Made by a program: the position numbers and the translations under genes
Assembly (NCBI GenBank): GCA_963753595.1
Contig: CAVWCX010000001.1
Location: 1-64,000, forward strand
From: Candidatus Methanoperedenaceae archaeon
Lineage (GTDB): Archaea > Halobacteriota > Methanosarcinia > Methanosarcinales > Methanoperedenaceae
DNA length: 64,000 bases
Direction of reading: 5' to 3'
Part shown: positions 1-64,000 of the stretch, one piece after another
How positions within the stretch are numbered: the stretch's first letter is position 1
Layout of the letters: every line of letters starts with the position of its first letter
Notes under the pieces: generated by a model
Told to the model about the DNA's origin: nothing
Databases searched by the model: none
The model's input: only the letters and a program-made list of their open reading frames with translations

Positions 1-210
1 AAAAAAGCTTTTGTACTGCTGGAAATATTCGCTTTCGTATTGGTCATACATGTATCTTTAATATATATACCACATTTTTATTTAGTAAATTATTTTTTTA
101 TTGATAATTTACAAAGGATTTTTGGATTGATCCTTGTGTTTATACTCATAGCTTTTGTGTATATTATATTTGGAGTTATTCGAAACTCAAATTCCGAATT
201 GGTCAAATGA
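1..210 (+). CDS. 3' end of a membrane protein (partial at window edge)
   Basis: Frame 1 is open from base 1 to TGA at 208-210 and hydrophobic (KKAFVLLEIFAFVLVIHVSLIY...IFGLILVFILIAFVYIIFG). Confidence 0.6.
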   Translation, partial: KKAFVLLEIFAFVLVIHVSLIYIPHFYLVNYFFIDNLQRIFGLILVFILIAFVYIIFGVIRNSNSELVK

Positions 211-231
211 TCAATAAATTTCAAATTGGAA

Positions 232-390
232 TTATCTGCTCATCCTGATATTTACGTTCTTCCAATCATCTCCGACCCCGCGAAGGGTTTCAATTGAACC
301 TTTGACCATCCCGCACAGGATTTTATTTACAAAACCATTCATAGGTATTTTTTTTCCATCGATCTCAAGAACAATTTCTATATCTTCCAT
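232..390 (-). CDS. 52-aa protein resembling the C-terminal domain of long MobB proteins
   Basis: Manual translation MEDIEIVLEIDGKKIPMNGFVNKILCGMVKGSIETLRGVGDDWKNVNIRMSR; GGAGAGA upstream; not in ORF track. Confidence 0.65.
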   Translation of the reverse strand: MEDIEIVLEIDGKKIPMNGFVNKILCGMVKGSIETLRGVGDDWKNVNIRMSR

Positions 391-489
391 ATTATCTCTC
401 CATCTCCAATATGTCAGATTCTTAATATAGTTCTATTGTTTGATCCTGTCTGGGAAGCTTTTATGAGTATGAAAATAATTGTACGGGCT

Positions 490-1176
490 ATGCAGGAATA
501 CAAGATAAGGATCCATGATCTGCCAAAGGACGAAAGGCCACGCGAGAGGCTCATGAAGAACGGTGCGTCGGCATTGAGTGATTCCGAACTTCTTGCAATA
601 ATCCTGAGGACGGGGTCTAAACAGGAAAATGTCATAAACCTTTCCCAGAGGATCTTAAAAGAGTATAATATTAAACAGCTCTCACAGATCAATTTGACAC
701 AATTGATGAAAGTACATGGCATCAAGGAAGGCAAGGCTGCGCAGATCGCAGCCTGTTTTGAGATAGCGCGGCGACTGGAAACTTTCAAGAATGAGGATAA
801 GCAAAAGATCAACTCCCCCGAAGATGTTTACAGGCGGATATATCCAAAAATGAGGGAGCAAAAAAAAGAACTTTTCATCGAGCTTTGTCTTGATACGAAA
901 AACCAGATCATCAAGGAGGAAACGATTTCTGTGGGCTCTTTGAATGCGAATATCGTTCATCCAAGGGAGGTATTCAAGCTTGCTCTGGCAGAATCCGCAG
1001 CACATATAATTGTGGCTCATAATCATCCGTCCGGGGACCCGACCCCAAGCAAGGAAGATATAGAAATAACAAAGAAACTCGTTGAGACCGGCAATATTAT
1101 GGGGATCACTCTTCTTGACCATGTAATAATCGGTGATGGAAGGCATTTCAGCATGAAAGAAGCGGGGCATATCTAG
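490..1176 (+). CDS. radC: RadC/UPF0758 JAB-domain protein
   Basis: PRERL, LSDSELLAIILRTG, VHPREVF, HNHPSGDPTPS..D, LLDHVIIG motifs; start taken at MQEYK. Confidence 0.95.
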   Translation: MQEYKIRIHDLPKDERPRERLMKNGASALSDSELLAIILRTGSKQENVINLSQRILKEYNIKQLSQINLTQLMKVHGIKEGKAAQIAACFEIARRLETFKNEDKQKINSPEDVYRRIYPKMREQKKELFIELCLDTKNQIIKEETISVGSLNANIVHPREVFKLALAESAAHIIVAHNHPSGDPTPSKEDIEITKKLVETGNIMGITLLDHVIIGDGRHFSMKEAGHI

Positions 1177-1186
1177 GGAAATAAAT

Positions 1187-1795
1187 ATGGCATATTCTGC
1201 AATTATCCTTGCGGGAGGAAAAGGGAAACGCATGGGTTACCGGGAAAAAGCTCTGATGGCCATTAATGGTAAACCCCTTATCAGCTATGTTATCGAAGGC
1301 CTTGAAAAAGTTGTTGACAACATTATAATTTCCGTTCGTGATAAAGCACAGGGAGAGTTATTTGACACAGTGTTGCCGGGATACACCTATGCATTTGATA
1401 AATATGAAAACACAGGCCCGCTTGCGGGGATACTTTCCAGTCTCACTGTTTGCAGGGATGAATATTGTTTTATCGCTGCATGCGATATGCCTTTTATAAA
1501 TGAAAATGTTGTAAAGATGCTTTTTAAGGGTAGTGTTAATCATGATGCAGCCATCCCGCGTCGGGAAGATGGCTTTCTTGAGCCATTGCATGCTGTTTAT
1601 AAAAGCAAACCTATGATCTTTGAGACCAGGAAAGCTATCAGGAACGGGGAGAGAATAATTCTTGCTCCGATCCAGAAACTAAGGGTCAATTATGTGAAAA
1701 TAGAAGATATCAGGAAAATCGACCCCGATTTAAGAACATTTATCAATATCAATACACCAGAAGACATGGATCGGATCGAAAATAATGTATACTAA
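1187..1795 (+). CDS. mobA: Molybdenum cofactor guanylyltransferase
   Basis: ILAGGKGKRMG, GPLAGI, ACDMPF, EPLHAVY, NINTPED. Confidence 0.95.
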   Translation: MAYSAIILAGGKGKRMGYREKALMAINGKPLISYVIEGLEKVVDNIIISVRDKAQGELFDTVLPGYTYAFDKYENTGPLAGILSSLTVCRDEYCFIAACDMPFINENVVKMLFKGSVNHDAAIPRREDGFLEPLHAVYKSKPMIFETRKAIRNGERIILAPIQKLRVNYVKIEDIRKIDPDLRTFININTPEDMDRIENNVY

Positions 1796-2537
1796 AAATT
1801 ATTCTGCACTTGAGCTGAAATGCGGTGTATCGCATGAAAAGATCCATACAGTAGCCGTAGAGAATACTATTGAACTTTTCATAAATAAAATTCCGATAGC
1901 ATCAATACTTGCTACCCCGGAAATGTTAAATGAGCTTGCTGTCGGGTATCTTATATGCGAAGGTCTTGTAAAAGGTACGGATAGTATAAAAGACTTTAAA
2001 ATAGACGGGAACAGGATATATGCCGCGATAGAAGAGACAGAGCACATTGAAATCTGGCGCGAATTAAGGTCATCAGGGTGCGTTGGCGTAAAATGGGAAG
2101 AGAATGAAAATATTTCAATTGATTCTGATACAAATTTCAGCCTGGATCCGATCGGGAAAAGCCTGAGATTCCTGGAATCTGATACATACAGGGAAACGCG
2201 GGGGACACATGCAGCATGCCTCATAAACGCTGCGGGTGAATGCGTTGCAAAAGCGATAGATGTGGGAAGACACAATGCTTTTGACAAGGTTGTTGGATAT
2301 GCATATCTTAATGGGATTGATGTAAGGGAGCATTTCATCATATCAACAGGGCGCCAGTCGGCAGGAATGGTATTAAAAGCCGCACGCGCCGGAATCCCGC
2401 TTGTTGCGACAAAAACCGCGCCTCTAAATTCCGGAATTGATGCTGCCCTGCGGACTGGCGTTTGTCTTGTTTGTTTTGTTTCAAATGATAAAATGTCAGT
2501 TTTTTCACACCACGAGAGGCTTTTATGCCGCCTGTAA
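1785..2537 (+). CDS. fdhD: Formate dehydrogenase accessory sulfurtransferase FdhD
   Basis: SSGCVG, GTHAA, DVGRHNAFDKVVG, STGR motifs. Confidence 0.93.
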   Translation: MYTKNYSALELKCGVSHEKIHTVAVENTIELFINKIPIASILATPEMLNELAVGYLICEGLVKGTDSIKDFKIDGNRIYAAIEETEHIEIWRELRSSGCVGVKWEENENISIDSDTNFSLDPIGKSLRFLESDTYRETRGTHAACLINAAGECVAKAIDVGRHNAFDKVVGYAYLNGIDVREHFIISTGRQSAGMVLKAARAGIPLVATKTAPLNSGIDAALRTGVCLVCFVSNDKMSVFSHHERLLCRL

Positions 2538-2998
2538 TTTGTATCGTGGGAAGCAGCAAAACCGGAAAAACAAGATTAATGGAAGAATTGATAAAAGAAT
2601 TGAAAATGCGGGGTCTTCGGGTAGGCGCCTTAAAATATCACAAACATGGTGATTTTGAAATCGATATTGAGGGCAAAGATACATGGAAATATGCCCTGGC
2701 CGGGGCTGATACTGTTGCCATAACCTCGTCTGTGAAATTTGCGGTTATAAAAAATGACAAAGTTCCTGTTGATATTGATGAGATTTGTGAAAAATATTTT
2801 AGCGACCTTGATGTTGTTCTTGCAGACGGGTTCACTCAATCCGATAAGCCCCGGATAATTGTTGTGGGACATGAGAAAGATGCGGGGATTTTCGAACACG
2901 GATGCAGGGTTATATCGGTTACAGATGAAAAAATCAAGGATATGGATATTATTCTCGAAAAAGTGCTTGAATTCCTGAAGAGGTCAGATTCAAAGTGA
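2525..2998 (+). CDS. mobB: Molybdopterin-guanine dinucleotide biosynthesis protein B (short form)
   Basis: GSSKTGKT P-loop, KYHKHGDFEID.EGKDTW. Confidence 0.92.
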   Translation: MPPVICIVGSSKTGKTRLMEELIKELKMRGLRVGALKYHKHGDFEIDIEGKDTWKYALAGADTVAITSSVKFAVIKNDKVPVDIDEICEKYFSDLDVVLADGFTQSDKPRIIVVGHEKDAGIFEHGCRVISVTDEKIKDMDIILEKVLEFLKRSDSK

Positions 2999-3236
2999 AG
3001 CTCCCAGCCGCAGCAGGGCTGCGGAGCGGGAGCACAATTTCATCTTTAAACAAGCCTGCTTTTTTATCCCTTATCATCTGCCTCCTTAATGATTCCTTAA
3101 TTTCGCTGTCGGTATACGGTCTTTCGATTTTATCCCCAAATTCGACATATACCGGCACATTGTTTTGCTGTTTTAGAGCAAATGGGCTATTTATCAATAA
3201 AGACGATTCATTCATACTGATTTCTCCAAATCGCAT
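2949..3236 (-). CDS. Hypothetical protein, possibly a degraded gene
   Basis: ORF track only; no recognised motif; C-terminus runs through the hairpin into mobB. Confidence 0.3.
   Translation of the reverse strand: MRFGEISMNESSLLINSPFALKQQNNVPVYVEFGDKIERPYTDSEIKESLRRQMIRDKKAGLFKDEIVLPLRSPAAAGSFTLNLTSSGIQALFRE
3000..3033. repeat. GC-rich nested hairpin after mobB (terminator or REP-like)
   Basis: GCTCCC/GGGAGC (3000-3005, 3028-3033) enclosing CCGCAGC/GCTGCGG (3008-3024). Confidence 0.55.
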
Positions 3237-3408
3237 TCTTGGGATAGGTACTTTTTATTTTACAATATGCTATAAAAACGGTGACTGTTCCAAATCATGT
3301 TGGTAGTTATCCAAAATGGACAATCTCACCTCATCAAATAGTAATGTTTTAGTGGAAAATATTTAAATATATCTTTTAACAATGTCATTTTGATTATTTG
3401 GTGGAATC

Positions 3409-3573
3409 ATGAACAAAAAGACAAAAGATATAATAGTAATAATAGGATTAATAATTGGCACATTTGGTTTTCTTACCAGTTTTGGTGGAAACACTGGATC
3501 TCAGACTATAAGTTTGAATGTAATACTTTATTCTCTATGTTTAATCATCGTTGGCACCAGCAGAGAAACATAA
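3409..3573 (+). CDS. 54-aa small two-TM membrane protein
   Basis: Manual translation MNKKTKDIIVIIGLIIGTFGFLTSFGGNTGSQTISLNVILYSLCLIIVGTSRET; GGTGG RBS, TTTAAATA upstream. Confidence 0.6.
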   Translation: MNKKTKDIIVIIGLIIGTFGFLTSFGGNTGSQTISLNVILYSLCLIIVGTSRET

Positions 3574-4102
3574 ACTATACGAGTAATTCAATCATCTAAG
3601 AAGTTAATTCAACATATGTAGTTTTTCCTTGTTTTCGTATAGAATGGTCATTATATTATTGAGAAACTGCGCCTAATTTTTAACAATACGCATGCTAAGA
3701 CTGACGACCCTCCGTAAGGTCATACGGAGGACGTTGTTGAGTTGTTCTTAGCTTATTATTTGTTTATTCGTTATCTACTGTAATTATCCACTAATTTTTA
3801 TAATTAAAACATGTGTGTATGACCCACAGACAGACACAGACAGACAGAGAAGAGAGAAGAGTAAGAGTAAGGGAAGAAGGAAAGAATATGAGTGTACAAA
3901 TGGATAAATAAGAGTTAAAGAATCATCGACAATTAACGATAGGGAAAATAAGACGGTTATCAATAATGAGTAGGTTAGTGGACAAATGTATAAATAATAT
4001 CAAAAGAATAATATTCAGCCCCCGGTCAGCAGAGCTGCTGAGTGTTCCGATAAAATAAAAAACGATCAAATACCCGAAATAACTACTTAACCAATCAACA
4101 AT

Positions 4103-5044
4103 TCATCTATTCCTGTACCACTCAATTGTTTTCTTCAGGCCTTCATTCATATCGTATTTTGCTTTAAACCCGATCTTTTTTATCTCAGTATTATCAGCAA
4201 CACTGTGCTTGATATCCCCGCTTCTTTCTTTTTCATATATGGTACTTGATTTTGATCCGGTTTGCTTTATGATCTTTTCTGCGATATCCTTAATTGAAGT
4301 GGCAATGCCATTCGCAACATTAAACGTCCTCCCATCTCCCTTTGACATCACTAATTCATTAGCCTGCACAACATCATTGACAAAAACAAAATCACGAGTC
4401 TGCATTCCATCACCATATATATGGATTTCCTGGTTCTTCAAAGCTTTTTGTAAAAAGATGGGTATCGCAGCAGCATATGGCGAAGTTGGGTCCTGGCGCG
4501 GCCCGTAAACGTTAAAATAACGCAAAGAAGTGGTTTTCAGCCCATGCTCTTCAAAATATATTCTTGCGGCATATTCACAATCAAGTTTTGAGATAGCATA
4601 AGGCGATTTGGGAACCGGTATCATGCTTTCTTTCTTGGGAAACACAGGAGAGTCACCGTAAACCGCTGCCGATGACGCAAGGATCACTTTTTTGACATTT
4701 CCGGATAGGGCGGCCTCCAGGATATTGAATGTCCCTATAGTATTGATCTCTATTGTTTTGACAGGATTTTTCATGCTCTCAACGACTGAAACAAGAGCTG
4801 CTTCATGGAAAATATAGTCAATGCCTGTAATTACATCCTGCAGCAATTCCCTGTCCCGGACATCCCCTTCTATCAATTGAAAATTATCATTTCCAATAAA
4901 AGAAGCAACATTTCCTTTCTTGGTATTGATATCATAGGTCGGGTCAAAATTATCAAGGCATACCGTTTCATATCCCCGCTCAAGTAAATGCCGGATGATA
5001 TGAGAGCCGATGAATCCAGCGCCGCCTGTTACCAAACATTTCAT
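4103..5044 (-). CDS. NAD-dependent nucleotide-sugar 4-epimerase/dehydratase (GalE/WbpP-like)
   Basis: TGGAGFIGS, SSAAVYG, YAISK, RYFNVYGPRQD. Confidence 0.93.
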   Translation of the reverse strand: MKCLVTGGAGFIGSHIIRHLLERGYETVCLDNFDPTYDINTKKGNVASFIGNDNFQLIEGDVRDRELLQDVITGIDYIFHEAALVSVVESMKNPVKTIEINTIGTFNILEAALSGNVKKVILASSAAVYGDSPVFPKKESMIPVPKSPYAISKLDCEYAARIYFEEHGLKTTSLRYFNVYGPRQDPTSPYAAAIPIFLQKALKNQEIHIYGDGMQTRDFVFVNDVVQANELVMSKGDGRTFNVANGIATSIKDIAEKIIKQTGSKSSTIYEKERSGDIKHSVADNTEIKKIGFKAKYDMNEGLKKTIEWYRNR

Positions 5045-5163
5045 TGCTGTTTAAGATGGAGTGGACATTATTTAAATATAGTCTTTTGACGCATCAAGAA
5101 GCAACGTAACCTTTTGACAGAAACTATTTTGAATATGAACATAGTGGAATGATGCTAACATTT

Positions 5164-5356
5164 GTCATCGGTTAAGAGAGAAATCATCAAATAGAACACG
5201 GATGACGCAGATGATACGGATGCGCACGGATCCGTGAAAATCCGCGCGATCCGTGTCATCCGTGTTCTATTCAAACTAAACCTGAAAAGCATGGAAAATT
5301 AACAACTCTTTGAACAATTGTATAGTACAAGCATGTTGAATTCCTTAACCGATGAC
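5164..5356. mobile_element. MITE-like element with 13-bp terminal inverted repeats and an internal periodic palindrome
   Basis: GTCATCGGTTAAG (5164-5176) / CTTAACCGATGAC (5344-5356); internal 17-bp IR 5190-5206 / 5255-5271. Confidence 0.7.
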
Positions 5357-5426
5357 CGATGGAATGATACTAATGGCCTGCTTTCGATAGAGAGGCCGAA
5401 CCTGAAATTTTGACCACAGGAAGAAA

Positions 5427-6362
5427 ATGAGCCCTAAACAAAAGAATAATAAATTTAAAAAAGCCGAAAAGAAATCTTCTGTAAGTTCAACTATTTATGT
5501 TATATTCGGGATAATCATACTTTTTGCCCTGATTTATTATTTTATCCCGCAGGGAAGCGATAAATGGACTGTAAGTAATGAAGGAATTCTCTCGTATCCT
5601 GAAAACAGGGGCAAGGTTGATGTCAAAATCCTGAAAATTGAATCTAAACCTGATCATATTCTCAGGACCATTTCTTTCCCAGGCAAGGATTATACGGTCG
5701 AAGGACTTCTTCGAATTCCTGTTGAAGGAAAAAAAGTTCCAGGGGTCGTGATCCTGCCCGGAGCTACTGTCCCGAAAGAAGGAACACAAACCCTTGCCGA
5801 TATTTTTTCCAAAATGGGATATGCAAGCATCGGTATCGAGCAGCGAAACCGCGGTGGAGTGGACATGGAATATGATTATAGCCTTTGGAAAAAGGGATTA
5901 GAACCTGCGGAACATAAAATGGTATTTGATGCCCTGCGCGCTGCGGATGTGTTAAGGCAGGAGCCATCGGTCGATCCTGGCAGGATAGCGATCGTTGGTG
6001 AGAGTAATGGAGGACGTTTTGCGATCATTGCAGCGGCAATTGACCCGGGAATTACAGGTGTGATCGGGATAAGCACCAGCGGTTATGACACCGAATCACA
6101 AATTGGCGGTATAAGGGATGAGAATATGATACGGTTCTATCGTTCAATCGATCCTGAAACATATCTCGGGTCAATTCCTCCAAGAAAATTCGTAATGATC
6201 CATTCTGTGAATGACACAATTATTCCAATACATCTTGCCCGGAATACATTCAAGAAGGCTAAAGAGCCAAAGCAGTTTTACACGGTAACAACAGGCACCC
6301 ATGGATACAGCGAAGGAATGAAAGAGCCCCTTGAGACTGAATTAAGGCTTATGTTCAAATAG
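5427..6362 (+). CDS. Membrane-anchored alpha/beta hydrolase
   Basis: N-terminal TM helix, GESNGG nucleophile elbow, D (NDTII) and H (GTHG). Confidence 0.85.
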   Translation: MSPKQKNNKFKKAEKKSSVSSTIYVIFGIIILFALIYYFIPQGSDKWTVSNEGILSYPENRGKVDVKILKIESKPDHILRTISFPGKDYTVEGLLRIPVEGKKVPGVVILPGATVPKEGTQTLADIFSKMGYASIGIEQRNRGGVDMEYDYSLWKKGLEPAEHKMVFDALRAADVLRQEPSVDPGRIAIVGESNGGRFAIIAAAIDPGITGVIGISTSGYDTESQIGGIRDENMIRFYRSIDPETYLGSIPPRKFVMIHSVNDTIIPIHLARNTFKKAKEPKQFYTVTTGTHGYSEGMKEPLETELRLMFK

Positions 6363-6369
6363 ATGAGTA

Positions 6370-6741
6370 TCAACTGGACGGCTTATAAACATCCTCTGGC
6401 TCAAACAACTTCTCCCCGACGATCTTACCTTCGATCGTCCTGTAAAAGCACGACCTGTATCCCGTATGACAGGCGCCTCCTATCTGCTCGATCTTGAGCA
6501 CGATAGCGTCAGCGTCACAGTCAATCAAAATATCATGGACGATCTGCTCATGTCCTGAGCTTTCCCCTTTTTTCCAGAGCTTTCGCCTTGACCTGCTCCA
6601 GTAATAACCTCTTTTTGTCTCAATGGTCTTCCGGAGGGCTTCCCTGTCCATGAATGCGACCATGAGAACTTCACCGGTTTTATAATCCTGGGCTACAGCT
6701 GTGATGAGCCCATCTTCAAATTTCAAATCCTTAAGATCCAT
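6370..6741 (-). CDS. hisI: Phosphoribosyl-AMP cyclohydrolase
   Basis: [28 protein letters not shown]; start at MDLKDL. Confidence 0.96.
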
Positions 6742-6769
6742 AAACCTTGGAGAAAAATAAATAAAAAAT

Positions 6770-7045
6770 TCATCCACCGCTAACAGCAGGGAGAATTGAG
6801 ATCTCATCCGCATCCTTAACAGGACTATCAAGACCGCTTAAGTGTCTTATATCCTCGCCGTTCACGTATAAATTCACGAATCTTCGGACTTCGCCTTTCT
6901 CAAGTATGCGTTTTTCAAAATCAGGACCAAACTGCAAAACAAGTTTATCTAGAACTGCTTTTACAGTCGTATCCCCTAATTCAAGTATCGTTTCGCGTGC
7001 ATGTGTCACATTGCTTAATGCTGAAGAGAATCTTATTTTAACCAT
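6770..7045 (-). CDS. Ubiquitin-like sulfur carrier (MoaD/CysO/SAMP)
   Basis: [15 protein letters not shown]-terminal LPAVSGG. Confidence 0.92.
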
Positions 7046-7070
7046 TTAAATCACCTTTATCTTTACATCT

Positions 7071-8336
7071 TTATATCGCTATAGCCGCCTTCTGTTCATG
7101 AATATCAAGCTTTGGCGCAAAAAGACGCTCAAACTCGCTGATCATGGGTTTTATCACAGGCGGGCGCTGCAATGATTTGAGCAGTGTGTCCTGCGCTTTA
7201 AGACCATTTCCTGTCACATAGACAACGACCCTTTCATCTTTCTGGATATGTCCGCTTTCAACAAGCTTCTTTAAACCTGCAACGGTTGTGCCGCCTGCCG
7301 GTTCTGTGAATATGCCCTCTGTCCTTGCAAGAAGATGTATCGCTTCAATTATCTCAGTATCAGTAGGTGATGCCGCAAACCCGCCTGAATCAAGGATGGT
7401 CTTTTTTGCATAATATCCATCTGCAGGATTACCTATTGCAAGACTATGCGCTATAGTTTCAAAATTCCTTACAGGAATGACTTCGCTGTTGTTCTGGACG
7501 GCAGTCGATATGGGTGAACAGTTGATCGGTTGTGCTCCTGATATCTTGAAATCTGCTTTGTCAACGAGGCCAACGCGTTCAAGTTCTTTATATCCTCTGG
7601 AAATAGCACAAAGCAGCGCTCCGCTTGCCAGGGGTGCAACAACATGGTCGGGGACCTGCCAGTTCAGCTGCTCTGCGGTTTCATACGCCAGCGTCTTTGA
7701 ACCTTCAGTATAATATGGGCGGATATTGATATTCACGAAAGCCCAGTCCGGATGGGAATCTGCGACCTCGCTTGCAAGCCGGTTGGCATCGTCGTATGTT
7801 CCTTCCACAGCAATTACATTTGGCCCGTAGATGAGCATCTGCACGATCTTGCCAAGTTCAATTGTTGCAGGTATGAATATATATGCGGGAAGTCCTGCTT
7901 TTGCCGCATGTGCGCCTACTGCGGCTGCAAGGTTGCCTGTGCTTGCGCATCCCACGGCCTTGATATCGAATTCCAGGGCTTTTGAAATCGCAACTGATGT
8001 TACCCTGTCCTTGAATGAATTTGTGGGATTTACCGATTCATCAAGTATATAGAGTTCATCAAGCCCCAGGGCTGCGCCAAGACGCTGGGCATGATGTAAT
8101 TTATTAAAACCAGCACCAAGGTCGATGCGCTTCTCTGATTCAAGGGGCAGCATGTCAGCGTACCTCCAGATAGATTTTGGACCAGCAGCTATCTTTTCTT
8201 TGCTTATATGATCTGAAATATAATCCCAATCGTAATTGACTTCGAGAGGCCCGAAGCACTCATAACATGTATTCTGGATACCAGCAGGGTACTCGGTTCC
8301 GCATTCCCTGCATTTTAATCCGATGACGTGACTCAT
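7071..8336 (-). CDS. thrC: Threonine synthase family PLP enzyme
   Basis: NPTNSFKDR (PLP Lys), ASTGN, EGSKT, TGNGLK; N-terminal CxxC pairs. Confidence 0.88.
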   Translation of the reverse strand: MSHVIGLKCRECGTEYPAGIQNTCYECFGPLEVNYDWDYISDHISKEKIAAGPKSIWRYADMLPLESEKRIDLGAGFNKLHHAQRLGAALGLDELYILDESVNPTNSFKDRVTSVAISKALEFDIKAVGCASTGNLAAAVGAHAAKAGLPAYIFIPATIELGKIVQMLIYGPNVIAVEGTYDDANRLASEVADSHPDWAFVNINIRPYYTEGSKTLAYETAEQLNWQVPDHVVAPLASGALLCAISRGYKELERVGLVDKADFKISGAQPINCSPISTAVQNNSEVIPVRNFETIAHSLAIGNPADGYYAKKTILDSGGFAASPTDTEIIEAIHLLARTEGIFTEPAGGTTVAGLKKLVESGHIQKDERVVVYVTGNGLKAQDTLLKSLQRPPVIKPMISEFERLFAPKLDIHEQKAAIAI

Positions 8337-8431
8337 TAACTTCACCTCTGCATACTACAACATTACCATATATAATATTTACTATATCGATTGATAACCT
8401 GTAGTAATAATATGGGGCAAAAAAAGAGAGT

Positions 8432-8944
8432 TCAATCAATATCAGGTTTGTCTTTTGTGTCAATTCCGCTTCTTATATCCACAGCAATACCTTTCTTAAA
8501 AGCCTGCATTTCAATAGCAGACAATACAGTTTTTCCTGTTGCAAGAAGGCGGTCATTTTCATCCACCACAAGAACCTCCTGCCCTGCCCGAATGTCCGGA
8601 TCAACTGCCACAACATGACGTGAAAAAGCGGTTTTGCCTTTTGCGACAAATGGCGCAGCGTCGCTGTTTACCACAACTCTTTGTCCCGGATACTTGATAA
8701 ATCCATGAATTTTTCCTGCCCCTTTCATGCTAAGGGTCAGCATACCGTCCTTTGCCCTGACTGTTGCTATGCGCTCATTACCAAGAAGTATCTGGCGGAT
8801 CCTTTTTGTGGTTGAGAACTGGAATCTGGCATCATCGGAAAAGAGGATTTCGCCAGCACCGCGGCCGAACTGGTAATCAGCAATGGTGCGGACGCGTTTT
8901 ATGTGAGATCGTTTAATATCCATTTGTTGAGGTGTTTGATTCAT
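8432..8944 (-). CDS. PUA-domain protein (stand-alone ArcTGT C-terminal module)
   Basis: IADYQFG, ATVRAKDG.LTL, FVAKGKTAFSRHV, EVLVVDE.D.LLATG. Confidence 0.85.
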   Translation of the reverse strand: MNQTPQQMDIKRSHIKRVRTIADYQFGRGAGEILFSDDARFQFSTTKRIRQILLGNERIATVRAKDGMLTLSMKGAGKIHGFIKYPGQRVVVNSDAAPFVAKGKTAFSRHVVAVDPDIRAGQEVLVVDENDRLLATGKTVLSAIEMQAFKKGIAVDIRSGIDTKDKPDID

Positions 8945-9034
8945 TTAATACCCTTAAATAGAGTATATCTTATTTCATTATATCCCTTAAACATTTTAAT
9001 AAATTATAAGTGTTCATATGATGATTATCAATAT

Positions 9035-10492
9035 ATGCAAGCAATCACATCAGCCCGCATGGCAGCCATAGACGCAAATTGTGAATACCTGGGGATAAAA
9101 CGTCTCCAACTCATGGAAAATGCCGGCGCTGCGGTTGCTAATGCTGTAAAAGAAAGAATAGGCTCTGGAAAGGTTGTGATCATTGCAGGCAGGGGAAATA
9201 ATGGCGGTGATGCTTTCGTTGCTGCGCGGCATCTGGGTGGCTATGATGTCACTGTTATCCTCATTGGAAAAAAAGAGGAGATCAAAACACCAGAAGCACT
9301 GCATAACTGGAATGCTCTTGAAAAAATATCAATTCCGCTCATCGAAGCCGCGAATTCAAACGCTTTTGATCCTTCCATATTAAAAAATGCAAAAGTAATA
9401 ATTGATGGGATATTTGGGACCGGGGTGCGAGGGAAGATCCATGAGCCTGACTCCACTATCATTGATCTGATAAACGGCTCCGGCGCTTTCGTGCTTTCAA
9501 TTGATGTGCCATCCGGTTTTGATCCTGATGGGGGGGAATTTGAGAAAGCAGTGCATGCAGGACTGACTCTTACGTTTCATAAAATGAAAACAGGTTTCCT
9601 TTCACAAAATGCCCCACAATATACAGGTGAAGTCCGTGTTGTTGATATCGGGATACCAATGGAAGCAGAATTTTTTGTCGGGCCGGGAGATATACAGCCC
9701 TTCTTGAAAAGACCTGTGATAAGCCACAAAGGCGACGCAGGAAGAGTCCTCGTGATCGGGGGCGGCCCCTATTCAGGAGCATCCGCGCTAGCGGCTCTTG
9801 GAGCGCTTCGGGCTGGCGCGGACATTGTAACAGTGGCTGCGCCAAAGAATGTTTCGGATATCATAGCCTCATTTTCTCCAAATCTCATTGTAAAAAAGCT
9901 TACCGGGGATATACTTGTAGAAGATGATGTGCCGATTATTTCCAAGCTTATTGAAAAACACGATGTGGTCGTTATGGGTATGGGTCTTGGGAATGCATAT
10001 GAGACCCGTCTGGCTATTGAAAAAATAGTGCCATTATGCAGGAAAGCAGTAATTGACGCTGATGCCCTGTCCCTGGAATTGGTACCTCTACTTAATAAAA
10101 ATATGATCCTGACGCCCCATGCCGGTGAAATGAAACGGTTGACTGGAATTGATGTTCCGTTTGGGCAGAGGGAAAGAATTGAATTCATAAAAAATTTTGC
10201 ACAAAAAAATGAAGTCACAGTATTATTAAAAGGTGCAATAGACCTAATTTCTGATTGGCTGGAAGTCAGAGCTAACAGGACAGGCAATGCAGGCATGACC
10301 GTTGGCGGAACAGGAGATGTCCTTGCGGGCCTGGCAGGAGCCCTTTTTGCAAGATGCAATTCACCTCTTGAAGCCGCTGCTTGCGCAGCATTCATTAACG
10401 GAGCTGCAGGCGACATGGCATATAAGGAATTTGGGTATGGTCTTCTGGCGACAGATATCATTGATCTTATCCCGGCGGTTATGAAAGCATGA
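9035..10492 (+). CDS. nnr: Bifunctional NAD(P)HX epimerase/dehydratase
   Basis: LMENAG, GNNGGD, DGIFGTG, HKGDAG, TPHAGE, GGTGDVLAG; start at MQAITS. Confidence 0.95.
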   Translation: MQAITSARMAAIDANCEYLGIKRLQLMENAGAAVANAVKERIGSGKVVIIAGRGNNGGDAFVAARHLGGYDVTVILIGKKEEIKTPEALHNWNALEKISIPLIEAANSNAFDPSILKNAKVIIDGIFGTGVRGKIHEPDSTIIDLINGSGAFVLSIDVPSGFDPDGGEFEKAVHAGLTLTFHKMKTGFLSQNAPQYTGEVRVVDIGIPMEAEFFVGPGDIQPFLKRPVISHKGDAGRVLVIGGGPYSGASALAALGALRAGADIVTVAAPKNVSDIIASFSPNLIVKKLTGDILVEDDVPIISKLIEKHDVVVMGMGLGNAYETRLAIEKIVPLCRKAVIDADALSLELVPLLNKNMILTPHAGEMKRLTGIDVPFGQRERIEFIKNFAQKNEVTVLLKGAIDLISDWLEVRANRTGNAGMTVGGTGDVLAGLAGALFARCNSPLEAAACAAFINGAAGDMAYKEFGYGLLATDIIDLIPAVMKA

Positions 10493-10959
10493 AATTCTCA
10501 CATATCGAAGATGGCAGGGCTAAAATGGTTGATATCAGTGAAAAACACGATCTTTTCAGACGTGCAACAGCCACCGGTGTGATACAATTAAAGCCGGAAA
10601 CAATTGCAGCTATCAGGAATATGGAAATTGGGAAGGGGCCAGTTCTTGAGACTGCACGCATCGCATCTGTTATAGCGATAAAAAATACTTCCTCAGTGAT
10701 CCCGATGTGTCACCAAATAGCGATAACAGGAATTGATGTTCAATTTGATCTTGGAATTGAAAACGTGGTAGTGACAGTTGAGGTAAAATCCCTTGGGAAA
10801 ACCGGGGTTGAAATGGAAGCGCTTCATGGAGTAAGCGTAGCGCTCCTGACAATATGGGATATGGTAAAATCAGTGGAAAAAGACAAAACAGGGAACTATC
10901 CATCTACAGCGATCAAAAATATCCATGTAATTGAAAAGATCAAACAAAAAATTGAATAG
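10489..10959 (+). CDS. moaC: Cyclic pyranopterin monophosphate synthase
   Basis: MVDISEK, IPMCH, TGVEMEAL, WDMVKS. Confidence 0.96.
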   Translation: MKFSHIEDGRAKMVDISEKHDLFRRATATGVIQLKPETIAAIRNMEIGKGPVLETARIASVIAIKNTSSVIPMCHQIAITGIDVQFDLGIENVVVTVEVKSLGKTGVEMEALHGVSVALLTIWDMVKSVEKDKTGNYPSTAIKNIHVIEKIKQKIE

Positions 10960-10961
10960 GG

Positions 10962-11041
10962 TGCAGGCCAAGCGCCTAATAAAAACGATGGGTCGAAGGA
11001 GACTGAGGGTACTAAAGGCATTAGGCGCCTGATCCTACAGC
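10962..11041 (-). ncRNA. Putative sRNA copy 1 (variant 3' stem)
   Basis: Long stem preserved via G-U pairs on the minus strand; TATTAAATA 22 nt upstream. Confidence 0.65.
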
Positions 11042-11173
11042 AATATTCATGATGATTCAATAGTATTTAATATTAACTGTTTTATTCTTCAATATGAATA
11101 ATTATAATTATTATCATAACAATTGTTCTAAAGTAATACAGAAAACCGGAGAAATCTGTTTTTAGAAAAATGG

Positions 11174-11255
11174 TGTAGTTTTCAGGCGCCTAATAAAAAC
11201 GATGGGTCGAAGGAGACTGAGGGTACTAAAGGCATTAGGCGCCTGATCCTACAGC
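11174..11255 (-). ncRNA. Putative sRNA copy 2
   Basis: CAGGCGCCTAAT/ATTAGGCGCCTG stem, CU-rich loop, TATA upstream, T5 tract downstream. Confidence 0.65.
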
Positions 11256-11387
11256 AATATTCATGATGATTTAATAGTATTTAATATTAACTGTTTTATT
11301 CTTCGATATGAATAATTATAATTATTATCATAATAATTGTTCTAAAGTAATACAGAAAACCGGAGAAATCTGTTTTTAGAAAAATGG

Positions 11388-11469
11388 TGTAGTTTTCAGG
11401 CGCCTAATAAAAACGATGGGTCGAAGGAGACTGAGGGTACTAAAGGCATTAGGCGCCTGATCCTACAGC
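11388..11469 (-). ncRNA. Putative sRNA copy 3
   Basis: Same core as copy 2. Confidence 0.65.
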
Positions 11470-11601
11470 AATATTCATGATGATTTAATAGTATTTAATA
11501 TTAACTGTTTTATTCTTCGATATGAATAATTATAATTATTATCATAATAATTGTTCTAAAGTAACAAAGAAAACCGGAGAAATCTGTTTTTAGAAATATG
11601 G

Positions 11602-11683
11602 TGTAGTTTTCAGGCGCCTAATAAAAACGATGGGTCGAAGGAGACTGAGGGTACTAAAGGCATTAGGCGCCTGATCCTACAGC
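11602..11683 (-). ncRNA. Putative sRNA copy 4
   Basis: Same core; diverged upstream sequence still has TATTAAATA at the same 22-nt spacing. Confidence 0.65.
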
Positions 11684-11758
11684 AATGCGTATAATGTTCT
11701 GCTACTATTTAATATTTGCCCATATATTCTTTAAAAAGAATAATTATTATTATGCTCA

Positions 11759-13003
11759 TTATGAACGGGTACTTCGAGTTAGCTCGCCTGCGATATTAGT
11801 ATGCATCATGGCTTTTACTGTTTCAATGTCCTGTGTCTGCCCCAACACCCACATTAATTTTACAAGAGCTACCTCGGACAGCATATCTTCACTTTCGATC
11901 GCACCCGCTTTAAGGATATCCCTGCCCGTATCATAAACACGATCGCATACCCTTCCGTTTATGCATTGTGAAGTAATGACCACCGGGATACCGGCATCCG
12001 TAACTGTTTTTATAAGGGGGATCCATTCTGTAGAAACATGTCCAAGACCAGTACCTTCAATTACAATTCCCCTGTATCCGGAACCTGAATGGAATAAAAG
12101 AGATTCATTACTTGCTCCCGTAACATATTTTATCAGGGCGCATTTCGATTCCAGTTTTTCATGTATCGCAAGTTTTTTTTCGCCTCTTTTTACAAACGAA
12201 GAAACCATTTTAATTTCCCTTGATGGATATTCCACGCGTCCTATGGGGCGCGCGTTGATCGATTGGAAAGCGTCGCGTCGTGAGGTATGCATCTTGCGGA
12301 CTTTTGTTCCCCTGTGGATATAACAGAAATCATCACTCGTAGAGCCATGCATAACTACGCATACCTCTGCGATGTCACTTGTTGCGACTTTAGCTGCGCA
12401 TATTGCATTCATGGCATTATCGCTGCTTGGCCTGTCAGCGCTTCGCTGGGAGCCAACAAGCACAATGGGAACAGGTGTATCGATCATAAAAGAAAGCGCG
12501 GCAGCAGTATACATCATGGTATCTGTGCCATGGGTGATAATAACACCATCCGCGCCGTTCTTTATTTCTTCATATACGGCGCGTGCAAGCTCCACCCAGT
12601 AGGAAGGCCGCATGTTCTCACTCAGGATGCTGTAGATCATCCTGCAATTATAATTTGCCATTTCTTCAAGTTCCGGGATCGCGGAAAGGACGTCGTTTGC
12701 TGAAAATTGTGACGTTACGGCCCCGGTGCGGTAATCTATCTTGCTTGCAATGGTTCCGCCAGTTGAAAGAATGGAGATTTTAGGAAGATCTCCTTTTTTT
12801 TCCTTTTGCACCGTTTGCGTACGGGATATTTTTTCTTCTTTCTTATCAAGCAGGATCAAGGATGCTGATTCTTTTTTTATTCCGATATTATACCCATTTT
12901 TTAATTTTAAAACAATCCTGTCTGTTTGTGAGGGCATTAGTGTCCCTTCATATTTCACACCATTAGTTTCCACACTGACTTTATCGTAAATTTCTGCTTG
13001 CAT
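11759..13003 (-). CDS. gatD: Glu-tRNA(Gln) amidotransferase subunit D
   Basis: [11 protein letters not shown]-domain, [32 protein letters not shown]. Confidence 0.97.
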
Positions 13004-13110
13004 GATAATCCCTGGTTCTTATTTCATAATAGCCATAGATAATAAAAAACTTGTGTTAACCAATACTCTTATGGTTTAGCAGGGCAGAAATATACGAACG
13101 GGAGGTTTTT

Positions 13111-13293
13111 ATGTCAGCTCATAATAAAAGAAAGACATATTCTGAAAAATGTCCGGTATGCGGTGGTGAGGATCATCCGCTGGTTGATGAGACTATATGT
13201 TTTGATGAACTTGGGCCCAATATTCCGCTCCTTGCCGAGGTCACCCCAGGCCACTGGTTAAAAGTAGTTGAAAGAAAGCCGGCGAAAACATAA
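13111..13293 (+). CDS. Small CPxCG metal-binding protein
   Basis: GGAGG RBS; CPVCGG..H. Confidence 0.7.
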   Translation: MSAHNKRKTYSEKCPVCGGEDHPLVDETICFDELGPNIPLLAEVTPGHWLKVVERKPAKT

Positions 13294-13325
13294 ACATTAA
13301 TTAGATAGTATGATAACTTGGGGAT

Positions 13326-14369
13326 ATGGTAAGAGTAATCGGCATAGACCCGGGAACAAAAAGTTTTGATTTTTGCGGTCTTGATGATGAAAAAATAATT
13401 CTGGATATTTCAATATCCACGAAGGAAATAAACAAAGAGCCTGAGCTGGTCTCAAATATCATAAAAGAAACAAGGGCAGACCTCATTGTTGGGCCTTCAG
13501 GCTTTGGCATTCCGATCACTGACATAAAAGATATAGGTGAGAGGGAATTATTTCTTATGTCGCTTATTAAGAAAGATGACCGCAAAAGTCTCCTGGGGCT
13601 TCGTACATCCATAAAGCGGATACAACTCAACAAACTCCCTGTCTTTTTTATTCCGGGGGTAATACACCTTCCTACGGTCCCATCATACAGGAAGTTAAAT
13701 AAGATCGATATGGGTACAGCGGATAAACTATGCTGTGCCGCTCTCGGGATCCGTGACCAGGCGTTAAAGTATAATATCGGATACAACGAAACTTCATTCA
13801 TATTGCTTGAAATGGGATTCGGCTATACTGCGGCACTTGCAGTTAATAATGGAAAAATCGTGGATGGTATCGGTGGAAGTACGGGTAGTATCGGTTTTCT
13901 CTCACTCGGGGGAATGGATGCTGAGCTTGCTTATCTTCTGGGTGGTTTTAATAAGGAACTTGTTTTTAAGGGAGGAGTTGAGAAACTAATAGGGACGCCG
14001 GAAGAACTGATGGGTAACGATGATGCCTTGAATGCATATCTTGAAGGCGCAATTAAAGATGTCCTGCAGCTTACGGCATCTGTTGATCCGCGGGAGATAC
14101 TTGTTTCTGGCAGGATATCAAGAGTCGAGGGTCTTTTTGAAGAATTAGAACGCCGGCTTGATATTGCGCCCGTCAGGCGAATAGTTGGTTTTGGTACAAA
14201 AAACGTCAAGGAGGCTGCGCAGGGTGCTGCGATCATTGCAAACGGGCTTGCGGGCGGGAACTATTCGAAACTTATTGAAACGCTGCAGATAAAGGAAGCT
14301 AAAGGAACGTCACTGGATCATATATTATTGCCTGAAATAGAAGCACTGAAAAATGAATATGGGATTTGA
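13326..14369 (+). CDS. DUF1464 family ASKHA/butyrate-kinase-like protein
   Basis: GIDPGTKSFD, GPSGFG, NKIDMGTADK, KEAAQGAA. Confidence 0.88.
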   Translation: MVRVIGIDPGTKSFDFCGLDDEKIILDISISTKEINKEPELVSNIIKETRADLIVGPSGFGIPITDIKDIGERELFLMSLIKKDDRKSLLGLRTSIKRIQLNKLPVFFIPGVIHLPTVPSYRKLNKIDMGTADKLCCAALGIRDQALKYNIGYNETSFILLEMGFGYTAALAVNNGKIVDGIGGSTGSIGFLSLGGMDAELAYLLGGFNKELVFKGGVEKLIGTPEELMGNDDALNAYLEGAIKDVLQLTASVDPREILVSGRISRVEGLFEELERRLDIAPVRRIVGFGTKNVKEAAQGAAIIANGLAGGNYSKLIETLQIKEAKGTSLDHILLPEIEALKNEYGI

Positions 14370-14415
14370 GGCACAAAGGTTTTTAAACGAACAAAACATC
14401 TTGGAGTTCCGCGCT

Positions 14416-14490
14416 GGGCTCGTGGCTTAGCTTGGATATAGCGCCGGGCTTCTAACCCGGATGTCGAGGGTTCGAATCCCTCCGGGCCCG
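14416..14490 (+). tRNA. tRNA-Arg(TCT)
   Basis: Anticodon arm CCGGG-CTTCTAA-CCCGG, GGTTCGAATCC T-arm, acceptor GGGCTCG/CGGGCCC. Confidence 0.96.
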
Positions 14491-14523
14491 CTGAAAAATA
14501 TATCCTGGCAAAAAATCAAAAGC

Positions 14524-14595
14524 GCCTCGGTGGCTTAGAGGTATAGCGCGTCCTTGGTAAGGACGAGGTCGAGGGTTCAATTCCCTCCCGGGGCT
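14524..14595 (+). tRNA. tRNA-Thr(GGT)
   Basis: CGTCC-TTGGTAA-GGACG, GGTTCAATTCC, acceptor GCCTCGG/CCGGGGC. Confidence 0.96.
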
Positions 14596-14625
14596 TCATA
14601 CAATTCTTATTCTTCCGTGCTGCAA

Positions 14626-15429
14626 CTACTGTGAAACAAGTCCTCCATCCACGACCATCGGATGACCTATGACAAACGAAGCAGCATCTGAGCACAGCCA
14701 TACCACAGCCTCAGCTACCTCTTCCGGTGTGCCCATTCGTCCAACTGGTTCAAGTCCGATGAACGGCGCTTCAGCCTCTGGTTTGCCGCCTGTGACCCTT
14801 TCTACCATCGGCGTGCGGATAACGCCAGGGCATACGGCGTTAACACGAATACCTCTGGCTGCATACTCCAGAGCAGCTGCGCGCGTTAGCTGAATTATGC
14901 CGCCTTTTGATGCACAGTAGGCAGGCATGTCCCTGAAACCTACAAACCCGGCTACAGACGATGTATTGACTATGGCTCCGCCTTTCTGCCTTAGCATCTG
15001 TGGAATTTCGTACTTCATGCACAGCCACACACCTTTAAGATTGATGTCGATAACACGATCCCAGTTCTCCTCGGTGCAGTCTGCTGTAGAGGCGCTGGCC
15101 CCCTCGATACCTGCGTTATTGTGGGCGCAGTCCAATCTTTTGTAGGTACTGACCGCTGTGCTGATCAATTTCTCAACATCGCAAGCCTTTGACACGTCAG
15201 CTTTAACGAATATGGCTTCACAGCCTATATCTTTGATCATCCTCGCTGTTTCCTCTGCGCCAATGACTTGCACATCAGCCACCACGACTTTTGCCCCTTC
15301 CCTGGCAAACGCCAGCGCAGAAGCTCTTCCGATCCCGGAACCTCCACCAGTCACAAGTGCAACTTTGCCCTCTAAAGACCCAGCTGAAGCCTCCTTTGTA
15401 TTTAATATATCTTGCCCAGCTTTTTCCAT
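14626..15429 (-). CDS. Classical SDR oxidoreductase
   Basis: TGGGSGIG, NNAG, YCASK, VNAVCPG. Confidence 0.93.
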   Translation of the reverse strand: MEKAGQDILNTKEASAGSLEGKVALVTGGGSGIGRASALAFAREGAKVVVADVQVIGAEETARMIKDIGCEAIFVKADVSKACDVEKLISTAVSTYKRLDCAHNNAGIEGASASTADCTEENWDRVIDINLKGVWLCMKYEIPQMLRQKGGAIVNTSSVAGFVGFRDMPAYCASKGGIIQLTRAAALEYAARGIRVNAVCPGVIRTPMVERVTGGKPEAEAPFIGLEPVGRMGTPEEVAEAVVWLCSDAASFVIGHPMVVDGGLVSQ

Positions 15430-15500
15430 AATTACTCCTCCCTTATAGAACATCTATTCCCATCCGGCTTATAATTTTCCCGGCTTGATGTTCTGGTTCA

Positions 15501-15851
15501 TTAATTTTCTTTAACTCGAAATATAACCATTTTTTTCACTAAATCATAAGGAATCGGCTCCTTTATCGGGAATTGTACCGAGCCTTTTGCTCCTTTATAT
15601 AGTGATAATTCTTCTTTGAATGCTTCAATTCCAGAGGATGTCGGATAAAATCCGATATGATTTTTGAACGCGGCGAAATGTACTAAATTTTTTCCGTTTA
15701 GTTTGAATGTGGGGATTTGATAGCTAATTGCCTCTACAGCTTCAGGTGCTGCTTTTTTTATCGTCTGCCTCATTTTTTCAAGAATACCTTGAACATCCTC
15801 AGGAAAGGTTTTGATGTATTCATCAATAGTCTTGAATTGTTTATTAGTCAT
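15501..15851 (-). CDS. DUF1801/YdhG family protein
   Basis: TIDEYI, EAISYQIPTF, FAAFKNHIGFYP, KGSVQFP. Confidence 0.88.
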   Translation of the reverse strand: MTNKQFKTIDEYIKTFPEDVQGILEKMRQTIKKAAPEAVEAISYQIPTFKLNGKNLVHFAAFKNHIGFYPTSSGIEAFKEELSLYKGAKGSVQFPIKEPIPYDLVKKMVIFRVKEN

Positions 15852-15864
15852 GCGTTTATTTCGC

Positions 15865-16195
15865 TCATTTCGGATAGGTGTAAATCACCATCCACTGCAC
15901 TCCGAACTTATCTTTAAAACTGCCGTAGTAGTCGCCCCACGGCTGATCGGAAATCGGCATCTCTATCGTGCCGCCAGCGGAAAGAGCGTTAAAAATCCTG
16001 TTCGCCTCTTCTTTGCTTTCCGGGTGGACTGAAATGTAAACATTGTTGCCTTGCATCAGTTTCATGCCGAGCGACTCAAGAGAATCGGTTGCCATTAACA
16101 CGTTGTCTTTGCCAACGGGCAAGCTGATATGCATGATTTTGTTTTCGTCATTTTTTGGGATATTTACGCCTTCCATCGGCATATCCTTGAAGTGT
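15865..16195 (-). pseudogene. 5'-truncated PhnB/VOC family gene
   Basis: KIMHISL, LMATD, WGDYYG..KDKFGVQWM present; N-terminal part missing, FKDMP directly follows the AAGGAG RBS. Confidence 0.7.
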
Positions 16196-16227
16196 TTTCT
16201 CCTTAACTCTTGATTTTGAACCTTTAT

Positions 16228-16734
16228 TTATCGCCCTTCGTATGCCTGTTTTAGAGTTTTTATATCAATCTTTTTCATTTTGAGCATCGCCTGCATTACG
16301 CGATCAGCTTTCTCTTGATCCGGGTCATTGAGCAAGCGCGGCAGGGCAGTGGGAATAATTTGCCAGGAAAAGCCGTATTTGTCTTGAAGCCAACCGCACT
16401 GCCGGGCTTTCGGATCGCCGCCCTCTTTGAGCTTATCCCAATAATAGTCAACTTCTTCCTGCTTTTCGCATTCAACATAGAAAGATATTGCGCTTGATGG
16501 CTTAAAGAACGGACCACCGTCGAGGGCCATAAACCTTTGCCCCTCCAATTCAAACACAGCTGTGAGGATTTTTCCCTCCATCCCTTTCATCGGTTCCTCC
16601 AAAGGGCCCTCAGGATAACGTTTGATACTTACAATATTAGAATTCTTGAAAACTGAGGTATAAAAATTCACCGCCTCTTCGGCGTTTTTATCAAACCATA
16701 AGAAGGGAGTAATTTTTTGTTTGATGGTTGCCAT
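16228..16734 (-). CDS. VOC family (PhnB/3-demethylubiquinone-9 methyltransferase-like) protein
   Basis: KITPFLWF, QCGWLQDKYGFSWQI, MLKMKKID. Confidence 0.9.
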   Translation of the reverse strand: MATIKQKITPFLWFDKNAEEAVNFYTSVFKNSNIVSIKRYPEGPLEEPMKGMEGKILTAVFELEGQRFMALDGGPFFKPSSAISFYVECEKQEEVDYYWDKLKEGGDPKARQCGWLQDKYGFSWQIIPTALPRLLNDPDQEKADRVMQAMLKMKKIDIKTLKQAYEGR

Positions 16735-16763
16735 AATTTTCCTCCTCTCGTTTCTCCTTAACT

Positions 16764-17195
16764 TTATTCCTCTGGAGATTGCATAGGCGCCGGTTGGAGC
16801 ATGCCCGCCCGGTTGCCTTCTGTGTCTATGAATGACACATAAAGTCCGACACCGGGAATGTCATCAGGTTTTCCCGGTACTTGTCCTCCCAGGACTTTTC
16901 CCCCTGCTTCTTTCACCTTTTTCATCGCTTCCTTAATATCGTCAACTGCAATGACGATTGACGGGTGCTGCGACAGGGGATCATCTGTCCTCTGGTAAAA
17001 GCCGCCGTTGATAGCGCCGGGTCTCCTGGGAAGAGTAGTTTTTTCATCACGTTCGGTGGTTGTGACCAGAACATACTCACCCATCTCTTTACCAAGTTGT
17101 TCTGTCTGCCAGCCAAAGGCTGTCTCATAAAACGTCCTCATGCGGCCTCTATCTTTTGCCGGCATTTCAAAATGTACGACTGGATTCATTTCCAT
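16764..17195 (-). CDS. VOC/glyoxalase-bleomycin resistance protein
   Basis: PVVHFEMP, GAINGG, FIDTEGN; GGAGG RBS. Confidence 0.9.
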   Translation of the reverse strand: MEMNPVVHFEMPAKDRGRMRTFYETAFGWQTEQLGKEMGEYVLVTTTERDEKTTLPRRPGAINGGFYQRTDDPLSQHPSIVIAVDDIKEAMKKVKEAGGKVLGGQVPGKPDDIPGVGLYVSFIDTEGNRAGMLQPAPMQSPEE

Positions 17196-17449
17196 ATAAA
17201 AACCTCCCATAATAAAATTATGAAGACCCACACATAAACGTTTCGAATGACTTTTCTTAACATTGCCCTTATCACTGAAAGTATCGGTGAAAAAACCAGA
17301 TTTCAAAAGATCGATCTTCTCAAATAGTGCCACCGCACTCAGAACAGGTCCATTTCTGTTTTTCAGTCCCAAAAAATGTTATTATACCAAAATTCTTAAT
17401 ATTTTCAAGATTCTCGACCATGCTCATATTGTATTTGATTCGATATCTT

Positions 17450-18061
17450 TTATCCATCATTCAAAGTTTCCATTCTACTTTTCCCTTTATTTTTTTGGGT
17501 ATACTGAAGCATGACGACCCCATTACTGAAGGTCTTAGCTTCAAGAAGCTTAAGGTCATGTTTTTGCCTGATATCCTTAAACAAAGGTTTTCCGTTTCCC
17601 AGGACAACAGGATGAAGTAATAAATGATACTCATCAATTAAGCCAAGATTTGTGAGTTGCTGCACAATACTGGCACTTCCAATGACCAGCATATTCTTAC
17701 CCTTCCCTTGCTTCATCTTCATTATTTCTTCAGGATTGATCTCTTTAAGAAGTCTTGAATTTTCCCATTCAACGCCTCTCATAGAATGAGAAAAAACAAT
17801 TTTGGTAATATTGTTGATCTTATGCGCCATTTCGATATCGCCCTGTGAGGTTGCCGGATTTGAAGCAGCCGTGGGCCAATAGCCCTCGAAAATCTTGTAC
17901 GTTGTTCTTCCAAGAAGCAGGGTGTCAGCATTGTCATAGAGATCGCTCTCATATTTTCCCATTTCATCGTTAAAAATACTCAGGACCCACTCCATTTTAT
18001 CTTCCGGATCGGACATGAGGCCGTCTAACGTGTAGAATTCTGATACAATTATTTTTCTCAT
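17450..18061 (-). CDS. Dihydrofolate reductase/RibD C-terminal family protein
   Basis: TLDG, LLGRTTY, GLIDEY.L..HPVVLGNG.PLF. Confidence 0.9.
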   Translation of the reverse strand: MRKIIVSEFYTLDGLMSDPEDKMEWVLSIFNDEMGKYESDLYDNADTLLLGRTTYKIFEGYWPTAASNPATSQGDIEMAHKINNITKIVFSHSMRGVEWENSRLLKEINPEEIMKMKQGKGKNMLVIGSASIVQQLTNLGLIDEYHLLLHPVVLGNGKPLFKDIRQKHDLKLLEAKTFSNGVVMLQYTQKNKGKSRMETLNDG

Positions 18062-18670
18062 GATGGTTTCCTCCCTTATTTCGATAGCGAAATTTGCTGA
18101 ATGTCTTTGCTTCGAGATTTTTTGCCCGACGTTTGCAAACAAAGGTTTCCCACAACCGTTAATGCTTACAAATGTCGCCCTTTTTCTCTTAAATATTGTT
18201 ATGATTTTAAGAGGTATTAATATATCTTTTGGCTGGATATAAAATCTTTTGGGTTAGAATATTTTCAAAGCTTCTTGAATTTATCAATAATTCGGATGCA
18301 TCTGGTTTGGATATTTTAAAGACATGATTTATTTTTCCATCCTCTAACTTTTTGACACCTCCGTTTTTGGAATAGGAGAAGACATGTTATTGATCCGAGT
18401 CATTTGATATCTGAATTGTATTATAAATGTGAGAATACACAAATTCTGTTTTTCCATGCCCCGATTTTGGCCTTACACTTATTATTTTGGTCTTTGTTGT
18501 TAAAGGATGCACACAACTTCCTTCATGTCAATTAAATATTTTAAATAGAAAAACCGTATAATGATGAAATTTTGCTTTATTCCGAAAAATCTACTATTTT
18601 TTTAAAAAGGTAGTAATTTTATATTGGTTCAATTTAATATGCTATTTGTTGCTGATATGGAGACAAAAGT

Positions 18671-19561
18671 GTGACCTTAGAAAAAAATCTGAATGAAATT
18701 TATTCTCGATACCACGGGGATATAAGATTAATAAAAGAATTTCTCGAAAATATCGACAAATTATTAACGCGAAGACAAAAATTGAGAAAAAAGGGTATTT
18801 CAGATTTTTCTGAAGAAGATAAAAAGGATTTAGAAAAATTTATAGAATTTATAGGAAGTTCTGTTGAAGATACGAAGCAAAAATCAACAGAAAACAGCCC
18901 GGGCGCTTCTACGGAAATGAATGGCACCACTGATACTAAGGTTACCCAAGAAACCACTAATAATAGATCTCTTACACTAAAATCCGATAAACTTGGTGAA
19001 TTAATTTTTGGATTAATAATTCCACTAAAACAGAAAACTTTTTTAGCAGAAATGACTCTGGCATATCTCATTTCATATCAGGAAGCATTCATTAAAGAAT
19101 ATATAAAGGAAATCATGATTTCTCGACGAGACCTTTTAAAAAATAAGAAAACAATTACTTTTGAAGAGATATGTGATTTTGATTCAATGAACTCACTAAT
19201 TTTACATATGGCTCAAGAAGATATAGATAAAACCCTTTATGGAGGGATCGATGATATTGCTGATTATCTCGATAAAAGGTTCGGTCTATCCCTGCAATCG
19301 GAATTTATAGATTGGAAGATAATTAGAGAAGCCAGTTATAGACGAAATTTAATAATTCATAATCAAGGAATCACGAATAAAATATATTGCTTTAAGACAG
19401 GGCATCAAAAAACCAACGAGCGTCTATTAACAGATATAAGTTACGTTCAAAATGCTACAAAAGCCGTATTTTCATTTTTTGATTTTATACATTCAAGAAT
19501 GCATGAGAAACTCGGAATGTCGCAACCAAAATTAATAAAGGTAACTCAGCGCAAAAAATGA
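18671..19561 (+). CDS. AT-rich hypothetical protein with C-terminal HEPN-like RxxxxH motif
   Basis: RRNLIIHNQG near C-terminus. Confidence 0.6.
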   Translation: MTLEKNLNEIYSRYHGDIRLIKEFLENIDKLLTRRQKLRKKGISDFSEEDKKDLEKFIEFIGSSVEDTKQKSTENSPGASTEMNGTTDTKVTQETTNNRSLTLKSDKLGELIFGLIIPLKQKTFLAEMTLAYLISYQEAFIKEYIKEIMISRRDLLKNKKTITFEEICDFDSMNSLILHMAQEDIDKTLYGGIDDIADYLDKRFGLSLQSEFIDWKIIREASYRRNLIIHNQGITNKIYCFKTGHQKTNERLLTDISYVQNATKAVFSFFDFIHSRMHEKLGMSQPKLIKVTQRKK

Positions 19562-19622
19562 TTCACATCGTTGAACAATCTAAATGATTATTTTACCAAA
19601 TTCAAGTTCGTATCTGCCGAAT

Positions 19623-19701
19623 CACGAGCCCCCTTTTCAAGCAACCCTTTTGCCCAGGCCTCCATCTTCTTCCAGGCATCCTCTTCGGGGAGTCTCACTC
19701 A
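19623..19701 (-). pseudogene. Decayed partial duplicate of the GyrI-like gene
   Basis: Near-identical to 21562-21645 (CACGAGCCCCCTTTTCAAGCAA...TCCATCTTCTTCCAGGCATCCTCTTCGGGG). Confidence 0.8.
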
Positions 19702-19876
19702 TATGTCAACTCCGGCGTTTTAGCGCCACAGCTTTTATTCTTATCTGGCTATTAAAATGATTTCGAAAAATCGGAACCATAGCTTTAATATAGTAATTTA
19801 TATATTGAATAGTTGCGATGATACTAAAACGTCTGGAGCTATTATTAAGCAGGAGAAAGAGAGGCCTGGAAAATTG

Positions 19877-20206
19877 ATGAAGGAGCTTGCAGCGCATGAT
19901 GAGAACCTGAATATTTATGAAAAGAGTTTAAACCAGGTAAAAAAAATAGTTCTCGATATCTTTAGGGGAGAGGATATACAGATCATACTTTTCGGCTCAA
20001 GAGCAAGAGGAGATTTCAATAGATTTTCTGATATTGACATAGGCATATTGCCAAAGAATGAATATAATAAGAAGAAATTAACTATTTTGAAAGAAAAACT
20101 TGAAGAAATGAATATCCCTTATAAAGTTGAAGTAGTGGATATTTCTAAAGTTTCGCAGATTTTCAGGGAAAAAGCATTGAAAGAAGGGAAGGTATGGAAA
20201 AGCTGA
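19877..20206 (+). CDS. Minimal nucleotidyltransferase (MNT) antitoxin
   Basis: LFGSRARGD...SDIDI. Confidence 0.9.
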   Translation: MKELAAHDENLNIYEKSLNQVKKIVLDIFRGEDIQIILFGSRARGDFNRFSDIDIGILPKNEYNKKKLTILKEKLEEMNIPYKVEVVDISKVSQIFREKALKEGKVWKS

Positions 20207-20589
20207 GATTAGTTGCAGACGATGCGGGAAAAGCACTAAGGACATTAAAAGAGATAACAGATGAGGAATACTCTGTAATAGTCCGGGATGCTGCGATACA
20301 GAGGTTTGAGTACAGTTTTGAGATATTCTGGAAATTATTAAAGGAATATCTGAAAGTGAAAGAAGGGATAATATGCAATTCCCCAAAATCATGCTTCAGG
20401 GAAGCTTTTAATGTGAAATTACTAACGGAAGAGGAGACAATAAAAGCGCTTGAAATGACTGATGACAGAAACCTTACTTCACATACCTATCATGAAAAAG
20501 TAGCAGAGGAAATTTATTCAAAAATCAAAGATTATTATAAATTTATGAATAAGGTTTATCAAGATATAATGGAGATGCTAATTGTTTAA
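20194..20589 (+). CDS. HEPN toxin (HI0074-like nucleotidyltransferase substrate-binding protein)
   Basis: RDAAIQRFEY, SPK, DRNLTSHTY; overlaps MNT. Confidence 0.9.
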   Translation: MEKLRLVADDAGKALRTLKEITDEEYSVIVRDAAIQRFEYSFEIFWKLLKEYLKVKEGIICNSPKSCFREAFNVKLLTEEETIKALEMTDDRNLTSHTYHEKVAEEIYSKIKDYYKFMNKVYQDIMEMLIV

Positions 20590-20622
20590 GATTTGGCATA
20601 GAAGATGGTATGGAAGTGCAAT

Positions 20623-20736
20623 ATGTCTGAAATAGACGTTGGTGAACAGGTTTTCAAGGGGCTTCAAGATGCTGAAAACGAGAAATTAATATCCACAGAA
20701 GAACTTCTCAAAAGAGTTGAACAATGGGAAAAATAA
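20623..20736 (+). CDS. 37-aa ORF resembling an antitoxin C-terminal fragment
   Basis: Manual translation MSEIDVGEQVFKGLQDAENEKLISTEELLKRVEQWEK. Confidence 0.35.
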   Translation: MSEIDVGEQVFKGLQDAENEKLISTEELLKRVEQWEK

Positions 20737-20748
20737 AAAAAGCATAAT

Positions 20749-21191
20749 ATGAACCTACCAGACCTCATCAAAACCGGAGAATCAACAACTGTCGAATTGA
20801 AGGAAAAATTCGATGAGCGGTGCATTGAATCCTTAGTAGCTTTTGCCAACACAAAAGTCGGTGTCATTTTTATAGGTGTATCTGATAAAAACAGGGATTT
20901 CAGGTAGTATTTAGAAAGGATATTTATAATGAAGATTATTTGCGCAACCTGCATTTGAATGAAAGGCAGATTAAAGCGGTGATGTATGTCAAAAAGAATG
21001 GAAATATTACAAATAAGGAATATCAGGAAGTCTGCAATACATCTGAAAGAACCTCTTCACGGGATCTGGCAGAACTGGTATCATCAGGATTATTTGAACA
21101 GATCGGTATTACCGGGAAAGGTACCGCGTACAGTCTAAGACGCCACAATGACGCCATAAAGACGCCAAAGATGCCATCTGATATAAATTAG
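20749..21191 (+). pseudogene. Internally deleted AlbA_2/Schlafen-ATPase-wHTH gene
   Basis: N-terminal GESTTVELK..SLVAFANT..G.IFIGVSD joined out of frame to C-terminal LNERQIKA..ITNKEYQ..RDLAELV. Confidence 0.8.
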
Positions 21192-21226
21192 AATCGATGA
21201 GAAACTTAGAGACATAAGAAAAAAAC

Positions 21227-21718
21227 TTACTCCCTTAATTGCACCCAGAGATCAAATACCCATTCGTCCGGCGCCTTCCCTTCATACCAATTTATTTGCT
21301 CCTCGAATCCGTTATACCACCCATGCTCTCCTTTCTGCATTCCAATGGCCTCATATTTGTTCTCCCTTATCCAGTTCCACAGATGTTCCCAGGCATTTCT
21401 AATGTTTTCCAGATTCTTGAATCGAAGAACCGCATATAGCCCGCCTGGTATCTGCCTCATATCAATATCTCCATCAGGTTCAATTTTCCGGCCGATCGTC
21501 AGGAAAAATTCATAGCCATGCGGCTCCGGGTTGTCAGTCGGATATGTGTTCCTGCCAAATACACGAGCCCCCTTTTCAAGCAATCCTTTTGGCCTGGCCC
21601 ACGCTTCCATCTTCTTCCAGGCATCCTCTTCGGGGGTCTCACTCAGGATATGAATATGAGCTGCGCGCATCGTCTCAAGTCTATCTATCCTGACTTTCAG
21701 GTCTTTTGCCATTACCAT
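21227..21718 (-). CDS. GyrI-like small-molecule-binding protein
   Basis: PEEDAW, IPGGLYAV, AW..LWNWI, DLWVQL. Confidence 0.82.
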   Translation of the reverse strand: MVMAKDLKVRIDRLETMRAAHIHILSETPEEDAWKKMEAWARPKGLLEKGARVFGRNTYPTDNPEPHGYEFFLTIGRKIEPDGDIDMRQIPGGLYAVLRFKNLENIRNAWEHLWNWIRENKYEAIGMQKGEHGWYNGFEEQINWYEGKAPDEWVFDLWVQLRE

Positions 21719-21731
21719 ATATTTTCCTCCT

Positions 21732-22964
21732 CTATTGATATTGATTATCTGTGCTCACTCCATGATACGGATCTGTCTCGCCAATCGAGAGATACATTGC
21801 AGTGCGAAGAGCCAGGTCTCGTGGATCCGTCAAGTATCTGTTCATTCGATTGGGGACATAACCGTAACCTATCCTTGCCTCCGGGTCGGCAAACCCAAAT
21901 GACCCTCCCGACCCCGGCATTCCAAAGGAGCCCGGATGACCGAAGGGGTCTTTCGGACCGGGCTTCGCGAAACCAAGTGAGAAACAGATATCCACTTTCA
22001 TGACCTCGTCGTGAAATCCATGCGTCGGCGGAACAGGAGGTGCCATGAGCTGCCGGAGTGTTTCTTCCCGCAAACCAAGCTCTTTTCCACCCGTCGCAAA
22101 GACGCTGTAAGCATGGGCAATGGCGCGAGCCGTTCCCACTCCCCCACCTGCCGGAACTTCGAAATTACGGGCATAGATGCGTTCTTTATCCAGAGGTAAG
22201 AGCGATCCTGACAGTGCACGTCTGAGGTTCGAGCGCGGGTTTATCGCCGCGAGGAATAATGGGATAGGCGGGCGAGCGCGCAACATTGCCAAAGAAAGGT
22301 TAGCTTGCTCAAGAGTTGCCAGTCTCGAATTGGGAATTTCTTCAGGCAGGCGAATATAGAAATCCAGTCCAAGCACAGCGGCAATCTCATCCTGAAAGTA
22401 CTGCCCCAAGCTTCGGTGTTTGGGATCGACTCTGCGCAAAAGCTCGCTTTCGTAGAATCCAAGGGTTAAGGCATGGTATGCCTGCCGCGTTCCAGGCTCC
22501 CACGCCGGTTTCTGTCGCGCCAGGACCACCGCCAGCCGGTCGAGATCTGCGATAATGCTCTTGTCCCCGGTCTCATCGAAGGCGAACAACCCGGCCTGGT
22601 GTGACAGCAGTTGCCGCACGGTGATCTTATCCTTACCTTGTTGGGCAAACTCCGGCCAGTACTTCGAGATACGTTCGTCGTAATCAAACAAGCCCCGCGA
22701 ATTGGCAAGCGCCATAGCCAGGCCGGACAATCCCTTTGTTGTGGAGAACACGATCACCATCGTATCTTCTTCCCAGGGTTCGCAAGTTTGCTTGTTCCTG
22801 ACGCCGCCCCACAGGTCAACGACTTTTTCACCACGGTAGTAGATGCAACAGGCGGCGCCCAGCTCGTTGCGGCGGGTGAAGTTCTCGACGAACGCTTCCC
22901 TCACGGCCTCAAACCCTGGCTTCACATGACCCGATATTGTAACGTTTGTTTGTTTCAGTTTCAT
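21732..22964 (-). CDS. Serine hydrolase, beta-lactamase/EstA family
   Basis: STTK (SxxK), LLSHQAGL, YHALTLG, GSGGS.GFADP; markedly GC-richer than neighbours. Confidence 0.92.
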   Translation of the reverse strand: MKLKQTNVTISGHVKPGFEAVREAFVENFTRRNELGAACCIYYRGEKVVDLWGGVRNKQTCEPWEEDTMVIVFSTTKGLSGLAMALANSRGLFDYDERISKYWPEFAQQGKDKITVRQLLSHQAGLFAFDETGDKSIIADLDRLAVVLARQKPAWEPGTRQAYHALTLGFYESELLRRVDPKHRSLGQYFQDEIAAVLGLDFYIRLPEEIPNSRLATLEQANLSLAMLRARPPIPLFLAAINPRSNLRRALSGSLLPLDKERIYARNFEVPAGGGVGTARAIAHAYSVFATGGKELGLREETLRQLMAPPVPPTHGFHDEVMKVDICFSLGFAKPGPKDPFGHPGSFGMPGSGGSFGFADPEARIGYGYVPNRMNRYLTDPRDLALRTAMYLSIGETDPYHGVSTDNQYQ

Positions 22965-23265
22965 GCCCCCAGTTATTGCTGACACATAAGTTCCCCAAAT
23001 ATAGTTTATTAAATCAAATATTAAAATGCATCGTAGAACACTTTAAGTTCTTCCAGTTTAAGCGCAGGGCATGAGTTTTCCCATCGTTCATTGATATTTT
23101 GGCATTTACAGACTCAGGCCAGGTTGGCAATTTTAAACATAAATATTTTAGCAAGTTTATATGTAAAGAATATTGGATTTTGAAGATATTTTTCAAGTAT
23201 TACAGACATAAAGGATAATTTTATATACTAAATGTAAAATATACTATACATAAAGGTGATACAAT

Positions 23266-23656
23266 ATGACAGAAAGTAACTATGAAAAAACGCATAATAT
23301 CTCTCGTTTGGCGATCATACTTGCTGTTGTGGGCGGTGTTCTTATAGGAGTTATGAAGAACAATCCCATTATCGCTTTGATAAGAGTGGTTGTCGGAAAT
23401 CCTGTTAATTGGCATCCAGAGAAAATATAAAGTGACATTGACAGATGAAAGAATTCAACAAATAAGTCTAAAAGCAGGTGATAGAACCTTTAGATTGTTT
23501 ACTGTTGGGTTTGCACTATTATTTTTTGCCAACTACTACCATCCTTTTATTAAACCGTTGACATCCGAAGATGCAGGCAGCATGTTTGCATACATCTCCG
23601 CTATTATGATGACATTCAATCTGGTCTTCTATGCATATTACAAGAGCAGAATGTAG
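23266..23656 (+). pseudogene. DUF2178-like membrane protein, frameshifted
   Basis: MTESNYEK...VVG frame switches +1 at GGAAATCC (~23395-23402) to ILLIG...TDER. Confidence 0.7.
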
Positions 23657-23666
23657 GGAATAGCAA

Positions 23667-23864
23667 ATGAAAAATACGCTTAAAGTACAAAGGGCAATTC
23701 ATGATATGACTCAGGATGACCTTGCAAAAAAAGTTGGTGTTACGAGACAGACCATAAATGCCATTGAACTGCAAAAATATGACCCCTCATTAAGTCTTGC
23801 CTTCAAACTGGCAAAATTGTTCAATGTGAAAATTGAAGAGTTATTCAAAAACGAAGAAGAATAG
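23667..23864 (+). CDS. XRE-family HTH regulator
   Basis: MTQDDLA..VGVTRQTINAIE..KYDPSL.LAFK. Confidence 0.93.
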   Translation: MKNTLKVQRAIHDMTQDDLAKKVGVTRQTINAIELQKYDPSLSLAFKLAKLFNVKIEELFKNEEE

Positions 23865-23973
23865 CTTTCACGTACAAGCGAAAGCTTATATCCAGATAAC
23901 ATCTATCATTAACATTAATGATTGACTTGGGAGCAATAGAATCAATCATTCAATAAGACAAGGAGAGAAAAAT

Positions 23974-24483
23974 ATGCCAAAAGTAGTTGTTATATATCTG
24001 AGTACATCAGGAAATACAAAAGCGATGGCAGATGCCATCGTTGAAGGTGCAAGTTCAAGAAATGTTGATGCTCGCGCTTTGAATTTCCATGAAGCAAAGA
24101 TGGAGGACATAAAAGCTGCAGATGCGATCGCGATCGGCTCTTCTACATTCTATTACAAAATGCTTCCTCCCATGGAGAAATTCCTTCAAAACCTTGAAAA
24201 AGCAAACGTAAAAGACAAAGTCGGCGCCGCGTTTGGATCTTATGGCTGGAGCGGGGAGGCGCCTGTATTGATCGCTGAAAAAATGCGTGAGCTTGGCATG
24301 AAAGTATTAGATCCGGTATTACGCGTTCAATATCAACCTGCCGAAAAAGATCTTGACGAATGTAAAAGGCTTGGAAAAGACATAGCAGTAAAAGTGAAAA
24401 AGGTTCCTGAAAAATCCACACGCGGGTCAAAGCTTGAAGATGCAGGCGTGCGGGAAGTCAAAATGGGAGAAGGTGGTCACTGA
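23974..24483 (+). CDS. Flavodoxin
   Basis: STSGNTKAMA, AFGSYGWSGEA. Confidence 0.92.
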   Translation: MPKVVVIYLSTSGNTKAMADAIVEGASSRNVDARALNFHEAKMEDIKAADAIAIGSSTFYYKMLPPMEKFLQNLEKANVKDKVGAAFGSYGWSGEAPVLIAEKMRELGMKVLDPVLRVQYQPAEKDLDECKRLGKDIAVKVKKVPEKSTRGSKLEDAGVREVKMGEGGH

Positions 24484-24666
24484 TATATGGCTTTAGCCTG
24501 GAATATGCAGATCACTCACACGGCAATGTGAGTTTTTTTCTCTTTTTTTCCTGCCATGTTATCTCCTTTCCAATGATTATTTTAACTACATCAGAGAGCC
24601 AGATATCTTTATCGCACCATAACGAAATAAAAAACAATTTGTAATCAACTAACGGAAATATTCTAA

Positions 24667-25500
24667 ATGCCAGTATTAAGCATAATTGCATGCGGTATGC
24701 TTGAAGATGAACTCGCGTATGTTCTCTCAGGCGATAGGGAGCTTGCCCAGTTGATACTGGTAGAGAACGGTGAACATTTCGGGCTGCAAAGAAAGCTAAA
24801 ATCCCTGGGATGCCTTCCCACACTTATTCCCCTGGACAGGGTTCCGGAAATCCTGATACGCGAACACGAACAATCCCTTCCGGCAATCCTGAAACCCTTC
24901 TTCAGCTTTCATTTTATCAAAAAATTCTGCCCAAAACTAAACCAGCACAAACCAAAAGTAACAGTTGTCGCCAATATGATGAGACGGGGATTACATGCCG
25001 ATGTTGAAAAGGTAAGAGTGGAAGTTTACAGGAAGATCATGGAAATGTCCCGGTTTTCAGACAGGATCCTTATTTTCTACGGCACATGCGGGCATTCGCT
25101 TTCGAACCTGGAAAAAGATTTTGAAAGCCTTGGCTGCCAGCTTTACTTCCTGAAAGATGAAAAAGGCGAGACTGTTGAGGACTGCATCAGCGCAGCGCTT
25201 GGTGGGAACGATGTCTATTCCAGAACCCTGCGCGAGAGTGGAGGATCTTTTTACCTTACCCCGATGTGGGCTTCAAACTGGGATGAGAAGAATAACGCGA
25301 TTCTTTCATCTGAGTTTGATAAAAAGTTCCTGAAGCTGTACGGAAGCGCTGCTAAGATCAATACAGGGCTTTCGTATGAACCCGACTTCGATAAAAATTC
25401 CAGGGAATTTGCACGGTTTTTCAATTTGAAGATCACTGAACTGGAGGGCAGTAAAAAGATAGCCCAGCAAAGTTATCAGAACGCCAGAAAGTTTCTTTGA
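24667..25500 (+). CDS. DUF1638 domain protein
   Basis: IACGMLEDE, GLHAD, FYGTCG, DCISAALGG, YLTPMW. Confidence 0.85.
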   Translation: MPVLSIIACGMLEDELAYVLSGDRELAQLILVENGEHFGLQRKLKSLGCLPTLIPLDRVPEILIREHEQSLPAILKPFFSFHFIKKFCPKLNQHKPKVTVVANMMRRGLHADVEKVRVEVYRKIMEMSRFSDRILIFYGTCGHSLSNLEKDFESLGCQLYFLKDEKGETVEDCISAALGGNDVYSRTLRESGGSFYLTPMWASNWDEKNNAILSSEFDKKFLKLYGSAAKINTGLSYEPDFDKNSREFARFFNLKITELEGSKKIAQQSYQNARKFL

Positions 25501-25525
25501 TGAGAGGTCTTGCTATTTGCAAATA

Positions 25526-26167
25526 TTATTTTATTTCTTTTTGATATTCAATGTACGAAAATACAACAGAATAAATAGCTGCTAATAACATTGGAACAAG
25601 GATAAGAAATATTGCATAGCCCTGGAACAATATTCCGGCAATTGCAATTATCCCTGCGATCTTAAAGAGCTTCCCACCTATTTTATGAGTTTTATCCCAA
25701 ACTTTTTCACTGCTTAAAGTCCAGGGAGTTCTGATCCCAATGAAATAGTTCATTTTGGCATTTTCTATTAAAACTCCGGAATAATAAAATAAAATTCCAA
25801 TAGCTGGTGATAACAGGGTAATCATATTGAATCTGAAACCCATATTCCAGAATATTGTCAGAAGATAAATATAAAACAAAAATACAATTATAAGTAGAAT
25901 GAAATTATCATAATATTTTCTAAAAATCTCTATGTTTGACTTATAGGGATCTATCCTGGGTATGATCACAAAAAGCAAAAACAATCCCGTTGAAATTATC
26001 GGCATCAAAAATATTCCCCAGAACTTTGGCATATAACCATTAACTTCTCCTTTTGCGTTCCAGTGAGATGCGATTTTTTCTGGCATTTCTGGAAAAACAT
26101 AGATACCGATTGCAAACGAGATTAAAACAATTCCAATGATGATAATTTCACTTTTTCTCATATTCAT
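25526..26167 (-). CDS. SdpI/DUF1648 membrane protein
   Basis: ASHWN..GEVNGY, NYFIGIRTPWTL.SE.VW.KTH. Confidence 0.9.
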   Translation of the reverse strand: MNMRKSEIIIIGIVLISFAIGIYVFPEMPEKIASHWNAKGEVNGYMPKFWGIFLMPIISTGLFLLFVIIPRIDPYKSNIEIFRKYYDNFILLIIVFLFYIYLLTIFWNMGFRFNMITLLSPAIGILFYYSGVLIENAKMNYFIGIRTPWTLSSEKVWDKTHKIGGKLFKIAGIIAIAGILFQGYAIFLILVPMLLAAIYSVVFSYIEYQKEIK

Positions 26168-26178
26168 ATGTAAATTAT

Positions 26179-26730
26179 TTAAAAATCAAGTGGCTTAACC
26201 AGATATTCCCTCAGTTTAATATCAAAAAATTTATTTGAAGAACTCGCTTTAATGACGGCAGCAGTATCCGCTCCCCTGCCTGTTCCGGCTATTGCGATAA
26301 CATCTGAGAATGGTATCAGTCCAGCGTCAGCACTCATCGCCACTATTTCAACAACTACTTTTGTTCCCTGGCCAAAAATTCTCAGGGTATCAGCCACAGT
26401 CTGCTCATAAGACAGAGAGCCTTTCTCTTTAAGTGCTGTTCCAAGACTCCTCAAAACCATTGTTCCTGTATGAACCTTTCCACCCATGTTCTCGATTTTC
26501 TTTTTTATTTCAGGATCAAATGTTTGAAGATTTGGCTCTCTAATACCTGTATTATGCGTAACAACTACCAGGTTTATTCCTGTGTCTTTGAACATCAGGG
26601 CAGCCGCAAGTCCTGTATCTCCAAAGGTTGATGCAACAACGATATGACTTATCCCACGCTTTAATGCCTCTTCTTTGGCAATTTCCAGGGTTCTTTGAGT
26701 ATTCTCTTTACCTGCTTTTTCAAAATACAT
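26179..26730 (-). CDS. Pyruvate-kinase C-terminal alpha/beta domain protein
   Basis: YFEKAG.ENT, VVAST.GDT, FGQG.KV.VEI..M.ADAG, GTGRGADTA. Confidence 0.85.
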   Translation of the reverse strand: MYFEKAGKENTQRTLEIAKEEALKRGISHIVVASTFGDTGLAAALMFKDTGINLVVVTHNTGIREPNLQTFDPEIKKKIENMGGKVHTGTMVLRSLGTALKEKGSLSYEQTVADTLRIFGQGTKVVVEIVAMSADAGLIPFSDVIAIAGTGRGADTAAVIKASSSNKFFDIKLREYLVKPLDF

Positions 26731-26925
26731 TTTGTCACCTTATCTCATGGAACGTATCAGGTCATTGTAGGGTTGTTCTTCATATCAAATCTTTCTGTTT
26801 ACTCTGTAACTTTCATCCCACTGCCCTGATAACGTTATTCAATTTGAGCATCTGGTAGATTCAAAATCTGCGGTTATAAAATTAAATTAGAATAATATAT
26901 TAAAAAAAGACAGTGAAAAAAAAAA

Positions 26926-27237
26926 TTAACTGGTGAGAACTATCTCAATACTGATATCTTTAGGAACCTGAATGCGCATTAACTGGCGCAGTGCCCTTTC
27001 GTCAGCATCAAGGTCAATGAGTCTCTTATGAACTCTCATCTCCCAGTGATCCCATGTTGAACTTCCTTCGCCATCCGGGCTTTTCCTGCATGGCACTACT
27101 AATTTCTTAGTAGGGAGGGGAACCGGACCGCAAATGCTTACTCCTGTCTTGACCGCAATATCTTTCACCTGTGAACATATTCCATCAAGAGTAATGGGGC
27201 TTGTCCCCGATAAACGTATTCTTGCTTTCTGTACCAT
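26926..27237 (-). CDS. rpsJ: 30S ribosomal protein S10
   Basis: [27 protein letters not shown]. Confidence 0.98.
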
Positions 27238-27270
27238 AAATAACACCGTTTTATTGAAAAAGTGAGAATA

Positions 27271-28539
27271 TTATATTCTCGCTTTAATGTCCTGTACCAT
27301 TCCTGCGGCAATTGTCATTCCCATATCTCGGATCGCGAAGCGGCCAAGCTGCGGGATATCTTTTACCTTTTCGATACATAGAGGCTTTGCTGGTTTGATC
27401 GTCACGATAGCTGCATCCCCGGCTTTTATGAAATCGGGATTTTCAGCTGCGGTCTGACCGGTCTTTGGATCAAGTTTCTTTAATATGGCTGTGATCGTTC
27501 CTGCAACCTGTGCGGTATGGCAGTGAAGAACTGGTGTGTAACCAATTGTGATTGCTGACGGGTGCTGCAACACAACAATCTGTGCTGTGAATTCTTCAGC
27601 AACAGTTGGAGGTTTGGCAACAGGTCCGCAGACATCTCCACGTCTGATATCTTTCTTCTCAACACCCCTTACGTTCCATCCAATGTTATCGCCAGGAACT
27701 GCTTCTTTTATTTCCTGGTGATGCATTTCAATGGATTTGACTTCACCGACTGCTTTGGCCGGCATGAATATTATTTTATCACCGGGTTTCATCACTCCGG
27801 TCTCAACTCTACCTACTGGGACTGTTCCGATACCGGAAATTGTGTAAGCATCCTGAACAGGAATGCGAAGTGGTAATGTTGTGGGCTTATCTGGCATTTT
27901 CAACTGATCAAGAGCGGTAAGCAAAGTCGGTCCTGTGTACCATTTTGTATTCTCACTTGCCTTTGCAAGGTTATCGCCTTTGAAAGCTGATGTTGGGATG
28001 AAGTTCATTTCATCCGGCTTATATCCGACCATTTTGAGAAGTGTGCTGACATCGGCTTTTACTTGATCATATCGAGCCTTATCATAGTTGACTTCATCCA
28101 TTTTGTTGATGGCTATGATCAACTGGGTAATACCCAGAGTTCTTGAAAGGAATACATGTTCTTTTGTCTGTGACTGGACGCCTTCTTTGCCTGCTACTAC
28201 AAGAATTGCAGCATCAGCCTGTGAAGCGCCTGTGATCATGTTCTTTACGAAATCCCTGTGGCCAGGGCAGTCCACGACCGTGAAATAATATTTTGCAGTA
28301 TCAAATCGCTGGTGAGCAACGTCTATTGTGATACCCCTGTCTCTCTCTTCCTTAAGAGAGTCCATGACCCATGCGAAAACGAAGGATTCTTTACCTTTCG
28401 CTTTTGCTTCTTCTCTGTATTTTTCTATGATGTGTGGCGGTACTGCGCCAGTATCATACATTAATCGCCCTGTAAGGGTTGATTTTCCGTGGTCTATATG
28501 CCCTATAATTGCTAAATTTAAATGTGGTTTCTCTGCCAT
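27271..28539 (-). CDS. tuf: Translation elongation factor aEF-1 alpha
   Basis: [36 protein letters not shown]. Confidence 0.99.
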
Positions 28540-28613
28540 AATTTTTCTCCTTTATATTTATTGAAGATGTTTTGTGTTCGTATTGTTGTTTTTGTTTTTA
28601 AACCTTCCGTTCC

Positions 28614-30803
28614 TCAGGGACTTATGAAATCACTTGGTTTAGGCAGTTCAAGTTTAAGTCCTTTCCTCTGCCTGATGGCCATTACGATCTCATTTAGCAT
28701 GTTCCCCGGAATCGGTTCAAATCCGACAAATTCCGTGCTCCACATGGCTCTGCCTTCAGTAGCCGAGCGGATATCACCGGAGAACCCGAATAACTGTGCA
28801 ACGGGTGCTTTTGACTCGATAATGGTCATGTCGCCTTCGGATTGCATATCAAGTATAGAGCCGCGCCGACCCTGCATCTCACGCATTGCGCCTCCCATCT
28901 GGTCATGCGGGACATGTATGAACACTTTCTGGAAAGGTTCAAGAAGAGTGGCACCGGCCATAAGCATTGCAGCTTGTATTGCCTGTCTTGATGCGGGAAT
29001 GACCTGCGCCGGTCCCCTGTGAACTGCATCTTCGTGAAGTTTCGCATCCATTAATTTTACCTTTACACCCATTACCGGTTCACGGGACAAAGGTCCGGCC
29101 TTCATGACCTCTTCAAATCCTTCAAGGATCAGTTCCATTGTTTCATGCAGGTACTGGATACCTTTGGTCATATCTATGTACATATTTGTTTCATAAATAT
29201 GAGCGATACTCTTGGCTTCATCCTTGCTCATTCCTGCTTTCATCAGTGTGTCCCTGCGTTCAACTTCTCCCTGCCTCATTGAAACTTCATTGTTCTTTAT
29301 AAGTTCAATTATAGCCGGGGACAAAGGTTCAACTTCAACGTAGAACCTGTTGTGACGGTTGGGAGATTTCCCTTCCACAGGACCGACATGGCCTGAGATC
29401 GTTTCCCTGTAAACTACAAGCGGTTTGGATGTAGTGATATCAACATGTTTGTCACGCTTGATCCTGCCTGCTACTACCTCAAGATGAAGTTCACCCATTC
29501 CTGCAAGCAGATGCTCTCCAGTTTCCTGGTTTATCATTACTTTAAGAGTTGGGTCTTCTTTTGCGACCTGTCTTAATACTTCAACAAGTTTTGGCAGGTC
29601 TTTCATGTGTTTAGCTTCAACGGCCACAGTCATAACAGGCTCGCTGACATGCCTTATGCTCTCAAATGGGGTCATGTTTTTATCGCTTGATGCTGTAGAA
29701 CCCACGATCGCATCAGTCAAACCGGTTACTGCTACGATATTTCCGGCAGGGATATTATCACATTCAATTCGCTCAGGACCCATAAATAAACCTACTGACT
29801 GTATCCTGTTAGCGTTAGGCATTCCTGAAATGAAAACTTCCTTGCCCCTTTCAAGAGTACCTGAGAAAAGCCTTCCGCTTGCTACTTCACCCGCATGCGG
29901 GTCGGTGGTAATGTCTGTTATCATTAAAGCTATCTTTCCGCCTCTGTCCACGTTAATCATGGACTTTCCGATCTCGCTTTCCTTGTCGCCGTGCCAGATG
30001 ACTTTAATTCGTTCCTGTTGTGCCTTGACAGGACTTGGAAGGAATTTGATGATCATATCATTCATCACTACATGAAGCGGGCATTTTTTAGCAAGTTCAT
30101 TCTGCTTTTCAGCCTGGCATAATTCGATAATTTCCTTAAATCCGATGCCAGTCTTTTTCATATAGGGAATGCTTATTGCCCAGTTATTTAAGGCTGATCC
30201 GAATGCAACTTTGCCAACTGCAGGGTCAAGCTTCAGTCTCTCATAATCGTCAGGTTTCAGGCCTTTAACGATCTTATTGACTTTATCAATAACAAGCCCC
30301 AGCCGCATTTGCATATCAGCAGGTGTAAGTTTTATCTCATTGATCAGCCGGTCAACCTTGTTTATGAAAAGAATTGGTGTTACATTTTCACGAAGCGCCT
30401 GACGCAGCACTGTTTCAGTCTGCGGCATAGGACCTTCGACAGCGTCAACCAGGACGACTGCCCCATCCACTGCCCTCATTGCTCGGGTTACGTCGCCGCC
30501 AAAGTCAACGTGGCCCGGTGTATCGATAAGGTTGATGAGATAGTCCTGCCCGTCAAAATTATGCACCATAGAAACAGTTGCAGAATCAATGGTAATGCCA
30601 CGTCTTTGTTCTTCTTCATCAAAGTCCATGAATAATTGTTCGCCAGCCAGTTCTGATGAAATCATGCCTGCGCCGGCAAGTAGATTATCTGAGAATGTTG
30701 TTTTTCCATGGTCAATATGTGCAACCGTACCGATGTTTCGGATAAACTCAGGTTTATCCATCAGTTCAGTTACATGTTCAACCATTTTCTTTCGTCTGCC
30801 CAT
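28614..30803 (-). CDS. fusA: Translation elongation factor aEF-2
   Basis: [25 protein letters not shown], diphthamide loop [11 protein letters not shown]. Confidence 0.99.
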
Positions 30804-30899
30804 TTGATTTACCTCATATATATTAGAAATTTTTATTGCTCTATTATTCTATCCTATATAAACACTTTGAAAATCAAGAAACCACTTATGGGAATATGA

Positions 30900-31156
30900 A
30901 AATGCGGATACGGTCGCATATTTTTCAAATATCCTCCAAAATATTCCCTGAGCTTTATAGCAAAGAGGTTAAAGGGCAGGACAAGCAGGATATTGAGGAA
31001 AGAATTTCCCCACCTCAAAGAGTTTTGTGATGAGCATCTCTGGGCGCCAAGCTGTTACCATGGATCTGTTGGGAATGGATGGGATGTTGTTGAGAAATAC
31101 ATCCAGACACAAGATAAACATCATGCAAAACAGACTGCTACAGGCCTCATACTTAA
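30900..31156 (+). pseudogene. tnpA: IS200/IS605 TnpA (Y1) C-terminal remnant
   Basis: YPPKYSLS..AKRLKGRTSRILRKEFP.L...LWAPSCYHGSVG...VEKYIQTQ; N-terminus absent. Confidence 0.85.
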
Positions 31157-32886
31157 GAGGCTGTCCGATAATTAACTGAAAAACTCTCCGATTTTTCCAT
31201 AATTCCAAATTATAATCAAGCCCATTGCTTGCGAAATAATTTCAAAACATTTATATCATACAAATACAGTTTTTAAATAAATATGACTTTCTATAAAGAC
31301 CTCAAAGACCAGGAACTGCTCTTACCTCCAAACATTCGTGATATGATACCAAAAAATCACATCTGCCATCTGGTTGATAAAATAATCCAGAATATGGATC
31401 TATCTGATATCGAAAAGGAATACGAAGGAGCAGGACACCCCGCATATCATCCAAAACTCATCCTCAAGCTTCTGATATTGGGTCAAATAGATGGAGTACG
31501 TTCATCAAGGATAATAGCAAAAAATGCTAGAGAGAACGTGGTATACATTTACCTTGCAGGTCTTCTCCAACCTGATTTCAGGACGATAAGCGACTTTCGG
31601 AAAAACAATCTTGAAATGGTCAAATCATCATTTCATGAAGTTGTAAAATTCGCAAAAGATCTTGGCATGGTATCTCTTGGTCACATATGCATTGATGGAA
31701 CAAAAATAAAAGCCAATGCATCAAATCACAGTGCAGTAACAAAAGATGATTTTTTAAAATTGAAGGAACTCGTTGAAAGAGAACTGGAAGAAGGCATCAG
31801 AATAGACGAGGAAGAGGACAGGATCCATGGTGATAAGAATATCGATGAGCTGCCAGATAACATCTTTGACAAAACGATAGCGGAAAAATTGAAAGAGAAA
31901 TATCAGTCAGGGAGCAAAGAACAAAAAGAAAAAATCAAGAAACAGGTTGATAAGATCGAAAAAGAAATCGAAAAATCAGAGAGTGCCATCAGTGCTACTG
32001 ATCCTGAAAGCAGGTTCATGCCAAATAACAAGAAGGTCACTGAATATTCCTATAATCCTCAGATAACAGCGGATTCTTCTTTTGGGATAATCATTTCCAA
32101 CGATGTCACGTCAGAGGTAAGGGATGCAAATCAGCTTAAGCCTCAGATAATACAGGCAGAAGAGAATGTTGGAACCCTTCCGGAAGGTACGAAGGTGAGT
32201 GCTGATAATGGATATTCAAGCAGCAAGAATCTCAAATTCATGAAGAAAAAAAAGCTGGATGGCTATATCCCGGATGAAAAAACGGCATCAAACCTGAACA
32301 AAAATGAAGGAAAACCAGAAAACCCATTCGGTAAAGAGAATTTCGATTATGACCCGATAGAAGATTGTTTCATTTGCCCCAATAATCAGAAACTGACGTT
32401 CCGTTTTGAGTATGTGGATATTGCCAAAAACAGAAATGTGCGGATTTATAAAGGCACTCAGTGTAAGCAATGTCCTGATCGTAAAAAATGTTCAAAGAAC
32501 TCTCGGGATGGAAAAGTGATCAAGAATTATGAGGGGATGGAAGAGGAAAGAAGGAAGATGGCTTCTAAATTGATGTCAAAAGAGGGAGCATTGACATATC
32601 AGACGAGGAAAAAGGTCGTGGAGTGCATCTTTGGTCATATCAAGAGGAATCTTGGGTTCAGGGAATTTCTGTTGAGAGGGATTAATGGGGCGAAAATTGA
32701 GTTCAATCTTACCTGCATTGCTTCAAACCTGAGAAGAATGTGGAACTTTTTGAATGGATTTATTGAAGTAAGATGTTAAATTGGAGAAGAAGTATCGTTT
32801 TTTTTTGTTTGTCTGAAAAATTAGGCAATTATTGCTGAAACATTGCTTGAATAAACTGTATTTGATATCAAATGTCGGTCAACCTC
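31157..32886 (+). mobile_element. IS1182-family element, copy A (1730 bp; transposase 31283-32779)
   Basis: IRs GAGGCTGTCCGATAATT / AAATGTCGGTCAACCTC; AYHPK, PDFRTI, IDGTKIKANAS, ADNGY, VECIFG.IK; near-identical copy B. Confidence 0.95.
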
Positions 32887-33000
32887 CGAGGTCGGAGGCA
32901 TCATATGAATGCTCAAGATTTTAGCATTCTATCGGTTTCCCGGAGGTTCTGTTTTTCTTTTCAGGGCATGTTAAGTTTAAAAACAGGAAAGAGTTCGACC

Positions 33001-34321
33001 GGGGCTGTCAAAAAGTTTGGTGTTGGAGAAGAATTTATTTTTTATTGACAGATTAAAATAGAAAGATTTAAATATTATGAAAGTAGATATATATTTATGC
33101 AACTAAACATCGTATCTACTTTCGAAAACTGTATTGCTTCAGTACAACTTAAATTATCCGATTACATTTCAAAAGTTCCCAAGATAAAAGAAGGAATTAC
33201 ATCTCGATTATCAGAAAACAGATCAAGAAATATAAATAACCCCGTGGAACTATTATTTCATATCGGAAATAGATTTGAGATTCTATATCCCCATTGTCCG
33301 GAATGTAGTTCTTCAAAAGTGATAAAACAGGAATATTATCCACGCAATTTAAAATTGGCGGAATTTGGTCATCAAACAGTTTATGTGAGACGTTATTATT
33401 GCAAAACATGTGACAAGAAATTCAGCACACCCATTGACGCTATCGTAGAAAAAGGACATCAATATGCCAGGATTTATCAAAATCACATATGTGAAAGCTT
33501 TAAGACAGGTTATAATTCATTCAGACATTTGAAAAAGATATTTCACTCTTTCTACAATCATTCTCCTTCACATCAAACAATATACAACTGGATTTTTGAA
33601 ATGAATCCAAAATCGGAAGCAATAGAACCGAATTTATCTGGGTATTATTGCTATGACGAGCAATACTTAAAGATCGATGGGAAGCGATTTTATCGAATAA
33701 ATTTGATTGATTCAATACTTAATAAGCCGGTAAAAGAGTTGATCGTCAATGATTTTCAATATGATACAGTTAAATCGTTCATTGAAAAAGCGATATCTGG
33801 CATACCAGTCCACGCAATTACAACGGATCACAGAGGAGAATATAAAAGCATAATGGATGAACTGAAAATCAACCATCAACTTTGTATTTTTCATCTATTT
33901 AAAATGATCGGCAAAGAGATTATTCCAAAATTAAGATCTAAATTCATTTCAAACACCAATAAAATTCGATTATGCATATTATTTACTGAAATTAAGGAAA
34001 TTTTCAGAACTTTCGACTTGAATATCGCTATCAATAGACTTAATGGATTGTTGGAGAAATCAAATGCAACACCAAAAATTATCCATAAATTTATACAAAA
34101 AATAGAGGATGATTTTGAAAGACTCACTCTTTTTATGAGGGATGGGTTTGTTTCAAGAACAACGAATCCCATTGAAAACTATTATCGAACTACTATGCCT
34201 GATTCATTAAAAAGGATCTTCAAAACACCAGATGGAGCTTTAAAATATCTGGATATCAGGAAGAATTATTGGCTAAATAACATTTCAAAAAATATTTAAC
34301 ACCAAAAGATTTTACACCCAC
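33001..34321 (+). mobile_element. ISNCY/ISM1-like element (transposase 33097-34299)
   Basis: 24-bp imperfect IRs, 8-bp target duplication GTTCGACC (32993-33000, 34322-34329); Zn ribbon plus DEQY/TTD/TTNPIE. Confidence 0.9.
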
Positions 34322-34364
34322 GTTCGACCAAAAATTTAATACCAAAGATTACCTTTCAATAAAT

Positions 34365-34610
34365 ATGAAAAGTATGGAAAAATCAAATGTTACAGCTATA
34401 ATCTGGCAGGAAGATGATGTTTATGTTTCAAAATGCCCTGAACTTGAAGTTGCCAGTGCGGGTGACACACCGGAGGAAGCTCTTGAAAACCTGAAAGAGG
34501 CTGTTGAATTATATCTTGAGAATGCCAAAGCTCTGGGAATTTTAAATGATTTTGCTGCATCCTTACATTCTCCAAATAAATTCACTTCTACTTTTGGTGT
34601 GGCAGTGTGA
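34365..34610 (+). CDS. hicB: HicB-family antitoxin
   Basis: CPEL.VAS.GDT.EEALENLKEAVELYLE. Confidence 0.9.
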   Translation: MKSMEKSNVTAIIWQEDDVYVSKCPELEVASAGDTPEEALENLKEAVELYLENAKALGILNDFAASLHSPNKFTSTFGVAV

Positions 34611-34846
34611 GTAAACTTCCTTTGGTATTATCTGAAAAGATCATACAAAGGCTTCTTAAAGCAGGGTTTGATTACGCACCTATAAAAGGAAAAGGAAGTC
34701 ACAGAGCCTTGGTAAGAGTAGGTAGTCAAGGTGAAAAGTATCTCGTTATCATTCCAAAAAAAGATCCTGTCCCAAAGGGTACTTTGATTTCAATCATCAA
34801 ACAATCAGGAATGACAAGAGAAGAGTTTATTAAATTACTGGAATGA
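34607..34846 (+). CDS. hicA: HicA-family toxin
   Basis: KGSH, GTL.SIIKQSG. Confidence 0.9.
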   Translation: MSKLPLVLSEKIIQRLLKAGFDYAPIKGKGSHRALVRVGSQGEKYLVIIPKKDPVPKGTLISIIKQSGMTREEFIKLLE

Positions 34847-34999
34847 AATTTTTGGCTAAATATGTTATGTACCTTAGTTTATGGCGGTAAGATATGATAT
34901 ATTTTGGTTGCGAAATATGCTATGATTGGAATCGTGGAATAAACATTACTAAGCACTGGTGAAAAAATAAGGCAGTAGCTATACCACCATTAGATTAAT

Positions 35000-36541
35000 C
35001 CGTAACTCTCCCTTTTTTACGTAATACTCAAATCAATCCCCAATTTTTCAATAAGTAAACGTGTCTTTTTAGGAATCTCAGAGATCTCCCAGTCATCCCC
35101 TATCTTAACATTGAACACTCTTGATAGATGTAGAATAACATCTTTTGGTGAACATCTGCTTAAAATATTCCTGGAAAGTAGCAATCCATAAACCTTATAA
35201 TAAAGAAGTAGAGCAACAAAATTCACAAACATCCATCCTTCCATTGCGGAATCATCTCTCATATAACTGCGATCTGCATTCAACACATTTTTAAATGTGT
35301 CAAAAGTAACCTCGATCTCAACACGGCTTTTCAGCAACTCGAAAATTTTCTGTGGGGACAAATCCAATCCTGTAATTATCGATATTGTGCCAAACTTACT
35401 ATCATTTTCATGAAACTCTTCTATCTTGAGCTTTCCTTCATTCACCCTTATTAAAAAATCACGTTCCTCTTCCACTTTCAAAAAGTTATCCAGGAATGTA
35501 ACTATCCTTTTCCCATCTAATACACGTTCATAATGCCAGATCACTCGGTTCTCAAAAAGAAAATGACCATCAAACTGCTTTCTTCCGGCCTGTTTTAGAG
35601 GTGAGTAATCGATGAACTGACTATTCCTTTTCAGAGGTAAAATATACCTTATTTTCTTTGTTTCCAATTCTTTCGCATTGTCTGCAGAATAGAAACCCTT
35701 GTCTCCCACCAAAATAATGTCCTTCACCTTCGATTCTTCCATGGATAAAAGCAAACTGGAAACGTCCCTTATCGAACCGGGAACAAGTCTATAAAATATC
35801 GGCTGCATTCGATCAAGTGAAAAAAGCAAAAAAAGATTTATTTGCGGGAGGTAGTTCCTTTCTGAATTTCGACCTAAAGTAGCTGATATCACATTTTCTG
35901 AAAGAGAGAAAACATGTGTGAGATCAACCGCCATACATTCATCTTGTGCTATGTATTTTGACAGGAATTTCTTGATAAGATCTCTTTGCTGCCCTATTGC
36001 GTGAAGTATGTTGCTAAGTGTCTTGGGAGATACTTTTGCATCGGGTATGATGTCAGATAAGTAAGAACTCTGGTAATGATTTTGAACATTCTTTAGTGGT
36101 GATGATGAGAAAAAACGAAATGCTGCGAATGTGAATATCTCCTTCCATATATCTGGAAACACTTCTTTCAGGTTTTGGATGATATCTTTTGATTCATTAG
36201 CTATGAATCGTGATGCTCCAAACTCTTTTACACTAATATTTTTCCGTGATTCTATTGTCCTTTCATGTTTTGGTTTTATGAGTCCTTCTTCTGTTATTTT
36301 GCCAAGAAATTTTTCTGTGATCTTTTTGGCCCGTTTCTTTTCTTTGTCATATTCGCTTCTGATTTTGTAGAGATAATAGTACTTTCCGAGTTTTCTTATT
36401 TCTGTCCCTTTTGTTTTGTGTTTCAATACCCAATCCGGATGAGTCATAATATTACGTATATACGTAATACAAATATATAAAGATTACGGTATGTGTTGAC
36501 AGTTTTCTAAAAAATATTACACAAATTGGGCGGAGTTAAGG
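35000..36541 (-). mobile_element. IS1634-like element (transposase 35017-36447)
   Basis: IRs CCGTAACTCTCCC / GGGCGGAGTTAAGG, 6-bp duplication ATTAAT on both sides; VDLT, GDKGFYS, RVEIE. Confidence 0.88.
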
Positions 36542-36644
36542 ATTAATGAATTTACATATCATCTAAATGCGCGTATTATAAGGAATTGAAAAATGGTTAT
36601 TCTGTTTTCAATTCGCCTTATACAAGTATGAATCCTCCGCCCCC

Positions 36645-36700
36645 GCAGTCACTGACCCCCGAATCGAATTCGGAGGCATCATGTGGATGCTCAAGGTTTT
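36645..36700 (+). repeat. Empty copy of the palindromic repeat targeted by IS1182
   Basis: GCAGTCACTGACCCCCGAATCGAATTCGGAGGCATC...ATGCTCAAGGTTTT matches the flanks of both IS1182 copies. Confidence 0.75.
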
Positions 36701-36895
36701 GGCACATCGTTTTGCAAGAGTCTTCTATTAAATTCAGGCGCTATTTTATAACGGGTTTCAGGATGGTTTTATTGAATAATTCGTCAGAGGCATGGAAATA
36801 AGAGCGCAATCAGGAGATTAATAGATAAATAATGCTGATATAAAAAATAAAAGAAGGATAAAAACTTTCCTTCTTTTTTCAATTTGGAATGAATA

Positions 36896-37870
36896 CTAAA
36901 CAGGTGGTACAATTCTGACCGAATCTTTACCACTGATAGGTATCCCGTCGTATGTCATTCCTGTTAATACTGCTTCAGTATCGCCTTCTGATACCACCAA
37001 TGATTTAGTGCTTACATGGACAATGAGGTCCATAAAGCCATCGCCATTGACATCTTCATATGAGGACTGAGGTGTTTGAGCTTTACCCTTCAGGTTAACA
37101 GCCGCTCCTGCAAGGCTAATCGAGTAAGGATTCACAGTAGTGACATCGAATGTCGGGCTACCTAAAATGGCCACAGGTACATTCCCATTGCTGCCAAGGT
37201 TGATACTATTGGGATCACTTCCAAGCTTTATGTCAATGTTCACAGGTATTACTGCTAATTGTCCATAAGCCTGTATCTCTGATATAGAGAACATTTTATC
37301 TCCATTATTCATATTGCCCTTAAACTTTAGAGCATTCGTGGTAATAGGTGTTGTTAACAAATATTTCGCTGTATTATCATAAGGATTTGGACGAGTCTGC
37401 ATACCATATAAATTTACTCCGTCATAAACATTATAGTTTGGTACATTCCAAGCCAGTTGCCAAGTATTTGTAGTTAAATCCCGATAATATAACTCGTACG
37501 CATCATTATCATCTGTTTGTAGAACAAAACTTTCAATATTATATATACCGTTCAGATTAATTTCTATGTAAGGATTCTGGCCAGTAGTAGAATCCCACCA
37601 TAATGGCCCAAGATTCCATTGAGTACTTTGTGGGAAAAAAACACCATCAACAATAGTACTAGGCAAAACATCCGTCCAACCGCCGGGATACCCATTATAA
37701 ACAGTTAAGAAATTTCCTCCATTTAATGTTACCTCTGCATTTAGAGCTACATTAGTTACAGAAGTTGCGCCAGCCAGTCCACTTATAGCCAGAAATATAG
37801 CTAAAGCTATTCCTGGGATACCAAATATTGTGAGATCTCCGCAATTTATTCTACTATTTCTCTTAGTCAT
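36896..37870 (-). CDS. Secreted beta-rich protein (discoidin-like N-domain, C-terminal domain with DVNGDG Ca-binding loop)
   Basis: Signal peptide, TNVALN...SISEIQAYG, IDIK.GSDPNSIN, DVNGDGFMDL. Confidence 0.75.
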   Translation of the reverse strand: MTKRNSRINCGDLTIFGIPGIALAIFLAISGLAGATSVTNVALNAEVTLNGGNFLTVYNGYPGGWTDVLPSTIVDGVFFPQSTQWNLGPLWWDSTTGQNPYIEINLNGIYNIESFVLQTDDNDAYELYYRDLTTNTWQLAWNVPNYNVYDGVNLYGMQTRPNPYDNTAKYLLTTPITTNALKFKGNMNNGDKMFSISEIQAYGQLAVIPVNIDIKLGSDPNSINLGSNGNVPVAILGSPTFDVTTVNPYSISLAGAAVNLKGKAQTPQSSYEDVNGDGFMDLIVHVSTKSLVVSEGDTEAVLTGMTYDGIPISGKDSVRIVPPV

Positions 37871-38240
37871 TTTTCCTCCGTTATTTTAGATTTTCTTCTT
37901 TGAGTACTTACCTCTCAAAGGTTTTTATCTTATAGGAACTTCAATAAACAGAGATTCCCACCTATTGCGATTACCACCATAAGAATTACCTTTTTAGAAG
38001 CAATACTTGTTCGAAATTATTTCTTTGCTAAAGATAAATGTTTCGATATTTTTAAAACATTTATTTAAAAATAACCGATGATATTTATATAAGATCCATT
38101 AAAGAAATAACGAAATGCCAAAATCTTCTTCACCATCAATACGCGCCTGATTTCAGCATTCAAAAGAAACCTGGATTGTCCATCGCCTTTCAGGAGCATG
38201 AGAACGAGCACGTGGAGCAGTCACTAAACCCCGGACTTAA

Positions 38241-39970
38241 GAGGTTGACCGACATTTGATATCAAATACAGTTTATTCAAGCAATGTTTCAGCAATAATT
38301 GCCTAATTTTTCAGACAAACAAAAAAAAACGATACTTCTTCTCCAATTTAACATCTTACTTCAATAAATCCATTCAAAAAGTTCCACATTCTTCTCAGGT
38401 TTGAAGCAATGCAGGTAAGATTGAACTCAATTTTCGCCCCATTAATCCCTCTCAACAGAAATTCCCTGAACCCAAGATTCCTCTTGATATGACCAAAGAT
38501 GCACTCCACGACCTTTTTCCTCGTCTGATATGTCAATGCTCCCTCTTTTGACATCAATTTAGAAGCCATCTTCCTTCTTTCCTCTTCCATCCCCTCATAA
38601 TTCTTGATCACTTTTCCATCCCGAGAGTTCTTTGAACATTTTTTACGATCAGGACATTGCTTACACTGAGTGCCTTTATAAATCCGCACATTTCTGTTTT
38701 TGGCAATATCCACATACTCAAAACGGAACGTCAGTTTCTGATTATTGGGGCAAATGAAACAATCTTCTATCGGGTCATAATCGAAATTCTCTTTACCGAA
38801 TGGGTTTTCTGGTTTTCCTTCATTTTTGTTCAGGTTTGATGCCGTTTTTTCATCCGGGATATAGCCATCCAGCTTTTTTTTCTTCATGAATTTGAGATTC
38901 TTGCTGCTTGAATATCCATTATCAGCACTCACCTTCGTACCTTCCGGAAGGGTTCCAACATTCTCTTCTGCCTGTATTATCTGAGGCTTAAGCTGATTTG
39001 CATCCCTTACCTCTGACGTGACATCGTTGGAAATGATTATCCCAAAAGAAGAATCCGCTGTTATCTGAGGATTATAGGAATATTCAGTGACCTTCTTGTT
39101 ATTTGGCATGAACCTGCTTTCAGGATCAGTAGCACTGATGGCACTCTCTGATTTTTCGATTTCTTTTTCGATCTTATCAACCTGTTTCTTGATTTTTTCT
39201 TTTTGTTCTTTGCTCCCTGACTGATATTTCTCTTTCAATTTTTCCGCTATCGTTTTGTCAAAGATGTTATCTGGCAGCTCATCGATATTCTTATCACCAT
39301 GGATCCTGTCCTCTTCCTCGTCTATTCTGATGCCTTCTTCCAGTTCTCTTTCAACGAGTTCCTTCAATTTTAAAAAATCATCTTTTGTTACTGCACTGTG
39401 ATTTGATGCATTGGCTTTTATTTTTGTTCCATCAATGCATATGTGACCAAGAGATACCATGCCAAGATCTTTTGCGAATTTTACAACTTCATGAAATGAT
39501 GATTTGACCATTTCAAGATTGTTTTTCCGAAAGTCGCTTATCGTCCTGAAATCAGGTTGGAGAAGACCTGCAAGGTAAATGTATACCACGTTCTCTCTAG
39601 CATTTTTTGCTATTATCCTTGATGAACATACTCCATCTATTTGACCCAATATCAGAAGCTTGAGGATGAGTTTTGGATGATATGCGGGGTGTCCTGCTCC
39701 TTCGTATTCCTTTTCGATATCAGATAGATCCATATTCTGGATTATTTTATCAACCAGATGGCAGATGTGATTTTTTGGTATCATATCACGAATGTTTGGA
39801 GGTAAGAGCAGTTCCTGGTCTTTGAGGTCTTTATAGAAAGTCATATTTATTTAAAAACTGTATTTGTATGATATAAATGTTTTGAAATTATTTCGCAAGC
39901 AATGGGCTTGATTATAATTTGGAATTATGGAAAAATCGGAGAGTTTTTCAGTTAATTATCGGACAGCCTC
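38241..39970 (-). mobile_element. IS1182-family element, copy B (transposase 38348-39844)
   Basis: Inverted copy of 31157-32886; protein differs at GVRSSR vs GVCSSR. Confidence 0.95.
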
Positions 39971-40082
39971 TCAAGTCGGGGGCATCAGGAGGAATGCATG
40001 AGTTTTTTTGAAAATTATTCGTTGTATTGGATAATATCGACAATACAGGCACAAAATCTTATCGAAATAAGGAGGTTCGGGG

Positions 40083-41369
40083 ATGAATTATAGTGAAGAA
40101 CACGAAGCATATATTAGAGAACATTGTGATATACGGCCAGACGAGGATTATGAGATGGATTTGACGGTCAAAGATAGAAAGAAATTATGGTTATCGACGG
40201 GGAATAAATGTGCCTTATGTAAATGTATTCTGCACCAAAAAAAGTCCAAAACCAATATTGGAGAAGAATGTCATATTAGTAGCGAAAGACCAGACCACCC
40301 AAGTAAGGAATTCCCAAGATATGATCCAGGCTTTGATCAACGGAATACGAGTGTTGATAACGCAATAATTCTCTGTGCCAATTGCCATAAGATAATAGAT
40401 AATCCAGAAAACACCCAATACACAATAGAAGAACTACATCGAATAAAAGAAAGACATGAAGTCGAGGTAGAAAAAAACCCTGACGTAATTAAAGAACGTG
40501 ACGAAAGACGCAAACAATTACAAGAATGGATACAGGAACATAACCAGACATTGATGAACAATTTCATCAAACCTTGGTCTGAATCCACGTCTGTAGATGA
40601 ATCAAATCTCCTCGCAATAGAACATCTTCAAAGTGGATATAAAGATATTTGGGATTTGCGTCCAAATAAACCTCTTCTAAGATGTATTTCGGACGATAGG
40701 AAGATTATTAAAGAAGAGCTTTTAAATAAATTTGGAGGAATCCCTGTGGATTTTGAATGGAAACATAATTCTGGGGTCACGAAAATACCAGTTTACAGAA
40801 TATTGAATTACTTTTTTCAGAATGATGATTTATCAGAGAATTGTAACATAAATACAGAGGATTTTATTGAATCGATCATAAAAGATGAACCATTATATGA
40901 GAAAATTAAAAAGATAGATAAAAACGAGGAAATCCGAGATGATAAAACCAATGAGTTTGAAAATGGTTTGATGGAAATAGTACAAGATTTCGAGGAGAAA
41001 CACATCCCATTAAAGGGTACTTGCAAAATCTGTAAAGAATGGCATAACGAACTCCAAGATGAAAACCGTGATAAAGAACGAATATATAATTGGTTATATA
41101 ATAAAACAGAAGCATATAAATGGATAACCGTTGGTGGATATATCGATGGCGGAGTTACCGGAACATTAACTGACACCAGATGGCGTTCTACTGAAGAGAT
41201 AGCAAGTGCCATTAACTTAACTGTAGAACGAACTGAGAAACTCTGTTTTCAAAACGAAAAACTCAAAAAAATGACGAAAGAGGATATCCCCAACGAGAAA
41301 AAAAACACAGATGAACGAGATTTAAAACGATGGGCAATAAAAGAATTCGTAAGTAAATATCGGGATTAA
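40083..41369 (+). CDS. HNH endonuclease-domain protein with uncharacterised C-terminus
   Basis: CALC, ECHI, NAIILCANCHKIID; GGAGG RBS. Confidence 0.8.
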   Translation: MNYSEEHEAYIREHCDIRPDEDYEMDLTVKDRKKLWLSTGNKCALCKCILHQKKSKTNIGEECHISSERPDHPSKEFPRYDPGFDQRNTSVDNAIILCANCHKIIDNPENTQYTIEELHRIKERHEVEVEKNPDVIKERDERRKQLQEWIQEHNQTLMNNFIKPWSESTSVDESNLLAIEHLQSGYKDIWDLRPNKPLLRCISDDRKIIKEELLNKFGGIPVDFEWKHNSGVTKIPVYRILNYFFQNDDLSENCNINTEDFIESIIKDEPLYEKIKKIDKNEEIRDDKTNEFENGLMEIVQDFEEKHIPLKGTCKICKEWHNELQDENRDKERIYNWLYNKTEAYKWITVGGYIDGGVTGTLTDTRWRSTEEIASAINLTVERTEKLCFQNEKLKKMTKEDIPNEKKNTDERDLKRWAIKEFVSKYRD

Positions 41370-41697
41370 TATGCGTGCCTATGTTCTGATTCATAGGTTG
41401 TATAGATTCAGATTCTTTATGGATGCATGAACACGTCCGCAGCACGGCAGTCACCAGTATACCCCGTACGATGTACGAGGCCTGTATATAGTGGTTTTCA
41501 GGAGCATACGGGATTATCTCTCCCATTAGCTTAAGGTGCAGGGCTTCAATGTGGGGCGACTGTAAAGGTGCGCTGCAAGCCTTACCCACATGGCTTACCA
41601 TTTCCTCCGAAGTCACCTGCAAGAGATAATTTTGTTTCCATGATATTTTAATCTGGCGGTAGTGAGTTTAAGGAGATATTCCTATCATAACCATAAA

Positions 41698-43106
41698 GGT
41701 GGTTACCAATTCATAGGTTTGCCTTATAAATTTAACTATTTTTTATACTTGCAGTAAGATTTATATTATTCATCCCCCCATTATTATTTTAATCACAAAA
41801 TTCCAAAGAGGGGATGAACAATGGAGTTTAATGTTGATAAGCAAATAAAAAGCTATTGGAACAAATTCATCGGTCAAACCGATGCAAATAATGAAGAGTT
41901 TGCAGATGCAACCTCCGAGAACAGCGTTCGGGCATCAAAATTTCTGGAAGGATTAAACCTGGATCCGATAATGCCTGAAATCAACAAGCATTATACCGTT
42001 AAAGAAGGAGTGGAAACCTATCCAAGAAGGGCAATGGTAAAGGCATTTATCTGGAGAAACATAAAGACAATAAAATATTATACGAAAGAGGAAAGAAACT
42101 TAAGAACACATCCTGATGAGGCACTAGAATTGGGTTTCAATATTGATCCGGATGAAAATATCATAGTTCCAGATCATGAAACTTTGAGGCATTTCGAAAA
42201 AGTGAGACTGGGTAATAAGGGGATGGATTCTATAATGCAACTTTTTTGTATAAAGGTTGTAGAAGCTGGTAACCGATTGGATTTAAAAATTGGAAAATGC
42301 ACTGGAACAGATAGTACTCCAATCAAGACACATAACGATCCTGATGGAAAATACAATGGCCATTATAAGAAAAAGATGGTCAAAGCACAAATAACCATGG
42401 ATTATGAGCACAATATTCCTCTGGCCAAAAAGGTATGCGGTGGAACTGAAGATGATGATAAATATCTTGAAGATATGCTCCGAAAGACAGCAGTATCTGC
42501 CGGGATGAACATGGAAGAGACTTGGTTCGATGGCGGTTATAACAGCAACAAAAACATTGCATTTGCTCATGTTGAAATGGGTTTGATGTCACATTATCAT
42601 ATTGACAAGGATTGGAGAGAAAATGTAAAATACGAGCATAGGTTTAATGGAAAAACCTATATCTACTCCCCTGAACAGGAGATTAATTATCTCTATAGAA
42701 AAAATTGGCAAGATTCAAAATATAAGAAAGATGCTTCTCTAGAATATAAGATGCAATTTCTGGTCAAAAAGGGATTTCATGACCCTGTTGCCATGTATTT
42801 TAGAAATGACTATATGAATAAATATGATGAGTGTCCCGATAATGTTCTTGATCTCTACCATAGAAGAAACAGCAACGAAGGAATCAATAGCTATCTGAAA
42901 GATCACCTTGAAGTTGAGGTACATTTGAATGGTAAAGGTATGAAGAATATTGATCTTCACGTGACAGAATGCTGTATTGCCATGCTGGCAGTAGCATTTG
43001 CACGATTGCAGCATGGTATAAAAGAAAATCTCTCTTCGGTTGCATATCTCACATAGGAGGTGAAAAAAAATCTACCAATGGTTTCAAGGGTGTCTTGGTA
43101 ACCACC
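41698..43106 (+). mobile_element. DDE insertion sequence (IS4/IS5-like or ISNCY; transposase 41821-43056)
   Basis: Perfect 12-bp IR GGTGGTTACCAA / TTGGTAACCACC, 5-bp duplication ATAAA; TDSTPI, FDGGY, RNSNEGINS.LK. Confidence 0.88.
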
Positions 43107-43148
43107 ATAAAAAATATATAGTTTATTACTAATATACTAGTAATAATT

Positions 43149-44495
43149 ATGTTAGAATGAAGCATTATTGAGAGAAACCCATGGTGGGCAACTGGAAAAG
43201 TGCCTGAAGAGCTTACAGGCATAAAACGAACAGAATACCTCTCAAAAATAGCAGAGCGTTTAAAAGACCGCAAGCTATTGGCGATCCTGGGCATAAGGAG
43301 AAGCGGAAAATCAACGCTCATATATCAATCAATTAAGTATCTTCTTGAAAATGGTACAGACCCAAAGAATATATTCTATTTAAATGCAGATGATTTCGAG
43401 AAGCCAGGAAGAAACTCGCTTGAGGAATCACTTGACTTCTGCCAGCAGAAGAACATGGTCTTCCTGAAAGATAAAAAGATCCATGTGTTCATCGATGAGA
43501 TACAGAACATCAAGGGATGGCAGATGCTCTTGAAAAAATATTATGATCTCAAATATGCCTCAAAATTCATTGTATCTGGCTCATCTTCCAGCCTTATTTA
43601 TAAAAACTCATCGGAAAGTCTTGCCGGAAGAATTAACTTTATTGATGTTTTTCCGCTCACATTCAGGGAGTTCCTGCAATTCAACAACATGGATATACCT
43701 GAGGTACCTTTTGATTTTAACTCCCTGAAAAGTATCTATTACAATCTTTCCCCGAAATGCAACGAGATAACAGGTTTTCTGTCACAGTACCTGAACCTCG
43801 GAGGATTTCCGGAATGGTTCGATATAAAAAATGAAGACGTATGGTTCAAAATACTCGCTGATGAATATACAAGCCTTCTCATATACAGGGATATTGTAAG
43901 GGTTTTCAGGATTCGTGACCCCCTGTTGCTTGAATCCGTATTCAGGTTTGCTTGCGCTCATTCAAGTGAGCGGTTCAGTTATCTTGGAATTGCAAAACAA
44001 AATGATGGGGACAAGGAAACATCAAAACAATATATTTTTCATCTCGCTCGATCTCATCTAATACATTTATCAGATTATTATACAAAAAGCAAAAAGGCTT
44101 CAGAGAGAAAGGAGAAAAAGATATATTTTTGCGATACCGGTCTTAAGAATTCCATTGGAGGGCGGCAGGATATTGGTTTTGATGCTGAAACATCGGTATA
44201 TTTGCACTGCCTCAAGCATGTCTCTGGCTACCCCATCGGAAAGATATTTTACTGGCTTGATAAGAAAAAGAATGAGACAGACATTATAATGAGTTACGGG
44301 TCTGTTTTGATCCCGGTTGAAGTAAAATATAGGACATCTATTGATGATGGTGATCTGAAAGGGATACTGAATTTTTGCATAAATTTCGGCGTTAAAAATG
44401 CGTATGTTGTAACAAAAGCACTCATTGAGGAAAGAGATATCGAAGGTATCCGGATTTCATTCATTCCTTTATGGTTGTTTTTGCTCGTATTTTGA
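43149..44495 (+). CDS. AAA_14 ATPase with DUF4143; in-frame TGA at codon 4
   Basis: NPWW, GIRRSGKST, IDEIQ, SGSS, GGFPE, EVKY; ATG TTA GAA TGA at 43149-43160. Confidence 0.85.
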
Positions 44496-45155
44496 GATAA
44501 GGAATAATCCTGTCCGCGCGAACAAATTAGGAAACAAACCGAAAAATCCATTATTACCAATAAAAGCACATCTCTTGATCCTGATATCCTGCCTCTTGCA
44601 ATAATCCCTGAAATCAGTTATGCTCAGGAAATGCAGGTTAGGCGTTTCATACCATTGGTATGGTAATGAGGGTGTCAAAGGCGTTTTTCCCCTGAAAAAT
44701 ATCTGGAACCTCGAATTATAATGTGCAAAATTCGGAAATCCAACGATCACTTCTTTTCCAACCCTCAAAGACTCCTTCAGAACTATATCCGGCTTTTTCA
44801 CCTGCTGGATGCTCTGGTTCAATATCACATAATCAAATGACTCCTCGCCATATTCTGAAAGACCATTATCAATATCCTGATGGGATACGCTCAAACCAAG
44901 TTCAACGCATTTATAGATCGCCTGTTCATCGATCTCGATACCCCGGCCCTTGGCATTCTTTTCCTTTACTATCCATGATAGCAATTCTCCTTCGTGGCAT
45001 CCAAGATCAAGCACCCTGGAATCATTTTTGATCCAATCAAGGATGATATTATAATCTGGTCTTACAGGTTCTTTCCCAAGGTCGTTCAGAAATCGCCATG
45101 CGCCTTCGTTCAATACAGAGAGGAGAATTGTGTTCAAACTAAATTTAGATAACAT
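44469..45155 (-). CDS. metW: Methionine biosynthesis protein MetW (start uncertain)
   Basis: RVLDLGC..G, FDYVILNQ, GFPNFAH, LPYQWYETPNLH; follows metX. Confidence 0.9.
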   Translation of the reverse strand: MLSKFSLNTILLSVLNEGAWRFLNDLGKEPVRPDYNIILDWIKNDSRVLDLGCHEGELLSWIVKEKNAKGRGIEIDEQAIYKCVELGLSVSHQDIDNGLSEYGEESFDYVILNQSIQQVKKPDIVLKESLRVGKEVIVGFPNFAHYNSRFQIFFRGKTPLTPSLPYQWYETPNLHFLSITDFRDYCKRQDIRIKRCAFIGNNGFFGLFPNLFARTGLFLISKYEQKQP

Positions 45156-45363
45156 TAGAAACCACCAATTCTAAGACTTTTAATTCTCTTCTCGTTTGTA
45201 AAACCGCAGAGAGCACAGAGGACACAGAGAAAAGCGGCGCAGCTATGTGTACTGGTATGGCCGACTCTGTGTTTGATCAATTTTCCGGCACCTTCTTTTC
45301 CCAGAATAAAAAAATCTGCCAATTCTTTGAAAACCATAAAGATCGATTTTGCCAAAATCATTA

Positions 45364-46551
45364 TCAGACGTCCTCTGAAGCCACTGCATACCCATTGAAC
45401 ACCTTTTTCAGGAAATGCCTGACCAGATGCGTTTCCTCTTCGATTTCCAGAAGGAATGCATCATGCCCGTATGTGGAATTTATTTCGCAATACGTAGCCT
45501 CGATTCCTGCCAGTTTGCATATTTTCAAGATATCTTTTGATTGGTAAGTCGGGTATAGCCAGTCTGATTTGAAAGCCATTATCAGGAAATTTGCCCTGAT
45601 ATCTTTAAAAACTTCAAGGAGCGTCCTGCCATTTGAAAGATCAAAATAATCCAGCGCTTTTGTAATATACAGGTAAGAATTGGCGTCAAACCTCTTGACA
45701 AAATTATCCCCGTGATAATGAAGATATCTTTCTACTTCAAATTCCGCCCCGAATCTGGATTGGATATTCCCGTTCTTGATGCGCCGCCCGAATTTCTCAC
45801 TCATTGAAGTATCGCTCATATAAGTGATATGACCGATCATCCGTGCCACTGCAAGACCTTTTGATGGAGGTGGGCCGCCGTAGTAATTCCCCCTTTTCCA
45901 TTGAGGGTCTGCCATAATCGCCTGCCGTCCTGCCTCATTAAAAGCGATCTGCTGCGGAGAATGTTTAAGCGTCGCAGCAATTGGAATGACGGAGCTTACT
46001 CTTTCAGGATATGAAGCAGCCCACTGCAGCGCCTGCATTCCACCCATCGAACCGCCCACAACGCACAGTAGCTTTTCAATTCCAAGATGATCTATTAAGT
46101 ACTTCTGGGCATTGATCATATCTTTGATGGTGATCGTCGGAAAATCCAGCCCGTATGGCCATTTTGTTACAGGATTGATAGACGAAGGGCCGGTCGAACC
46201 TTTGCAACCGCCAAGCACGTTGGAACAGATAACAAAATATTTATCAGTATCAAATGCTTTTCCCGGCCCTATCATCTCATCCCACCAGCCGGATTTATCA
46301 TCCCCGCTATAAAAACCGGCTGCGTGAGCATCTCCGGAGAGGGCGTGAAGGACAAGTATCGCATTGGTTCTCCCAGGATTGAGCCTGCCGTATGTTTCAT
46401 ATGCAAGTGTTATAGGCCCCAGTTTTTCACCAGAGTCCAGGATCAACTCATCCGGGGGAGAAGCGAAAGTAAAGAACCTGATCCCTACTAGTCCGATACT
46501 TTGCGTCGGTTTTACGTTTCGCAGACTATCCAATACGATCGTTTCGCTCAT
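45364..46551 (-). CDS. metX: Homoserine O-acetyltransferase
   Basis: HALSGD, GGSMGG, RFDANSY, GHDAFL. Confidence 0.95.
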
Positions 46552-46561
46552 GGTATGTCAA

Positions 46562-48259
<1,698 letters not shown>

Positions 48260-48273
<14 letters not shown>

Positions 48274-48604
48274 AAGAGGCGAAGTTTATTGGGTCAAACT
48301 CGATCCGATCGAAGGATCAGAGATCGGGAAAACAAGACCAGCTGTCGTGATCTCAAATAATATTAACAATGAATTTGCTGATACTTTAACTGTCATTCCT
48401 GTCACTTCAAGTGTTGGGAAAGTGTACCCTTTTGAAGTTCTCATAAAGAAAGGTATTGCAAATGTATCAACCGATTCTAAAGTCAAGGCAAATCAAATAA
48501 GAACGGTGGATAAAAAGAGGCTGAATGAGCGAATAGGGATAATTCCTGATGAGATATTGAAAGAGATAGAGAAAGCCGTGAAGATCCACCTTGAAATTAA
48601 GTAA
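48260..48604 (+). CDS. mazF: MazF/PemK endoribonuclease toxin
   Basis: RGEVYWV.LDP..GSE.GKTRPAVVIS, QIRTVDK.RL. Confidence 0.93.
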
Positions 48605-48611
48605 GATCCTC

Positions 48612-48776
48612 TTAATTCAAACCTGCATAATCCATTACTGCTTTCTGGTCATTCAGGAATTTAACGATCTTCTCAAATTCGATATCATTTCCAGGTTCCT
48701 TGTTTTTGGTCTTAAGTTCAAAAGAGCTGTTCATTCTGGGACTGTTACATATTTTTTTCATCATATCGAGCACCAT
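48612..48776 (-). CDS. 54-aa hypothetical protein
   Basis: Manual translation MVLDMMKKICNSPRMNSSFELKTKNKEPGNDIEFEKIVKFLNDQKAVMDYAGLN; TTATATA upstream. Confidence 0.45.
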   Translation of the reverse strand: MVLDMMKKICNSPRMNSSFELKTKNKEPGNDIEFEKIVKFLNDQKAVMDYAGLN

Positions 48777-48868
48777 GAAGAGATAACACCGGTGAACATA
48801 TATAATTACACAAAGAGGCAGATGTTGACATAATTATTCCAACAACAAAAAAGCGTCTCAACTTATGA

Positions 48869-49168
48869 TTACATCTCTATCAAAGCAAGCTCGAACTTGA
48901 TCCCCATGCAGGATTGGCAGAATCCCATGAATTCTTTTGCATTGACGGACATTTCATCGTAGAGAGATTTCGATATGTAACAAACTATGTGGACTTTTCC
49001 GGGGTTCCCGGCGAGTTTCTTTTTTATTTCGCCGTGAAGCTCCTCAAAAATCGCCACAAAGGTCTTAAAGTTGATCCTTTTCAGGATACGGATGCGCCCC
49101 ACCCCTGTTTCATCTACCCATATCCTGTAATTGGCAGATTTTCTAACAAAAAGATCCGTATCATCCAT
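48869..49168 (-). CDS. Hypothetical protein with C-terminal CxxC
   Basis: ORF track; starts 10 nt after upstream stop; FCQSC. Confidence 0.75.
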   Translation of the reverse strand: MDDTDLFVRKSANYRIWVDETGVGRIRILKRINFKTFVAIFEELHGEIKKKLAGNPGKVHIVCYISKSLYDEMSVNAKEFMGFCQSCMGIKFELALIEM

Positions 49169-49177
49169 AATAGATTC

Positions 49178-49586
49178 TTAGTTCCTCTTACCGGCCTGGA
49201 TATCCCATCTCACATCTTGCGCCAGAGACCGTCTTGCAGCAGCTGCAATATCTAATTGTTCATATATATATTCACGTAAGTACATATCTTCTATTTTTTC
49301 CGCTTCATTTTCGATCTCATGCTGGCGACTGAGAATGTTTCCAAGTTCTCTTTGTGCATGATTCCTGTCTGTACGCTGCCAGCTTTCAGCTATTGTCGAA
49401 AGCGAGCGCCTTAATCTTTCAAGTCCGATCCTTATCCGGTGGAATTCCGGTCTTTTCAATCTTTCTTTTGCATAGTTTTCATATGGCGATTCCTGTTGAA
49501 TTTCCTCTGAAAATTCATCTATATCCGATACTTCACCATTCCATTTGTTATGGATGGCAAAAACGATCCCTTCTTTGGTTTAACAT
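49178..49586 (-). CDS. Helical protein predicted to need a +1 frameshift at TTT-TGC (49562-49557); ~135 aa
   Basis: ATG 49586 ORF MLNQRRDRFCHP*; +1 frame open from 49580 to 49178 without ATG at its 5' end. Confidence 0.7.
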
Positions 49587-49744
49587 ATATTTCACATCAT
49601 CTTCATTAAAAAGATGATATATATCCCTGAATATACAGGCAGGTTTTGTCACCATCTAAACAGAACCGGAATTATTACGACAACAATTGCCTGATAGGGT
49701 AAACTTATGCTGATACTCTTCATAAAATGGTTTCGGTGATCAAT

Positions 49745-50035
49745 ATGAGGGATATTTTTACAGGTGATGGGTTTAAGTTGCCAGATACAGGCATTTCAGG
49801 AAAAGGATTGGAAAATTACAGTTCTGCTAAGATCGAAGAATTCTCACCTTCGATGAAACTTGTTCTCAATATACTTGAAAATCATGGGCCACTGACACAA
49901 AAAGAGATAACGAAGGTAACCCGTCTTCCCACAAGAACAGTGCGCTATGCCTTAAACAGATTAAAACAGGAAGATATTTTAGAAGAGCGTGAATATTTCC
50001 AGGATGCCAGGCAGTGTTTATATCATATAAAATGA
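49745..50035 (+). CDS. Winged-HTH regulator (MarR/Lrp-like archaeal family), in-frame paralog, 96 aa
   Basis: SPSMKLVL.IL...GPLTQKEI...T.LP.RTVRYAL.RL...DARQ; GGTGATC RBS. Confidence 0.88.
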   Translation: MRDIFTGDGFKLPDTGISGKGLENYSSAKIEEFSPSMKLVLNILENHGPLTQKEITKVTRLPTRTVRYALNRLKQEDILEEREYFQDARQCLYHIK

Positions 50036-50176
50036 TTAGGCTTTTTTCAGGACTCTACAAGACTTGTTTTCAGGTAATAATTGCCTTTGTCTTTCTGGAA
50101 ACCGAATGAATATATCAAATTTGGCTCATTTACTCGATTTAAATATATATGAAAACTATGTTGTTTTGGTGATAAA

Positions 50177-50333
50177 ATGACACTACAAGAAAACAGAAGG
50201 GATTTACTTTGTCCCCGGAATAAAATACAGTAAAACAAAAAAGGCTATCAATCCCGAAAGTGATCAGGAGAAAGCATTGGGCGAATTTCAGGTTAATGCC
50301 CGGATGCATGATAATGTCTGGTGGCTTATATGA
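50177..50333 (+). CDS. Small protein predicted to need a +1 frameshift at CTT-TGT (50207-50212); ~51 aa
   Basis: GGTGAT RBS; ORF MTLQENRRDLLCPRNKIQ*; +1 frame ends in ATGA overlap with the next gene. Confidence 0.6.
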
Positions 50334-50479
50334 CCGCGACCAGACAGTACAAATGCCCGAACTGCAAACATTCGATATCGATAGCAACGGCAGATTTCAT
50401 CCGGGGGATTGCCATGACATCATGCGGTGATTGCGGCAGGAATGCTTTTGCAATAGACGAAGTTCTGTTGAATGGATAA
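50330..50479 (+). CDS. 49-aa zinc-ribbon microprotein
   Basis: Manual translation MTATRQYKCPNCKHSISIATADFIRGIAMTSCGDCGRNAFAIDEVLLNG; GGTGG RBS. Confidence 0.75.
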   Translation: MTATRQYKCPNCKHSISIATADFIRGIAMTSCGDCGRNAFAIDEVLLNG

Positions 50480-50791
50480 AAAAAAACAGGGCGCTTTAAA
50501 TGATCCTATCCATTGGCGCCCCTTTCCTTATTTTTTGAGGTAAAAATGAATAATAATAATGAAGAAAGAAATAAAAATAAAAATCCAGATGATGATGAAG
50601 ACCTGAGGCGCTTCCTGCGTGGAGGTTTTGGGGCAAAGTGAGCGCACGAGCAATAACGGAATGTGTCCGGGGGGTCACATTTCACCTCCTGTTTTATTAC
50701 TTCCAAAAGAATCAGATCAGTTGTGACAACAATTGCTCCGATAAATAGGTTTATAAAGGTTAAATCCAAGTTTAAGCTGGAGAATTTAAAA

Positions 50792-51080
50792 ATGAATTTT
50801 AGAAGGAATCGTCTTTGCCATTACTGGCCCACAGATTGAATCGATAAAGATAGACCATTTACCGCCATCAGCAAAACTTGTTTTTAAGGTGCTTGAATCG
50901 AGCGGTTTTTTAACACAGAAAGATATTGCAAAGCAAACATATCTTCCGGCCAGGACAGTGCGTTATGCCCTGAACAGGCTGAAAGAAGAAAAAATATTGC
51001 AGGAGCGCTTCTATTTCCAGGATGCGCGCCAGAGCCTTTATGGGCTGAATGTTATTGTTCCGGGGGTGGTGAACGTATAA
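50792..51080 (+). CDS. Winged-HTH regulator predicted to need a +1 frameshift at CTT-TGC (50813-50818); ~95 aa
   Basis: ORF MNFRRNRLCHYWPTD*; +1 frame encodes LPPSAKLVFKVLE...RTVRYALNRL upstream of its first possible start (GTG 50889). Confidence 0.78.
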
Positions 51081-51150
51081 TTTACCTTACCTCCTTATTT
51101 TTTAGACCGCTGCTAATCACTTTTTTTGTAAAATCGAATTATTCGGGTAA

Positions 51151-51510
51151 TTATACGCGCGAATCTCTCAGCCTGTATTTAGCATACGCCAGAACATTCT
51201 CCTCAATGAACCCCGGAGCTTCAACTGGCTCTATACCCATGCTCTGCAATCCTTCTGCAGCCCCTCCTCCGATCCTGCTGCACAGCACCGCATCGCAGTC
51301 ATTGATCAGAGAAACACTTTTTTCAAGAGCATCATCGGCATGACCGCCATACTCAAGAGTACCGCATGAGGGATCGTTCTCTCTCACCTCAATGACTTTG
51401 ATCCCTTCTCCATCGGATTCTATTATGATGAATTTTCTTGCCTTCCCGAAATGCTGGTTAATAACCTTACCATCACTTGAAGCAATTGCCATCTTTAAAC
51501 TTGTCTTCAT
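51151..51510 (-). CDS. NifB/NifX-family cofactor-binding protein
   Basis: AIASSDG..INQHFGKA, DCDAVLCSRIG. Confidence 0.9.
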   Translation of the reverse strand: MKTSLKMAIASSDGKVINQHFGKARKFIIIESDGEGIKVIEVRENDPSCGTLEYGGHADDALEKSVSLINDCDAVLCSRIGGGAAEGLQSMGIEPVEAPGFIEENVLAYAKYRLRDSRV

Positions 51511-51514
51511 GATC

Positions 51515-52378
51515 TCACACCAGCGGTCTTGGCTGCTTTTCATTGGGCAGTACCGGGAGCTTCATCGTATTCACAAGGATCGGGTCTTTCACTTCTTTTG
51601 CCCGCTCAAGCAAAAACTCTCTTCCTCTTCTGGTGATCGCGAATATGGGTACAGCCGTGCCGAATTGCGCTATGGTCTTTCCAGCTACGCCAGCCCGTAT
51701 CCATTTTGATGTGCAGCCTGTGGTCATATCCACAAGATCGATAAATTCTTTTGCTTCGTTATCAGGCATGCCTGTTGAATGTACTCCGAATGCTATTACT
51801 TCAGAGCCGGTTTCCTTTTCGATTTTTCTTATTTCTTTGAGATCTTTGAGATTTGCCACGGATACACCTATCTTCCTGTATCCAAGCTTTATGGCTTTTC
51901 TCACCCCGCTCACCTGGTCTATCGCGGCAGTGTCGGGGTCAATGACCACGCCGTCAGCAGCCTCTATCCTTTTGATCAGCCCCTGTATTGGTGACGTCTC
52001 CGTCAGTCCTGATATGCGCGAGCCCATGCCCTGACAGAGTTTGGGATTGCTCGTGATTACTGTGCCCGCCCCGTCGCAAACGGTAACTGTGGTGTCGAGC
52101 AGCCCGCGCCGCAGGGCGGTCATGAAAGTTTCGCTTGCCCCGAACCCCACGAATATCTCCATCTCCAGTTCACGGTTCTCTGTGAACATGCCGAAATCTT
52201 TCATCCTGAATTCTATATTTTCCCTGGCGGTCTTTGGGGTGAATTTCTTGATCCCCCTGACCTTATCAAAGATGGGACAGTACTCAGTCATCGGAACACC
52301 GACCTCAATTACCTTCCCGTTCTCAATGACTACTCGCGTTCTGCCCTGAAGTTCCATTACATGTCGTTCTTTTGGCAT
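51515..52378 (-). CDS. Methanogenesis marker protein 8 (DUF2099)
   Basis: HVME..G, YCPIF, NIEFR..DFGMFT, FGASE, VCDGAGTV, SGL.ETSPI. Confidence 0.9.
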   Translation of the reverse strand: MPKERHVMELQGRTRVVIENGKVIEVGVPMTEYCPIFDKVRGIKKFTPKTARENIEFRMKDFGMFTENRELEMEIFVGFGASETFMTALRRGLLDTTVTVCDGAGTVITSNPKLCQGMGSRISGLTETSPIQGLIKRIEAADGVVIDPDTAAIDQVSGVRKAIKLGYRKIGVSVANLKDLKEIRKIEKETGSEVIAFGVHSTGMPDNEAKEFIDLVDMTTGCTSKWIRAGVAGKTIAQFGTAVPIFAITRRGREFLLERAKEVKDPILVNTMKLPVLPNEKQPRPLV

Positions 52379-52455
52379 AATTTGCCTCCTTATATTATGA
52401 ATAGTCCTTGCATACTTTTAACGGCTGGCTTTTCGGCAAATTGAGTGAAAAAAGA

Positions 52456-52468
52456 GGCAAATTTTGCC
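52456..52468. promoter_or_regulatory. Best copy of putative operator GGCAA-N3-TTGCC
   Basis: GAGGCAAATTTTGCCTC; variants at 49679, 50073, 50725, 59411, 60722, 62067, all intergenic and upstream of genes. Confidence 0.6.
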
Positions 52469-52543
52469 TCAATTGTATAGCTCGTTAGGTGGGTTTAATG
52501 TTGAGAATTAAGCAATTTTTCCTTTTCGGCAATAACTTACCAA

Positions 52544-52777
52544 TCACCCCTTCTTCACAAAAATGTGGTATGCTCCCTCTTTTGTTTTGACATCAAGGAA
52601 CTCATCACCGGATTTTGTCAACCATACATCGATATTTTGCCAGGCTTCAGGATCGCTGGCTATGACCTCGAGTATTTCACCTTTGTTGAGTTTTCTTAAT
52701 TCCTGAAGTGTCATTACTCGTGGATAGGGGCATTTCTCTCCACGGACGTCCAGCTTAACATTTGAAATTATGGTCAT
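52544..52777 (-). CDS. TusA/SirA sulfurtransferase
   Basis: LDVRGEKCPYP, GEILEVIASD. Confidence 0.92.
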   Translation of the reverse strand: MTIISNVKLDVRGEKCPYPRVMTLQELRKLNKGEILEVIASDPEAWQNIDVWLTKSGDEFLDVKTKEGAYHIFVKKG

Positions 52778-52788
52778 TATTAACCGCC

Positions 52789-53829
52789 TTATTTTTTATT
52801 TATATCTGCAATTGCCGCTTCTAAAAAGCTCTTATCTATCCAGGAATTGTAATCCACTTTTCCTTCCAGTAAATTATTTTCCTTCATGAATTCCTCTTCG
52901 TCTTTCAGGGCTTGAATTGAAAGATCTGTAATTCTCGGGTCATTATAAACGGTCTTATTGTCGGGATACGCTGCCCTTGTAGCTGTCTCGTTTTGTTTTT
53001 TTGCTTTAGCAAATATTTTCATTGCTTCATCAAAATGTTCATCTGCCCATTGCGATGTTTTCAGATCGATTTTCAATAATCTTTTTACGATTTCAGGATG
53101 TTTCTTTGCAAAATCTCCACGAACGTTGATCGGACTTGGTGGTGATTGGAATTCGGGATGATCTTTTCCACTCCATAGTATTCTTGCTTCCCCTGTGGAT
53201 AAAAGTGGAAATGTTGTACTCTCGCTTTCTACAAGAGCATCGACATCCCCTCTTATCAAGGCTGGACCGGAGGCTGTAAAATCGAGATTGAACGATTCAA
53301 TATCTTTGATAGACAATCCCTCTGTTTTCAATGCTTTTGTAATAGTTGCATGGCGCACAGTCCCTTTCAAATAAGCCACTTTTTTGCCTTTTAGATCCTT
53401 GACGGATTTTATAGCTGAATCATTCCTGACTATTATTGAAGAGGCTGAAATCGGATTACCAAAAGATGAGAGCCCAATTAGTTTGATATCTGCACCAGCT
53501 GCTGCGGTACGCAAAGCCGGATCAGTACCAGTATACGTGAAATCAAGACCGCCGCTGGCTAAAGCTACCATAGCTTCGGAGCCTCCGCCAGTAAATGGAT
53601 AATACTCTATTTTTATCCCATCCTTTGCGAATTCTTCATCCAACCACCCTTTTTCTATGTTTAATAAGAATTTGAGATGGCCAGGGGCTGTACTTCCAAT
53701 TTTAATTACTGAGATCTTTTCCTCACTATTTTGTGAGTTATTTTCATAAAAATAAATACCCGCCGAGCCTATTAATAAGGCTATTATCCCAATACTTAAT
53801 GCTGATTTACGTGTCATATTTTCCCACAT
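52789..53829 (-). CDS. SsuA/TauA-type ABC substrate-binding protein
   Basis: N-terminal anchor, F..DGI.IE...F.GG, IKSVKDLKGKKVA. Confidence 0.88.
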   Translation of the reverse strand: MWENMTRKSALSIGIIALLIGSAGIYFYENNSQNSEEKISVIKIGSTAPGHLKFLLNIEKGWLDEEFAKDGIKIEYYPFTGGGSEAMVALASGGLDFTYTGTDPALRTAAAGADIKLIGLSSFGNPISASSIIVRNDSAIKSVKDLKGKKVAYLKGTVRHATITKALKTEGLSIKDIESFNLDFTASGPALIRGDVDALVESESTTFPLLSTGEARILWSGKDHPEFQSPPSPINVRGDFAKKHPEIVKRLLKIDLKTSQWADEHFDEAMKIFAKAKKQNETATRAAYPDNKTVYNDPRITDLSIQALKDEEEFMKENNLLEGKVDYNSWIDKSFLEAAIADINKK

Positions 53830-55233
53830 TTATTTAAGTATCTCTATAAATGATTCTATACGATTCTGTGTCTGTTCAACTGATTCTAATCGTCCCAGTT
53901 CAGCAACTTCCAGGTTAATTGTTGGGACCCCTGTTTCTTCTTTCACAATGTCGGCGATCATCCTGGAAACAGCCGATTGGTAGCTGCATCCCCAGTTATA
54001 GCCGCATATAACACCATCAGCTCTTGATTTTTTCACTAATCCGACTATCCACTCAGCACGCACCTCAGTGGATTGTTCATAGGAATACGAAAGCACGCTT
54101 CGGGCTAATTTTTCATACGAATCGCCTGTTTCCTCAACATCGGCATAAATTTTGTTTAAGTGGTCATCTGTTCCCACTATTAAACCGCCTTTTTCTTCTA
54201 CGAAATCACCGCGAAGACCAAAGCACGAACCGCATGAAAATACCCTGACCGGATCGTCCTCTAATCCATCTGCTTTTACCGAGTGCTTTATCCGATCCTT
54301 TACTTCACGTTTTGCCCCCTCAAGAAGCTGTGTTGCGGCAAGAGAATCGCCTCGATCAAACCTGCCAAGAGTGATAGTACTTGATGTCTCTGTACTATTT
54401 ATTGGAGGAGTTGATGCCGACCAGGAAAGCTCAACCGTTTCACGCGCCAGCCGCCGTCCTTTATTTTCCAGCTTGATCTCCTTTTTCAGATCTTCATCGC
54501 TGGCTTCACTACCTTTTATTTCACCGATCTTTTTTATCAACCCATAAATTCTTGCTGCAAGATATTTTACTGTCCAGTCTTTATCCCGGGTGATAGGATA
54601 ATCGATTAAATATACAGGTACCTTGTGTTTATGAGTTCTATAAGATTCGATCGCATAAGCAATATCTGAGCAGCGTAAGCACATATACGGTGCGATCAGA
54701 TCAACAGGTACTAATTCTTGATGAATTGATTCTATGGCAGCTATTGGATTGTTGCACGCCTCGATAGAGACTGCTTTTCTTCCGCCTTCAAGTATTGTAT
54801 TCACGCGCTTGCCCGCTTCTCGTAAATTTAACCCTTCTTCCATATCCCTTGCCCAGCCCCTGAGTGGTCCTGGAACAATGGGTATCCCTCCGGCTGCAAA
54901 ATAAGGATCAACGGTCTGCCCTCCCTGAACATGTATGATCGGTGTACCCTGGCTATGTGCTTTTAAAAGGCGGTCCCTCAGTGTAAGAGAAAGATAGCCC
55001 CTTTTTATCCCGCTGAAGAATCCCACATCTTTTGACAATTGGCTATTGTGGAATCGTCCCAAACTGAATGCATGGGGAAATCTTCTTGGAGCTTCTTTTG
55101 TCATAAAATTCCAGATATCGGTGGATGAAACATGTGTCCCATCCCTGAAATCAAGTCCAGGGGTTTCTATAAATCGTTCTTTTATTTCTTCGGGGTATGA
55201 AAAGATTTCTTCGTTGTTATTTAATTTATTCAT
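53830..55233 (-). CDS. 2-hydroxyacyl-CoA dehydratase (HGD-D)/double-cubane-like Fe-S protein
   Basis: EACNN, CLRCSD, SCGSC, ADGVI...WGC.YQ, TQNRIESFIEIL. Confidence 0.82.
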   Translation of the reverse strand: MNKLNNNEEIFSYPEEIKERFIETPGLDFRDGTHVSSTDIWNFMTKEAPRRFPHAFSLGRFHNSQLSKDVGFFSGIKRGYLSLTLRDRLLKAHSQGTPIIHVQGGQTVDPYFAAGGIPIVPGPLRGWARDMEEGLNLREAGKRVNTILEGGRKAVSIEACNNPIAAIESIHQELVPVDLIAPYMCLRCSDIAYAIESYRTHKHKVPVYLIDYPITRDKDWTVKYLAARIYGLIKKIGEIKGSEASDEDLKKEIKLENKGRRLARETVELSWSASTPPINSTETSSTITLGRFDRGDSLAATQLLEGAKREVKDRIKHSVKADGLEDDPVRVFSCGSCFGLRGDFVEEKGGLIVGTDDHLNKIYADVEETGDSYEKLARSVLSYSYEQSTEVRAEWIVGLVKKSRADGVICGYNWGCSYQSAVSRMIADIVKEETGVPTINLEVAELGRLESVEQTQNRIESFIEILK

Positions 55234-55245
55234 ATTTCCTCTTAT

Positions 55246-55430
55246 TTATTTAAGTATCTCAATAAATGATTCTATTCGATTCTGTGTTTGTTCTACAGAT
55301 TCCATCCTGCCAAGCTCGGCAACTTCGATATTGATAGTTTGAATTCCTGTTTCTTCTTTAACAATGTCTGAGAGTATTCTGGAGATCCCGGACTGGTAAT
55401 TTGTTTATCCTGTCTATTTGATTGATTCAT
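55246..55430 (-). pseudogene. Internally deleted HGD-D paralog
   Basis: MNQSNRQDKQ joined out of frame to YQSGISRILSDIVKEETG...QNRIESFIEILK, near-identical to the neighbour's C-terminus. Confidence 0.85.
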
Positions 55431-55475
55431 ATTTTTAATCCCATATTTTCATAATTATATATTATAAATAATATT

Positions 55476-56336
55476 TTATAATATTGCTGTATCATGTTCC
55501 CCTTTCCAGTATGTTGCTTTCTTTTCCATCCAAACAAGTGCATAGTTTAGTGATAGACCAATTATTGCAAGAGTTAATATTCCCGCATACATCTCGGGAA
55601 TGCGAAACATTAGCTGGGAATCCTGGACAAAATACCCTAATCCTGATTTAGCAGCCAGCATCTCAGCGCCAATTACTACCATCACAGCCGCTTTGGCTGA
55701 AAGCCTCGCACCGGCGATAATAGATGGAATAGTTGCCGGGATGATGATTTTTTTGAAGAGATCTATATCCGATATCCCAAATGATTTAGCGGCTTTTATA
55801 AAAAGAGGATCAACACTCTTTACCCCACTTATTGTATTAATTAACATATACCAGAGCGCCGCATAAAATACTATAGCGATCTTTGAAGTTTCACCGATTC
55901 CAAACAGCATGATGAATAATGGAAGCAAAGCGAATTGCGATGTGTTTCTTAAACTCTGGATGAGTAGATCCGTATACTTTTCAACACGCGAATACCATCC
56001 CATCAAAAGCCCCAATGGAATAGCAATAATGGCGGCTAATCCAAATCCCAGAATAGATCGTTCCATACTTGCTTTTGCATGAAATAATATTTCTCCAGAT
56101 AAAACAAGATTTTTTAGAGTTAAAACTGTTTCAGAAAAGGTGGGGAAAAATATCGAACTGACTAAACCTGTCCTGGGCAGCACCTCCCATGCAAAAAAGA
56201 AGGCAAACAGAAGTATAAGACCATGAGCATGTTTGCTTATTTTTATAATCTTCTCTTTAAATCTCTTTATAAAGCCTTCGATCCCTAAAAAATCTACTTT
56301 TAATTCTTCTTTAGAACTGAATATTTCTTCTACCAT
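55476..56336 (-). CDS. SsuC/TauC-type ABC permease
   Basis: INTISGVKSVD...IKAAKSFG, GAEMLAAKSGLG. Confidence 0.9.
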   Translation of the reverse strand: MVEEIFSSKEELKVDFLGIEGFIKRFKEKIIKISKHAHGLILLFAFFFAWEVLPRTGLVSSIFFPTFSETVLTLKNLVLSGEILFHAKASMERSILGFGLAAIIAIPLGLLMGWYSRVEKYTDLLIQSLRNTSQFALLPLFIMLFGIGETSKIAIVFYAALWYMLINTISGVKSVDPLFIKAAKSFGISDIDLFKKIIIPATIPSIIAGARLSAKAAVMVVIGAEMLAAKSGLGYFVQDSQLMFRIPEMYAGILTLAIIGLSLNYALVWMEKKATYWKGEHDTAIL

Positions 56337-56362
56337 CTGTATTATCCTCCTTTTTTTCTTTT

Positions 56363-57199
56363 CTATCTTGCATACACAGATGCCAGCTCCCAATCTTTCT
56401 GTGCTTTGAGTACTTCTTCTTTAAGCGCTCCCCAGACTTTATGCCGGTTGTCTGCGAATTCATTACTTGATCTTATGTCTGCGTCTCTTGGTCTTGAAAG
56501 ATCAATATCTAATATTGTTTTTATAATTCCAGGTCTGGCTGTCATAACAGCGACCCTGTCTGCAAGGAATACTGCTTCGTCGATACTGTGAGTTACGAAG
56601 ATAACAGTTGTATGAGTTTTTTCCCAGATTTTGAGAAGCTCATTCTGAAGAATTTCACGGGTTTGTGCATCCAGGGCGGCATAAGGTTCGTCCATCAACA
56701 ATACATCAGGATTGGTTGCAAGCGCTCTTGCTATGGCAACTCTTTGCTGCATACCACCGGAAAGTTGATAGGGAAATCGATCTCCAAAGTCTGACAACCC
56801 GAATTGAGACAAAAGCTTTTTTGCAATTTGTCCTCTTTCCCCTTTTGGAACATTTCGCATTTCTAGTCCGAATTCTATGTTAGAAAGAGCTGTCCTCCAT
56901 GGAAACAACGCATACTGCTGGAATACATATGCAGTTTTGATATTAGGGCCGTCAAGAATTTTGTCATCGATATAGACTTTTCCGGTGGTATGATTTGTCA
57001 ATCCGCCAATTATATCAAGAAATACTGATTTTCCGCAACCACTTGGACCAACAAGTGTGAGAAATTCCCCTTTTCTGATGTTCAGGTTAACGCCAGCCAG
57101 CACCTCAACTTCATTGGAAATCAAGCCGTTGCTGATCACTTTCTGCCCATCTTTAAGTTTAAATTTTTTCGTAATGTCCTCAGTTCTTATTTTGTCCAA
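56363..57199 (-). CDS. SsuB/TauB-type ABC ATPase
   Basis: GPSGCGKS, LSGGMQQR, MDEP, VTHSIDEA. Confidence 0.93.
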   Translation of the reverse strand: MDKIRTEDITKKFKLKDGQKVISNGLISNEVEVLAGVNLNIRKGEFLTLVGPSGCGKSVFLDIIGGLTNHTTGKVYIDDKILDGPNIKTAYVFQQYALFPWRTALSNIEFGLEMRNVPKGERGQIAKKLLSQFGLSDFGDRFPYQLSGGMQQRVAIARALATNPDVLLMDEPYAALDAQTREILQNELLKIWEKTHTTVIFVTHSIDEAVFLADRVAVMTARPGIIKTILDIDLSRPRDADIRSSNEFADNRHKVWGALKEEVLKAQKDWELASVYAR

Positions 57200-57310
57200 T
57201 CAAAACATCTCCTTCCAATCGTATTCGACTGCGGTATTGTCATTAATTCTTGATCGCAGAATTTCAATAAAAGCCTCAACGCGATTTTGAGAGCTGTATA
57301 GCTCTTTCAC
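57200..57310 (-). pseudogene. 36-codon in-frame relic of another HGD-D paralog
   Basis: GGAGGT RBS, GTG AAA GAG CTA TAC then SQNRVEAFIEILRSR... Confidence 0.8.
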
Positions 57311-58500
57311 GCATTTACCTCCTGAATATTTTTATTTCTTACAAGCTCTATAAAAGCCTCAGCTCTTGTTCGTATAGCTCCTTCATCAGAACCGGCATAT
57401 TCCGTATGGATCTCAAGCAAGGGTATTCCCTCTGTTTTGAGAACGTTCTTTGTTTCGCCTGCCTTGAAAGTCCAGGGATCGCAATATCTCAATGTGTGAT
57501 AGATTACTCCCTGCGCCCTGTTGTCTTTGATCAATTGTTTCAGATTTTTAAGCCTCTTATCCGTTTCCAATTCCAAATAAGGTAGCGATGCATGAGGAAC
57601 CCGGTTAAGATATGCGTCTGCTATGCCCTCTATAGAAGGTTCTTTAATATTTACATCCAGGATCGGGTTAAGCCCAGACCACAGGTCATCTCCTACTATC
57701 GTGCCGCCCACCTGCTCGATAATATTTATCAGCTTTCTATCTTTAGGAGGAATTATGCTGCCGGATATGAAAATGCGGGCATCTCCGTTAAGATTTCCAG
57801 TTTTTGGGGTGCCGTGTTTTTCTTTCAGTTCTTTTAAAAGTTCCTGGAGTAATGAATTATACCGCCCTCTATCAAGGTAATATCCTGCCTGTACTATATC
57901 GAAAACTTCACGCCATTTTATAGGTGGTTTGTCAGCTGATTGGTATTTGTATAATTCTATTATGGATTTCCTTATGCTATTGTAAAGTTTGATGGATTCT
58001 GCAAGTTTCTTCTTATCAAGTTCGGTTCCTGCGAATTTTTCTAATCTATGCGTGAAGGCCTCTACTTCTTTGCGGAAATATTCCTGTCCTTCAGGCAGAT
58101 CAAAATTCTTTGGAACTCCAAGAATATCAGTGTTGACCTTGAAGTAATGTTTTATAAGCTCTGCCACGCGGTATGTTTGTAAGCAGGTTGCATCCACTGC
58201 TACCAGATCTGAATTTTTAATATATGGATCCTGGTTCTCTGCAAAGAGCCCTACGAGCTCTCTTGTAAAAACACAATTCTTTGTGGATATATACCTGGAG
58301 CCAATTTCAACCAGTCTGTCGTCTCCTCCTGTTCCAAGCCTGATCGGGATTAATCCAAGGGCGTGGATGATCTCTTCAGGGATATTGTAATTAAACCACC
58401 CAACAACCTTTTCCCCTTTTTTTCTTGCTTCTGCAAGCTCCTGAGGTCTATCCTTTACTGCATTTTCTATTTTGTTTATAGTCTCTAATACCATACTCAC
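57307..58500 (-). CDS. 2-hydroxyacyl-CoA dehydratase subunit (HgdB-like)
   Basis: PEEII.A.G..P, three Cys (KNCVF, ATCLQ, RYCDP), TRAEAFIE. Confidence 0.88.
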   Translation of the reverse strand: MSMVLETINKIENAVKDRPQELAEARKKGEKVVGWFNYNIPEEIIHALGLIPIRLGTGGDDRLVEIGSRYISTKNCVFTRELVGLFAENQDPYIKNSDLVAVDATCLQTYRVAELIKHYFKVNTDILGVPKNFDLPEGQEYFRKEVEAFTHRLEKFAGTELDKKKLAESIKLYNSIRKSIIELYKYQSADKPPIKWREVFDIVQAGYYLDRGRYNSLLQELLKELKEKHGTPKTGNLNGDARIFISGSIIPPKDRKLINIIEQVGGTIVGDDLWSGLNPILDVNIKEPSIEGIADAYLNRVPHASLPYLELETDKRLKNLKQLIKDNRAQGVIYHTLRYCDPWTFKAGETKNVLKTEGIPLLEIHTEYAGSDEGAIRTRAEAFIELVRNKNIQEVNA

Positions 58501-59303
58501 ACCTTTGAGCCATAGCTCCTGGCGAGTACTGCCGCTCCCAGTGCCCCAACCAACTGCGGATCATATTCTGGCGCAACTATCTTCGCTTTAAGTACTTCTT
58601 CCAGCGCTGCTTTCATTCCTACATTTTTTGCAACTCCGCCTGAGAAGAAAACATCGCTCTCCACACCTACACGCGAAAACATCCCTGATATCCTGTTTGC
58701 AATGGCATGGTGTATTCCTTTAATTATATTCCCCGGTTTCTCACCTCTTGCCAGCAGTGAGACTGTTTCGGATTCTGCAAAAACCGTGCATGTGCTGCTC
58801 ATCGGGACGATTTCTTTTGCATTTAATGACAGCGGACCCAGGTCGTTCAGTTTAACCTTAAAAACATTTGCCATAACTTCAAGGAACCGCCCTGTTCCTG
58901 CTGCGCATTTGTCGTTCATTGCAAAATCTACAACGTTTCCTTTCTCATCCAGGCGGATCGCTTTGCAATCCTGCCCACCCATGTCTATTATTGTTCTTGT
59001 TGCAGGGTGCAGGTAATGTGCCCCCCTGCCATGGCAGGTAATCTCGGTTACTGTTTTATCTGCATAAGGCGCTGAGATCCTTCCATAACCGGTTGCAACT
59101 ATGTATTTCAGGTCATCACGCTTGAGTTTTGCAGATTTAAGCGCTTTTTCAAGAGCAAGCAAGCCGCTCTCTTCTGAGTTCAATCCGGATTGAACAAGAC
59201 CATACCCGAGGATCGAGCCATTTGACACAATTACTGATTTTGCTGTCAGCGAGCCTACATCCACACCCGCAAATGGCGGTTTTATATTTGATTTCGTTGT
59301 CAT
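58497..59303 (-). CDS. ATP-dependent activator (HgdC/BadF-BadG archerase)
   Basis: GVDVGS..AK, ATGYGR, EITCH, DMGGQD.K, MNDKCAAGTG, STCTVFAESE. Confidence 0.95.
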   Translation of the reverse strand: MTTKSNIKPPFAGVDVGSLTAKSVIVSNGSILGYGLVQSGLNSEESGLLALEKALKSAKLKRDDLKYIVATGYGRISAPYADKTVTEITCHGRGAHYLHPATRTIIDMGGQDCKAIRLDEKGNVVDFAMNDKCAAGTGRFLEVMANVFKVKLNDLGPLSLNAKEIVPMSSTCTVFAESETVSLLARGEKPGNIIKGIHHAIANRISGMFSRVGVESDVFFSGGVAKNVGMKAALEEVLKAKIVAPEYDPQLVGALGAAVLARSYGSKV

Positions 59304-59448
59304 ATCTTCCTCCTCTTTTACTAAGAGTAAGGTCAATATTCCCTGTGGATATATCACAGTTTAGAAATCAGCAACTATCGCCCTATTTATTCCAGATTCT
59401 GCATGATTGCGGCAATATTTTCCGATTCAATTCTGTTTTATGCCGTTT

Positions 59449-60639
59449 TCATGATGCTGATGTTTTTCGATTCAATTCATTTTTTCCACTAACAATAATA
59501 TAAAGTGCCATAACCCCAAACAGAGGTATAAAAGACAGGAAAATTGCCTGTGTGCTGAAAAAATCTCCGATAATTCCTCCCAGCGTTGGCCCGAATATTG
59601 AACCCATGCCATGACCGAAAGAGAAGATGCCCGCTATCTTGCCCTTCTCTCCGTCAATATTTCCGACCTGTGTAAATGTAATAAGTGTGATCAAACCTGA
59701 GCTCATTCCAATAACGACAGATGCTATTGAAATCTGAAAAATATCCCTGCTCATTCCCATAACCAGCAGAGCGAGAATGCTTACAATAAAACTGAATAAA
59801 TACAGGTTATTATTGTTTTTACGAAGCAACTGCCCCCCTAAAAATACCACACAAATAGTTGCGCCTCCCTTTAGCGCTATTAACATAGCAGCTACACCTG
59901 CAGATAAATCAAGGTCTTTGATCACAAGAACAGTGATGAAGGTAATAAAAGTAACAAAAAATGCACCATTTATACTCTCAATAATTGTTGCAGTTACTAA
60001 GGACCTGTTTTTTGCAAGCGCCTTGTAATGATTTGAGGCATCTGCAAATCCAAAATTTTTTGGTTTAGCAGGTAAATTGCTTCCACTATTTGTCCGGGCA
60101 AGAATAACTATGAACGGCGCAAGTAAAAATACGCTTGCAAGTGCGAAATAGCTTTTATAACTTATAACTACTATGGCCATTCCCCCAAGAACAGGCCCTA
60201 TCAATGAACCACCCACATTCATCGAACCCTTGAACCAGCCTCCTTTTTTGATGCCAATGAGGTTCATATTCTTGAAAAAATCAGCGTTGAGTGCGGTTGT
60301 TCTTAGACTTCTTGCCATGCCGAAAAATATCATACTGAAAAGAAGAAGTTCAATACTGGATACATATGAGATGAGAACAATTATTGATGAACCCATTACA
60401 GCGCTTACAGAGTACATCTTTTTGGAACCTAAATAATCCACCATGAATCCCGCAGGTAATACTACAAGTAAATCCCCGATCCCGGCTATCCCTTTGATCA
60501 GCCCGATCTGAGTAGAAGAAGCGTTCAGGCTGAGTGCGTAAATAGGCAGTATTAAATTCACCATACCCATCGCAATACCGGTGCTTATATTGATGAGCAT
60601 AAATTTTAAAATAAGCTCATTACCCTTGAAAATCTTCAC
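59449..60639 (-). CDS. MFS transporter
   Basis: 12-TM pattern, G..VDYLGSKK motif A. Confidence 0.9.
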   Translation of the reverse strand: MKIFKGNELILKFMLINISTGIAMGMVNLILPIYALSLNASSTQIGLIKGIAGIGDLLVVLPAGFMVDYLGSKKMYSVSAVMGSSIIVLISYVSSIELLLFSMIFFGMARSLRTTALNADFFKNMNLIGIKKGGWFKGSMNVGGSLIGPVLGGMAIVVISYKSYFALASVFLLAPFIVILARTNSGSNLPAKPKNFGFADASNHYKALAKNRSLVTATIIESINGAFFVTFITFITVLVIKDLDLSAGVAAMLIALKGGATICVVFLGGQLLRKNNNNLYLFSFIVSILALLVMGMSRDIFQISIASVVIGMSSGLITLITFTQVGNIDGEKGKIAGIFSFGHGMGSIFGPTLGGIIGDFFSTQAIFLSFIPLFGVMALYIIVSGKNELNRKTSAS

Positions 60640-60763
60640 GCCTAAACTCTAAAAAGCAGATATATAGCACTATACAAATCAGCAAGTGTTACCGTATTTA
60701 TTCGGAAAAACGAACGTTTGAGGCAATTATTTTCCGGGCTGGCTTAGAACTGTATAACCAGTT

Positions 60764-61984
60764 TTACCCGGCGGTATTTTCTTCAACATTTTCAGGTAAT
60801 TTGCTGATGTTTTCAGATACGATTTTTTTACCACTAATGAATGTATGAATTGCCATCGCGCTAAATGGGATCATAAAAGCAAGAAAAATCGCCTGCACAC
60901 CATAAATATCCCCGATTATTCCACCAAGCGTAGGGCCAATTATAGCGCCAATGCCGTGACCGAAATTAAAGAACCCTGCTATCTTACCTTTTTCCCCATC
61001 CAGACTTCCGACTTCTGTAAAATTGATAAGAGTGATCAGACCGGTGCCTAACCCGTTTAACAACGAGGCCAGACCAAGCTGAATAGTATCAGTTCCTACC
61101 CCCAAAAAAAGAAGTGAAAAAACAGTGGTGATATATGCGAATAAATATAATCTGTTATTGTTCTTCTGCAAGTATGCACCTCCCATGAATACAACAAGCA
61201 AAGTGGACAATCCTTTTAAAGAGATAAGGGCCGCTGCAATACCAGGGGATAACCCCAGGTCTTTGATCACAAGTACTGTAATAAAAACCGTAAATGTCAT
61301 GAAAAATGCGGTATTAATGCCATTTTTGATAGTCGCACTAACCAGGGTCTTGTTCTTTGTAAGAGACAAATAGTGGCTAGAACTGCCGATCAAACTGAGA
61401 TTCTGTTTTTTCACATGCGAACGTATCTTATTTTTTGAGCCGGCATTTATCACCATGAGTGGTATTATTAAAATTGCACCCGTTATAAGAAAATAGCTAT
61501 TAAAACTGAGGGCTACTGCAGCTATACCGCCGATCATAGGTCCCAACAAAGCTGATCCTATGGTCATTGAACCCTTGTACCATCCGGCTTTTTTTACACC
61601 TATTGTATTCATGTTTTGGAAAAATGCAGCGCTTAACGACGTAGTCCTGAAAGTTCTGGCCACACCGTAGAATATCATGGTCAATAAGAGAATTTTCGGA
61701 CTGGCAGCCAGTGATAATAGCATTATTATCACAGCGCTGCAAATGCAGCTTATCGAATATGTTTTTCTTGATCCTAAATAATCCACAATAAATCCGGCGA
61801 CCAGCACTACAAGGATGTCTCCGATGCCTGAAAATCCTTTTATCATACCTATTTCGGTAGAAGTTGCATTCAGGCTGAGGGCATACACAGGGATGATAAA
61901 ATTCATCATGCCAATGGCAATTCCGGAACTGATATTTATTAGCATGAATCTGAAAATAAGTTCGTTGCCCCTGAAAAATTTCAT
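60764..61984 (-). CDS. MFS transporter (tandem paralog, duplicated with its promoter)
   Basis: Similar to 59449-60639; ~100 bp of upstream sequence also conserved. Confidence 0.9.
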   Translation of the reverse strand: MKFFRGNELIFRFMLINISSGIAIGMMNFIIPVYALSLNATSTEIGMIKGFSGIGDILVVLVAGFIVDYLGSRKTYSISCICSAVIIMLLSLAASPKILLLTMIFYGVARTFRTTSLSAAFFQNMNTIGVKKAGWYKGSMTIGSALLGPMIGGIAAVALSFNSYFLITGAILIIPLMVINAGSKNKIRSHVKKQNLSLIGSSSHYLSLTKNKTLVSATIKNGINTAFFMTFTVFITVLVIKDLGLSPGIAAALISLKGLSTLLVVFMGGAYLQKNNNRLYLFAYITTVFSLLFLGVGTDTIQLGLASLLNGLGTGLITLINFTEVGSLDGEKGKIAGFFNFGHGIGAIIGPTLGGIIGDIYGVQAIFLAFMIPFSAMAIHTFISGKKIVSENISKLPENVEENTAG

Positions 61985-62155
61985 GGCTAAACTCTAAAAA
62001 GCAAATATATAGCACTATAGAAATCAGCAAGGGTTGCTGTATTTATTCGGAAAGACGAATGTTTGGGGCAAGTTTCTATCCGAACATTGGATGAAGTGAA
62101 GGAAAGAAAGCACAGAGTCGGCCATGAACTGAGGTTCCTAAATGAATATTAAAAA

Positions 62156-62228
62156 AACAACGAACAAAAATGAACTGAAACGAACTCCGGTGGCGTGAGT
62201 TCGTTTGGTTCGTACGAGTTCGTTGTTA
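62156..62228. repeat. Periodic nested palindrome
   Basis: AACAACGAAC-AAAAATGAAC-TGAAACGAACTC ... GAGTTCGTTT-GGTTCGTACG-AGTTCGTTGTT. Confidence 0.75.
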
Positions 62229-62296
62229 ATTTTCAACCAGACGCAAGGCGAAATCGCAAAGGAGAGGGCAGGGTGCGGGTATGTGCCGTTGAATCC

Positions 62297-62818
62297 TCAA
62301 ACCACCCCCACCTTTTTTCGATGCCCGACCAGTCCCCCATCAGCCAGTATCTCCTGCAGGAACTCAGGAAGTTTAGAAGCCGGATATTTCACGCCTTCAT
62401 GTACAATTATTCCATTCACCAAGTCGATTTCAATAGTGTCCCCTTCTTCGCAGTCGATCCTTGCTTCAATGATTGGCAGACCCACATTGATGGCATTCCT
62501 GAAAAATATCCTTGCGAACGATCCCGCCACCACGCAGGCAACGCCAGCATATTTTAACGCCAGGGGCGCCTGTTCGCGGGATGAGCCGCATCCGAAATTC
62601 TCACCTGCCACGATTACATCGCCCTTTTGCACTTTTTTTGAGAACTGCGGGTCTAATCCTTCCATGACATGGGCTGCGAATACTCCAAAATCAGTGGTAC
62701 GCAGGTATTTTCCGGGAATAATTACGTCCGTATCCACATTATCGCCAAATTTCCATACTTTTCCCGTGATTTTTTTAAAATTATTATTATTTGTATTATT
62801 TTTATTATTGATCGTCAT
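62297..62818 (-). CDS. leuD: 3-isopropylmalate dehydratase/homoaconitase small subunit
   Basis: [41 protein letters not shown]. Confidence 0.9.
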
Positions 62819-62819
62819 T

Positions 62820-64000
62820 TCAGATGACCTCCCTCGGGTCTGCGATCTCACCACGAAGCGCGCTTGCAGCCGCAGTTTCAGGCGAAGACAGGTAAATCAA
62901 TCCTCCTGCCCCCATACGTCCTTTGAAGTTCCGGTTGGATGTGGAAAGACACGTCTCGCCTTCACATATTACTCCCTGGTGGGCGCCAAGACACGGCCCG
63001 CATCCGGGCGGCGCAATAACAGCGCCTGCTTTAAGAAGAGTGGAAATTATCCCGGATTCTGTGGCTTTTATGAGTATCGAACGCGAAGCTGGAAGCACGA
63101 TCGTCCTGGTTTTCACCTGCTTTCCATGCAGGATCTTTGCAACTACCTCAAGATCTTCGTACCTGCCATTAGTACAGGAACCTATGAAAACCTGGTCAAG
63201 AGGTGTCCCAACGACTTCGCTTATATTGAAAACATTATCCACTTCATGCGGTTTTGCGATCTGCGGTTCAAGGTTTGTCACATCATAATATAAATCTTCG
63301 AAGTATTTGGCATTGTCATCAGCATAAACCGGTTCATATTTTTCTTTTGCCTTTCCATTCAGAAAAGTGAAAGTTTTCTCATCAGCCGGCACTATGCCGG
63401 TTTTTGCTCCCATTTCTATGGACATATTGCAAAGCGTCATACGCTGCGCCATGGAAAGGTCTTGGATTGTCTCCCCATAATATTCGATGGCTTTATAATT
63501 AGCGCCATCGGTTCCTATGTTTTTGATTATATTAAGTGTCAGGTCTTTTGCCGATACCCCTTTGAAAGCTTTCCTTCTACCGTTATCCTGATAGTCTCTG
63601 GCACTCGAAGCCAGAGTTTTCCTGATGCAAATATCTCTGCCATATCTGTCGCCCCGACACCTGTTGCAAATGCCCCGAACGCCCCGTATGTGCATGAGTG
63701 CGAATCCGCGCCTATTATGAGTTTTCCAGGCAGGGCAAATCCATTTTCAGGAAGCACCTGGTGGCATATACCTTCGCCTATGTCAAAGAAGCTGGTAATT
63801 CCCTGTTCGCGAACCCATTGCCTTATTCCCTGATGCAGTTTGGCGCCGGTATCGGTATGCGCAGGCGTATAGTGATCAAATGGTATGATTATTCGTCCCG
63901 GATCCCATACTTTCTTTACTCCCATCTCCTTAAATGCTTTCACGGCAATAACGCCTGTGCCGTCATGCGCCATCGCATAATCAATATTGGCTATCACAAA
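62820..64000 (-). CDS. leuC: 3-isopropylmalate dehydratase/homoaconitase large subunit; 5'-partial, frameshifted near 63560
   Basis: GICHQ, GADSHSC in one frame; GVSAKD, GSCTNGR, GCGPC.G, SNRNF.GR in another. Confidence 0.88.

Follow-up and report, generated by a model that had tools for sequence, protein, structure and literature searches.

Four tandem genes on the minus strand, between gatD and moaC in the genome of a Candidatus Methanoperedenaceae archaeon, would each be independently transcribed into a small non-coding RNA of ~85-100 nt, the exposed loop of which would act in trans. The CCCUC, CUCCUUC and CCCAUC blocks of that loop may base-pair with sites in several mRNAs that are purine-rich and resemble Shine-Dalgarno sequences, and additional gene copies would raise the dose of the RNA. 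The probability of this whole reading, i.e., minus-strand RNA genes that act in trans on mRNAs through the loop, is put at about 0.45. The first part of it, that these sequences constitute a real family of minus-strand RNA genes, is very probable: the separate small-RNA genes proposed in the initial annotation are upheld by the covariation of the stem, by a fixed-distance promoter that recurs at paralogues and on a mobile element, and by family-wide conservation. Base-pairing with mRNAs is held more tentatively, at slightly under even odds on the analyses described below; we infer that a trans-acting RNA pairing with purine-rich mRNA sites is the most likely mechanism.

Four hairpin units between gatD and moaC

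The array occupies positions 10962-11715 on the minus strand of the window (the whole 64,000-nt stretch of DNA that was analyzed) and is made up of four 214-bp units, each with a BRE/TATA-like promoter, a hairpin of ~80 nt and a U-tract. Tandem Repeats Finder reported a single array at 10972-11686 (period 214, 3.3 copies, 98% matches, score 1388), a repeat search returned 300-nt copies beginning at 10969, 11183 and 11397 (100, 99 and 96% identity), and an 87-nt core occurred four times in the 2.89-Mb assembly, always inside the array (10969-11046, 11174-11260, 11388-11474 and 11602-11686). All three analyses bear out the four-unit, 214-bp organization that had been put forward from the sequence. 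Copies 1, 2/3 and 4 can be told apart, and the count of four is to be read with the identity of copies 2 and 3 in mind, which a short-read assembly could have miscounted; arrays of two to four copies were also seen in independent assemblies.

The possible miscounting of copies 2 and 3, together with the AT-rich spacers, would suit an array that gives rise to no RNA and is instead a DNA-level repeat (protein-binding or origin-like) or an artefact of assembly. This is exceedingly improbable, however, as the sequence is present in a single copy in most species, the locus is not near cdc6/orc1, arrays with distinguishable copies recur in many independent assemblies, and the G-U-tolerant covariation of the stem is specific to one strand.

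Along the minus strand, where the core reads as the initial annotation gave it, each unit consists of the box TATTAAATA, a spacer of exactly 22 nt, a hairpin beginning GCUGUAGGAUCAGGCGCCUAAU, the loop of ~39 nt, the 3' arm and the U-tract. The unit nearest to gatD is copy 4, with its hairpin at 11602-11683, loop core at 11628-11660 and TATA-like box at 11706-11714; the 22-nt distance is kept although the intervening sequence differs, so that the spacing first noted between TATTAAATA and the first stem base holds in 4/4 copies. Copy 3 (hairpin 11388-11469, loop core 11414-11446) and copy 2 (hairpin 11174-11255, loop core 11200-11232) have boxes, recognized by sequence, at 11492-11500 and 11278-11286, and the copy 2 hairpin folds at -30.7 kcal/mol (z -5.87). 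In copy 1 the 5' arm starts at 11041 and a variant 3' arm, ...GGCGCUUGGCCUGCA, ends at 10962, with the loop core at 10986-11018 and the box at 11064-11072, 22 nt upstream of the stem and just 3' of a BRE-like purine-rich stretch. The variant arm pairs via G-U and U-G, and the observation that a different 3' arm in this copy still forms the stem through wobbles was thus seen to be correct. A covariance model of the RNA (see below) matched the four copies in order at 10946-11050, 11160-11264, 11374-11478 and 11588-11692, with 110.7, 125.9, 125.9 and 119.7 bits.

The U-tracts, which are putative archaeal terminators, differ in length: U6 after copy 1 (10946-10951), U5 after copies 2 and 3 (11166-11170 and 11380-11384) and only U3 after copy 4 (11594-11596). 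The 3' end of the copy 1 match is antisense to the last codons of moaC, and its U-tract falls within the 3' end of moaC, which is encoded on the other strand. The moaC gene (10489-10959, plus strand; Pfam MoaC, E 3e-47) is the convergent downstream neighbor of the array. The upstream neighbor, gatD (11759-13003, minus strand; Pfam GatD_N and Asparaginase), shares the strand of the RNA genes and encodes subunit D of the Glu-tRNA(Gln) amidotransferase.

Stem covariation, promoter and coding strand

The hairpin has two helices, an outer one of ~5 bp and an inner one of ~13 bp, separated by a variable internal loop; the inner helix closes the CU-rich loop of ~39 nt. An alignment of 64 distinct copies (A1), from which the covariance model was built, was folded by RNAalifold into this stem with compensatory changes in 7/16 pairs. 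When a hand-written full stem was applied to the same rows, 91.7% of the cells were paired, compared with 84.8 ± 0.5% in shuffled alignments and 29-40% when the partners were slid, and the covariation score was 0.316, compared with 0.190 in shuffles; in both cases 0/500 shuffles reached the observed value, counts that overstate the significance because the sequences are related. The inner helix was 95.8% paired and had changed on both sides in 8/13 pairs. The initial annotation had made its case depend on structural conservation in relatives, and the stem does covary and is found across the family. The stem would be a scaffold only, free to change as long as pairing holds, and the loop would be the working part.

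A second, model-fitted alignment was used to examine the strand, for which 96 of the 117 rows were kept (79 distinct) after opposite-strand and incomplete matches had been dropped. The helix cells of the 79 distinct copies comprised 1244 Watson-Crick pairs, 89 G-U, 29 A-C (16 of them at the loop-closing position) and 47 others. Since a G-U pair turns into A-C on the other strand, the excess of G-U over A-C in the minus-strand sequence favors that strand as the one bearing the RNA. Folding energy by itself does not decide the strand: both strands folded far better than shuffles, the plus strand slightly better than the minus (-36.4 vs -30.7 kcal/mol in this genome). The strongest evidence for the minus strand is the putative promoter, a block that reads ...AAGCGTAAATATTAAATACT in most species and ACAGTTAATATTAAATACT in this genome, at a distance from the hairpin that is fixed in all species. 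Paralogues at unlinked sites keep the block too, as does a copy on a mobile element. A U-rich tract follows the hairpin in most relatives, and host, paralogue and element copies alike have, by sequence, a promoter of their own and a downstream U-tract.

The plus strand carries the same open reading frame in all four copies, ATG GGT CGA AGG AGA CTG AGG GTA CTA AAG GCA TTA GGC GCC TGA, which could encode a basic micropeptide of 14 aa (MGRRRLRVLKALGA), alone or in a sense/antisense pair resembling a type I toxin-antitoxin system. In most of 137 distinct copies the opening 10-11 codons are retained (the most frequent peptide is found 53 times, the second most frequent 21 times), and one diverged copy without the original ATG has gained another, in frame and 3 nt upstream. 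However, this conservation is all at the nucleotide level: all of the loop substitutions that were traced by hand alter a residue, the start or the stop and none is synonymous, while the C-terminus and the length (11 to >21 aa) track the stem sequence. The frame reads MG* or MV* in two copies, lacks its ATG in two and is frameshifted by an extra C in three. The plus strand has neither a Shine-Dalgarno sequence nor a promoter-like box, in contrast to the conserved promoter and U-tracts of the minus strand, and the peptide is basic rather than hydrophobic, unlike type I toxins. The micropeptide or toxin-antitoxin alternative that had been offered alongside the RNA is thus poorly supported, the frame not being conserved as protein, and is very improbable.

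Sequencing archives gave a weak indication of expression of the proposed minus-strand RNA. Nineteen sequencing runs contained a small share of its words, 11 of them recorded as RNA. Four RNA runs yielded only short, low-depth contigs, derived from relatives, in which spacers and promoters were covered as well; one 113-nt contig from an RNA library covers 10961-11041 and then continues into unlike sequence. These contigs show presence in RNA libraries, and neither a discrete transcript nor a strand.

Distribution in the Methanoperedenaceae and on mobile elements

With a single copy as the blastn query, the RNA was found in 49 of the 53 Methanoperedenaceae genomes searched and in 34/34 of those of good quality; the four genomes with no match are all 63-74% complete. 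The covariance model matched 46/48 family genomes and, under stricter filters, 0/102 genomes from five other families of the order. Six gatD loci from two sister families, inspected by eye, had no such RNA downstream: in five, all from one family, protein-coding sequence follows gatD directly or within ~230 nt, and at the sixth no such hairpin was seen. Given its near-total presence in the family and its absence from sister families, the RNA family is lineage-specific and near-universal within the Methanoperedenaceae. No match was obtained in the PLSDB plasmid and INPHARED phage collections.

The primary locus is conserved, with the RNA on the same strand as gatD, ~75 nt past its stop codon, and facing moaC. 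The gatD gene adjoins the RNA in all three RNA-bearing genera, moaC is absent at four genome loci that retain gatD, and 47/66 metagenome loci are at gatD and/or moaC. Among the genomes matched by the covariance model, 32/47 had one match and 15/47 had two to five. The description of the RNA as dosage-amplified consequently fits some species, those with at least two matches, and fails for the rest, in which there is a single one. Tandem arrays with a spacing of 205-220 bp recur in close relatives and on metagenome contigs, and in another genus (G050) there is a two-copy array of independent origin, spaced at 142 nt. A paralogue class with the loop GUCUUUAGUAGCCUCAGUCUCUUUCGAAACAUCG was found at a dinB/methyltransferase locus in four genomes (G006, G008, G037 and G040).

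A full copy of the RNA was also found on one IMG/VR record of 54,970 bp (42.9% G+C), which has a 127-bp direct terminal repeat and is therefore taken to be circular. Its loop is the same and its stem wholly different (UCCGGGUAUCUU / AAGGUGCCCGGA, 12 pairs of which two are U-G); a TATA-like box and a U-tract of its own accompany it, and its folding energy is -31.4 kcal/mol (z -4.83). The element's genes include those for Orc1/Cdc6, ParA, an RFC-like clamp loader, a transposase and two tyrosine integrases, as well as for enzymes that modify sugars and for a DGR-type reverse transcriptase accompanied by an Mtd-like target gene. Neither capsid nor terminase was detected with PHROGs (65 ORFs) or Pfam (18 larger ORFs), and the element therefore resembles a plasmid as much as a virus. 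Two metagenome contigs, one of 53 kb, share with it a Kelch-protein gene and the neighboring RNA copy at 65-83% nucleotide identity, and a third contig matches it only at the RNA copy, which has the same stem type.

The element raises the possibility that integrative extrachromosomal elements also use the invariant loop as their attachment site in the chromosome, as happens with tRNA genes, in which case the element copy would be both attP and a working gene. At a word size of at least 16, element and genome are similar in the RNA core alone (38 nt at 100%, 61 nt at 88.5%); no tRNA gene is present on the element, and one of its tyrosine-integrase genes lies ~700 nt from its RNA copy. A GC-rich, diverged RNA copy on a 1,059-bp metagenome contig precedes a serine-recombinase gene by 26 nt. 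However, with the integrase as the query, no integrated form was found in the 53 family genomes, where the integrase has two weak relatives only, neither of them at an RNA locus. No hybrid copies with mismatched arms were seen, the related 53-kb contig has no integrase within 1.5 kb of the RNA, and the element copy is a complete gene with a compensated stem, which an attachment core would not need. A role as an attachment site is consequently considered distinctly unlikely; it would be compatible with either function of the RNA, mRNA pairing or protein/ribosome binding.

tRNA genes are well known as sites of integration and are also carried as cargo by mobile elements. The RNA resembles them in being a short, highly conserved stable-RNA gene of which an element shares an exact block beside an integrase gene, and, with respect to cargo, in that the element bears a working-looking copy of its own. 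It differs from tRNA attachment sites in that the shared block is the loop, where recombination would give mismatched arms.

The invariant loop and its candidate partners

The 33-nt CU-rich loop core CCUUUAGUACCCUCAGUCUCCUUCGACCCAUCG is present without change in 110 of 137 distinct full-length copies, a figure to be read with the fact that copies fetched by pattern scan necessarily carry part of the core; of the 64 copies in A1, collected by similarity search, 58 have it unaltered. Changes cluster in the third C-run, where ACCCAU becomes AACCAU, AAACAU or ACACAU. In the paralogues, too, the changes cluster in C-runs, and UUUAGUA, CCUCAGUCUC, UUCGA and CAUCG are fixed. The contrast between an invariant loop and drifting spacers is, then, well supported. 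The loop is predicted to be essentially unpaired and carries the CCCUC, CUCCUUC and CCCAUC blocks. Its central CUCCU is identical to the 3' end of the 16S rRNA of this organism, ...GGAUCACCUCCU. Thirty-three invariant nucleotides are more than a seed requires and would also fit a protein or ribosome ligand.

The initial annotation proposed that the loop could mask Shine-Dalgarno sequences and start codons, and the analysis did not bear this out. The CU-rich blocks stand 5' of CAU in the loop, an order in which contiguous pairing cannot cover the Shine-Dalgarno sequence and the start codon of one gene. No Watson-Crick complement of the loop of at least 14 nt was found in the genome, the longest, of 13 nt, being at chance level. 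Start regions were not enriched: duplex energies for 2875 crude start regions were no better than those for mid-gene windows (means of -13.4 and -13.7 kcal/mol). Such energies do not discriminate, because G-rich windows anywhere pair with a CU-rich loop. Helices of at least 13 bp with G-U allowed numbered 212, compared with 284-537 for shuffled loops, fewer than with 5/5 of them.

Searches for targets in this genome produced no conserved one. The 13-mer is at the Shine-Dalgarno sequence of an AMP-phosphorylase gene, the best site, and was rejected as it decays to 7-11 nt or less in 5/5 relatives. A 10-mer in a Trm5/Taw2-like gene lies inside the coding sequence, the start having been miscalled, and is not conserved; a second, at a mini-RNase-III-like gene, could not be followed in the five genomes searched, which have no orthologue. 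The gatD start region paired worse with the loop than with shuffled loops. The longest helix with tRNAs was 9 bp including G-U, in T-arms and unremarkable, and the 16S rRNA in the assembly gave no helix of at least 14 bp with the loop.

Because these pairing tests gave the base-pairing model no further support, a protein- or ribosome-binding role is a serious rival, if one that we place on the unlikely side. The RNA would bind a protein or the ribosome, or scaffold an RNP, with the loop as the contact surface (e.g., for an Sm-like protein on its U-rich 3' part, or for a translation factor), or it would act as a decoy or sponge. The conservation of 33 nt while the stems vary freely, the lack of a conserved mRNA target or of enrichment at start regions, and the clustering of paralogue changes in the C-runs would all be in keeping with this, as would the presence of aminoacyl-tRNA synthetase genes or gatD within ~2 kb at 5/8 distinct genome loci. 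However, no gene for a partner protein is consistently linked, the neighbors varying by locus; a synthetase gene was within 1.5 kb at none of ~9 further metagenome loci; and, among known protein-binding motifs, no K-turn, C/D or H/ACA box is conserved.

A broader and unlikely scenario would have the loop, as a mimic of the 16S anti-Shine-Dalgarno sequence, serve as a family-wide modulator of translation. The extrachromosomal elements' own versions, with an unchanged loop on a new stem, would tap or override this host circuit, the loop would possibly serve as an attachment site, and tandem amplification in some lineages would be a dosage response within the interplay of host and element.

Relation to described RNAs

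An Infernal search of Rfam 15 and a test of covariation had been recommended from the outset; the latter found covariation, and the former gave seven matches at E values up to 10, none near its gathering score. The best, at 18.3 bits against a gathering score of 89, was to a miRNA model that merely fits a hairpin, and membership of an Rfam family was rejected. ARAGORN found no tRNA or tmRNA in the array, and its only tRNAs in the window were tRNA-Arg (14416-14491) and tRNA-Thr (14524-14595). An archaeal box C/D sRNA was rejected, the RNA having no UGAUGA and the CUGA of its 3' arm becoming CUAA in many species, as was an archaeal H/ACA sRNA, the post-stem ACACC of this genome being ACUCC in most species and the internal loop varying in size and sequence. 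A type III toxin-antitoxin system is not consistent with 214-bp units that each have their own promoter, between gatD and moaC, nor is a type I system with a basic ORF of 11 to >21 aa that is cut down, frameshifted or startless in several copies.

The nearest analogs are functional ones, namely multicopy, CU-rich sRNAs in Gram-positive bacteria and sRNAs from Methanosarcina that mask the RBS. The available part of the report on LhrC1-5 of Listeria monocytogenes describes redundant UCCC motifs that bind the Shine-Dalgarno region and block translation, with copies that act additively, and places these RNAs in a wider group of UCCC-motif sRNAs that includes RsaE, RNAIII and FsrA (PMC4132741). Like LhrC as described there, the RNA studied here is encoded by multicopy sibling genes, each with its own promoter and terminator (here by sequence), and has several redundant C/U-rich motifs in regions that are (here by prediction) unpaired. 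There is no kinship with LhrC in sequence or at the level of Rfam; the host is an archaeon, with a BRE/TATA promoter and oligo-U termination, and all of the motifs are held in one 39-nt loop of a single hairpin, which is invariant throughout and not, as in the part of the LhrC report available, in short motifs only. LhrC1-4 are reportedly also arranged in tandem.

Within the same archaeal order, the intergenic sRNA154 and sRNA41 of Methanosarcina mazei mask ribosome-binding sites with anti-RBS loop sequences, according to the portion of a review that was available (PMC5867862). The RNA described here is likewise intergenic; sRNA154 and sRNA41 are, in that portion, nitrogen-regulated. The covariance model matched none of the 48 genomes searched from the largest sister family and none from the other four, and homology with sRNA154 and sRNA41 is therefore unsupported. 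Both M. mazei RNAs are said to be single-copy.

Neither a description of this RNA nor one of any other small RNA of Methanoperedens was found in a search of the literature on small or non-coding RNAs of Methanoperedens, or with the loop sequence as text. It may therefore represent a new RNA family, a small non-coding RNA gene and perhaps a multicopy, CU-rich regulator. What sets it apart is a long loop that does not vary, homologues carried by extrachromosomal elements and a constant place behind gatD. Near-universal presence, a strong conserved promoter, a loop frozen across three genera, repeated amplification and mobile-element copies are the usual marks of a central cellular role. Methanoperedens (ANME-2d) archaea use nitrate or metals to oxidize methane and are hosts to unusual extrachromosomal elements. 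In this uncultured and environmentally important lineage the RNA would offer a handle on post-transcriptional control and on the interaction between host and element, and with the covariance model it can be annotated in any Methanoperedens genome or metatranscriptome. The abstract of a study of Borg tandem repeats (PMC9879509) describes such repeats as virtually absent from the genomes of host Methanoperedens; the array described here differs from repeats of the Borg type in being a duplicated gene unit.

Genes neighbouring the hairpin RNA loci

An aminoacyl-tRNA synthetase domain gene or gatD lies within ~2 kb of the RNA copy at five of the eight distinct genome loci, a count to be read in the knowledge that the category was chosen post hoc, once the data had been seen. 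These loci are L124 (genome and contig G015:C28), L126 (G037:C68), L120-L122 (G037, G040 and G006), L044 (G043:C112) and the window itself, where gatD occupies 11759-13003. The genes concerned encode PheRS alpha, Tyr/TrpRS, a class IIb OB-fold, a class IIa anticodon-binding domain and GatD, and both their distance from the RNA copy and their orientation vary between loci. A synthetase-type neighbour within 1.5 kb was found at none of ~9 further metagenome loci.

A second recurrent locus was observed in metagenome contigs, in which a DUF2551 gene is located 400-800 nt from the RNA copy (L182, L192, L195, L200 and L219). At L182, genes for a glyoxalase and an OYE-type flavin oxidoreductase are found on the side opposite DUF2551.

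A diverged RNA copy is present at 786-848 of the 1,059-bp metagenome contig L188. It is GC-rich (57%), its stem spans 9 bp and its loop carries an insertion. No AT-rich promoter block can be seen, and a serine-recombinase (resolvase) gene follows 26 nt downstream. This copy may have originated in a different element or lineage.

Copy 4, copy numbers and a candidate target

At window positions 11594-11599, copy 4 carries CCAUAUUUC where copies 2 and 3 carry CCAUUUUUC, and its U-tract is therefore broken to U3. Transcription of copy 4 may continue past this point, into the spacer on the copy 3 side. Copy numbers are unreliable in records of two kinds: the array L013 (G007:C34), in a species genome, is interrupted by runs of N, which mark masked or scaffolded sequence, and the metagenome array L210 has copies with many single-base indels of the sort left by error-prone long-read assembly.

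A 13-nt stretch at G000:C7:54976-54988 (minus strand) can pair without mismatch with the loop's 5' part (UGAGGGUACUAAA); it spans the SD of a gene for AMP phosphorylase, 2 nt upstream of that gene's AUG. As it is not conserved in any of five relatives, the match probably arose by chance.

The circular element G155

G155, an RNA-bearing extrachromosomal element of 54,970 bp, encodes Orc1/Cdc6 and ParA and has no recognisable capsid or terminase (PHROGs, 65 ORFs; Pfam, 18 larger ORFs); its listing as a virus in IMG/VR may therefore be mistaken. At about 26,900-29,300 it carries a diversity-generating-retroelement-type reverse transcriptase gene (PHROG 1423 match, E 6e-125), adjoined by a gene for an Mtd-like 'tail protein'.

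Follow-up and report, generated by a model that had tools for sequence, protein, structure and literature searches.

Three cassette-headed genes in a sulfur island

The window analysed here is a 64,000-nucleotide stretch of a Candidatus Methanoperedenaceae genome. Three of its genes, A, B and C, are headed by a short cassette with the consensus (AGA/ATG) AGG RAT NNN YTT TGY. Cassette A lies at 49556..49574 on the minus strand (AGAAGGGATCGTTTTTGCC, read as AGA AGG GAT CGT TTT TGC C), cassette B at 50195..50213 on the plus strand (AGAAGGGATTTACTTTGTC, AGA AGG GAT TTA CTT TGT C) and cassette C at 50801..50819, also on the plus strand (AGAAGGAATCGTCTTTGCC, AGA AGG AAT CGT CTT TGC C). When one mismatch was tolerated, three cassette matches were found in the window; the mean of shuffled sequences was 0.12, and three matches were reached in 0 of 100 shuffles. 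The window carries the sulfur genes MetWXY, TusA and a DsrE-like gene, and Pfam searches identified MetW, a MetX-type hydrolase, MetY, TusA and an NMT1-type ABC binding protein among the flanking genes. The initial annotation of this DNA had described the three cassettes and their sulfur surroundings. Both observations are confirmed, and the cassette proved to be far more widespread than was reported then. Named relatives assign the window to Candidatus Methanoperedens and not to Methanosarcina, the organism that the initial annotation had suggested for reporter assays. A fourth copy (D) is present in the same genome beyond the window, 18 kb away (C1:68816-68798, minus strand); it has ATT where its relatives have ATG.

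At each of the three genes, a short ORF runs through the cassette in frame 0 and a long ORF lies in the +1 frame. As had been claimed, the long ORFs are closed by an upstream stop and have no ATG at the 5' end; the stop lies 2-5 codons before the cassette, and GTG and TTG are likewise absent before the shift site. Contigs assembled from four metagenome runs were compared over 49100-51200 as a check for indel errors, and no indel fell within any cassette among the indels listed. The identical frame break was met again in dozens of independent genomes, and several of these are single-contig assemblies; sequencing error is thus excluded.

Gene A is read from the minus strand. Its frame-0 leader ORF (49548..49586) starts at an ATG downstream of an SD-like GTGA and encodes the peptide MLNQRRDRFCHP before its stop. 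The proposed P-site codon is TTT at 49562-49560 and the A-site Cys codon occupies 49559-49557. The post-shift +1 ORF (49178..49558) has 126 codons and a stop, and its product contains no Cys and belongs to no Pfam family. It is predicted to fold as a helical bundle with the first 22 residues disordered (pLDDT 83.6); Foldseek searches with this predicted fold returned no match at E ≤ 0.001, the best hits being generic helical bundles at E 0.41. The family is restricted to Methanoperedens and one sister genus. Its orthologs preserve the layout of SD, ATG, three codons and AGA AGG, and the cassette is kept in 29 of 30 of them, a set collected by protein homology and not by the motif. An ORF of 99 aa (48869..49168, minus strand) starts 10 nt past the stop of A and is likely to belong to the same operon; its relatives adjoin cassette genes in other lineages.

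The frame-0 leader ORF of gene B (50177..50233, plus strand; peptide MTLQENRRDLLCPRNKIQ) is preceded by the SD GGTGA 4 nt upstream. Its +1 ORF (50211..50333, plus strand) has only 40 codons, ends in ...MHDNVWWLI and is free of Cys. The stop of this ORF overlaps the start codon of the next one in an ATGA. This next ORF (50330..50479, plus strand) encodes a zinc ribbon of 49 aa with 4 Cys, and its translation is coupled to that of B; some genomes have it joined straight to the cassette.

Gene C has a frame-0 leader ORF at 50792..50839 (plus strand; peptide MNFRRNRLCHYWPTD) and a +1 ORF at 50817..51080 (plus strand) encoding a Cys-free winged-helix regulator. The product matches Pfam HTH_24 with 25.6 bits, above the cut-off of 21.9, and has no match among NCBIfam models. 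It is a member of a family that bears the cassette across the phylum, and YTT TGC is retained in 30/30 orthologs of a set found by protein homology. A paralog of gene C, P, lies at 49745..50035 on the plus strand and needs no frameshift: it is also a winged-helix protein (HTH_24 30.0 bits; MarR_2 30.1 against a cut-off of 27), and its 5' end reads ATG AGG GAT ATT TTT ACA (MRDIFTG...). In its family, 11 of 17 distinct 5' ends read ATG AGG GAT CGT TTT GCA... (MRDRFA..) in a single frame; the C family, compared with the P family, has exactly one additional T at the shift spot.

Frame architecture, conservation and spread of the cassette

Frame relations were counted on 146 non-redundant copies taken from all fetched loci; kin among them are not independent, and independent events are therefore fewer than the copy counts suggest. 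In 138/146 copies, the closest start with an SD shares frame 0 with the cassette; in 1 it lies in another frame and in 7 none was found. The distances from start to cassette are 3, 12, 15, 18, 21, 24 and 27 nt. Between the upstream stop and the shift site, the +1 frame is devoid of ATG, GTG and TTG in 135/146 copies, and in 57 copies its upstream stop directly abuts the cassette. Programmed +1 sites are expected to combine a start in frame 0 with the lack of one in +1, and this is the arrangement found. Frame 0 terminates 0-12 codons past the Cys codon, and the protein, conserved from the first post-shift codon onwards, runs on in the +1 frame. Strand and frame of the motif never vary and a start is always close by; the random placement that a DNA operator would show was not seen.

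Variation within the cassette follows the codons. In frame 0, exchanges of CGT with CGC and of TGC with TGT are both silent; the latter swap Ala and Val in +1. The base after TGY varies among C, T and A, silently in +1, and is never G in the 146 copies. Indels just past the site are multiples of three in +1. From these silent substitutions and indels in threes, the frame change is placed exactly at YTT-T. The +1 Phe codon is always TTT and never TTC, though TTC makes up 46% of the Phe codons of the genome. The P-site codons, which permit +1 re-pairing, are solely CUU (68/146) and UUU (78/146). The A-site codon is UGC or UGU in 146/146 copies, a count from a search pattern that itself required TGY, and also in all 88 cassette-bearing orthologs found by homology; YTT-T is invariant in all homology-found orthologs.

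The initial annotation had proposed conservation of the broken frame and cassette in related genomes as a check, and in addition to the orthologs of A and C given above, YTT TGY was kept at 28/30 phylum-wide regulator loci and in 16/16 members of a further homology set. Its statement that the predicted products contain no Cys stands for the three window genes; overall, 125/146 copies are Cys-free, and some coupled downstream genes are Cys-rich. The chance rate of a Cys-free product is ~0.38 by our own estimate (1.08% Cys codons, 90 residues). Some copies can be translated without the shift: in P0120 the +1 frame is open from an upstream ATG, in G108 a gene starts with MKEGIIF.. and in L080 an ATG lies within the cassette. 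The +1 reading of the cassette is therefore tolerated as protein.

At least six gene families of Methanoperedens begin with the cassette. The short form, ATG AGG GAT CGT TTT TGY, is found at the head of a single winged-helix regulator, whose carriers span three families of the order, a sister order and other classes of the phylum. A relaxed motif was found in 47/48 genomes of the family, in 11/20 and 35/48 genomes of other families of the order, in 154/392 genomes of the class and in 35/251 of a phylum sample, where the reversed control gave 1 match. The regulator version is present in 26/59 genomes of a genus that is probably Methanosarcina.

Neighbours within 6 kb were surveyed at 16 regulator loci from 16 genomes. 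SepCysS was the commonest, at 7/16 loci, and scored over the NCBIfam cut-off in both copies tested. It was followed by homocysteine synthase (6/16), a CysP-like permease (4/16), a sulfite-reductase-like protein (4/16) and PAPS reductase (3/16), and at least one sulfur-assimilation gene was present at 11/16 loci. Families that have regulator homologs and lack SepCysS have no cassette (0/16, 0/7, 0/7, 0/3 and 0/2 in f15, f25, f28, f26 and f23, respectively), a co-distribution that is confounded with the split between methanogens and families without SepCysS. Sequence and comparison together thus establish how the frames are arranged, that this arrangement is conserved, where the frame changes and that the context is one of sulfur genes.

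Translation machinery, pairing and RNA structure

The window genome has one tRNA-Cys(GCA) gene, and Cys codons are the rarest of those tabulated. tRNA-Leu(GAG) and tRNA-Phe(GAA), both of which can re-pair on UUU, are present, as are tRNA-Ala(GGC) and tRNA-Val(GAC) for the +1 codon. SepRS, SepCysS and CysRS are all encoded. The internal Shine-Dalgarno proposed in the initial annotation was borne out in part. Predicted duplex energies to the 16S 3' tail were -8.7 kcal/mol for A, -6.7 for B and -4.0 for C and D, against a mean of -3.15 and a 5% quantile of -7.3 for random 13-mers. Pairing is good for the GGGATC forms, A being in the top 2%, but weak for the GGAATC forms, with C and D matched or bettered by 30% of the random 13-mers.

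In ordinary genes of the genome, in-frame YTT-TGY is not depleted; the observed/expected ratios are 0.84 for CTT-TGC, 0.82 for CTT-TGT, 0.93 for TTT-TGC and 1.13 for TTT-TGT. The heptamer is therefore not strongly shifty without help. A search for consensus RNA structure in 16 cassette regions of five families gave only a mini-stem of 5 pairs (-0.7 kcal/mol), and an Rfam scan of 46000-54000 at E ≤ 1 gave only two weak chance matches.

Several other ways of crossing the frame break were rejected. Under four-base decoding, CTTT or TTTT would be taken in a single step at each occurrence, and a second in-frame copy would disrupt C and A. As to a tRNA with an enlarged anticodon loop, ARAGORN listed 36 tRNAs, and among those inspected, the Arg, Leu, Val, Ala, Phe and Cys isoacceptors and the unusual classes, all have three-base anticodons. 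Transcriptional slippage needs a homopolymer run of about 7 or more, and the runs here are only T3 (CTTTG) or T5 (GTTTTTG).

A candidate Cys-tRNA switch and its alternatives

The comparison of sequences strongly supports a +1 frameshift cassette common to these genes, with Cys encoded where the shift would occur and with a sulfur context. Recoding at the cassette is quite probable. With moderate confidence, the cassette can be read as a programmed +1 frameshift site that would act as a translational switch, the slip taking place at YUU_U while a hungry Cys codon occupies the A site; that it senses Cys-tRNA is slightly favoured. Initiation would occur at the SD-preceded ATG, and after 1-9 codons in frame 0 the ribosome would have YUU (Leu or Phe) in its P site and UGY (Cys) in its A site. 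On arrival of Cys-tRNA(Cys), translation would go on in frame 0 and end 0-12 codons later, yielding only a short peptide. If the A site stays empty, the peptidyl-tRNA would re-pair one base forward on UUU, GCN or GUN would be read next and the real protein would be made in the +1 frame. The ancestral client may have been the small winged-helix regulator beside sulfur-assimilation genes in many methanogens and methanotrophs, and in Methanoperedens the same 5' module would have been passed on to further transcription units. In A and C the +1 ORF would itself encode a protein; in B, D, E and F it would be short, with its stop adjoining the start of the next gene, and here the shift would therefore also deliver ribosomes to downstream genes. 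In these organisms Cys-tRNA is made largely via SepRS/SepCysS, which would make the A-site signal a direct readout of sulfur supply. We infer that ribosomes shift at the cassette, that Cys-tRNA scarcity raises the shift and that the regulator activates its neighbours.

On a wider view, which we hold to be about evenly balanced, sulfur status may be gauged at the ribosome in many methanogens and anaerobic methanotrophs of the phylum. Their master regulator of cysteine, homocysteine and sulfate assimilation, a winged-helix protein, would be produced only if the A-site Cys codon at position 6 of the mRNA is left unfilled. This would be the case when SepCysS fails to convert Sep-tRNA(Cys) into Cys-tRNA(Cys), and the ribosome would then slip +1. 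The module would be portable in Methanoperedens, copied onto at least five further transcription units and gating downstream genes by coupling.

The same frame evidence would be expected of a real +1 frameshift that is not a Cys-tRNA sensor, which we consider rather unlikely. The shift could be a constitutive, fixed fraction, or could respond to G37 under-modification of tRNA-Leu(GAG) and tRNA-Phe(GAA) under S-adenosylmethionine shortage, or to general translation stress soon after initiation. The restriction of the P site to CUU and UUU fits this; tRNAs for these codons carry m1G37 or wyosine, the loss of which promotes +1 slips. The heptamer is not avoided genome-wide, so that the A-site codon by itself does not decide the matter. 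Part of T-G-Y may also follow from what the slip (T) and Ala/Val in +1 require, and the Cys reading of these bases is favoured rather than proven. However, Cys stands at the A site in every homology-found ortholog, and SepCysS is the commonest neighbour of the regulator. UGA and UGG variants of the A site were sought in 94 listed matches to a TGR pattern; none of the 8 most cassette-like, which were inspected, had the frame logic of the cassette, the remaining 86 being judged by sequence alone. The next +1 residue lies in a poorly conserved, predicted disordered N-terminus, which makes a protein-level constraint to Ala/Val unlikely.

Two readings dispense with the frameshift. The frame-0 ORF could be an independent leader peptide and the main ORF could be started in +1 at a non-canonical AUC or AUU after GGR. 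ATY is present at the same +1 position in nearly all copies, ATG replaces it in L080, L099, L152 and L162, GTG precedes it in L156, and public annotation begins some Methanoregula homologs there (MIVFV../VIVFV..); versions reading the cassette in +1 from an upstream ATG also exist. Yet only 1 nt separates the purine-rich stretch from ATY, a spacing too short for an SD, whereas the real SD lies 4-8 nt before the frame-0 start. An independent leader would have no need to keep its start in frame with the cassette at seven distances (138/146), and such initiation leaves unexplained the invariant YTT TGY and the paralog with the frame-0 N-terminus; we regard it as improbable. Even less credible, and in our judgement very improbable, is that the conserved 15-19 nt are a DNA or RNA binding site, for example for winged-helix proteins, with the frame relations as side effects and the downstream ORFs starting elsewhere or decaying. 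The cassette is indeed an island of nucleotide conservation amid variable flanks, its clients include DNA-binding proteins, and a CAATTG palindrome is enriched upstream (31/156 copies vs 5.9% of random windows). Against a binding site, strand and frame are constant with a start codon always near, the downstream ORFs are conserved at the protein level from the first codon after the site, and variation within the cassette follows codon positions.

The frameshift reading has parallels in known systems. Bacterial prfB (RF2) shifts +1 at CUU UGA C with an internal Shine-Dalgarno. The cassette resembles it in the slippery CUU or UUU in the P site followed by U, on which the tRNA can re-pair one base forward; in the UGN in the A site, where slow decoding would decide the frame; in the purine-rich element a few bases upstream; and in the proposed logic by which A-site occupancy would report the supply of the regulated molecule. 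It differs in its archaeal host, in the position of the site only 5-13 codons from the start and in its 16S-tail complementarity, strong only in the GGGAUC forms. A prfB-type site proper was rejected: the A-site codon is the sense codon UGC or UGU (Cys), never UGA among those inspected, and the products are a winged-helix transcription regulator and others or a leader ORF, not RF2 or another translation factor. In yeast, Ty1 and ABP140 shift +1 at CUU AGG C with a hungry A-site codon. Both sites have seven bases (CUU-UGC-C and CUU-AGG-C), in both a P-site Leu-tRNA would slip while the A site awaits a scarce tRNA, and the first +1 codon seems constrained, the next base of the cassette never being G. 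The yeast tRNA is permanently scarce and the ratio fixed, whereas the signal proposed for the cassette is metabolic (Cys-tRNA charging), and the cassette is prokaryotic-style, SD-led and start-proximal. Attenuation of amino-acid operons by the trpL and hisL leader peptides likewise relies on a very short 5' ORF with a codon for the regulated amino acid, where ribosome progress reports the supply of charged tRNA. The proposed output of the cassette is a change of frame and not terminator hairpins, no conserved structure being found, and it has a single sensing codon. A leader-peptide attenuator or regulatory uORF was rejected on the main ORF lacking its own start in 135/146 copies and on the consensus structure of only -0.7 kcal/mol.

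Frameshifting at hungry codons is described as a general principle in one review (PMC5009743). Antizyme, as presented in another (PMC8211752), uses a +1 frameshift as a polyamine sensor. As in the proposed switch, the frameshift serves a metabolic feedback loop as its sensor and also as its effector; the antizyme shift occurs at a stop codon in eukaryotes, with polyamines and a pseudoknot as stimulators. The same review describes fucA1 of Saccharolobus solfataricus, an archaeal cellular gene in two frames expressed by recoding, here by a -1 frameshift on an A-AAA-AAT heptamer (PMC8211752); fucA1 differs in direction and in being a single gene of one lineage with no known metabolic logic. In the available portions of both reviews (PMC8211752, 2021; PMC5009743, 2016), fucA1 (-1) is the sole demonstrated archaeal cellular frameshift, and no +1 event is given outside a virus.

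The initial annotation knew of no earlier account of such a switch, and no description of the cassette, peptide or regulator was found in the open-access article texts searched. If the proposed switch is true, it would be a deeply conserved archaeal +1 site in hundreds of genomes; archaeal cellular genes would have their first conserved case of programmed +1 frameshifting, and the cassette would be the first natural frameshift sensor of aminoacyl-tRNA controlling a transcription factor. To our knowledge, the control of sulfur assimilation and of tRNA-dependent cysteine synthesis in methanogens is largely unknown; the cassette points to a specific sulfur regulator, a likely regulon and a testable signal, Cys-tRNA. 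A portable module of 15-19 nt tying translation to the supply of one amino acid could also serve archaeal genetics. Public records carry the regulator either with a shortened N-terminus, at 56-96 residues, or within ORFs extended upstream through the 5' region; in Methanomethylovorans hollandica, NCBI names a truncated form Metho_0605.

Cassettes in the window and in Methanoperedens

Genes A, B and C, at 49178-51080 of the window, each begin with a short leader frame (frame 0) carrying a Shine-Dalgarno (SD) sequence, an ATG and the cassette (AGA or ATG) AGG RAT NNN YTT TGY. Positions and readings of the three cassettes are as reported in the initial annotation. With the strict motif and at most one mismatch, three matches were found in the window; 100 shuffled sequences averaged 0.12, three matches being reached in none. 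The ATG lies 4-7 codons before each cassette and frame 0 stops 2-6 codons past the Cys codon. The long ORFs are in the +1 frame, each closed by an upstream stop and with no ATG, GTG or TTG ahead of the cassette.

In the genome (2.89 Mb, 37 contigs) a fourth cassette, heading family D, is present 18 kb away and outside the window, at C1:68816-68798 on the minus strand, where it precedes an ORF of about 70 codons and three DsrE-like genes. A looser whole-genome scan gave 15 matches, and the frame logic was observed in four only, namely the three window copies and C1:68816. In this fourth copy ATT replaces the frame-0 ATG found in all relatives seen; either its start is weak or the copy is disabled.

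The window was assigned to Candidatus Methanoperedens from named relatives at 80-89% identity. The strict 19-mer was found in 37/48 further genomes of the genus, where the reversed control gave no match, and the relaxed form in 43/44 genus genomes and 47/48 of the family sampled. At least six unrelated ORF families are headed by the cassette in Methanoperedens. The +1 ORF of family A (about 135 aa, no Pfam family) is followed 10 nt downstream by a 99-aa ORF, that of B (about 51 aa) has a stop overlapping the ATG of a zinc-ribbon gene, and that of C is a winged helix (HTH_24). In family D (about 73 aa) a DsrE/DsrH-like gene lies 5 nt downstream; E (about 46 aa) runs through TAATG into a PBP_like_2 lipoprotein and F (about 20 codons) through TAAATG into a TOBE-domain protein.

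Conservation of the cassette held among orthologs fetched by homology and not by motif, with 29/30 A and 30/30 C orthologs retaining it; the sole deviating A ortholog has AGA TGG for AGA AGG. Of the C orthologs, 19 have the long form (AGA AGG) and 11 the short form, whose start ATG stands in place of AGA. In short-form C genes of Methanoperedens (e.g. locus L070), the SD region GGTGATGAACCA contains a +1-frame ATG that opens a three-codon ORF (M N Q), ending at a TGA that overlaps the real start. In one public variant this TGA is TGG, and the +1 ORF continues.

Position of the frame change

Frames were counted in all 146 non-redundant copies in the fetched loci; related genomes are included, so that the copies are not independent, and several counts come from motif-selected copies, homology-selected loci being counted separately. 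In 138 copies the closest start with an SD before it shares cassette frame 0; in one it is in another frame, and in seven none was found. Start-to-cassette distances range from 3 to 27 nt, each a multiple of three, and a canonical start in +1 ahead of the site is absent in 135/146 copies. Variation within the cassette tracks codon positions, CGT/CGC and TGC/TGT leaving the frame-0 peptide unchanged. TGY is followed by C in 97 copies, T in 35, A in 14 and G in none, differences that do not alter Ala/Val in +1. G is never used after the Cys codon, though this genome uses GCG and GTG commonly; a particular tRNA may be required for the first +1 codon. Ortholog indels just 3' of the cassette are whole codons in +1, which stays open. 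Codon-wise variation in the cassette and whole-codon +1 indels downstream thus place the frame switch at YTT-T, a position shown by comparison of sequences.

The in-frame paralog of C, designated P (window 49745-50035), provides by this comparison the strongest single piece of evidence for the position. Of its distinct 5' ends, 11/17 read in a single frame as ATG AGG GAT CGT/ATT/CAT TTT GCA/ACA/TCA (MRDRFA.., MRDIFT..), and family C, with ATG AGG AAT CGT CTT T GCC AAC.., has exactly one T more. Since P reads single-frame there, what the cassette encodes in frame 0 is, in a close relative, the true N-terminus of a protein. The P copy at locus L076 (genome G023) is broken by one extra base (ATG AGG TAT CGT TTT GTC AGA TAA) and has no Cys codon at the site; it may be decaying, misassembled or subject to a different shift. 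Opposite escapes also exist, in which +1 is opened by an upstream ATG or by an ATG within the cassette, and these fit an N-terminus of little importance. In the predicted structure of protein A, the first 22 residues past the shift are disordered.

Spread of the cassette and its sulfur neighbourhood

Elsewhere in the order, the relaxed pattern was found in two other families (11/20 and 35/48 genomes) and in 0/27, 0/6 and 0/1 genomes of three further families. The inspected loci carry a winged-helix gene as in C, in the short form: an SD, then ATG AGG GAT CG(T/C) TTT TG(T/C). Frame 0 reads MRDRFC and then stops at once or within a few codons, and the +1 ORF encodes a ...LPPSAKLV(F/Y)KVLE...RT(V/I)RYAL.RLK... 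domain. In the class, 154/392 genomes have the short form, including 13/13 in one genus and 26/59 in another, whose genomes reach 5.8 Mb; in a sister order it is present in 46/105, some with several copies. In a protein search of the phylum, to which the survey was confined, 28/30 fetched loci had the cassette, including loci from three families of other classes; the two cassette-free loci are distant high-GC paralogs. Named members of the family are from Methanosarcina, Methanomethylovorans, Methanolobus, Methanoregula, Methermicoccus and ANME-2, and are publicly annotated as N-terminally cut proteins or upstream-extended ORFs. As judged from these occurrences, the cassette is far older than Methanoperedens. 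The sequence ATAAGGAATTNATTTTGG, found in many copies within single genomes of one genus, g12 (G147, G036, G101, G143, G139), and accounting for about 10 of the 11 matches in G147, is probably a dispersed repeat with no relation to the cassette.

The window cassette genes have MetW/MetX/MetY on one side and a NifX-like protein, methanogenesis marker 8, TusA, an NMT1-type ABC system and DsrE-like genes on the other. Neighbours of the winged-helix regulator were surveyed at 16 loci in 16 genomes of five families (144 ORFs, 130 aa or longer and no more than 6 kb away, grouped by similarity, each group named from one representative). SepCysS adjoins it at 7/16 loci (two copies tested, both above the TIGR02539 cut-off), homocysteine synthase/O-acetylhomoserine sulfhydrylase at 6/16, a CysP-like permease and a sulfite-reductase-like protein at 4/16 each, and PAPS reductase, a cysteine-desulfurase-like enzyme and a NifH-like protein at 3/16 each. 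At 11/16 loci at least one clear sulfur-assimilation gene is near the regulator. SepCysS is encoded in 199/251 genomes of the phylum sample and in every family with a cassette-like match; in five families with regulator homologs and without SepCysS, 0/35 genomes had the cassette. This co-distribution agrees with the proposal that the shift responds to Cys-tRNA, though it is confounded by descent. The post-shift products of 125/146 copies contain no Cys.

The SepCysS beside the regulator (loci L173, L175, L182, L167, L171, L172, L177) appears to be an extra paralog; these genomes have 2-3 SepCysS matches, the neighbour copy at E about 1e-149 versus about 1e-177 for the best copy. NifH-like genes adjoin cassette regulators in L131 (G288), L134 (G287), L135 (G234) and L168 (G504), with NifD/K-like genes too in L131, L134 and L168. 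Those of L131 have a MetQ-like lipoprotein and further ABC-type ORFs (named by eye) as neighbours. Such Nif-like genes may form a nitrogenase-like sulfur-salvage system.

Palindromes of the ACAATTG(T/C) type occur 5' of the cassette genes (window 49680-49691, 50077-50093, 50724-50738) and in L131. CAATTG within -170..-10 was found in 31/156 copies versus 5.9% of random windows, and is a candidate operator of the winged-helix proteins. At 48046-48604 (plus strand) a small ORF (75 aa, no Pfam match) precedes a PemK/MazF-type toxin gene; the two resemble a toxin-antitoxin pair that has been inserted after MetY and ahead of the cassette genes. Gene C is directly followed, on the opposite strand (51151-52378, minus), by two overlapping genes, that of methanogenesis marker 8 (DUF2099, TIGR03275) and, reaching into its end, that of a NifX/NifB-like Nitro_FeMo-Co domain protein. 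At 53830-59357 (minus) two HGD-D (2-hydroxyacyl-CoA dehydratase-like) genes and a BcrAD/BadFG-type activator ATPase interleave with the permease and ATPase of the NMT1-type ABC transporter, an unusual pairing.

Proposed mechanism and rival explanations

Frame architecture, position of the frame change and sulfur context are shown from sequence data. In the proposed mechanism, the ribosome would pause once YUU occupies the P site and UGY the A site; Leu-tRNA(GAG) or Phe-tRNA(GAA) would re-pair on UUU, and GCN/GUN would then be decoded by tRNA-Ala or tRNA-Val. The genome has tRNA-Ala(GGC) and tRNA-Val(GAC), along with further isoacceptors for each of these amino acids; tRNA-Cys(GCA) is encoded by a single gene. 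SepRS, SepCysS and CysRS are all encoded, and charged Cys-tRNA therefore depends partly on a sulfur-transfer step. The AGG RAT element, which may act as the internal SD proposed initially, is predicted to pair well with the 16S tail GGAUCACCUCCU as AGGGAUC, probably the ancestral as well as the common form, and poorly as AGGAAUC; rare variants have GGG or AGT for AGG. No avoidance of the heptamer was seen in ordinary genes, and therefore the upstream element, and perhaps start proximity too, must contribute.

The cassette would work like prfB and the yeast CUU-AGG-C sites. It belongs to neither class: a sense codon, for Cys, stands at the site, which lies close to the start of archaeal genes, and the client is a regulator. 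No description of it was found in the searches, which covered openly readable articles without their supplements.

Non-AUG initiation at AUY would place the start of the long ORF within the cassette, and does not fit the SD spacing, the upstream start being kept in frame, or paralog P. A pure operator would not explain the constant strand, the frame and the codon-wise variation. Four-base decoding failed direct tests and transcriptional slippage failed a direct test. The one serious competitor is that the frameshift may be real and either constitutive or responsive to another signal, e.g. SAM via G37 modification; Cys-tRNA is favoured by the invariance of the Cys codon and by the SepCysS genes nearby.

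Follow-up and report, generated by a model that had tools for sequence, protein, structure and literature searches.

Gene content of the locus

The window analysed here is a stretch of 64,000 nucleotides from a relative of Candidatus Methanoperedens, an anaerobic methane-oxidising archaeon, and the locus of interest occupies positions 51151..59303 of its minus strand (Table 1). All nine genes that a previous sequence-only reading had placed there were recovered, on one strand and at the same positions. The open reading frame of the activator extends up to a GTG at 59357, and its start is likely the ATG at 59303, since a GGAGG lies just upstream. As had been proposed, the HGD-D alpha-like subunit is richer in Cys than its beta-like partner, and neither a CoA-transferase nor an acyl-CoA dehydrogenase gene occurs in the gene run or its flanks. 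Two details were absent from that reading: a terminator-like hairpin and a relic of a second alpha gene, whose mean column identity with the intact alpha 3' end amounts to 88%.

Table 1. Features of the locus and its surroundings (window coordinates).
Feature	Position	Strand	Evidence
Two MFS transporters, drug/H+-antiporter type, upstream of activator	59449..61984	-	PF07690 9.7e-30 and 1.5e-27
HgdC/BcrAD-type activator ATPase (archerase)	58497..59303	-	PF01869 BcrAD_BadFG 7.4e-65; TIGR00241 276.6 bits, cut-off 125.4
HGD-D beta-like subunit, 397 aa, 3 Cys	57307..58500	-	PF06050 1.4e-84
ABC ATPase, Ssu/Tau/Nrt/Sao type	56363..57199	-	PF00005 3.5e-32
ABC permease, SsuC/TauC/SaoP type	55476..56393	-	PF00528 6.5e-24
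Relic, 3' end of second alpha gene (about the last 50 codons and stop)	55240..55400	-	read directly in sequence; alignment to alpha 3' end
Divergent HGD-D alpha-like subunit, 467 aa, 7 Cys	53830..55233	-	PF06050 4.7e-45, residues 151-466
SsuA-family substrate-binding protein	52789..53829	-	TIGR01728 250.6 bits, cut-off 163.5
TusA-family sulfur carrier	52544..52777	-	PF01206 7.1e-22; CPYP motif
Terminator-like hairpin (7 pairs), then T6	52454..52470	-	
Methanogenesis marker 8 (DUF2099)	51515..52378	-	TIGR03275 351.9 bits, cut-off 232.7
NifX/NifB-C-terminal-like (Nitro_FeMo-Co) protein	51151..51543	-	PF02579 1.2e-23
MetW, homoserine O-acetyltransferase-like MetX, O-acetylhomoserine sulfhydrylase	44469..48019	-	PF07021 1.2e-68; PF00561; TIGR01326 666 bits, cut-off 495

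A six-gene cassette conserved across phyla

Six of these genes, encoding the activator, beta, the ABC ATPase, the permease, alpha and the binding protein, constitute a conserved core. The same gene order is found in the window, in Methanoperedens (L010/L011), in Clostridium and other Bacillota (L012/L013) and in Spirochaetia (L014/L016), the alphas of these loci forming one clade (support 1.0) separate from the other Methanoperedens paralogues. Among the 61 alpha-homologue loci of the whole census, beta is present in 56, the activator in 50, an NMT1/SsuA-type binding protein in 45 and the permease in 42; among the 47 loci of at least 10 kb, all from other genomes, such a binding protein occurs in 41, and together with the permease in 38. 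The 2.89 Mb of the window's own genome contain no more than 5 NMT1 matches, corresponding to about 0.03 expected per 19-kb stretch, so that the 41 of 47 loci place the clustering of alpha with the binding protein far beyond chance. The two genes directly adjoin for 37 of 94 alpha genes, and two Methanoperedens loci carry 5-6 tandem alpha/binding-protein pairs with a single importer; one of them (L015) has one beta and one activator, and for the other (L017) the fetched stretch stops short of both. In the same line, the sequence identities of alpha and binding protein co-vary (r 0.85, a value reached by 0 of 2000 permutations).

This neighbourhood survey bears out the earlier proposal of a link between importer and archerase-type enzyme, as well as the view that their context is unlike that of an ordinary acyl-CoA dehydratase: none of 248 neighbour ORFs of the alpha loci matched a CoA-transferase or acyl-CoA dehydrogenase family. 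MFS genes adjoin the cassette in 12 of the 61 loci. An NMT1-type binding protein is missing from six of the 47 long loci. Siderophore/B12-type or sugar-type binding proteins take its place in five (L036, L064, L069, L041 and L044), and L068 showed a permease only, so that this superfamily branch is not sulfur-specific as a whole.

Enzyme subunits and importer

The beta subunit has three invariant Cys (76, 106 and 340; alignment A2), and its closest solved relatives are DCCP (7yyl, 4.5e-34), HadC and BzdN. Although DCCP ranks first among them, beta lacks four of its seven Cys, and its score of 223 bits falls short of the cut-off of 350; a double-cubane protein, as the sequence-only reading had envisaged, is thereby not supported. 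The alpha subunit, presumed to be the substrate-specific catalytic one, is extended N-terminally by about 150 residues, a conserved trait, and has four invariant Cys (160, 188, 337 and 416; alignment A1). Its predicted structure (pLDDT 84, pTM 0.87) is about equally distant from HadB, BzdO/MbdO and DCCP (Foldseek, E ~1e-12 to 1e-13, 14-18% identity). Relatives of alpha are rare: just 30 cluster representatives among 1.84 billion reach E<=1e-30.

Regarding the importer, the best NCBIfam scores of the ABC ATPase all fall under the cut-offs (SaoA 244.7/360, nitrate 227/292, taurine 226/357), as do those of the permease (SaoP 160/295, TauC 124/342, SsuC 121/347). The binding protein, whose start abuts the alpha stop, possesses an N-terminal membrane anchor, no Cys and 3 Met in its mature part, and its nearest solved structures are three SsuA (3uif, 4.6e-23; 2x26; 3e4r), TauA (6ssy) and DszB. 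According to PMC6906117, Gly61, Gly79 and Ser131/Thr132 of TauA contact the sulfonate, and the positions aligned with them are kept in the binding protein, whereas the sulfonate-contacting Gln seems to be replaced by Ser or Thr, in a rough by-eye comparison of the N-terminal region beyond the printed alignment.

Evidence for and against a role in sulfur acquisition

Genes for Met/Cys biosynthesis flank the cassette in the window and in a Bacillota relative. In the window, a MetW/MetX/O-acetylhomoserine sulfhydrylase block, which would carry out sulfide-consuming homocysteine synthesis, lies 3 kb downstream, a synteny repeated in the congener L115. Elsewhere, cysK (488 bits), cysE, an Rrf2 regulator and a homoserine O-acyltransferase enclose the cassette (L056), or it is accompanied by two Cys/Met PLP enzymes (L057) or by TauE/SafE (L012). 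The genome of the window holds an ATP sulfurylase, a PAPS-reductase-type enzyme and a small sulfite reductase, and no PFL-like glycyl-radical enzyme was found in it (92% complete).

The composition of the proteins points in the same direction. Compared with the 2086 ORFs of the genome, Met+Cys lies at the 1.5th percentile for beta (1.0%), the 2nd for the binding protein (1.2%) and the 9th for the ABC ATPase, and Met content at the 4.5th for alpha. The beta family has a median Met+Cys of 1.03% (118 proteins) versus 4.46% in 79 distant HGD-D relatives, the other HGD-D protein of the genome having 4.3%. Nevertheless, alpha is sulfur-poor to a moderate degree only, and extracellular binding proteins are often Cys-poor regardless, both of which count against the sulfur-economy argument.

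Other observations also count against the sulfur reading. Ten loci harbour Bacillota cassettes with LacI-type regulators, which usually respond to carbon compounds; no SAM or T-box element was found upstream of the cassette in the 8 Bacillota loci scanned, the single SAM riboswitch (L048) being downstream of it. Furthermore, a flavocytochrome-c/ketosteroid-dehydrogenase-like flavoprotein is added in 9 loci and a phosphomutase-like metalloenzyme in some, which hints at possible carbon-skeleton processing. On the other side, the likeness of the binding protein to SsuA/TauA/DszB, the Met/Cys neighbours, the conserved sulfur-poor composition of beta and binding protein, and the route for sulfite assimilation all independently support the sulfur-scavenging role put forward earlier. 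A precedent is offered by IsrBHDK, another ATP-driven reductase paired with an Ssu importer (SsuCAB), for which PMC11423573 describes anaerobic sulfite release from isethionate.

TusA, marker 8 and the NifX-like protein

The TusA gene starts 11 bp after the binding-protein gene. It is an archaeal add-on to the cassette, present in 6 of 61 alpha loci, all archaeal, and following or overlapping binding-protein genes in L047/L120, L017, L020 and L053. The sequence-only reading had the sulfur passed on to TusA, which may be the case, but if sulfite is the product, TusA is not an obvious acceptor.

The hairpin and T6 separating TusA from marker 8 are the probable end of the cassette transcript, and marker 8 and the NifX-like gene, which overlap by 29 bp, probably form a separate transcription unit. 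Marker 8 is one of three paralogues in the genome, and its modelled residues 73-287 match FrhB-family chains (Z 9.0-10.7, the next fold reaching 5.9). The suggestion of a sulfur role for it is weak: besides the terminator-like site, neither marker 8 nor NifX is sulfur-poor, both are absent from all 61 alpha loci elsewhere, and of the 31 marker-8 loci from other genomes none has TusA or NifX as a neighbour. What speaks for it is recurrence within the genus, to which the link with the cassette is confined: the two genes adjoin in 8 further genomes, and in 5 of these, as in the window, they lie beside an Ssu-like importer or TusA.

Proposed mechanism and significance

The earlier interpretation is partly supported: the importer/enzyme linkage, the non-dehydratase context and the sulfur role gain support, the double cubane does not. 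We propose that an organic sulfonate, or an organosulfur anion closely akin to one, is taken up by the membrane-anchored SsuA-family protein together with the ABC transporter. The enzyme acting on it in the cytoplasm would be a [4Fe-4S] heteromer of alpha and beta, belonging to the 2-hydroxyacyl-CoA dehydratase/benzoyl-CoA reductase/double-cubane superfamily, into which the HgdC-type ATPase would drive a low-potential electron at the expense of ATP. Its divergent alpha subunit would bind the substrate as such and not as a CoA ester. Radical-anion chemistry, of the ketyl or Birch type, would then cut the C-S bond, most likely releasing sulfite, which the small sulfite reductase could convert into sulfide and the neighbouring O-acetylhomoserine sulfhydrylase into homocysteine, while the MFS pumps may export the desulfonated carbon skeleton. 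TusA would be an accessory, and marker 8 and NifX neighbours with their own transcript. That such a system would be made for sulfur shortage could explain why its soluble, abundant parts are nearly devoid of Met and Cys. As a whole, this explanation of the cassette is given slightly better than even odds (about 0.55).

To our knowledge, the enzymes for oxygen-free sulfur removal from organic compounds are still largely unknown. The cassette described here, which probably strips sulfur from such compounds without oxygen, is transferable and pairs a sulfonate-type importer with an ATP-primed iron-sulfur enzyme.

Organization of the gene run

By profile searches, the nine co-oriented genes named in the sequence-only reading were all recovered on the minus strand, from 59303 down to 51151. 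The first six, coding for an activator ATPase, the HGD-D protein beta, an ABC ATPase, a permease, the HGD-D protein alpha, and an SsuA-family binding protein, are hereafter called the cassette. The likeliest start of the activator is the ATG at 59303, which has GGAGG in front and thereby matches the end first proposed for the run. The same searches found no CoA-transferase or acyl-CoA dehydrogenase gene in the run or its flanks, in agreement with the sequence-only reading of the run. The ABC genes are placed between the genes of the two HGD subunits, the alpha stop abuts the binding-protein start, and two efflux-type MFS transporter genes lie upstream on the same strand. A promoter scan with a sigma-70 model, uninformative for an archaeon, returned 29 sites against 28.2 expected, hence no excess. 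The host assembly, 92% complete, totals 2.89 Mb over 37 contigs, and the nearest named relatives of alpha belong to Candidatus Methanoperedens (86-87% identity).

Coordinates of the features discussed. Positions refer to the window unless a contig of the host genome G000 (C1, C6, C24, C30) or a fetched locus of another genome (L) is named; scores are in bits against the curated cut-off.
Feature	Position	Strand	Remarks
HgdC/BcrAD-type activator ATPase	58497-59303	-	PF01869; TIGR00241 276.6 vs 125.4
beta, HGD-D, 397 aa, 3 Cys	57307-58500	-	PF06050
ABC ATPase	56363-57199	-	
Permease	55476-56393	-	
Relic of a second alpha (HGD-D) gene	55240-55400	-	about the last 50 codons and stop
alpha, HGD-D, 467 aa, 7 Cys	53830-55233	-	PF06050
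SsuA-family binding protein	52789-53829	-	TIGR01728 250.6 vs 163.5
TusA	52544-52777	-	PF01206 77.5 vs 28.6; CPYP
Terminator-like hairpin	52454-52470		7 pairs + T6
Methanogenesis marker 8 / DUF2099	51515-52378	-	TIGR03275 351.9 vs 232.7
NifX-like protein	51151-51543	-	
MazF/PemK-type toxin gene with small upstream ORF	48046-48604		114 aa; 75 aa, no family
Insertion sequences, 1755 nt each	31144-32898, 38229-39983		498-aa DDE transposase; 99% complementary, inverted
Further transposases	33097-34299, 35017-36447, 41821-43056		
Aconitase-family large subunit, split	62820-64000 (C1 to 64063)		overlapping ORFs of 291 and 174 aa in different frames
Two TusA and three DsrE/DsrH-like genes in a row	C1:66975-68603	-	just past the window end
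Marker 8 paralogues	C1:51590-52363, C6:71257-72024, C24:110208-110981		
Third HGD-D protein and own activator	C30:46934-48526 (L009:9357-11026)		328 aa; 228 aa
Prismane/hybrid-cluster-protein gene and TusA-DUF5714 fusion	L115:9226-11993		617 aa; 305 aa; congener G207
Four class I SAM methyltransferase genes	L053:13174-17569		Methanoperedens

Some further observations concern the window itself. The alpha relic fills the 242-bp gap between the permease and the intact alpha gene, which suggests a deleted alpha module or a partial duplication. The inverted pair of insertion sequences brackets 5.3 kb with further transposase genes. The toxin gene lies between the Met genes and the NifX-like gene, and a MazF gene also occurs near the marker 8 pair of a congener (L114). 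Finally, the aconitase-family gene is intact (one gene of ~415 aa) at the same place in two Methanoperedens loci, L010 and L020; the split seen here would be either a frameshift or an assembly error.

Distribution, linkage to import, and modularity

Alpha homologues occur in very different organisms, going by the names given in the source, among them Clostridium kluyveri (67% identity), Rhodomicrobium vannielii (61%), Spirochaetales, Chlorobiales, Altiarchaeia, and Paenibacillus. Despite this breadth, it is a small family, with 30 cluster representatives at E<=1e-30 among the 1.84 billion searched. No relative of alpha was found by tblastn (E<=1e-30) among 72,556 plasmid records, and there is thus no sign of plasmid carriage there.

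The suspected link between importer and enzyme was followed in a census of 61 alpha-homologue loci, taken from contigs of one genome per species and annotated with profiles built from the window proteins. Beta was present in 56 of the 61 loci, the activator in 50, an NMT1/SsuA-type binding protein in 45, the ABC ATPase in 44, the permease in 42, MFS proteins in 12, TusA in six (all archaeal), a NifX-like protein in one, and marker 8 in none. Of the 47 loci that span 10 kb or more, 41 contain the binding protein, accompanied in 38 of them by the permease, so that the linkage of an importer to the archerase-type enzyme is indeed conserved. Given that the host genome holds only five NMT1 matches per 2.89 Mb, about 0.03 would be expected per locus by chance. 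The six long loci devoid of NMT1 still carry other import genes, namely Peripla_BP_2 binding proteins in L036, L064, and L069 (the last two also with FecCD-type permeases), family-1/8 binding proteins in L041 and L044, and a permease in L068; import coupling is therefore the rule for this alpha/beta superfamily branch. It is considered likely that the alpha-beta enzyme acts on an imported solute. At L036, L064, and L069, which derive from Methanospirillum lacunae, Methanoregula, and a member of the Bacillota, sister activator-beta-alpha trios are found amid siderophore/B12-type Peripla_BP_2 genes, together with DUF364 'metal chelation' genes at L036, which hints at a different imported substrate.

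A same-strand binding-protein gene is directly adjacent to 37 of 94 alpha genes, downstream in 31 of these 37 cases. In the Methanoperedens-type loci L015 and L017, five to six tandem alpha/binding-protein pairs lie beside a single importer; L015 has one beta and one activator, and the corresponding positions in L017 fall beyond the end of the fetched stretch. Over 32 pairs, the identities of alpha and binding protein correlate with an r of 0.85 that is inflated by shared ancestry and was reached in 0 of 2000 permutations; in only 15 of the 32 cases does one and the same module supply both the nearest alpha and the nearest binding protein. While beta keeps 58-91% identity across phyla, alpha falls to 40-55% outside its orthologue group, a difference that fits a single shared beta combined with exchangeable, substrate-specific alphas. 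Activator, beta, ATPase, permease, alpha, and binding protein follow one another in exactly this order in the window and in six other loci, from Methanoperedens (L010, L011), Candidatus Clostridium eludens (L012), a Bacillota bin (L013), and Spirochaetia bins (L014, L016). The seven corresponding alphas form one clade with a support of 1.0, apart from the other Methanoperedens paralogues (FastTree; 89 sequences, 480 columns, six short alpha ORFs excluded), which is taken as a sign that the cassette has spread horizontally. In another Methanoperedens locus, L053, the four methyltransferase genes are scattered among the cassette genes for binding proteins and TusA.

Placement of the alpha-beta enzyme

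The presence of two unlike HGD-D-fold subunits and one HgdC-type activator ATPase, supported by the Pfam domains and by a TIGR00241 score above cut-off, recalls the HgdAB/HadBC dehydratases with their HgdC/HadI activators. The same holds for a three-Cys [4Fe-4S] pattern: C76, C106, and C340 of beta are invariant in 13 diverse beta proteins, and the invariant cysteines of alpha are C160, C188, C337, and C416. Of the latter, C416 aligns with the third cluster Cys of the double-cubane protein (DCCP) and HadC, and C160 and C188 can be read as having the spacing of their first two. Unlike HgdAB/HadBC, alpha bears a conserved N-terminal extension of ~150 residues and the extra Cys337, and its genetic tie is to an ABC importer, in alpha/binding-protein pairs, instead of a CoA-transferase. 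In a structural model of alpha (pLDDT 84, pTM 0.87), the top match is HadB (E 3e-13, TMq 0.65, 14% identity), with HadB, BzdO/MbdO, and DCCP matching about equally well (E 3e-13 to 5e-12, 14-18% identity). Class I benzoyl-CoA reductases (BcrABCD, BzdNOPQ, MbdONPQ) thus share the fold, and their ATP-coupled radical-anion chemistry would in principle be able to expel a ring leaving group; they differ from the present system in possessing two ATPase genes (BcrA/D or BzdP/Q) where the run has one, and in their CoA-ester context.

Beta has as closest solved relative the double-cubane protein (4.5e-34), followed by HadC, BzdN, and MbdN. Like DCCP/DCCP-R of Carboxydothermus hydrogenoformans, the cassette enzyme would rely on ATP-driven low-potential reduction through an HgdC-type partner. 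To our knowledge, the physiological substrate of DCCP is not known. The idea that the cassette proteins might be double-cubane enzymes did not withstand alignment to DCCP structures 7yyl and 6eno: in beta, cysteines occupy three of the seven cluster positions and other residues the remaining four, the spacing of the invariant alpha cysteines differs from that motif, and two unlike subunits replace the DCCP homodimer. As the seven-Cys [8Fe-9S] motif, taken from the Haft preprint (bioRxiv 10.1101/2022.07.06.499078), is not matched and the double-cubane model NF040772 yields 223.3 bits for beta and 75 bits for alpha against 350, this identity was dropped.

The remaining curated models behave similarly. 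HadB (NF052455) scores 118.9 for beta and 47.8 for alpha against 700, HadC (NF052456) 30.1 and 29.5 against 750, and the class I benzoyl-CoA reductase models BcrC, BzdN, and BzdQ give 108.2 against 421, 82.4 against 454, and 237.9 against 380, respectively. Since all Had, Bcr/Bzd, and double-cubane models are far below their cut-offs, the enzyme is a member of none of the three described branches. In the same line, none of the 248 neighbour ORFs in 47 loci belongs to a CoA-transferase or acyl-CoA dehydrogenase family, so that the ordinary acyl-CoA dehydratase setting, which would have spoken against the sequence-only reading, was not encountered; one AMP-binding enzyme (L066) and one thioesterase (L059) occur among these ORFs. 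Judged from homology, the alpha-beta enzyme probably works like archerase-driven [4Fe-4S] enzymes, with assembly of the two subunits predicted on the same basis.

One more HGD-D protein of the host, smaller than the other two and paired with a short activator of its own, is encoded on contig C30; it adjoins an ELP3-like radical SAM/acetyltransferase gene and is unrelated to the cassette.

Binding protein and transporter

The binding protein scores above the SsuA-family cut-off. Among proteins of solved structure, it comes closest to three SsuA proteins, TauA, and the desulfinase DszB. According to PMC6906117, TauA contacts the sulfonate through Gln30, Gly61, Gly79, and Ser131/Thr132, with the backbone amides of Gly61, Gly79, and Ser131/Thr132 holding it. 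The positions aligned to the latter three are kept in the window protein (G, G, T-V), and the counterpart of Gln30 is seemingly Ser or Thr in a rough by-eye reading beyond the printed alignment, this contact being apparently not conserved. The ATPase and permease resemble SsuABC/TauABC in transporter type, yet appear from their scores to be different equivalogs, as TauB (225.7 against 357), SsuB (163.8 against 395), TauC (124 against 342), and SsuC (120.6 against 347) are all below cut-off. Contrary to the Ssu and Tau systems that feed the O2-dependent SsuD and TauD, the importer is here partnered with an anaerobic Fe-S enzyme.

Evidence for sulfur scavenging and the catabolic alternative

Four independent lines, namely the binding protein, gene context, composition, and metabolic fit, point to sulfur scavenging. 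With regard to context, genes for an OAH sulfhydrylase, a MetX-like acetyltransferase, and MetW are located 3 kb downstream of the run, and the same adjacency is seen in the congener L115. In the Bacillota locus L056, a sister cassette is flanked on one side by a cystathionine-type PLP enzyme, cysK (488 bits against 351), cysE, and an Rrf2 regulator whose best model is CymR (149 bits, below the cut-off of 195), and on the other by a homoserine O-acyltransferase. Two more Cys/Met PLP enzymes are found in L057 and a TauE/SafE-family exporter in L012, and the TusA and DsrE/DsrH-like genes just past the window end extend the sulfur-related neighbourhood.

A low content of sulfur amino acids is known to characterise proteins produced by sulfur-starved cells. 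In a comparison with 2086 ORFs of the host (mean Met+Cys 3.66%), beta proves to contain only 1.0% (1.5th percentile), that is, one internal Met and the three ligand Cys, and the binding protein 1.2% (2nd percentile); the ABC ATPase is at the 9th percentile and the Met content of alpha at the 4.5th, the activator, permease, and MFS proteins being of ordinary sulfur content. This poverty is a family trait of beta, with a median of 1.03% (IQR 1.02-1.27) for the 118 of 120 listed members of 370-420 aa, compared to 4.46% in 79 distant HGD-D relatives (350-500 aa, of 106) and 4.3% in the HGD-D protein of contig C30. Finally, the genome encodes ATP sulfurylase, a PAPS-reductase-type enzyme, and a small sulfite reductase, and no PFL-like glycyl-radical enzyme was found in this 92% complete assembly; a sulfite-releasing enzyme would therefore plug into the existing route and fill a gap. 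Taken together, the purpose of the cassette is probably sulfur scavenging through C-S cleavage of an organosulfonate, to which a probability of about 55% is assigned.

The alternative that survives best, but is judged unlikely, is that an imported organic anion devoid of sulfur, such as an aromatic, alicyclic, or unsaturated acid, is either catabolised for carbon or energy or detoxified, with alpha-beta acting as an ATP-driven reductase or dehydratase on the free acid and having no sulfur role. It draws on LacI-type regulators beside the cassette in ten Bacillota loci, on a flavocytochrome-c/3-ketosteroid-dehydrogenase-like flavoprotein in nine loci, and on neighbours such as a nitroreductase-ferredoxin, a U32-family protein, and a phosphomutase-like protein. 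Besides, the NMT1 type covers a wide range of binding proteins, alpha is equally close to BzdO/MbdO and HadB, and many source bins are named as if from bog, lake, or termite gut, aromatic-rich habitats if the isolate names are read in this way. The extreme and conserved sulfur-poverty of the beta and binding proteins is, however, hard to explain for a catabolic enzyme, the window binding protein passes the SsuA-family cut-off with sulfonate or sulfinate binders and enzymes as its only nearest solved relatives, and Cys/Met biosynthesis genes flank the cassette in both archaea and Bacillota. Apart from the AMP-binding enzyme and thioesterase already mentioned, no downstream pathway (beta-oxidation, CoA ligase) appears in the 248 neighbour ORFs, and we know of no evident use for such a carbon source in a methane-oxidising archaeon. 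An anion-porin gene added in eight Chlorobiaceae loci is neutral in this respect. A riboswitch scan of eight Bacillota loci (130,718 bases) gave no sulfur-responsive leader upstream of any cassette, its only hits being a group II intron piece and one SAM riboswitch located downstream of the HGD genes in L048.

TusA, marker 8, and the NifX-like protein

TusA starts 11 bp past the binding-protein gene and overlaps binding-protein genes in congeners; it therefore belongs to the cassette in these archaea, and is missing from every bacterial locus. Its CPYP corresponds to CPxP, which we take to be the active-site Cys motif of TusA, and both TusA and YedF equivalogs are below cut-off (best YedF, 58 bits against 79).

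A sulfur role had also been suggested for marker 8. Its gene overlaps that of the NifX-like protein by 29 bp, and the two could be working parts of the pathway, for instance with an FrhB-like marker 8 feeding F420H2 electrons and NifX and TusA handling released sulfur or an Fe-S intermediate. The pair is contiguous in eight of 52 other genomes of the family, and in five of these (L112, L113, L114, L115, L117) Ssu-like importer, HGD, or TusA genes are found at most a few kb away, in arrangements that differ, being either co-directional or convergent; TusA or a TusA-DUF5714 fusion is directly upstream of the pair in L112 and L115, as in the window. Moreover, residues 73-287 of a marker 8 model (pLDDT 85) match FrhB-family chains with Z 9.0-10.7, against 5.9 for the next fold; among the matched chains are the F420-reducing hydrogenase beta subunit, HCAR, and the N-terminal half of F420-dependent sulfite reductase. 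The model offers a lead towards a possible flavin- or F420-linked redox role of marker 8.

Cys34, Cys101, and Cys222 of marker 8 are invariant in 22 sequences.

Against such a participation, a terminator-like hairpin followed by an AT-rich stretch lies between TusA and marker 8, both marker 8 and NifX have a high sulfur content (82nd and 89th percentile) as opposed to the sulfur-poor cassette, and they occur in 0/61 and 1/61 alpha loci of other genomes, respectively. Marker 8 is present in 127 of 201 genomes of the phylum, and none of the 31 loci examined across it (two from the host genome) has TusA or NifX-like neighbours, for which reason a role inferred from canonical methanogens was abandoned. 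L118 and L119 hold the pair with no Ssu genes nearby. The association within the genus may reflect either the inherited synteny of a sulfur island or a real, loose link. The proposed sulfur role of marker 8 is thus favoured by the proximity in five congener pairs and opposed by the hairpin, the composition, and both neighbourhood counts, and participation of marker 8 and NifX in the pathway is regarded as improbable.

In L115, the Prismane and fusion genes sit directly upstream of the pair, between it and the Ssu-like importer genes. Within the host, the C24 copy of marker 8 (76% identical to that of the window) adjoins an ABC-2 transporter and an aconitase-family gene, and the C6 copy the mtr operon and a DUF1646 gene. 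In a full-text search of incomplete coverage, the phrases 'methanogenesis marker (protein) 8' and DUF2099 were not found, and the marker 8 terms searched in PMC9635834 were not present.

Less probable alternatives

The host uses methyl-CoM reductase chemistry. Its importer could salvage coenzyme M, itself a sulfonate, or another sulfonated cofactor for this enzyme, the HGD proteins being unrelated or involved in cofactor reconditioning. In favour of this very improbable option, the mtr operon is seen in the host genome, and ssuA and ssuC of Methanosarcina acetivorans, called a CoM-specific ABC transporter in PMC12068725, rise on CoM starvation. Nevertheless, the same-order cassette, with proteins 57-67% identical, exists in Clostridium, other Bacillota, and Spirochaetia that have no known CoM use, and the ABC genes are intercalated between those of the HGD subunits, with alpha abutting the binding-protein gene. 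A control search, in addition, found no HGD-D protein in M. acetivorans, whose Ssu system is therefore a different arrangement.

The SAO locus, in which Ssu-like ABC importers stand beside archerase-dependent HGD-D enzymes of anaerobes, is a bioinformatic precedent for the layout of the cassette, and SAO loci often adjoin double-cubane genes, as described by Haft and Gwadz 2022 (bioRxiv 10.1101/2022.07.06.499078). A double-cubane-type or SAO-like system reducing small molecules, organometallic or selenium compounds delivered by a Sao-like importer has only a slim chance of being correct here. The double-cubane protein is the best NCBIfam and PDB match of beta, SaoA and SaoP are the best matches of the ATPase and permease, and YedF that of TusA; but all Sao and double-cubane scores are below cut-off (SaoA 244.7 against 360, SaoP 160.1 against 295, SaoX 48.8 against 300, in addition to NF040772), beta keeps three of the seven cluster Cys, and two different subunits stand in place of one. 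Furthermore, profile searches found no MerB-like gene in the run, genes for SaoL, SaoE, SaoC, SaoT, and SaoD as well as selenocysteine are lacking, and the binding protein has no CC or CU motif, nor any Cys. The link to selenium was dropped, SelD above cut-off being absent from the genome.

Finally, an ordinary 2-hydroxyacyl-CoA dehydratase or class I benzoyl-CoA reductase lying by accident among transporter genes, as the HGD-D and BcrAD_BadFG domains and the source database names '2-hydroxyacyl-CoA dehydratase' and 'benzoyl-CoA reductase subunit C' would have it, is hardly credible in view of the low equivalog scores (HadB, HadC, BcrC, BzdN/O), the single ATPase gene, the 248 neighbour ORFs, and the importer linkage kept in 38 of 47 long loci.

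Proposed mechanism and implications

If the cassette serves sulfur scavenging, the activator ATPase, reduced by ferredoxin or a similar donor, would inject an electron via the beta cluster into the alpha cluster, and from there into the alpha-bound substrate. The resulting radical anion would expel sulfite from the neighbouring carbon, in analogy with hydroxyl loss in the dehydratases or the Birch-type reduction by benzoyl-CoA reductase. A functional parallel is found in Rhodobacter capsulatus, in which IsrBHDK and SsuCAB allow anaerobic use of isethionate as sulfur source, from a locus that also comprises an FAD oxidoreductase, a cysteine desulfurase, and a rhodanese (PMC11423573). In outline, both combine an Ssu-type importer with an ATP-driven oxygen-sensitive Fe-S reductase; the Isr proteins, however, form an unrelated family (nitrogenase-like and radical SAM) whose function is shown genetically, that of the cassette being inferred, and profile searches found no nitrogenase-like H, D, or K subunit or radical SAM partner in the run.

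Of the organosulfur scavenging pathway first suggested from sequence, the importer-enzyme linkage, the non-dehydratase context, and the sulfur scavenging lines are thus retained, whereas the double-cubane identity is not. The cassette is rated as a distinct, import-coupled, modular, and sulfur-economised branch of archerase-dependent enzymes, for which a role as anaerobic desulfonase is plausible. No literature tying HGD-D or activase enzymes to sulfonates was found in a full-text search of incomplete coverage. More tentatively, this branch might be an undescribed fourth archerase-dependent one that constitutes a modular anaerobic desulfonase, in which one sulfur-economised beta and one activator serve interchangeable alphas, each matched to its own binding protein, with a tie-in to marker 8, NifX, and TusA in Methanoperedens. 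A panel of organosulfonates would then be stripped of sulfur without oxygen and without CoA activation, and the FrhB-like marker 8 paralogue of Methanoperedens, its NifX-like partner, and TusA would link the system to F420-dependent electron supply and sulfur trafficking. Fermenting clostridia have been seen to assimilate sulfonate-sulfur since the 1990s, and such an enzyme would supply the one missing from this process.

Sulfonates are a major sulfur pool in soils, sediments, and guts, and only a few routes are known that release this sulfur without oxygen, namely glycyl-radical lyases, Xsc, and the nitrogenase-like Isr discovered recently. If the sulfur scavenging reading is true, the cassette would add an oxygen-independent solution from a different enzyme family, and would be the first member of the dehydratase/benzoyl-CoA reductase/double-cubane superfamily to work on a free imported anion instead of a CoA ester, thereby giving a physiological task to a branch mislabelled in databases as '2-hydroxyacyl-CoA dehydratase' or 'benzoyl-CoA reductase subunit C'. 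This hypothesis becomes directly testable through the conserved sulfur-poor composition, and the tandem alpha/binding-protein modules are a natural key to substrate specificity. The occurrence of the cassette in methane-oxidising archaea, green sulfur bacteria of iron-rich lakes, and termite-gut bacteria would then indicate that sulfur limitation exerts selection in anoxic habitats.
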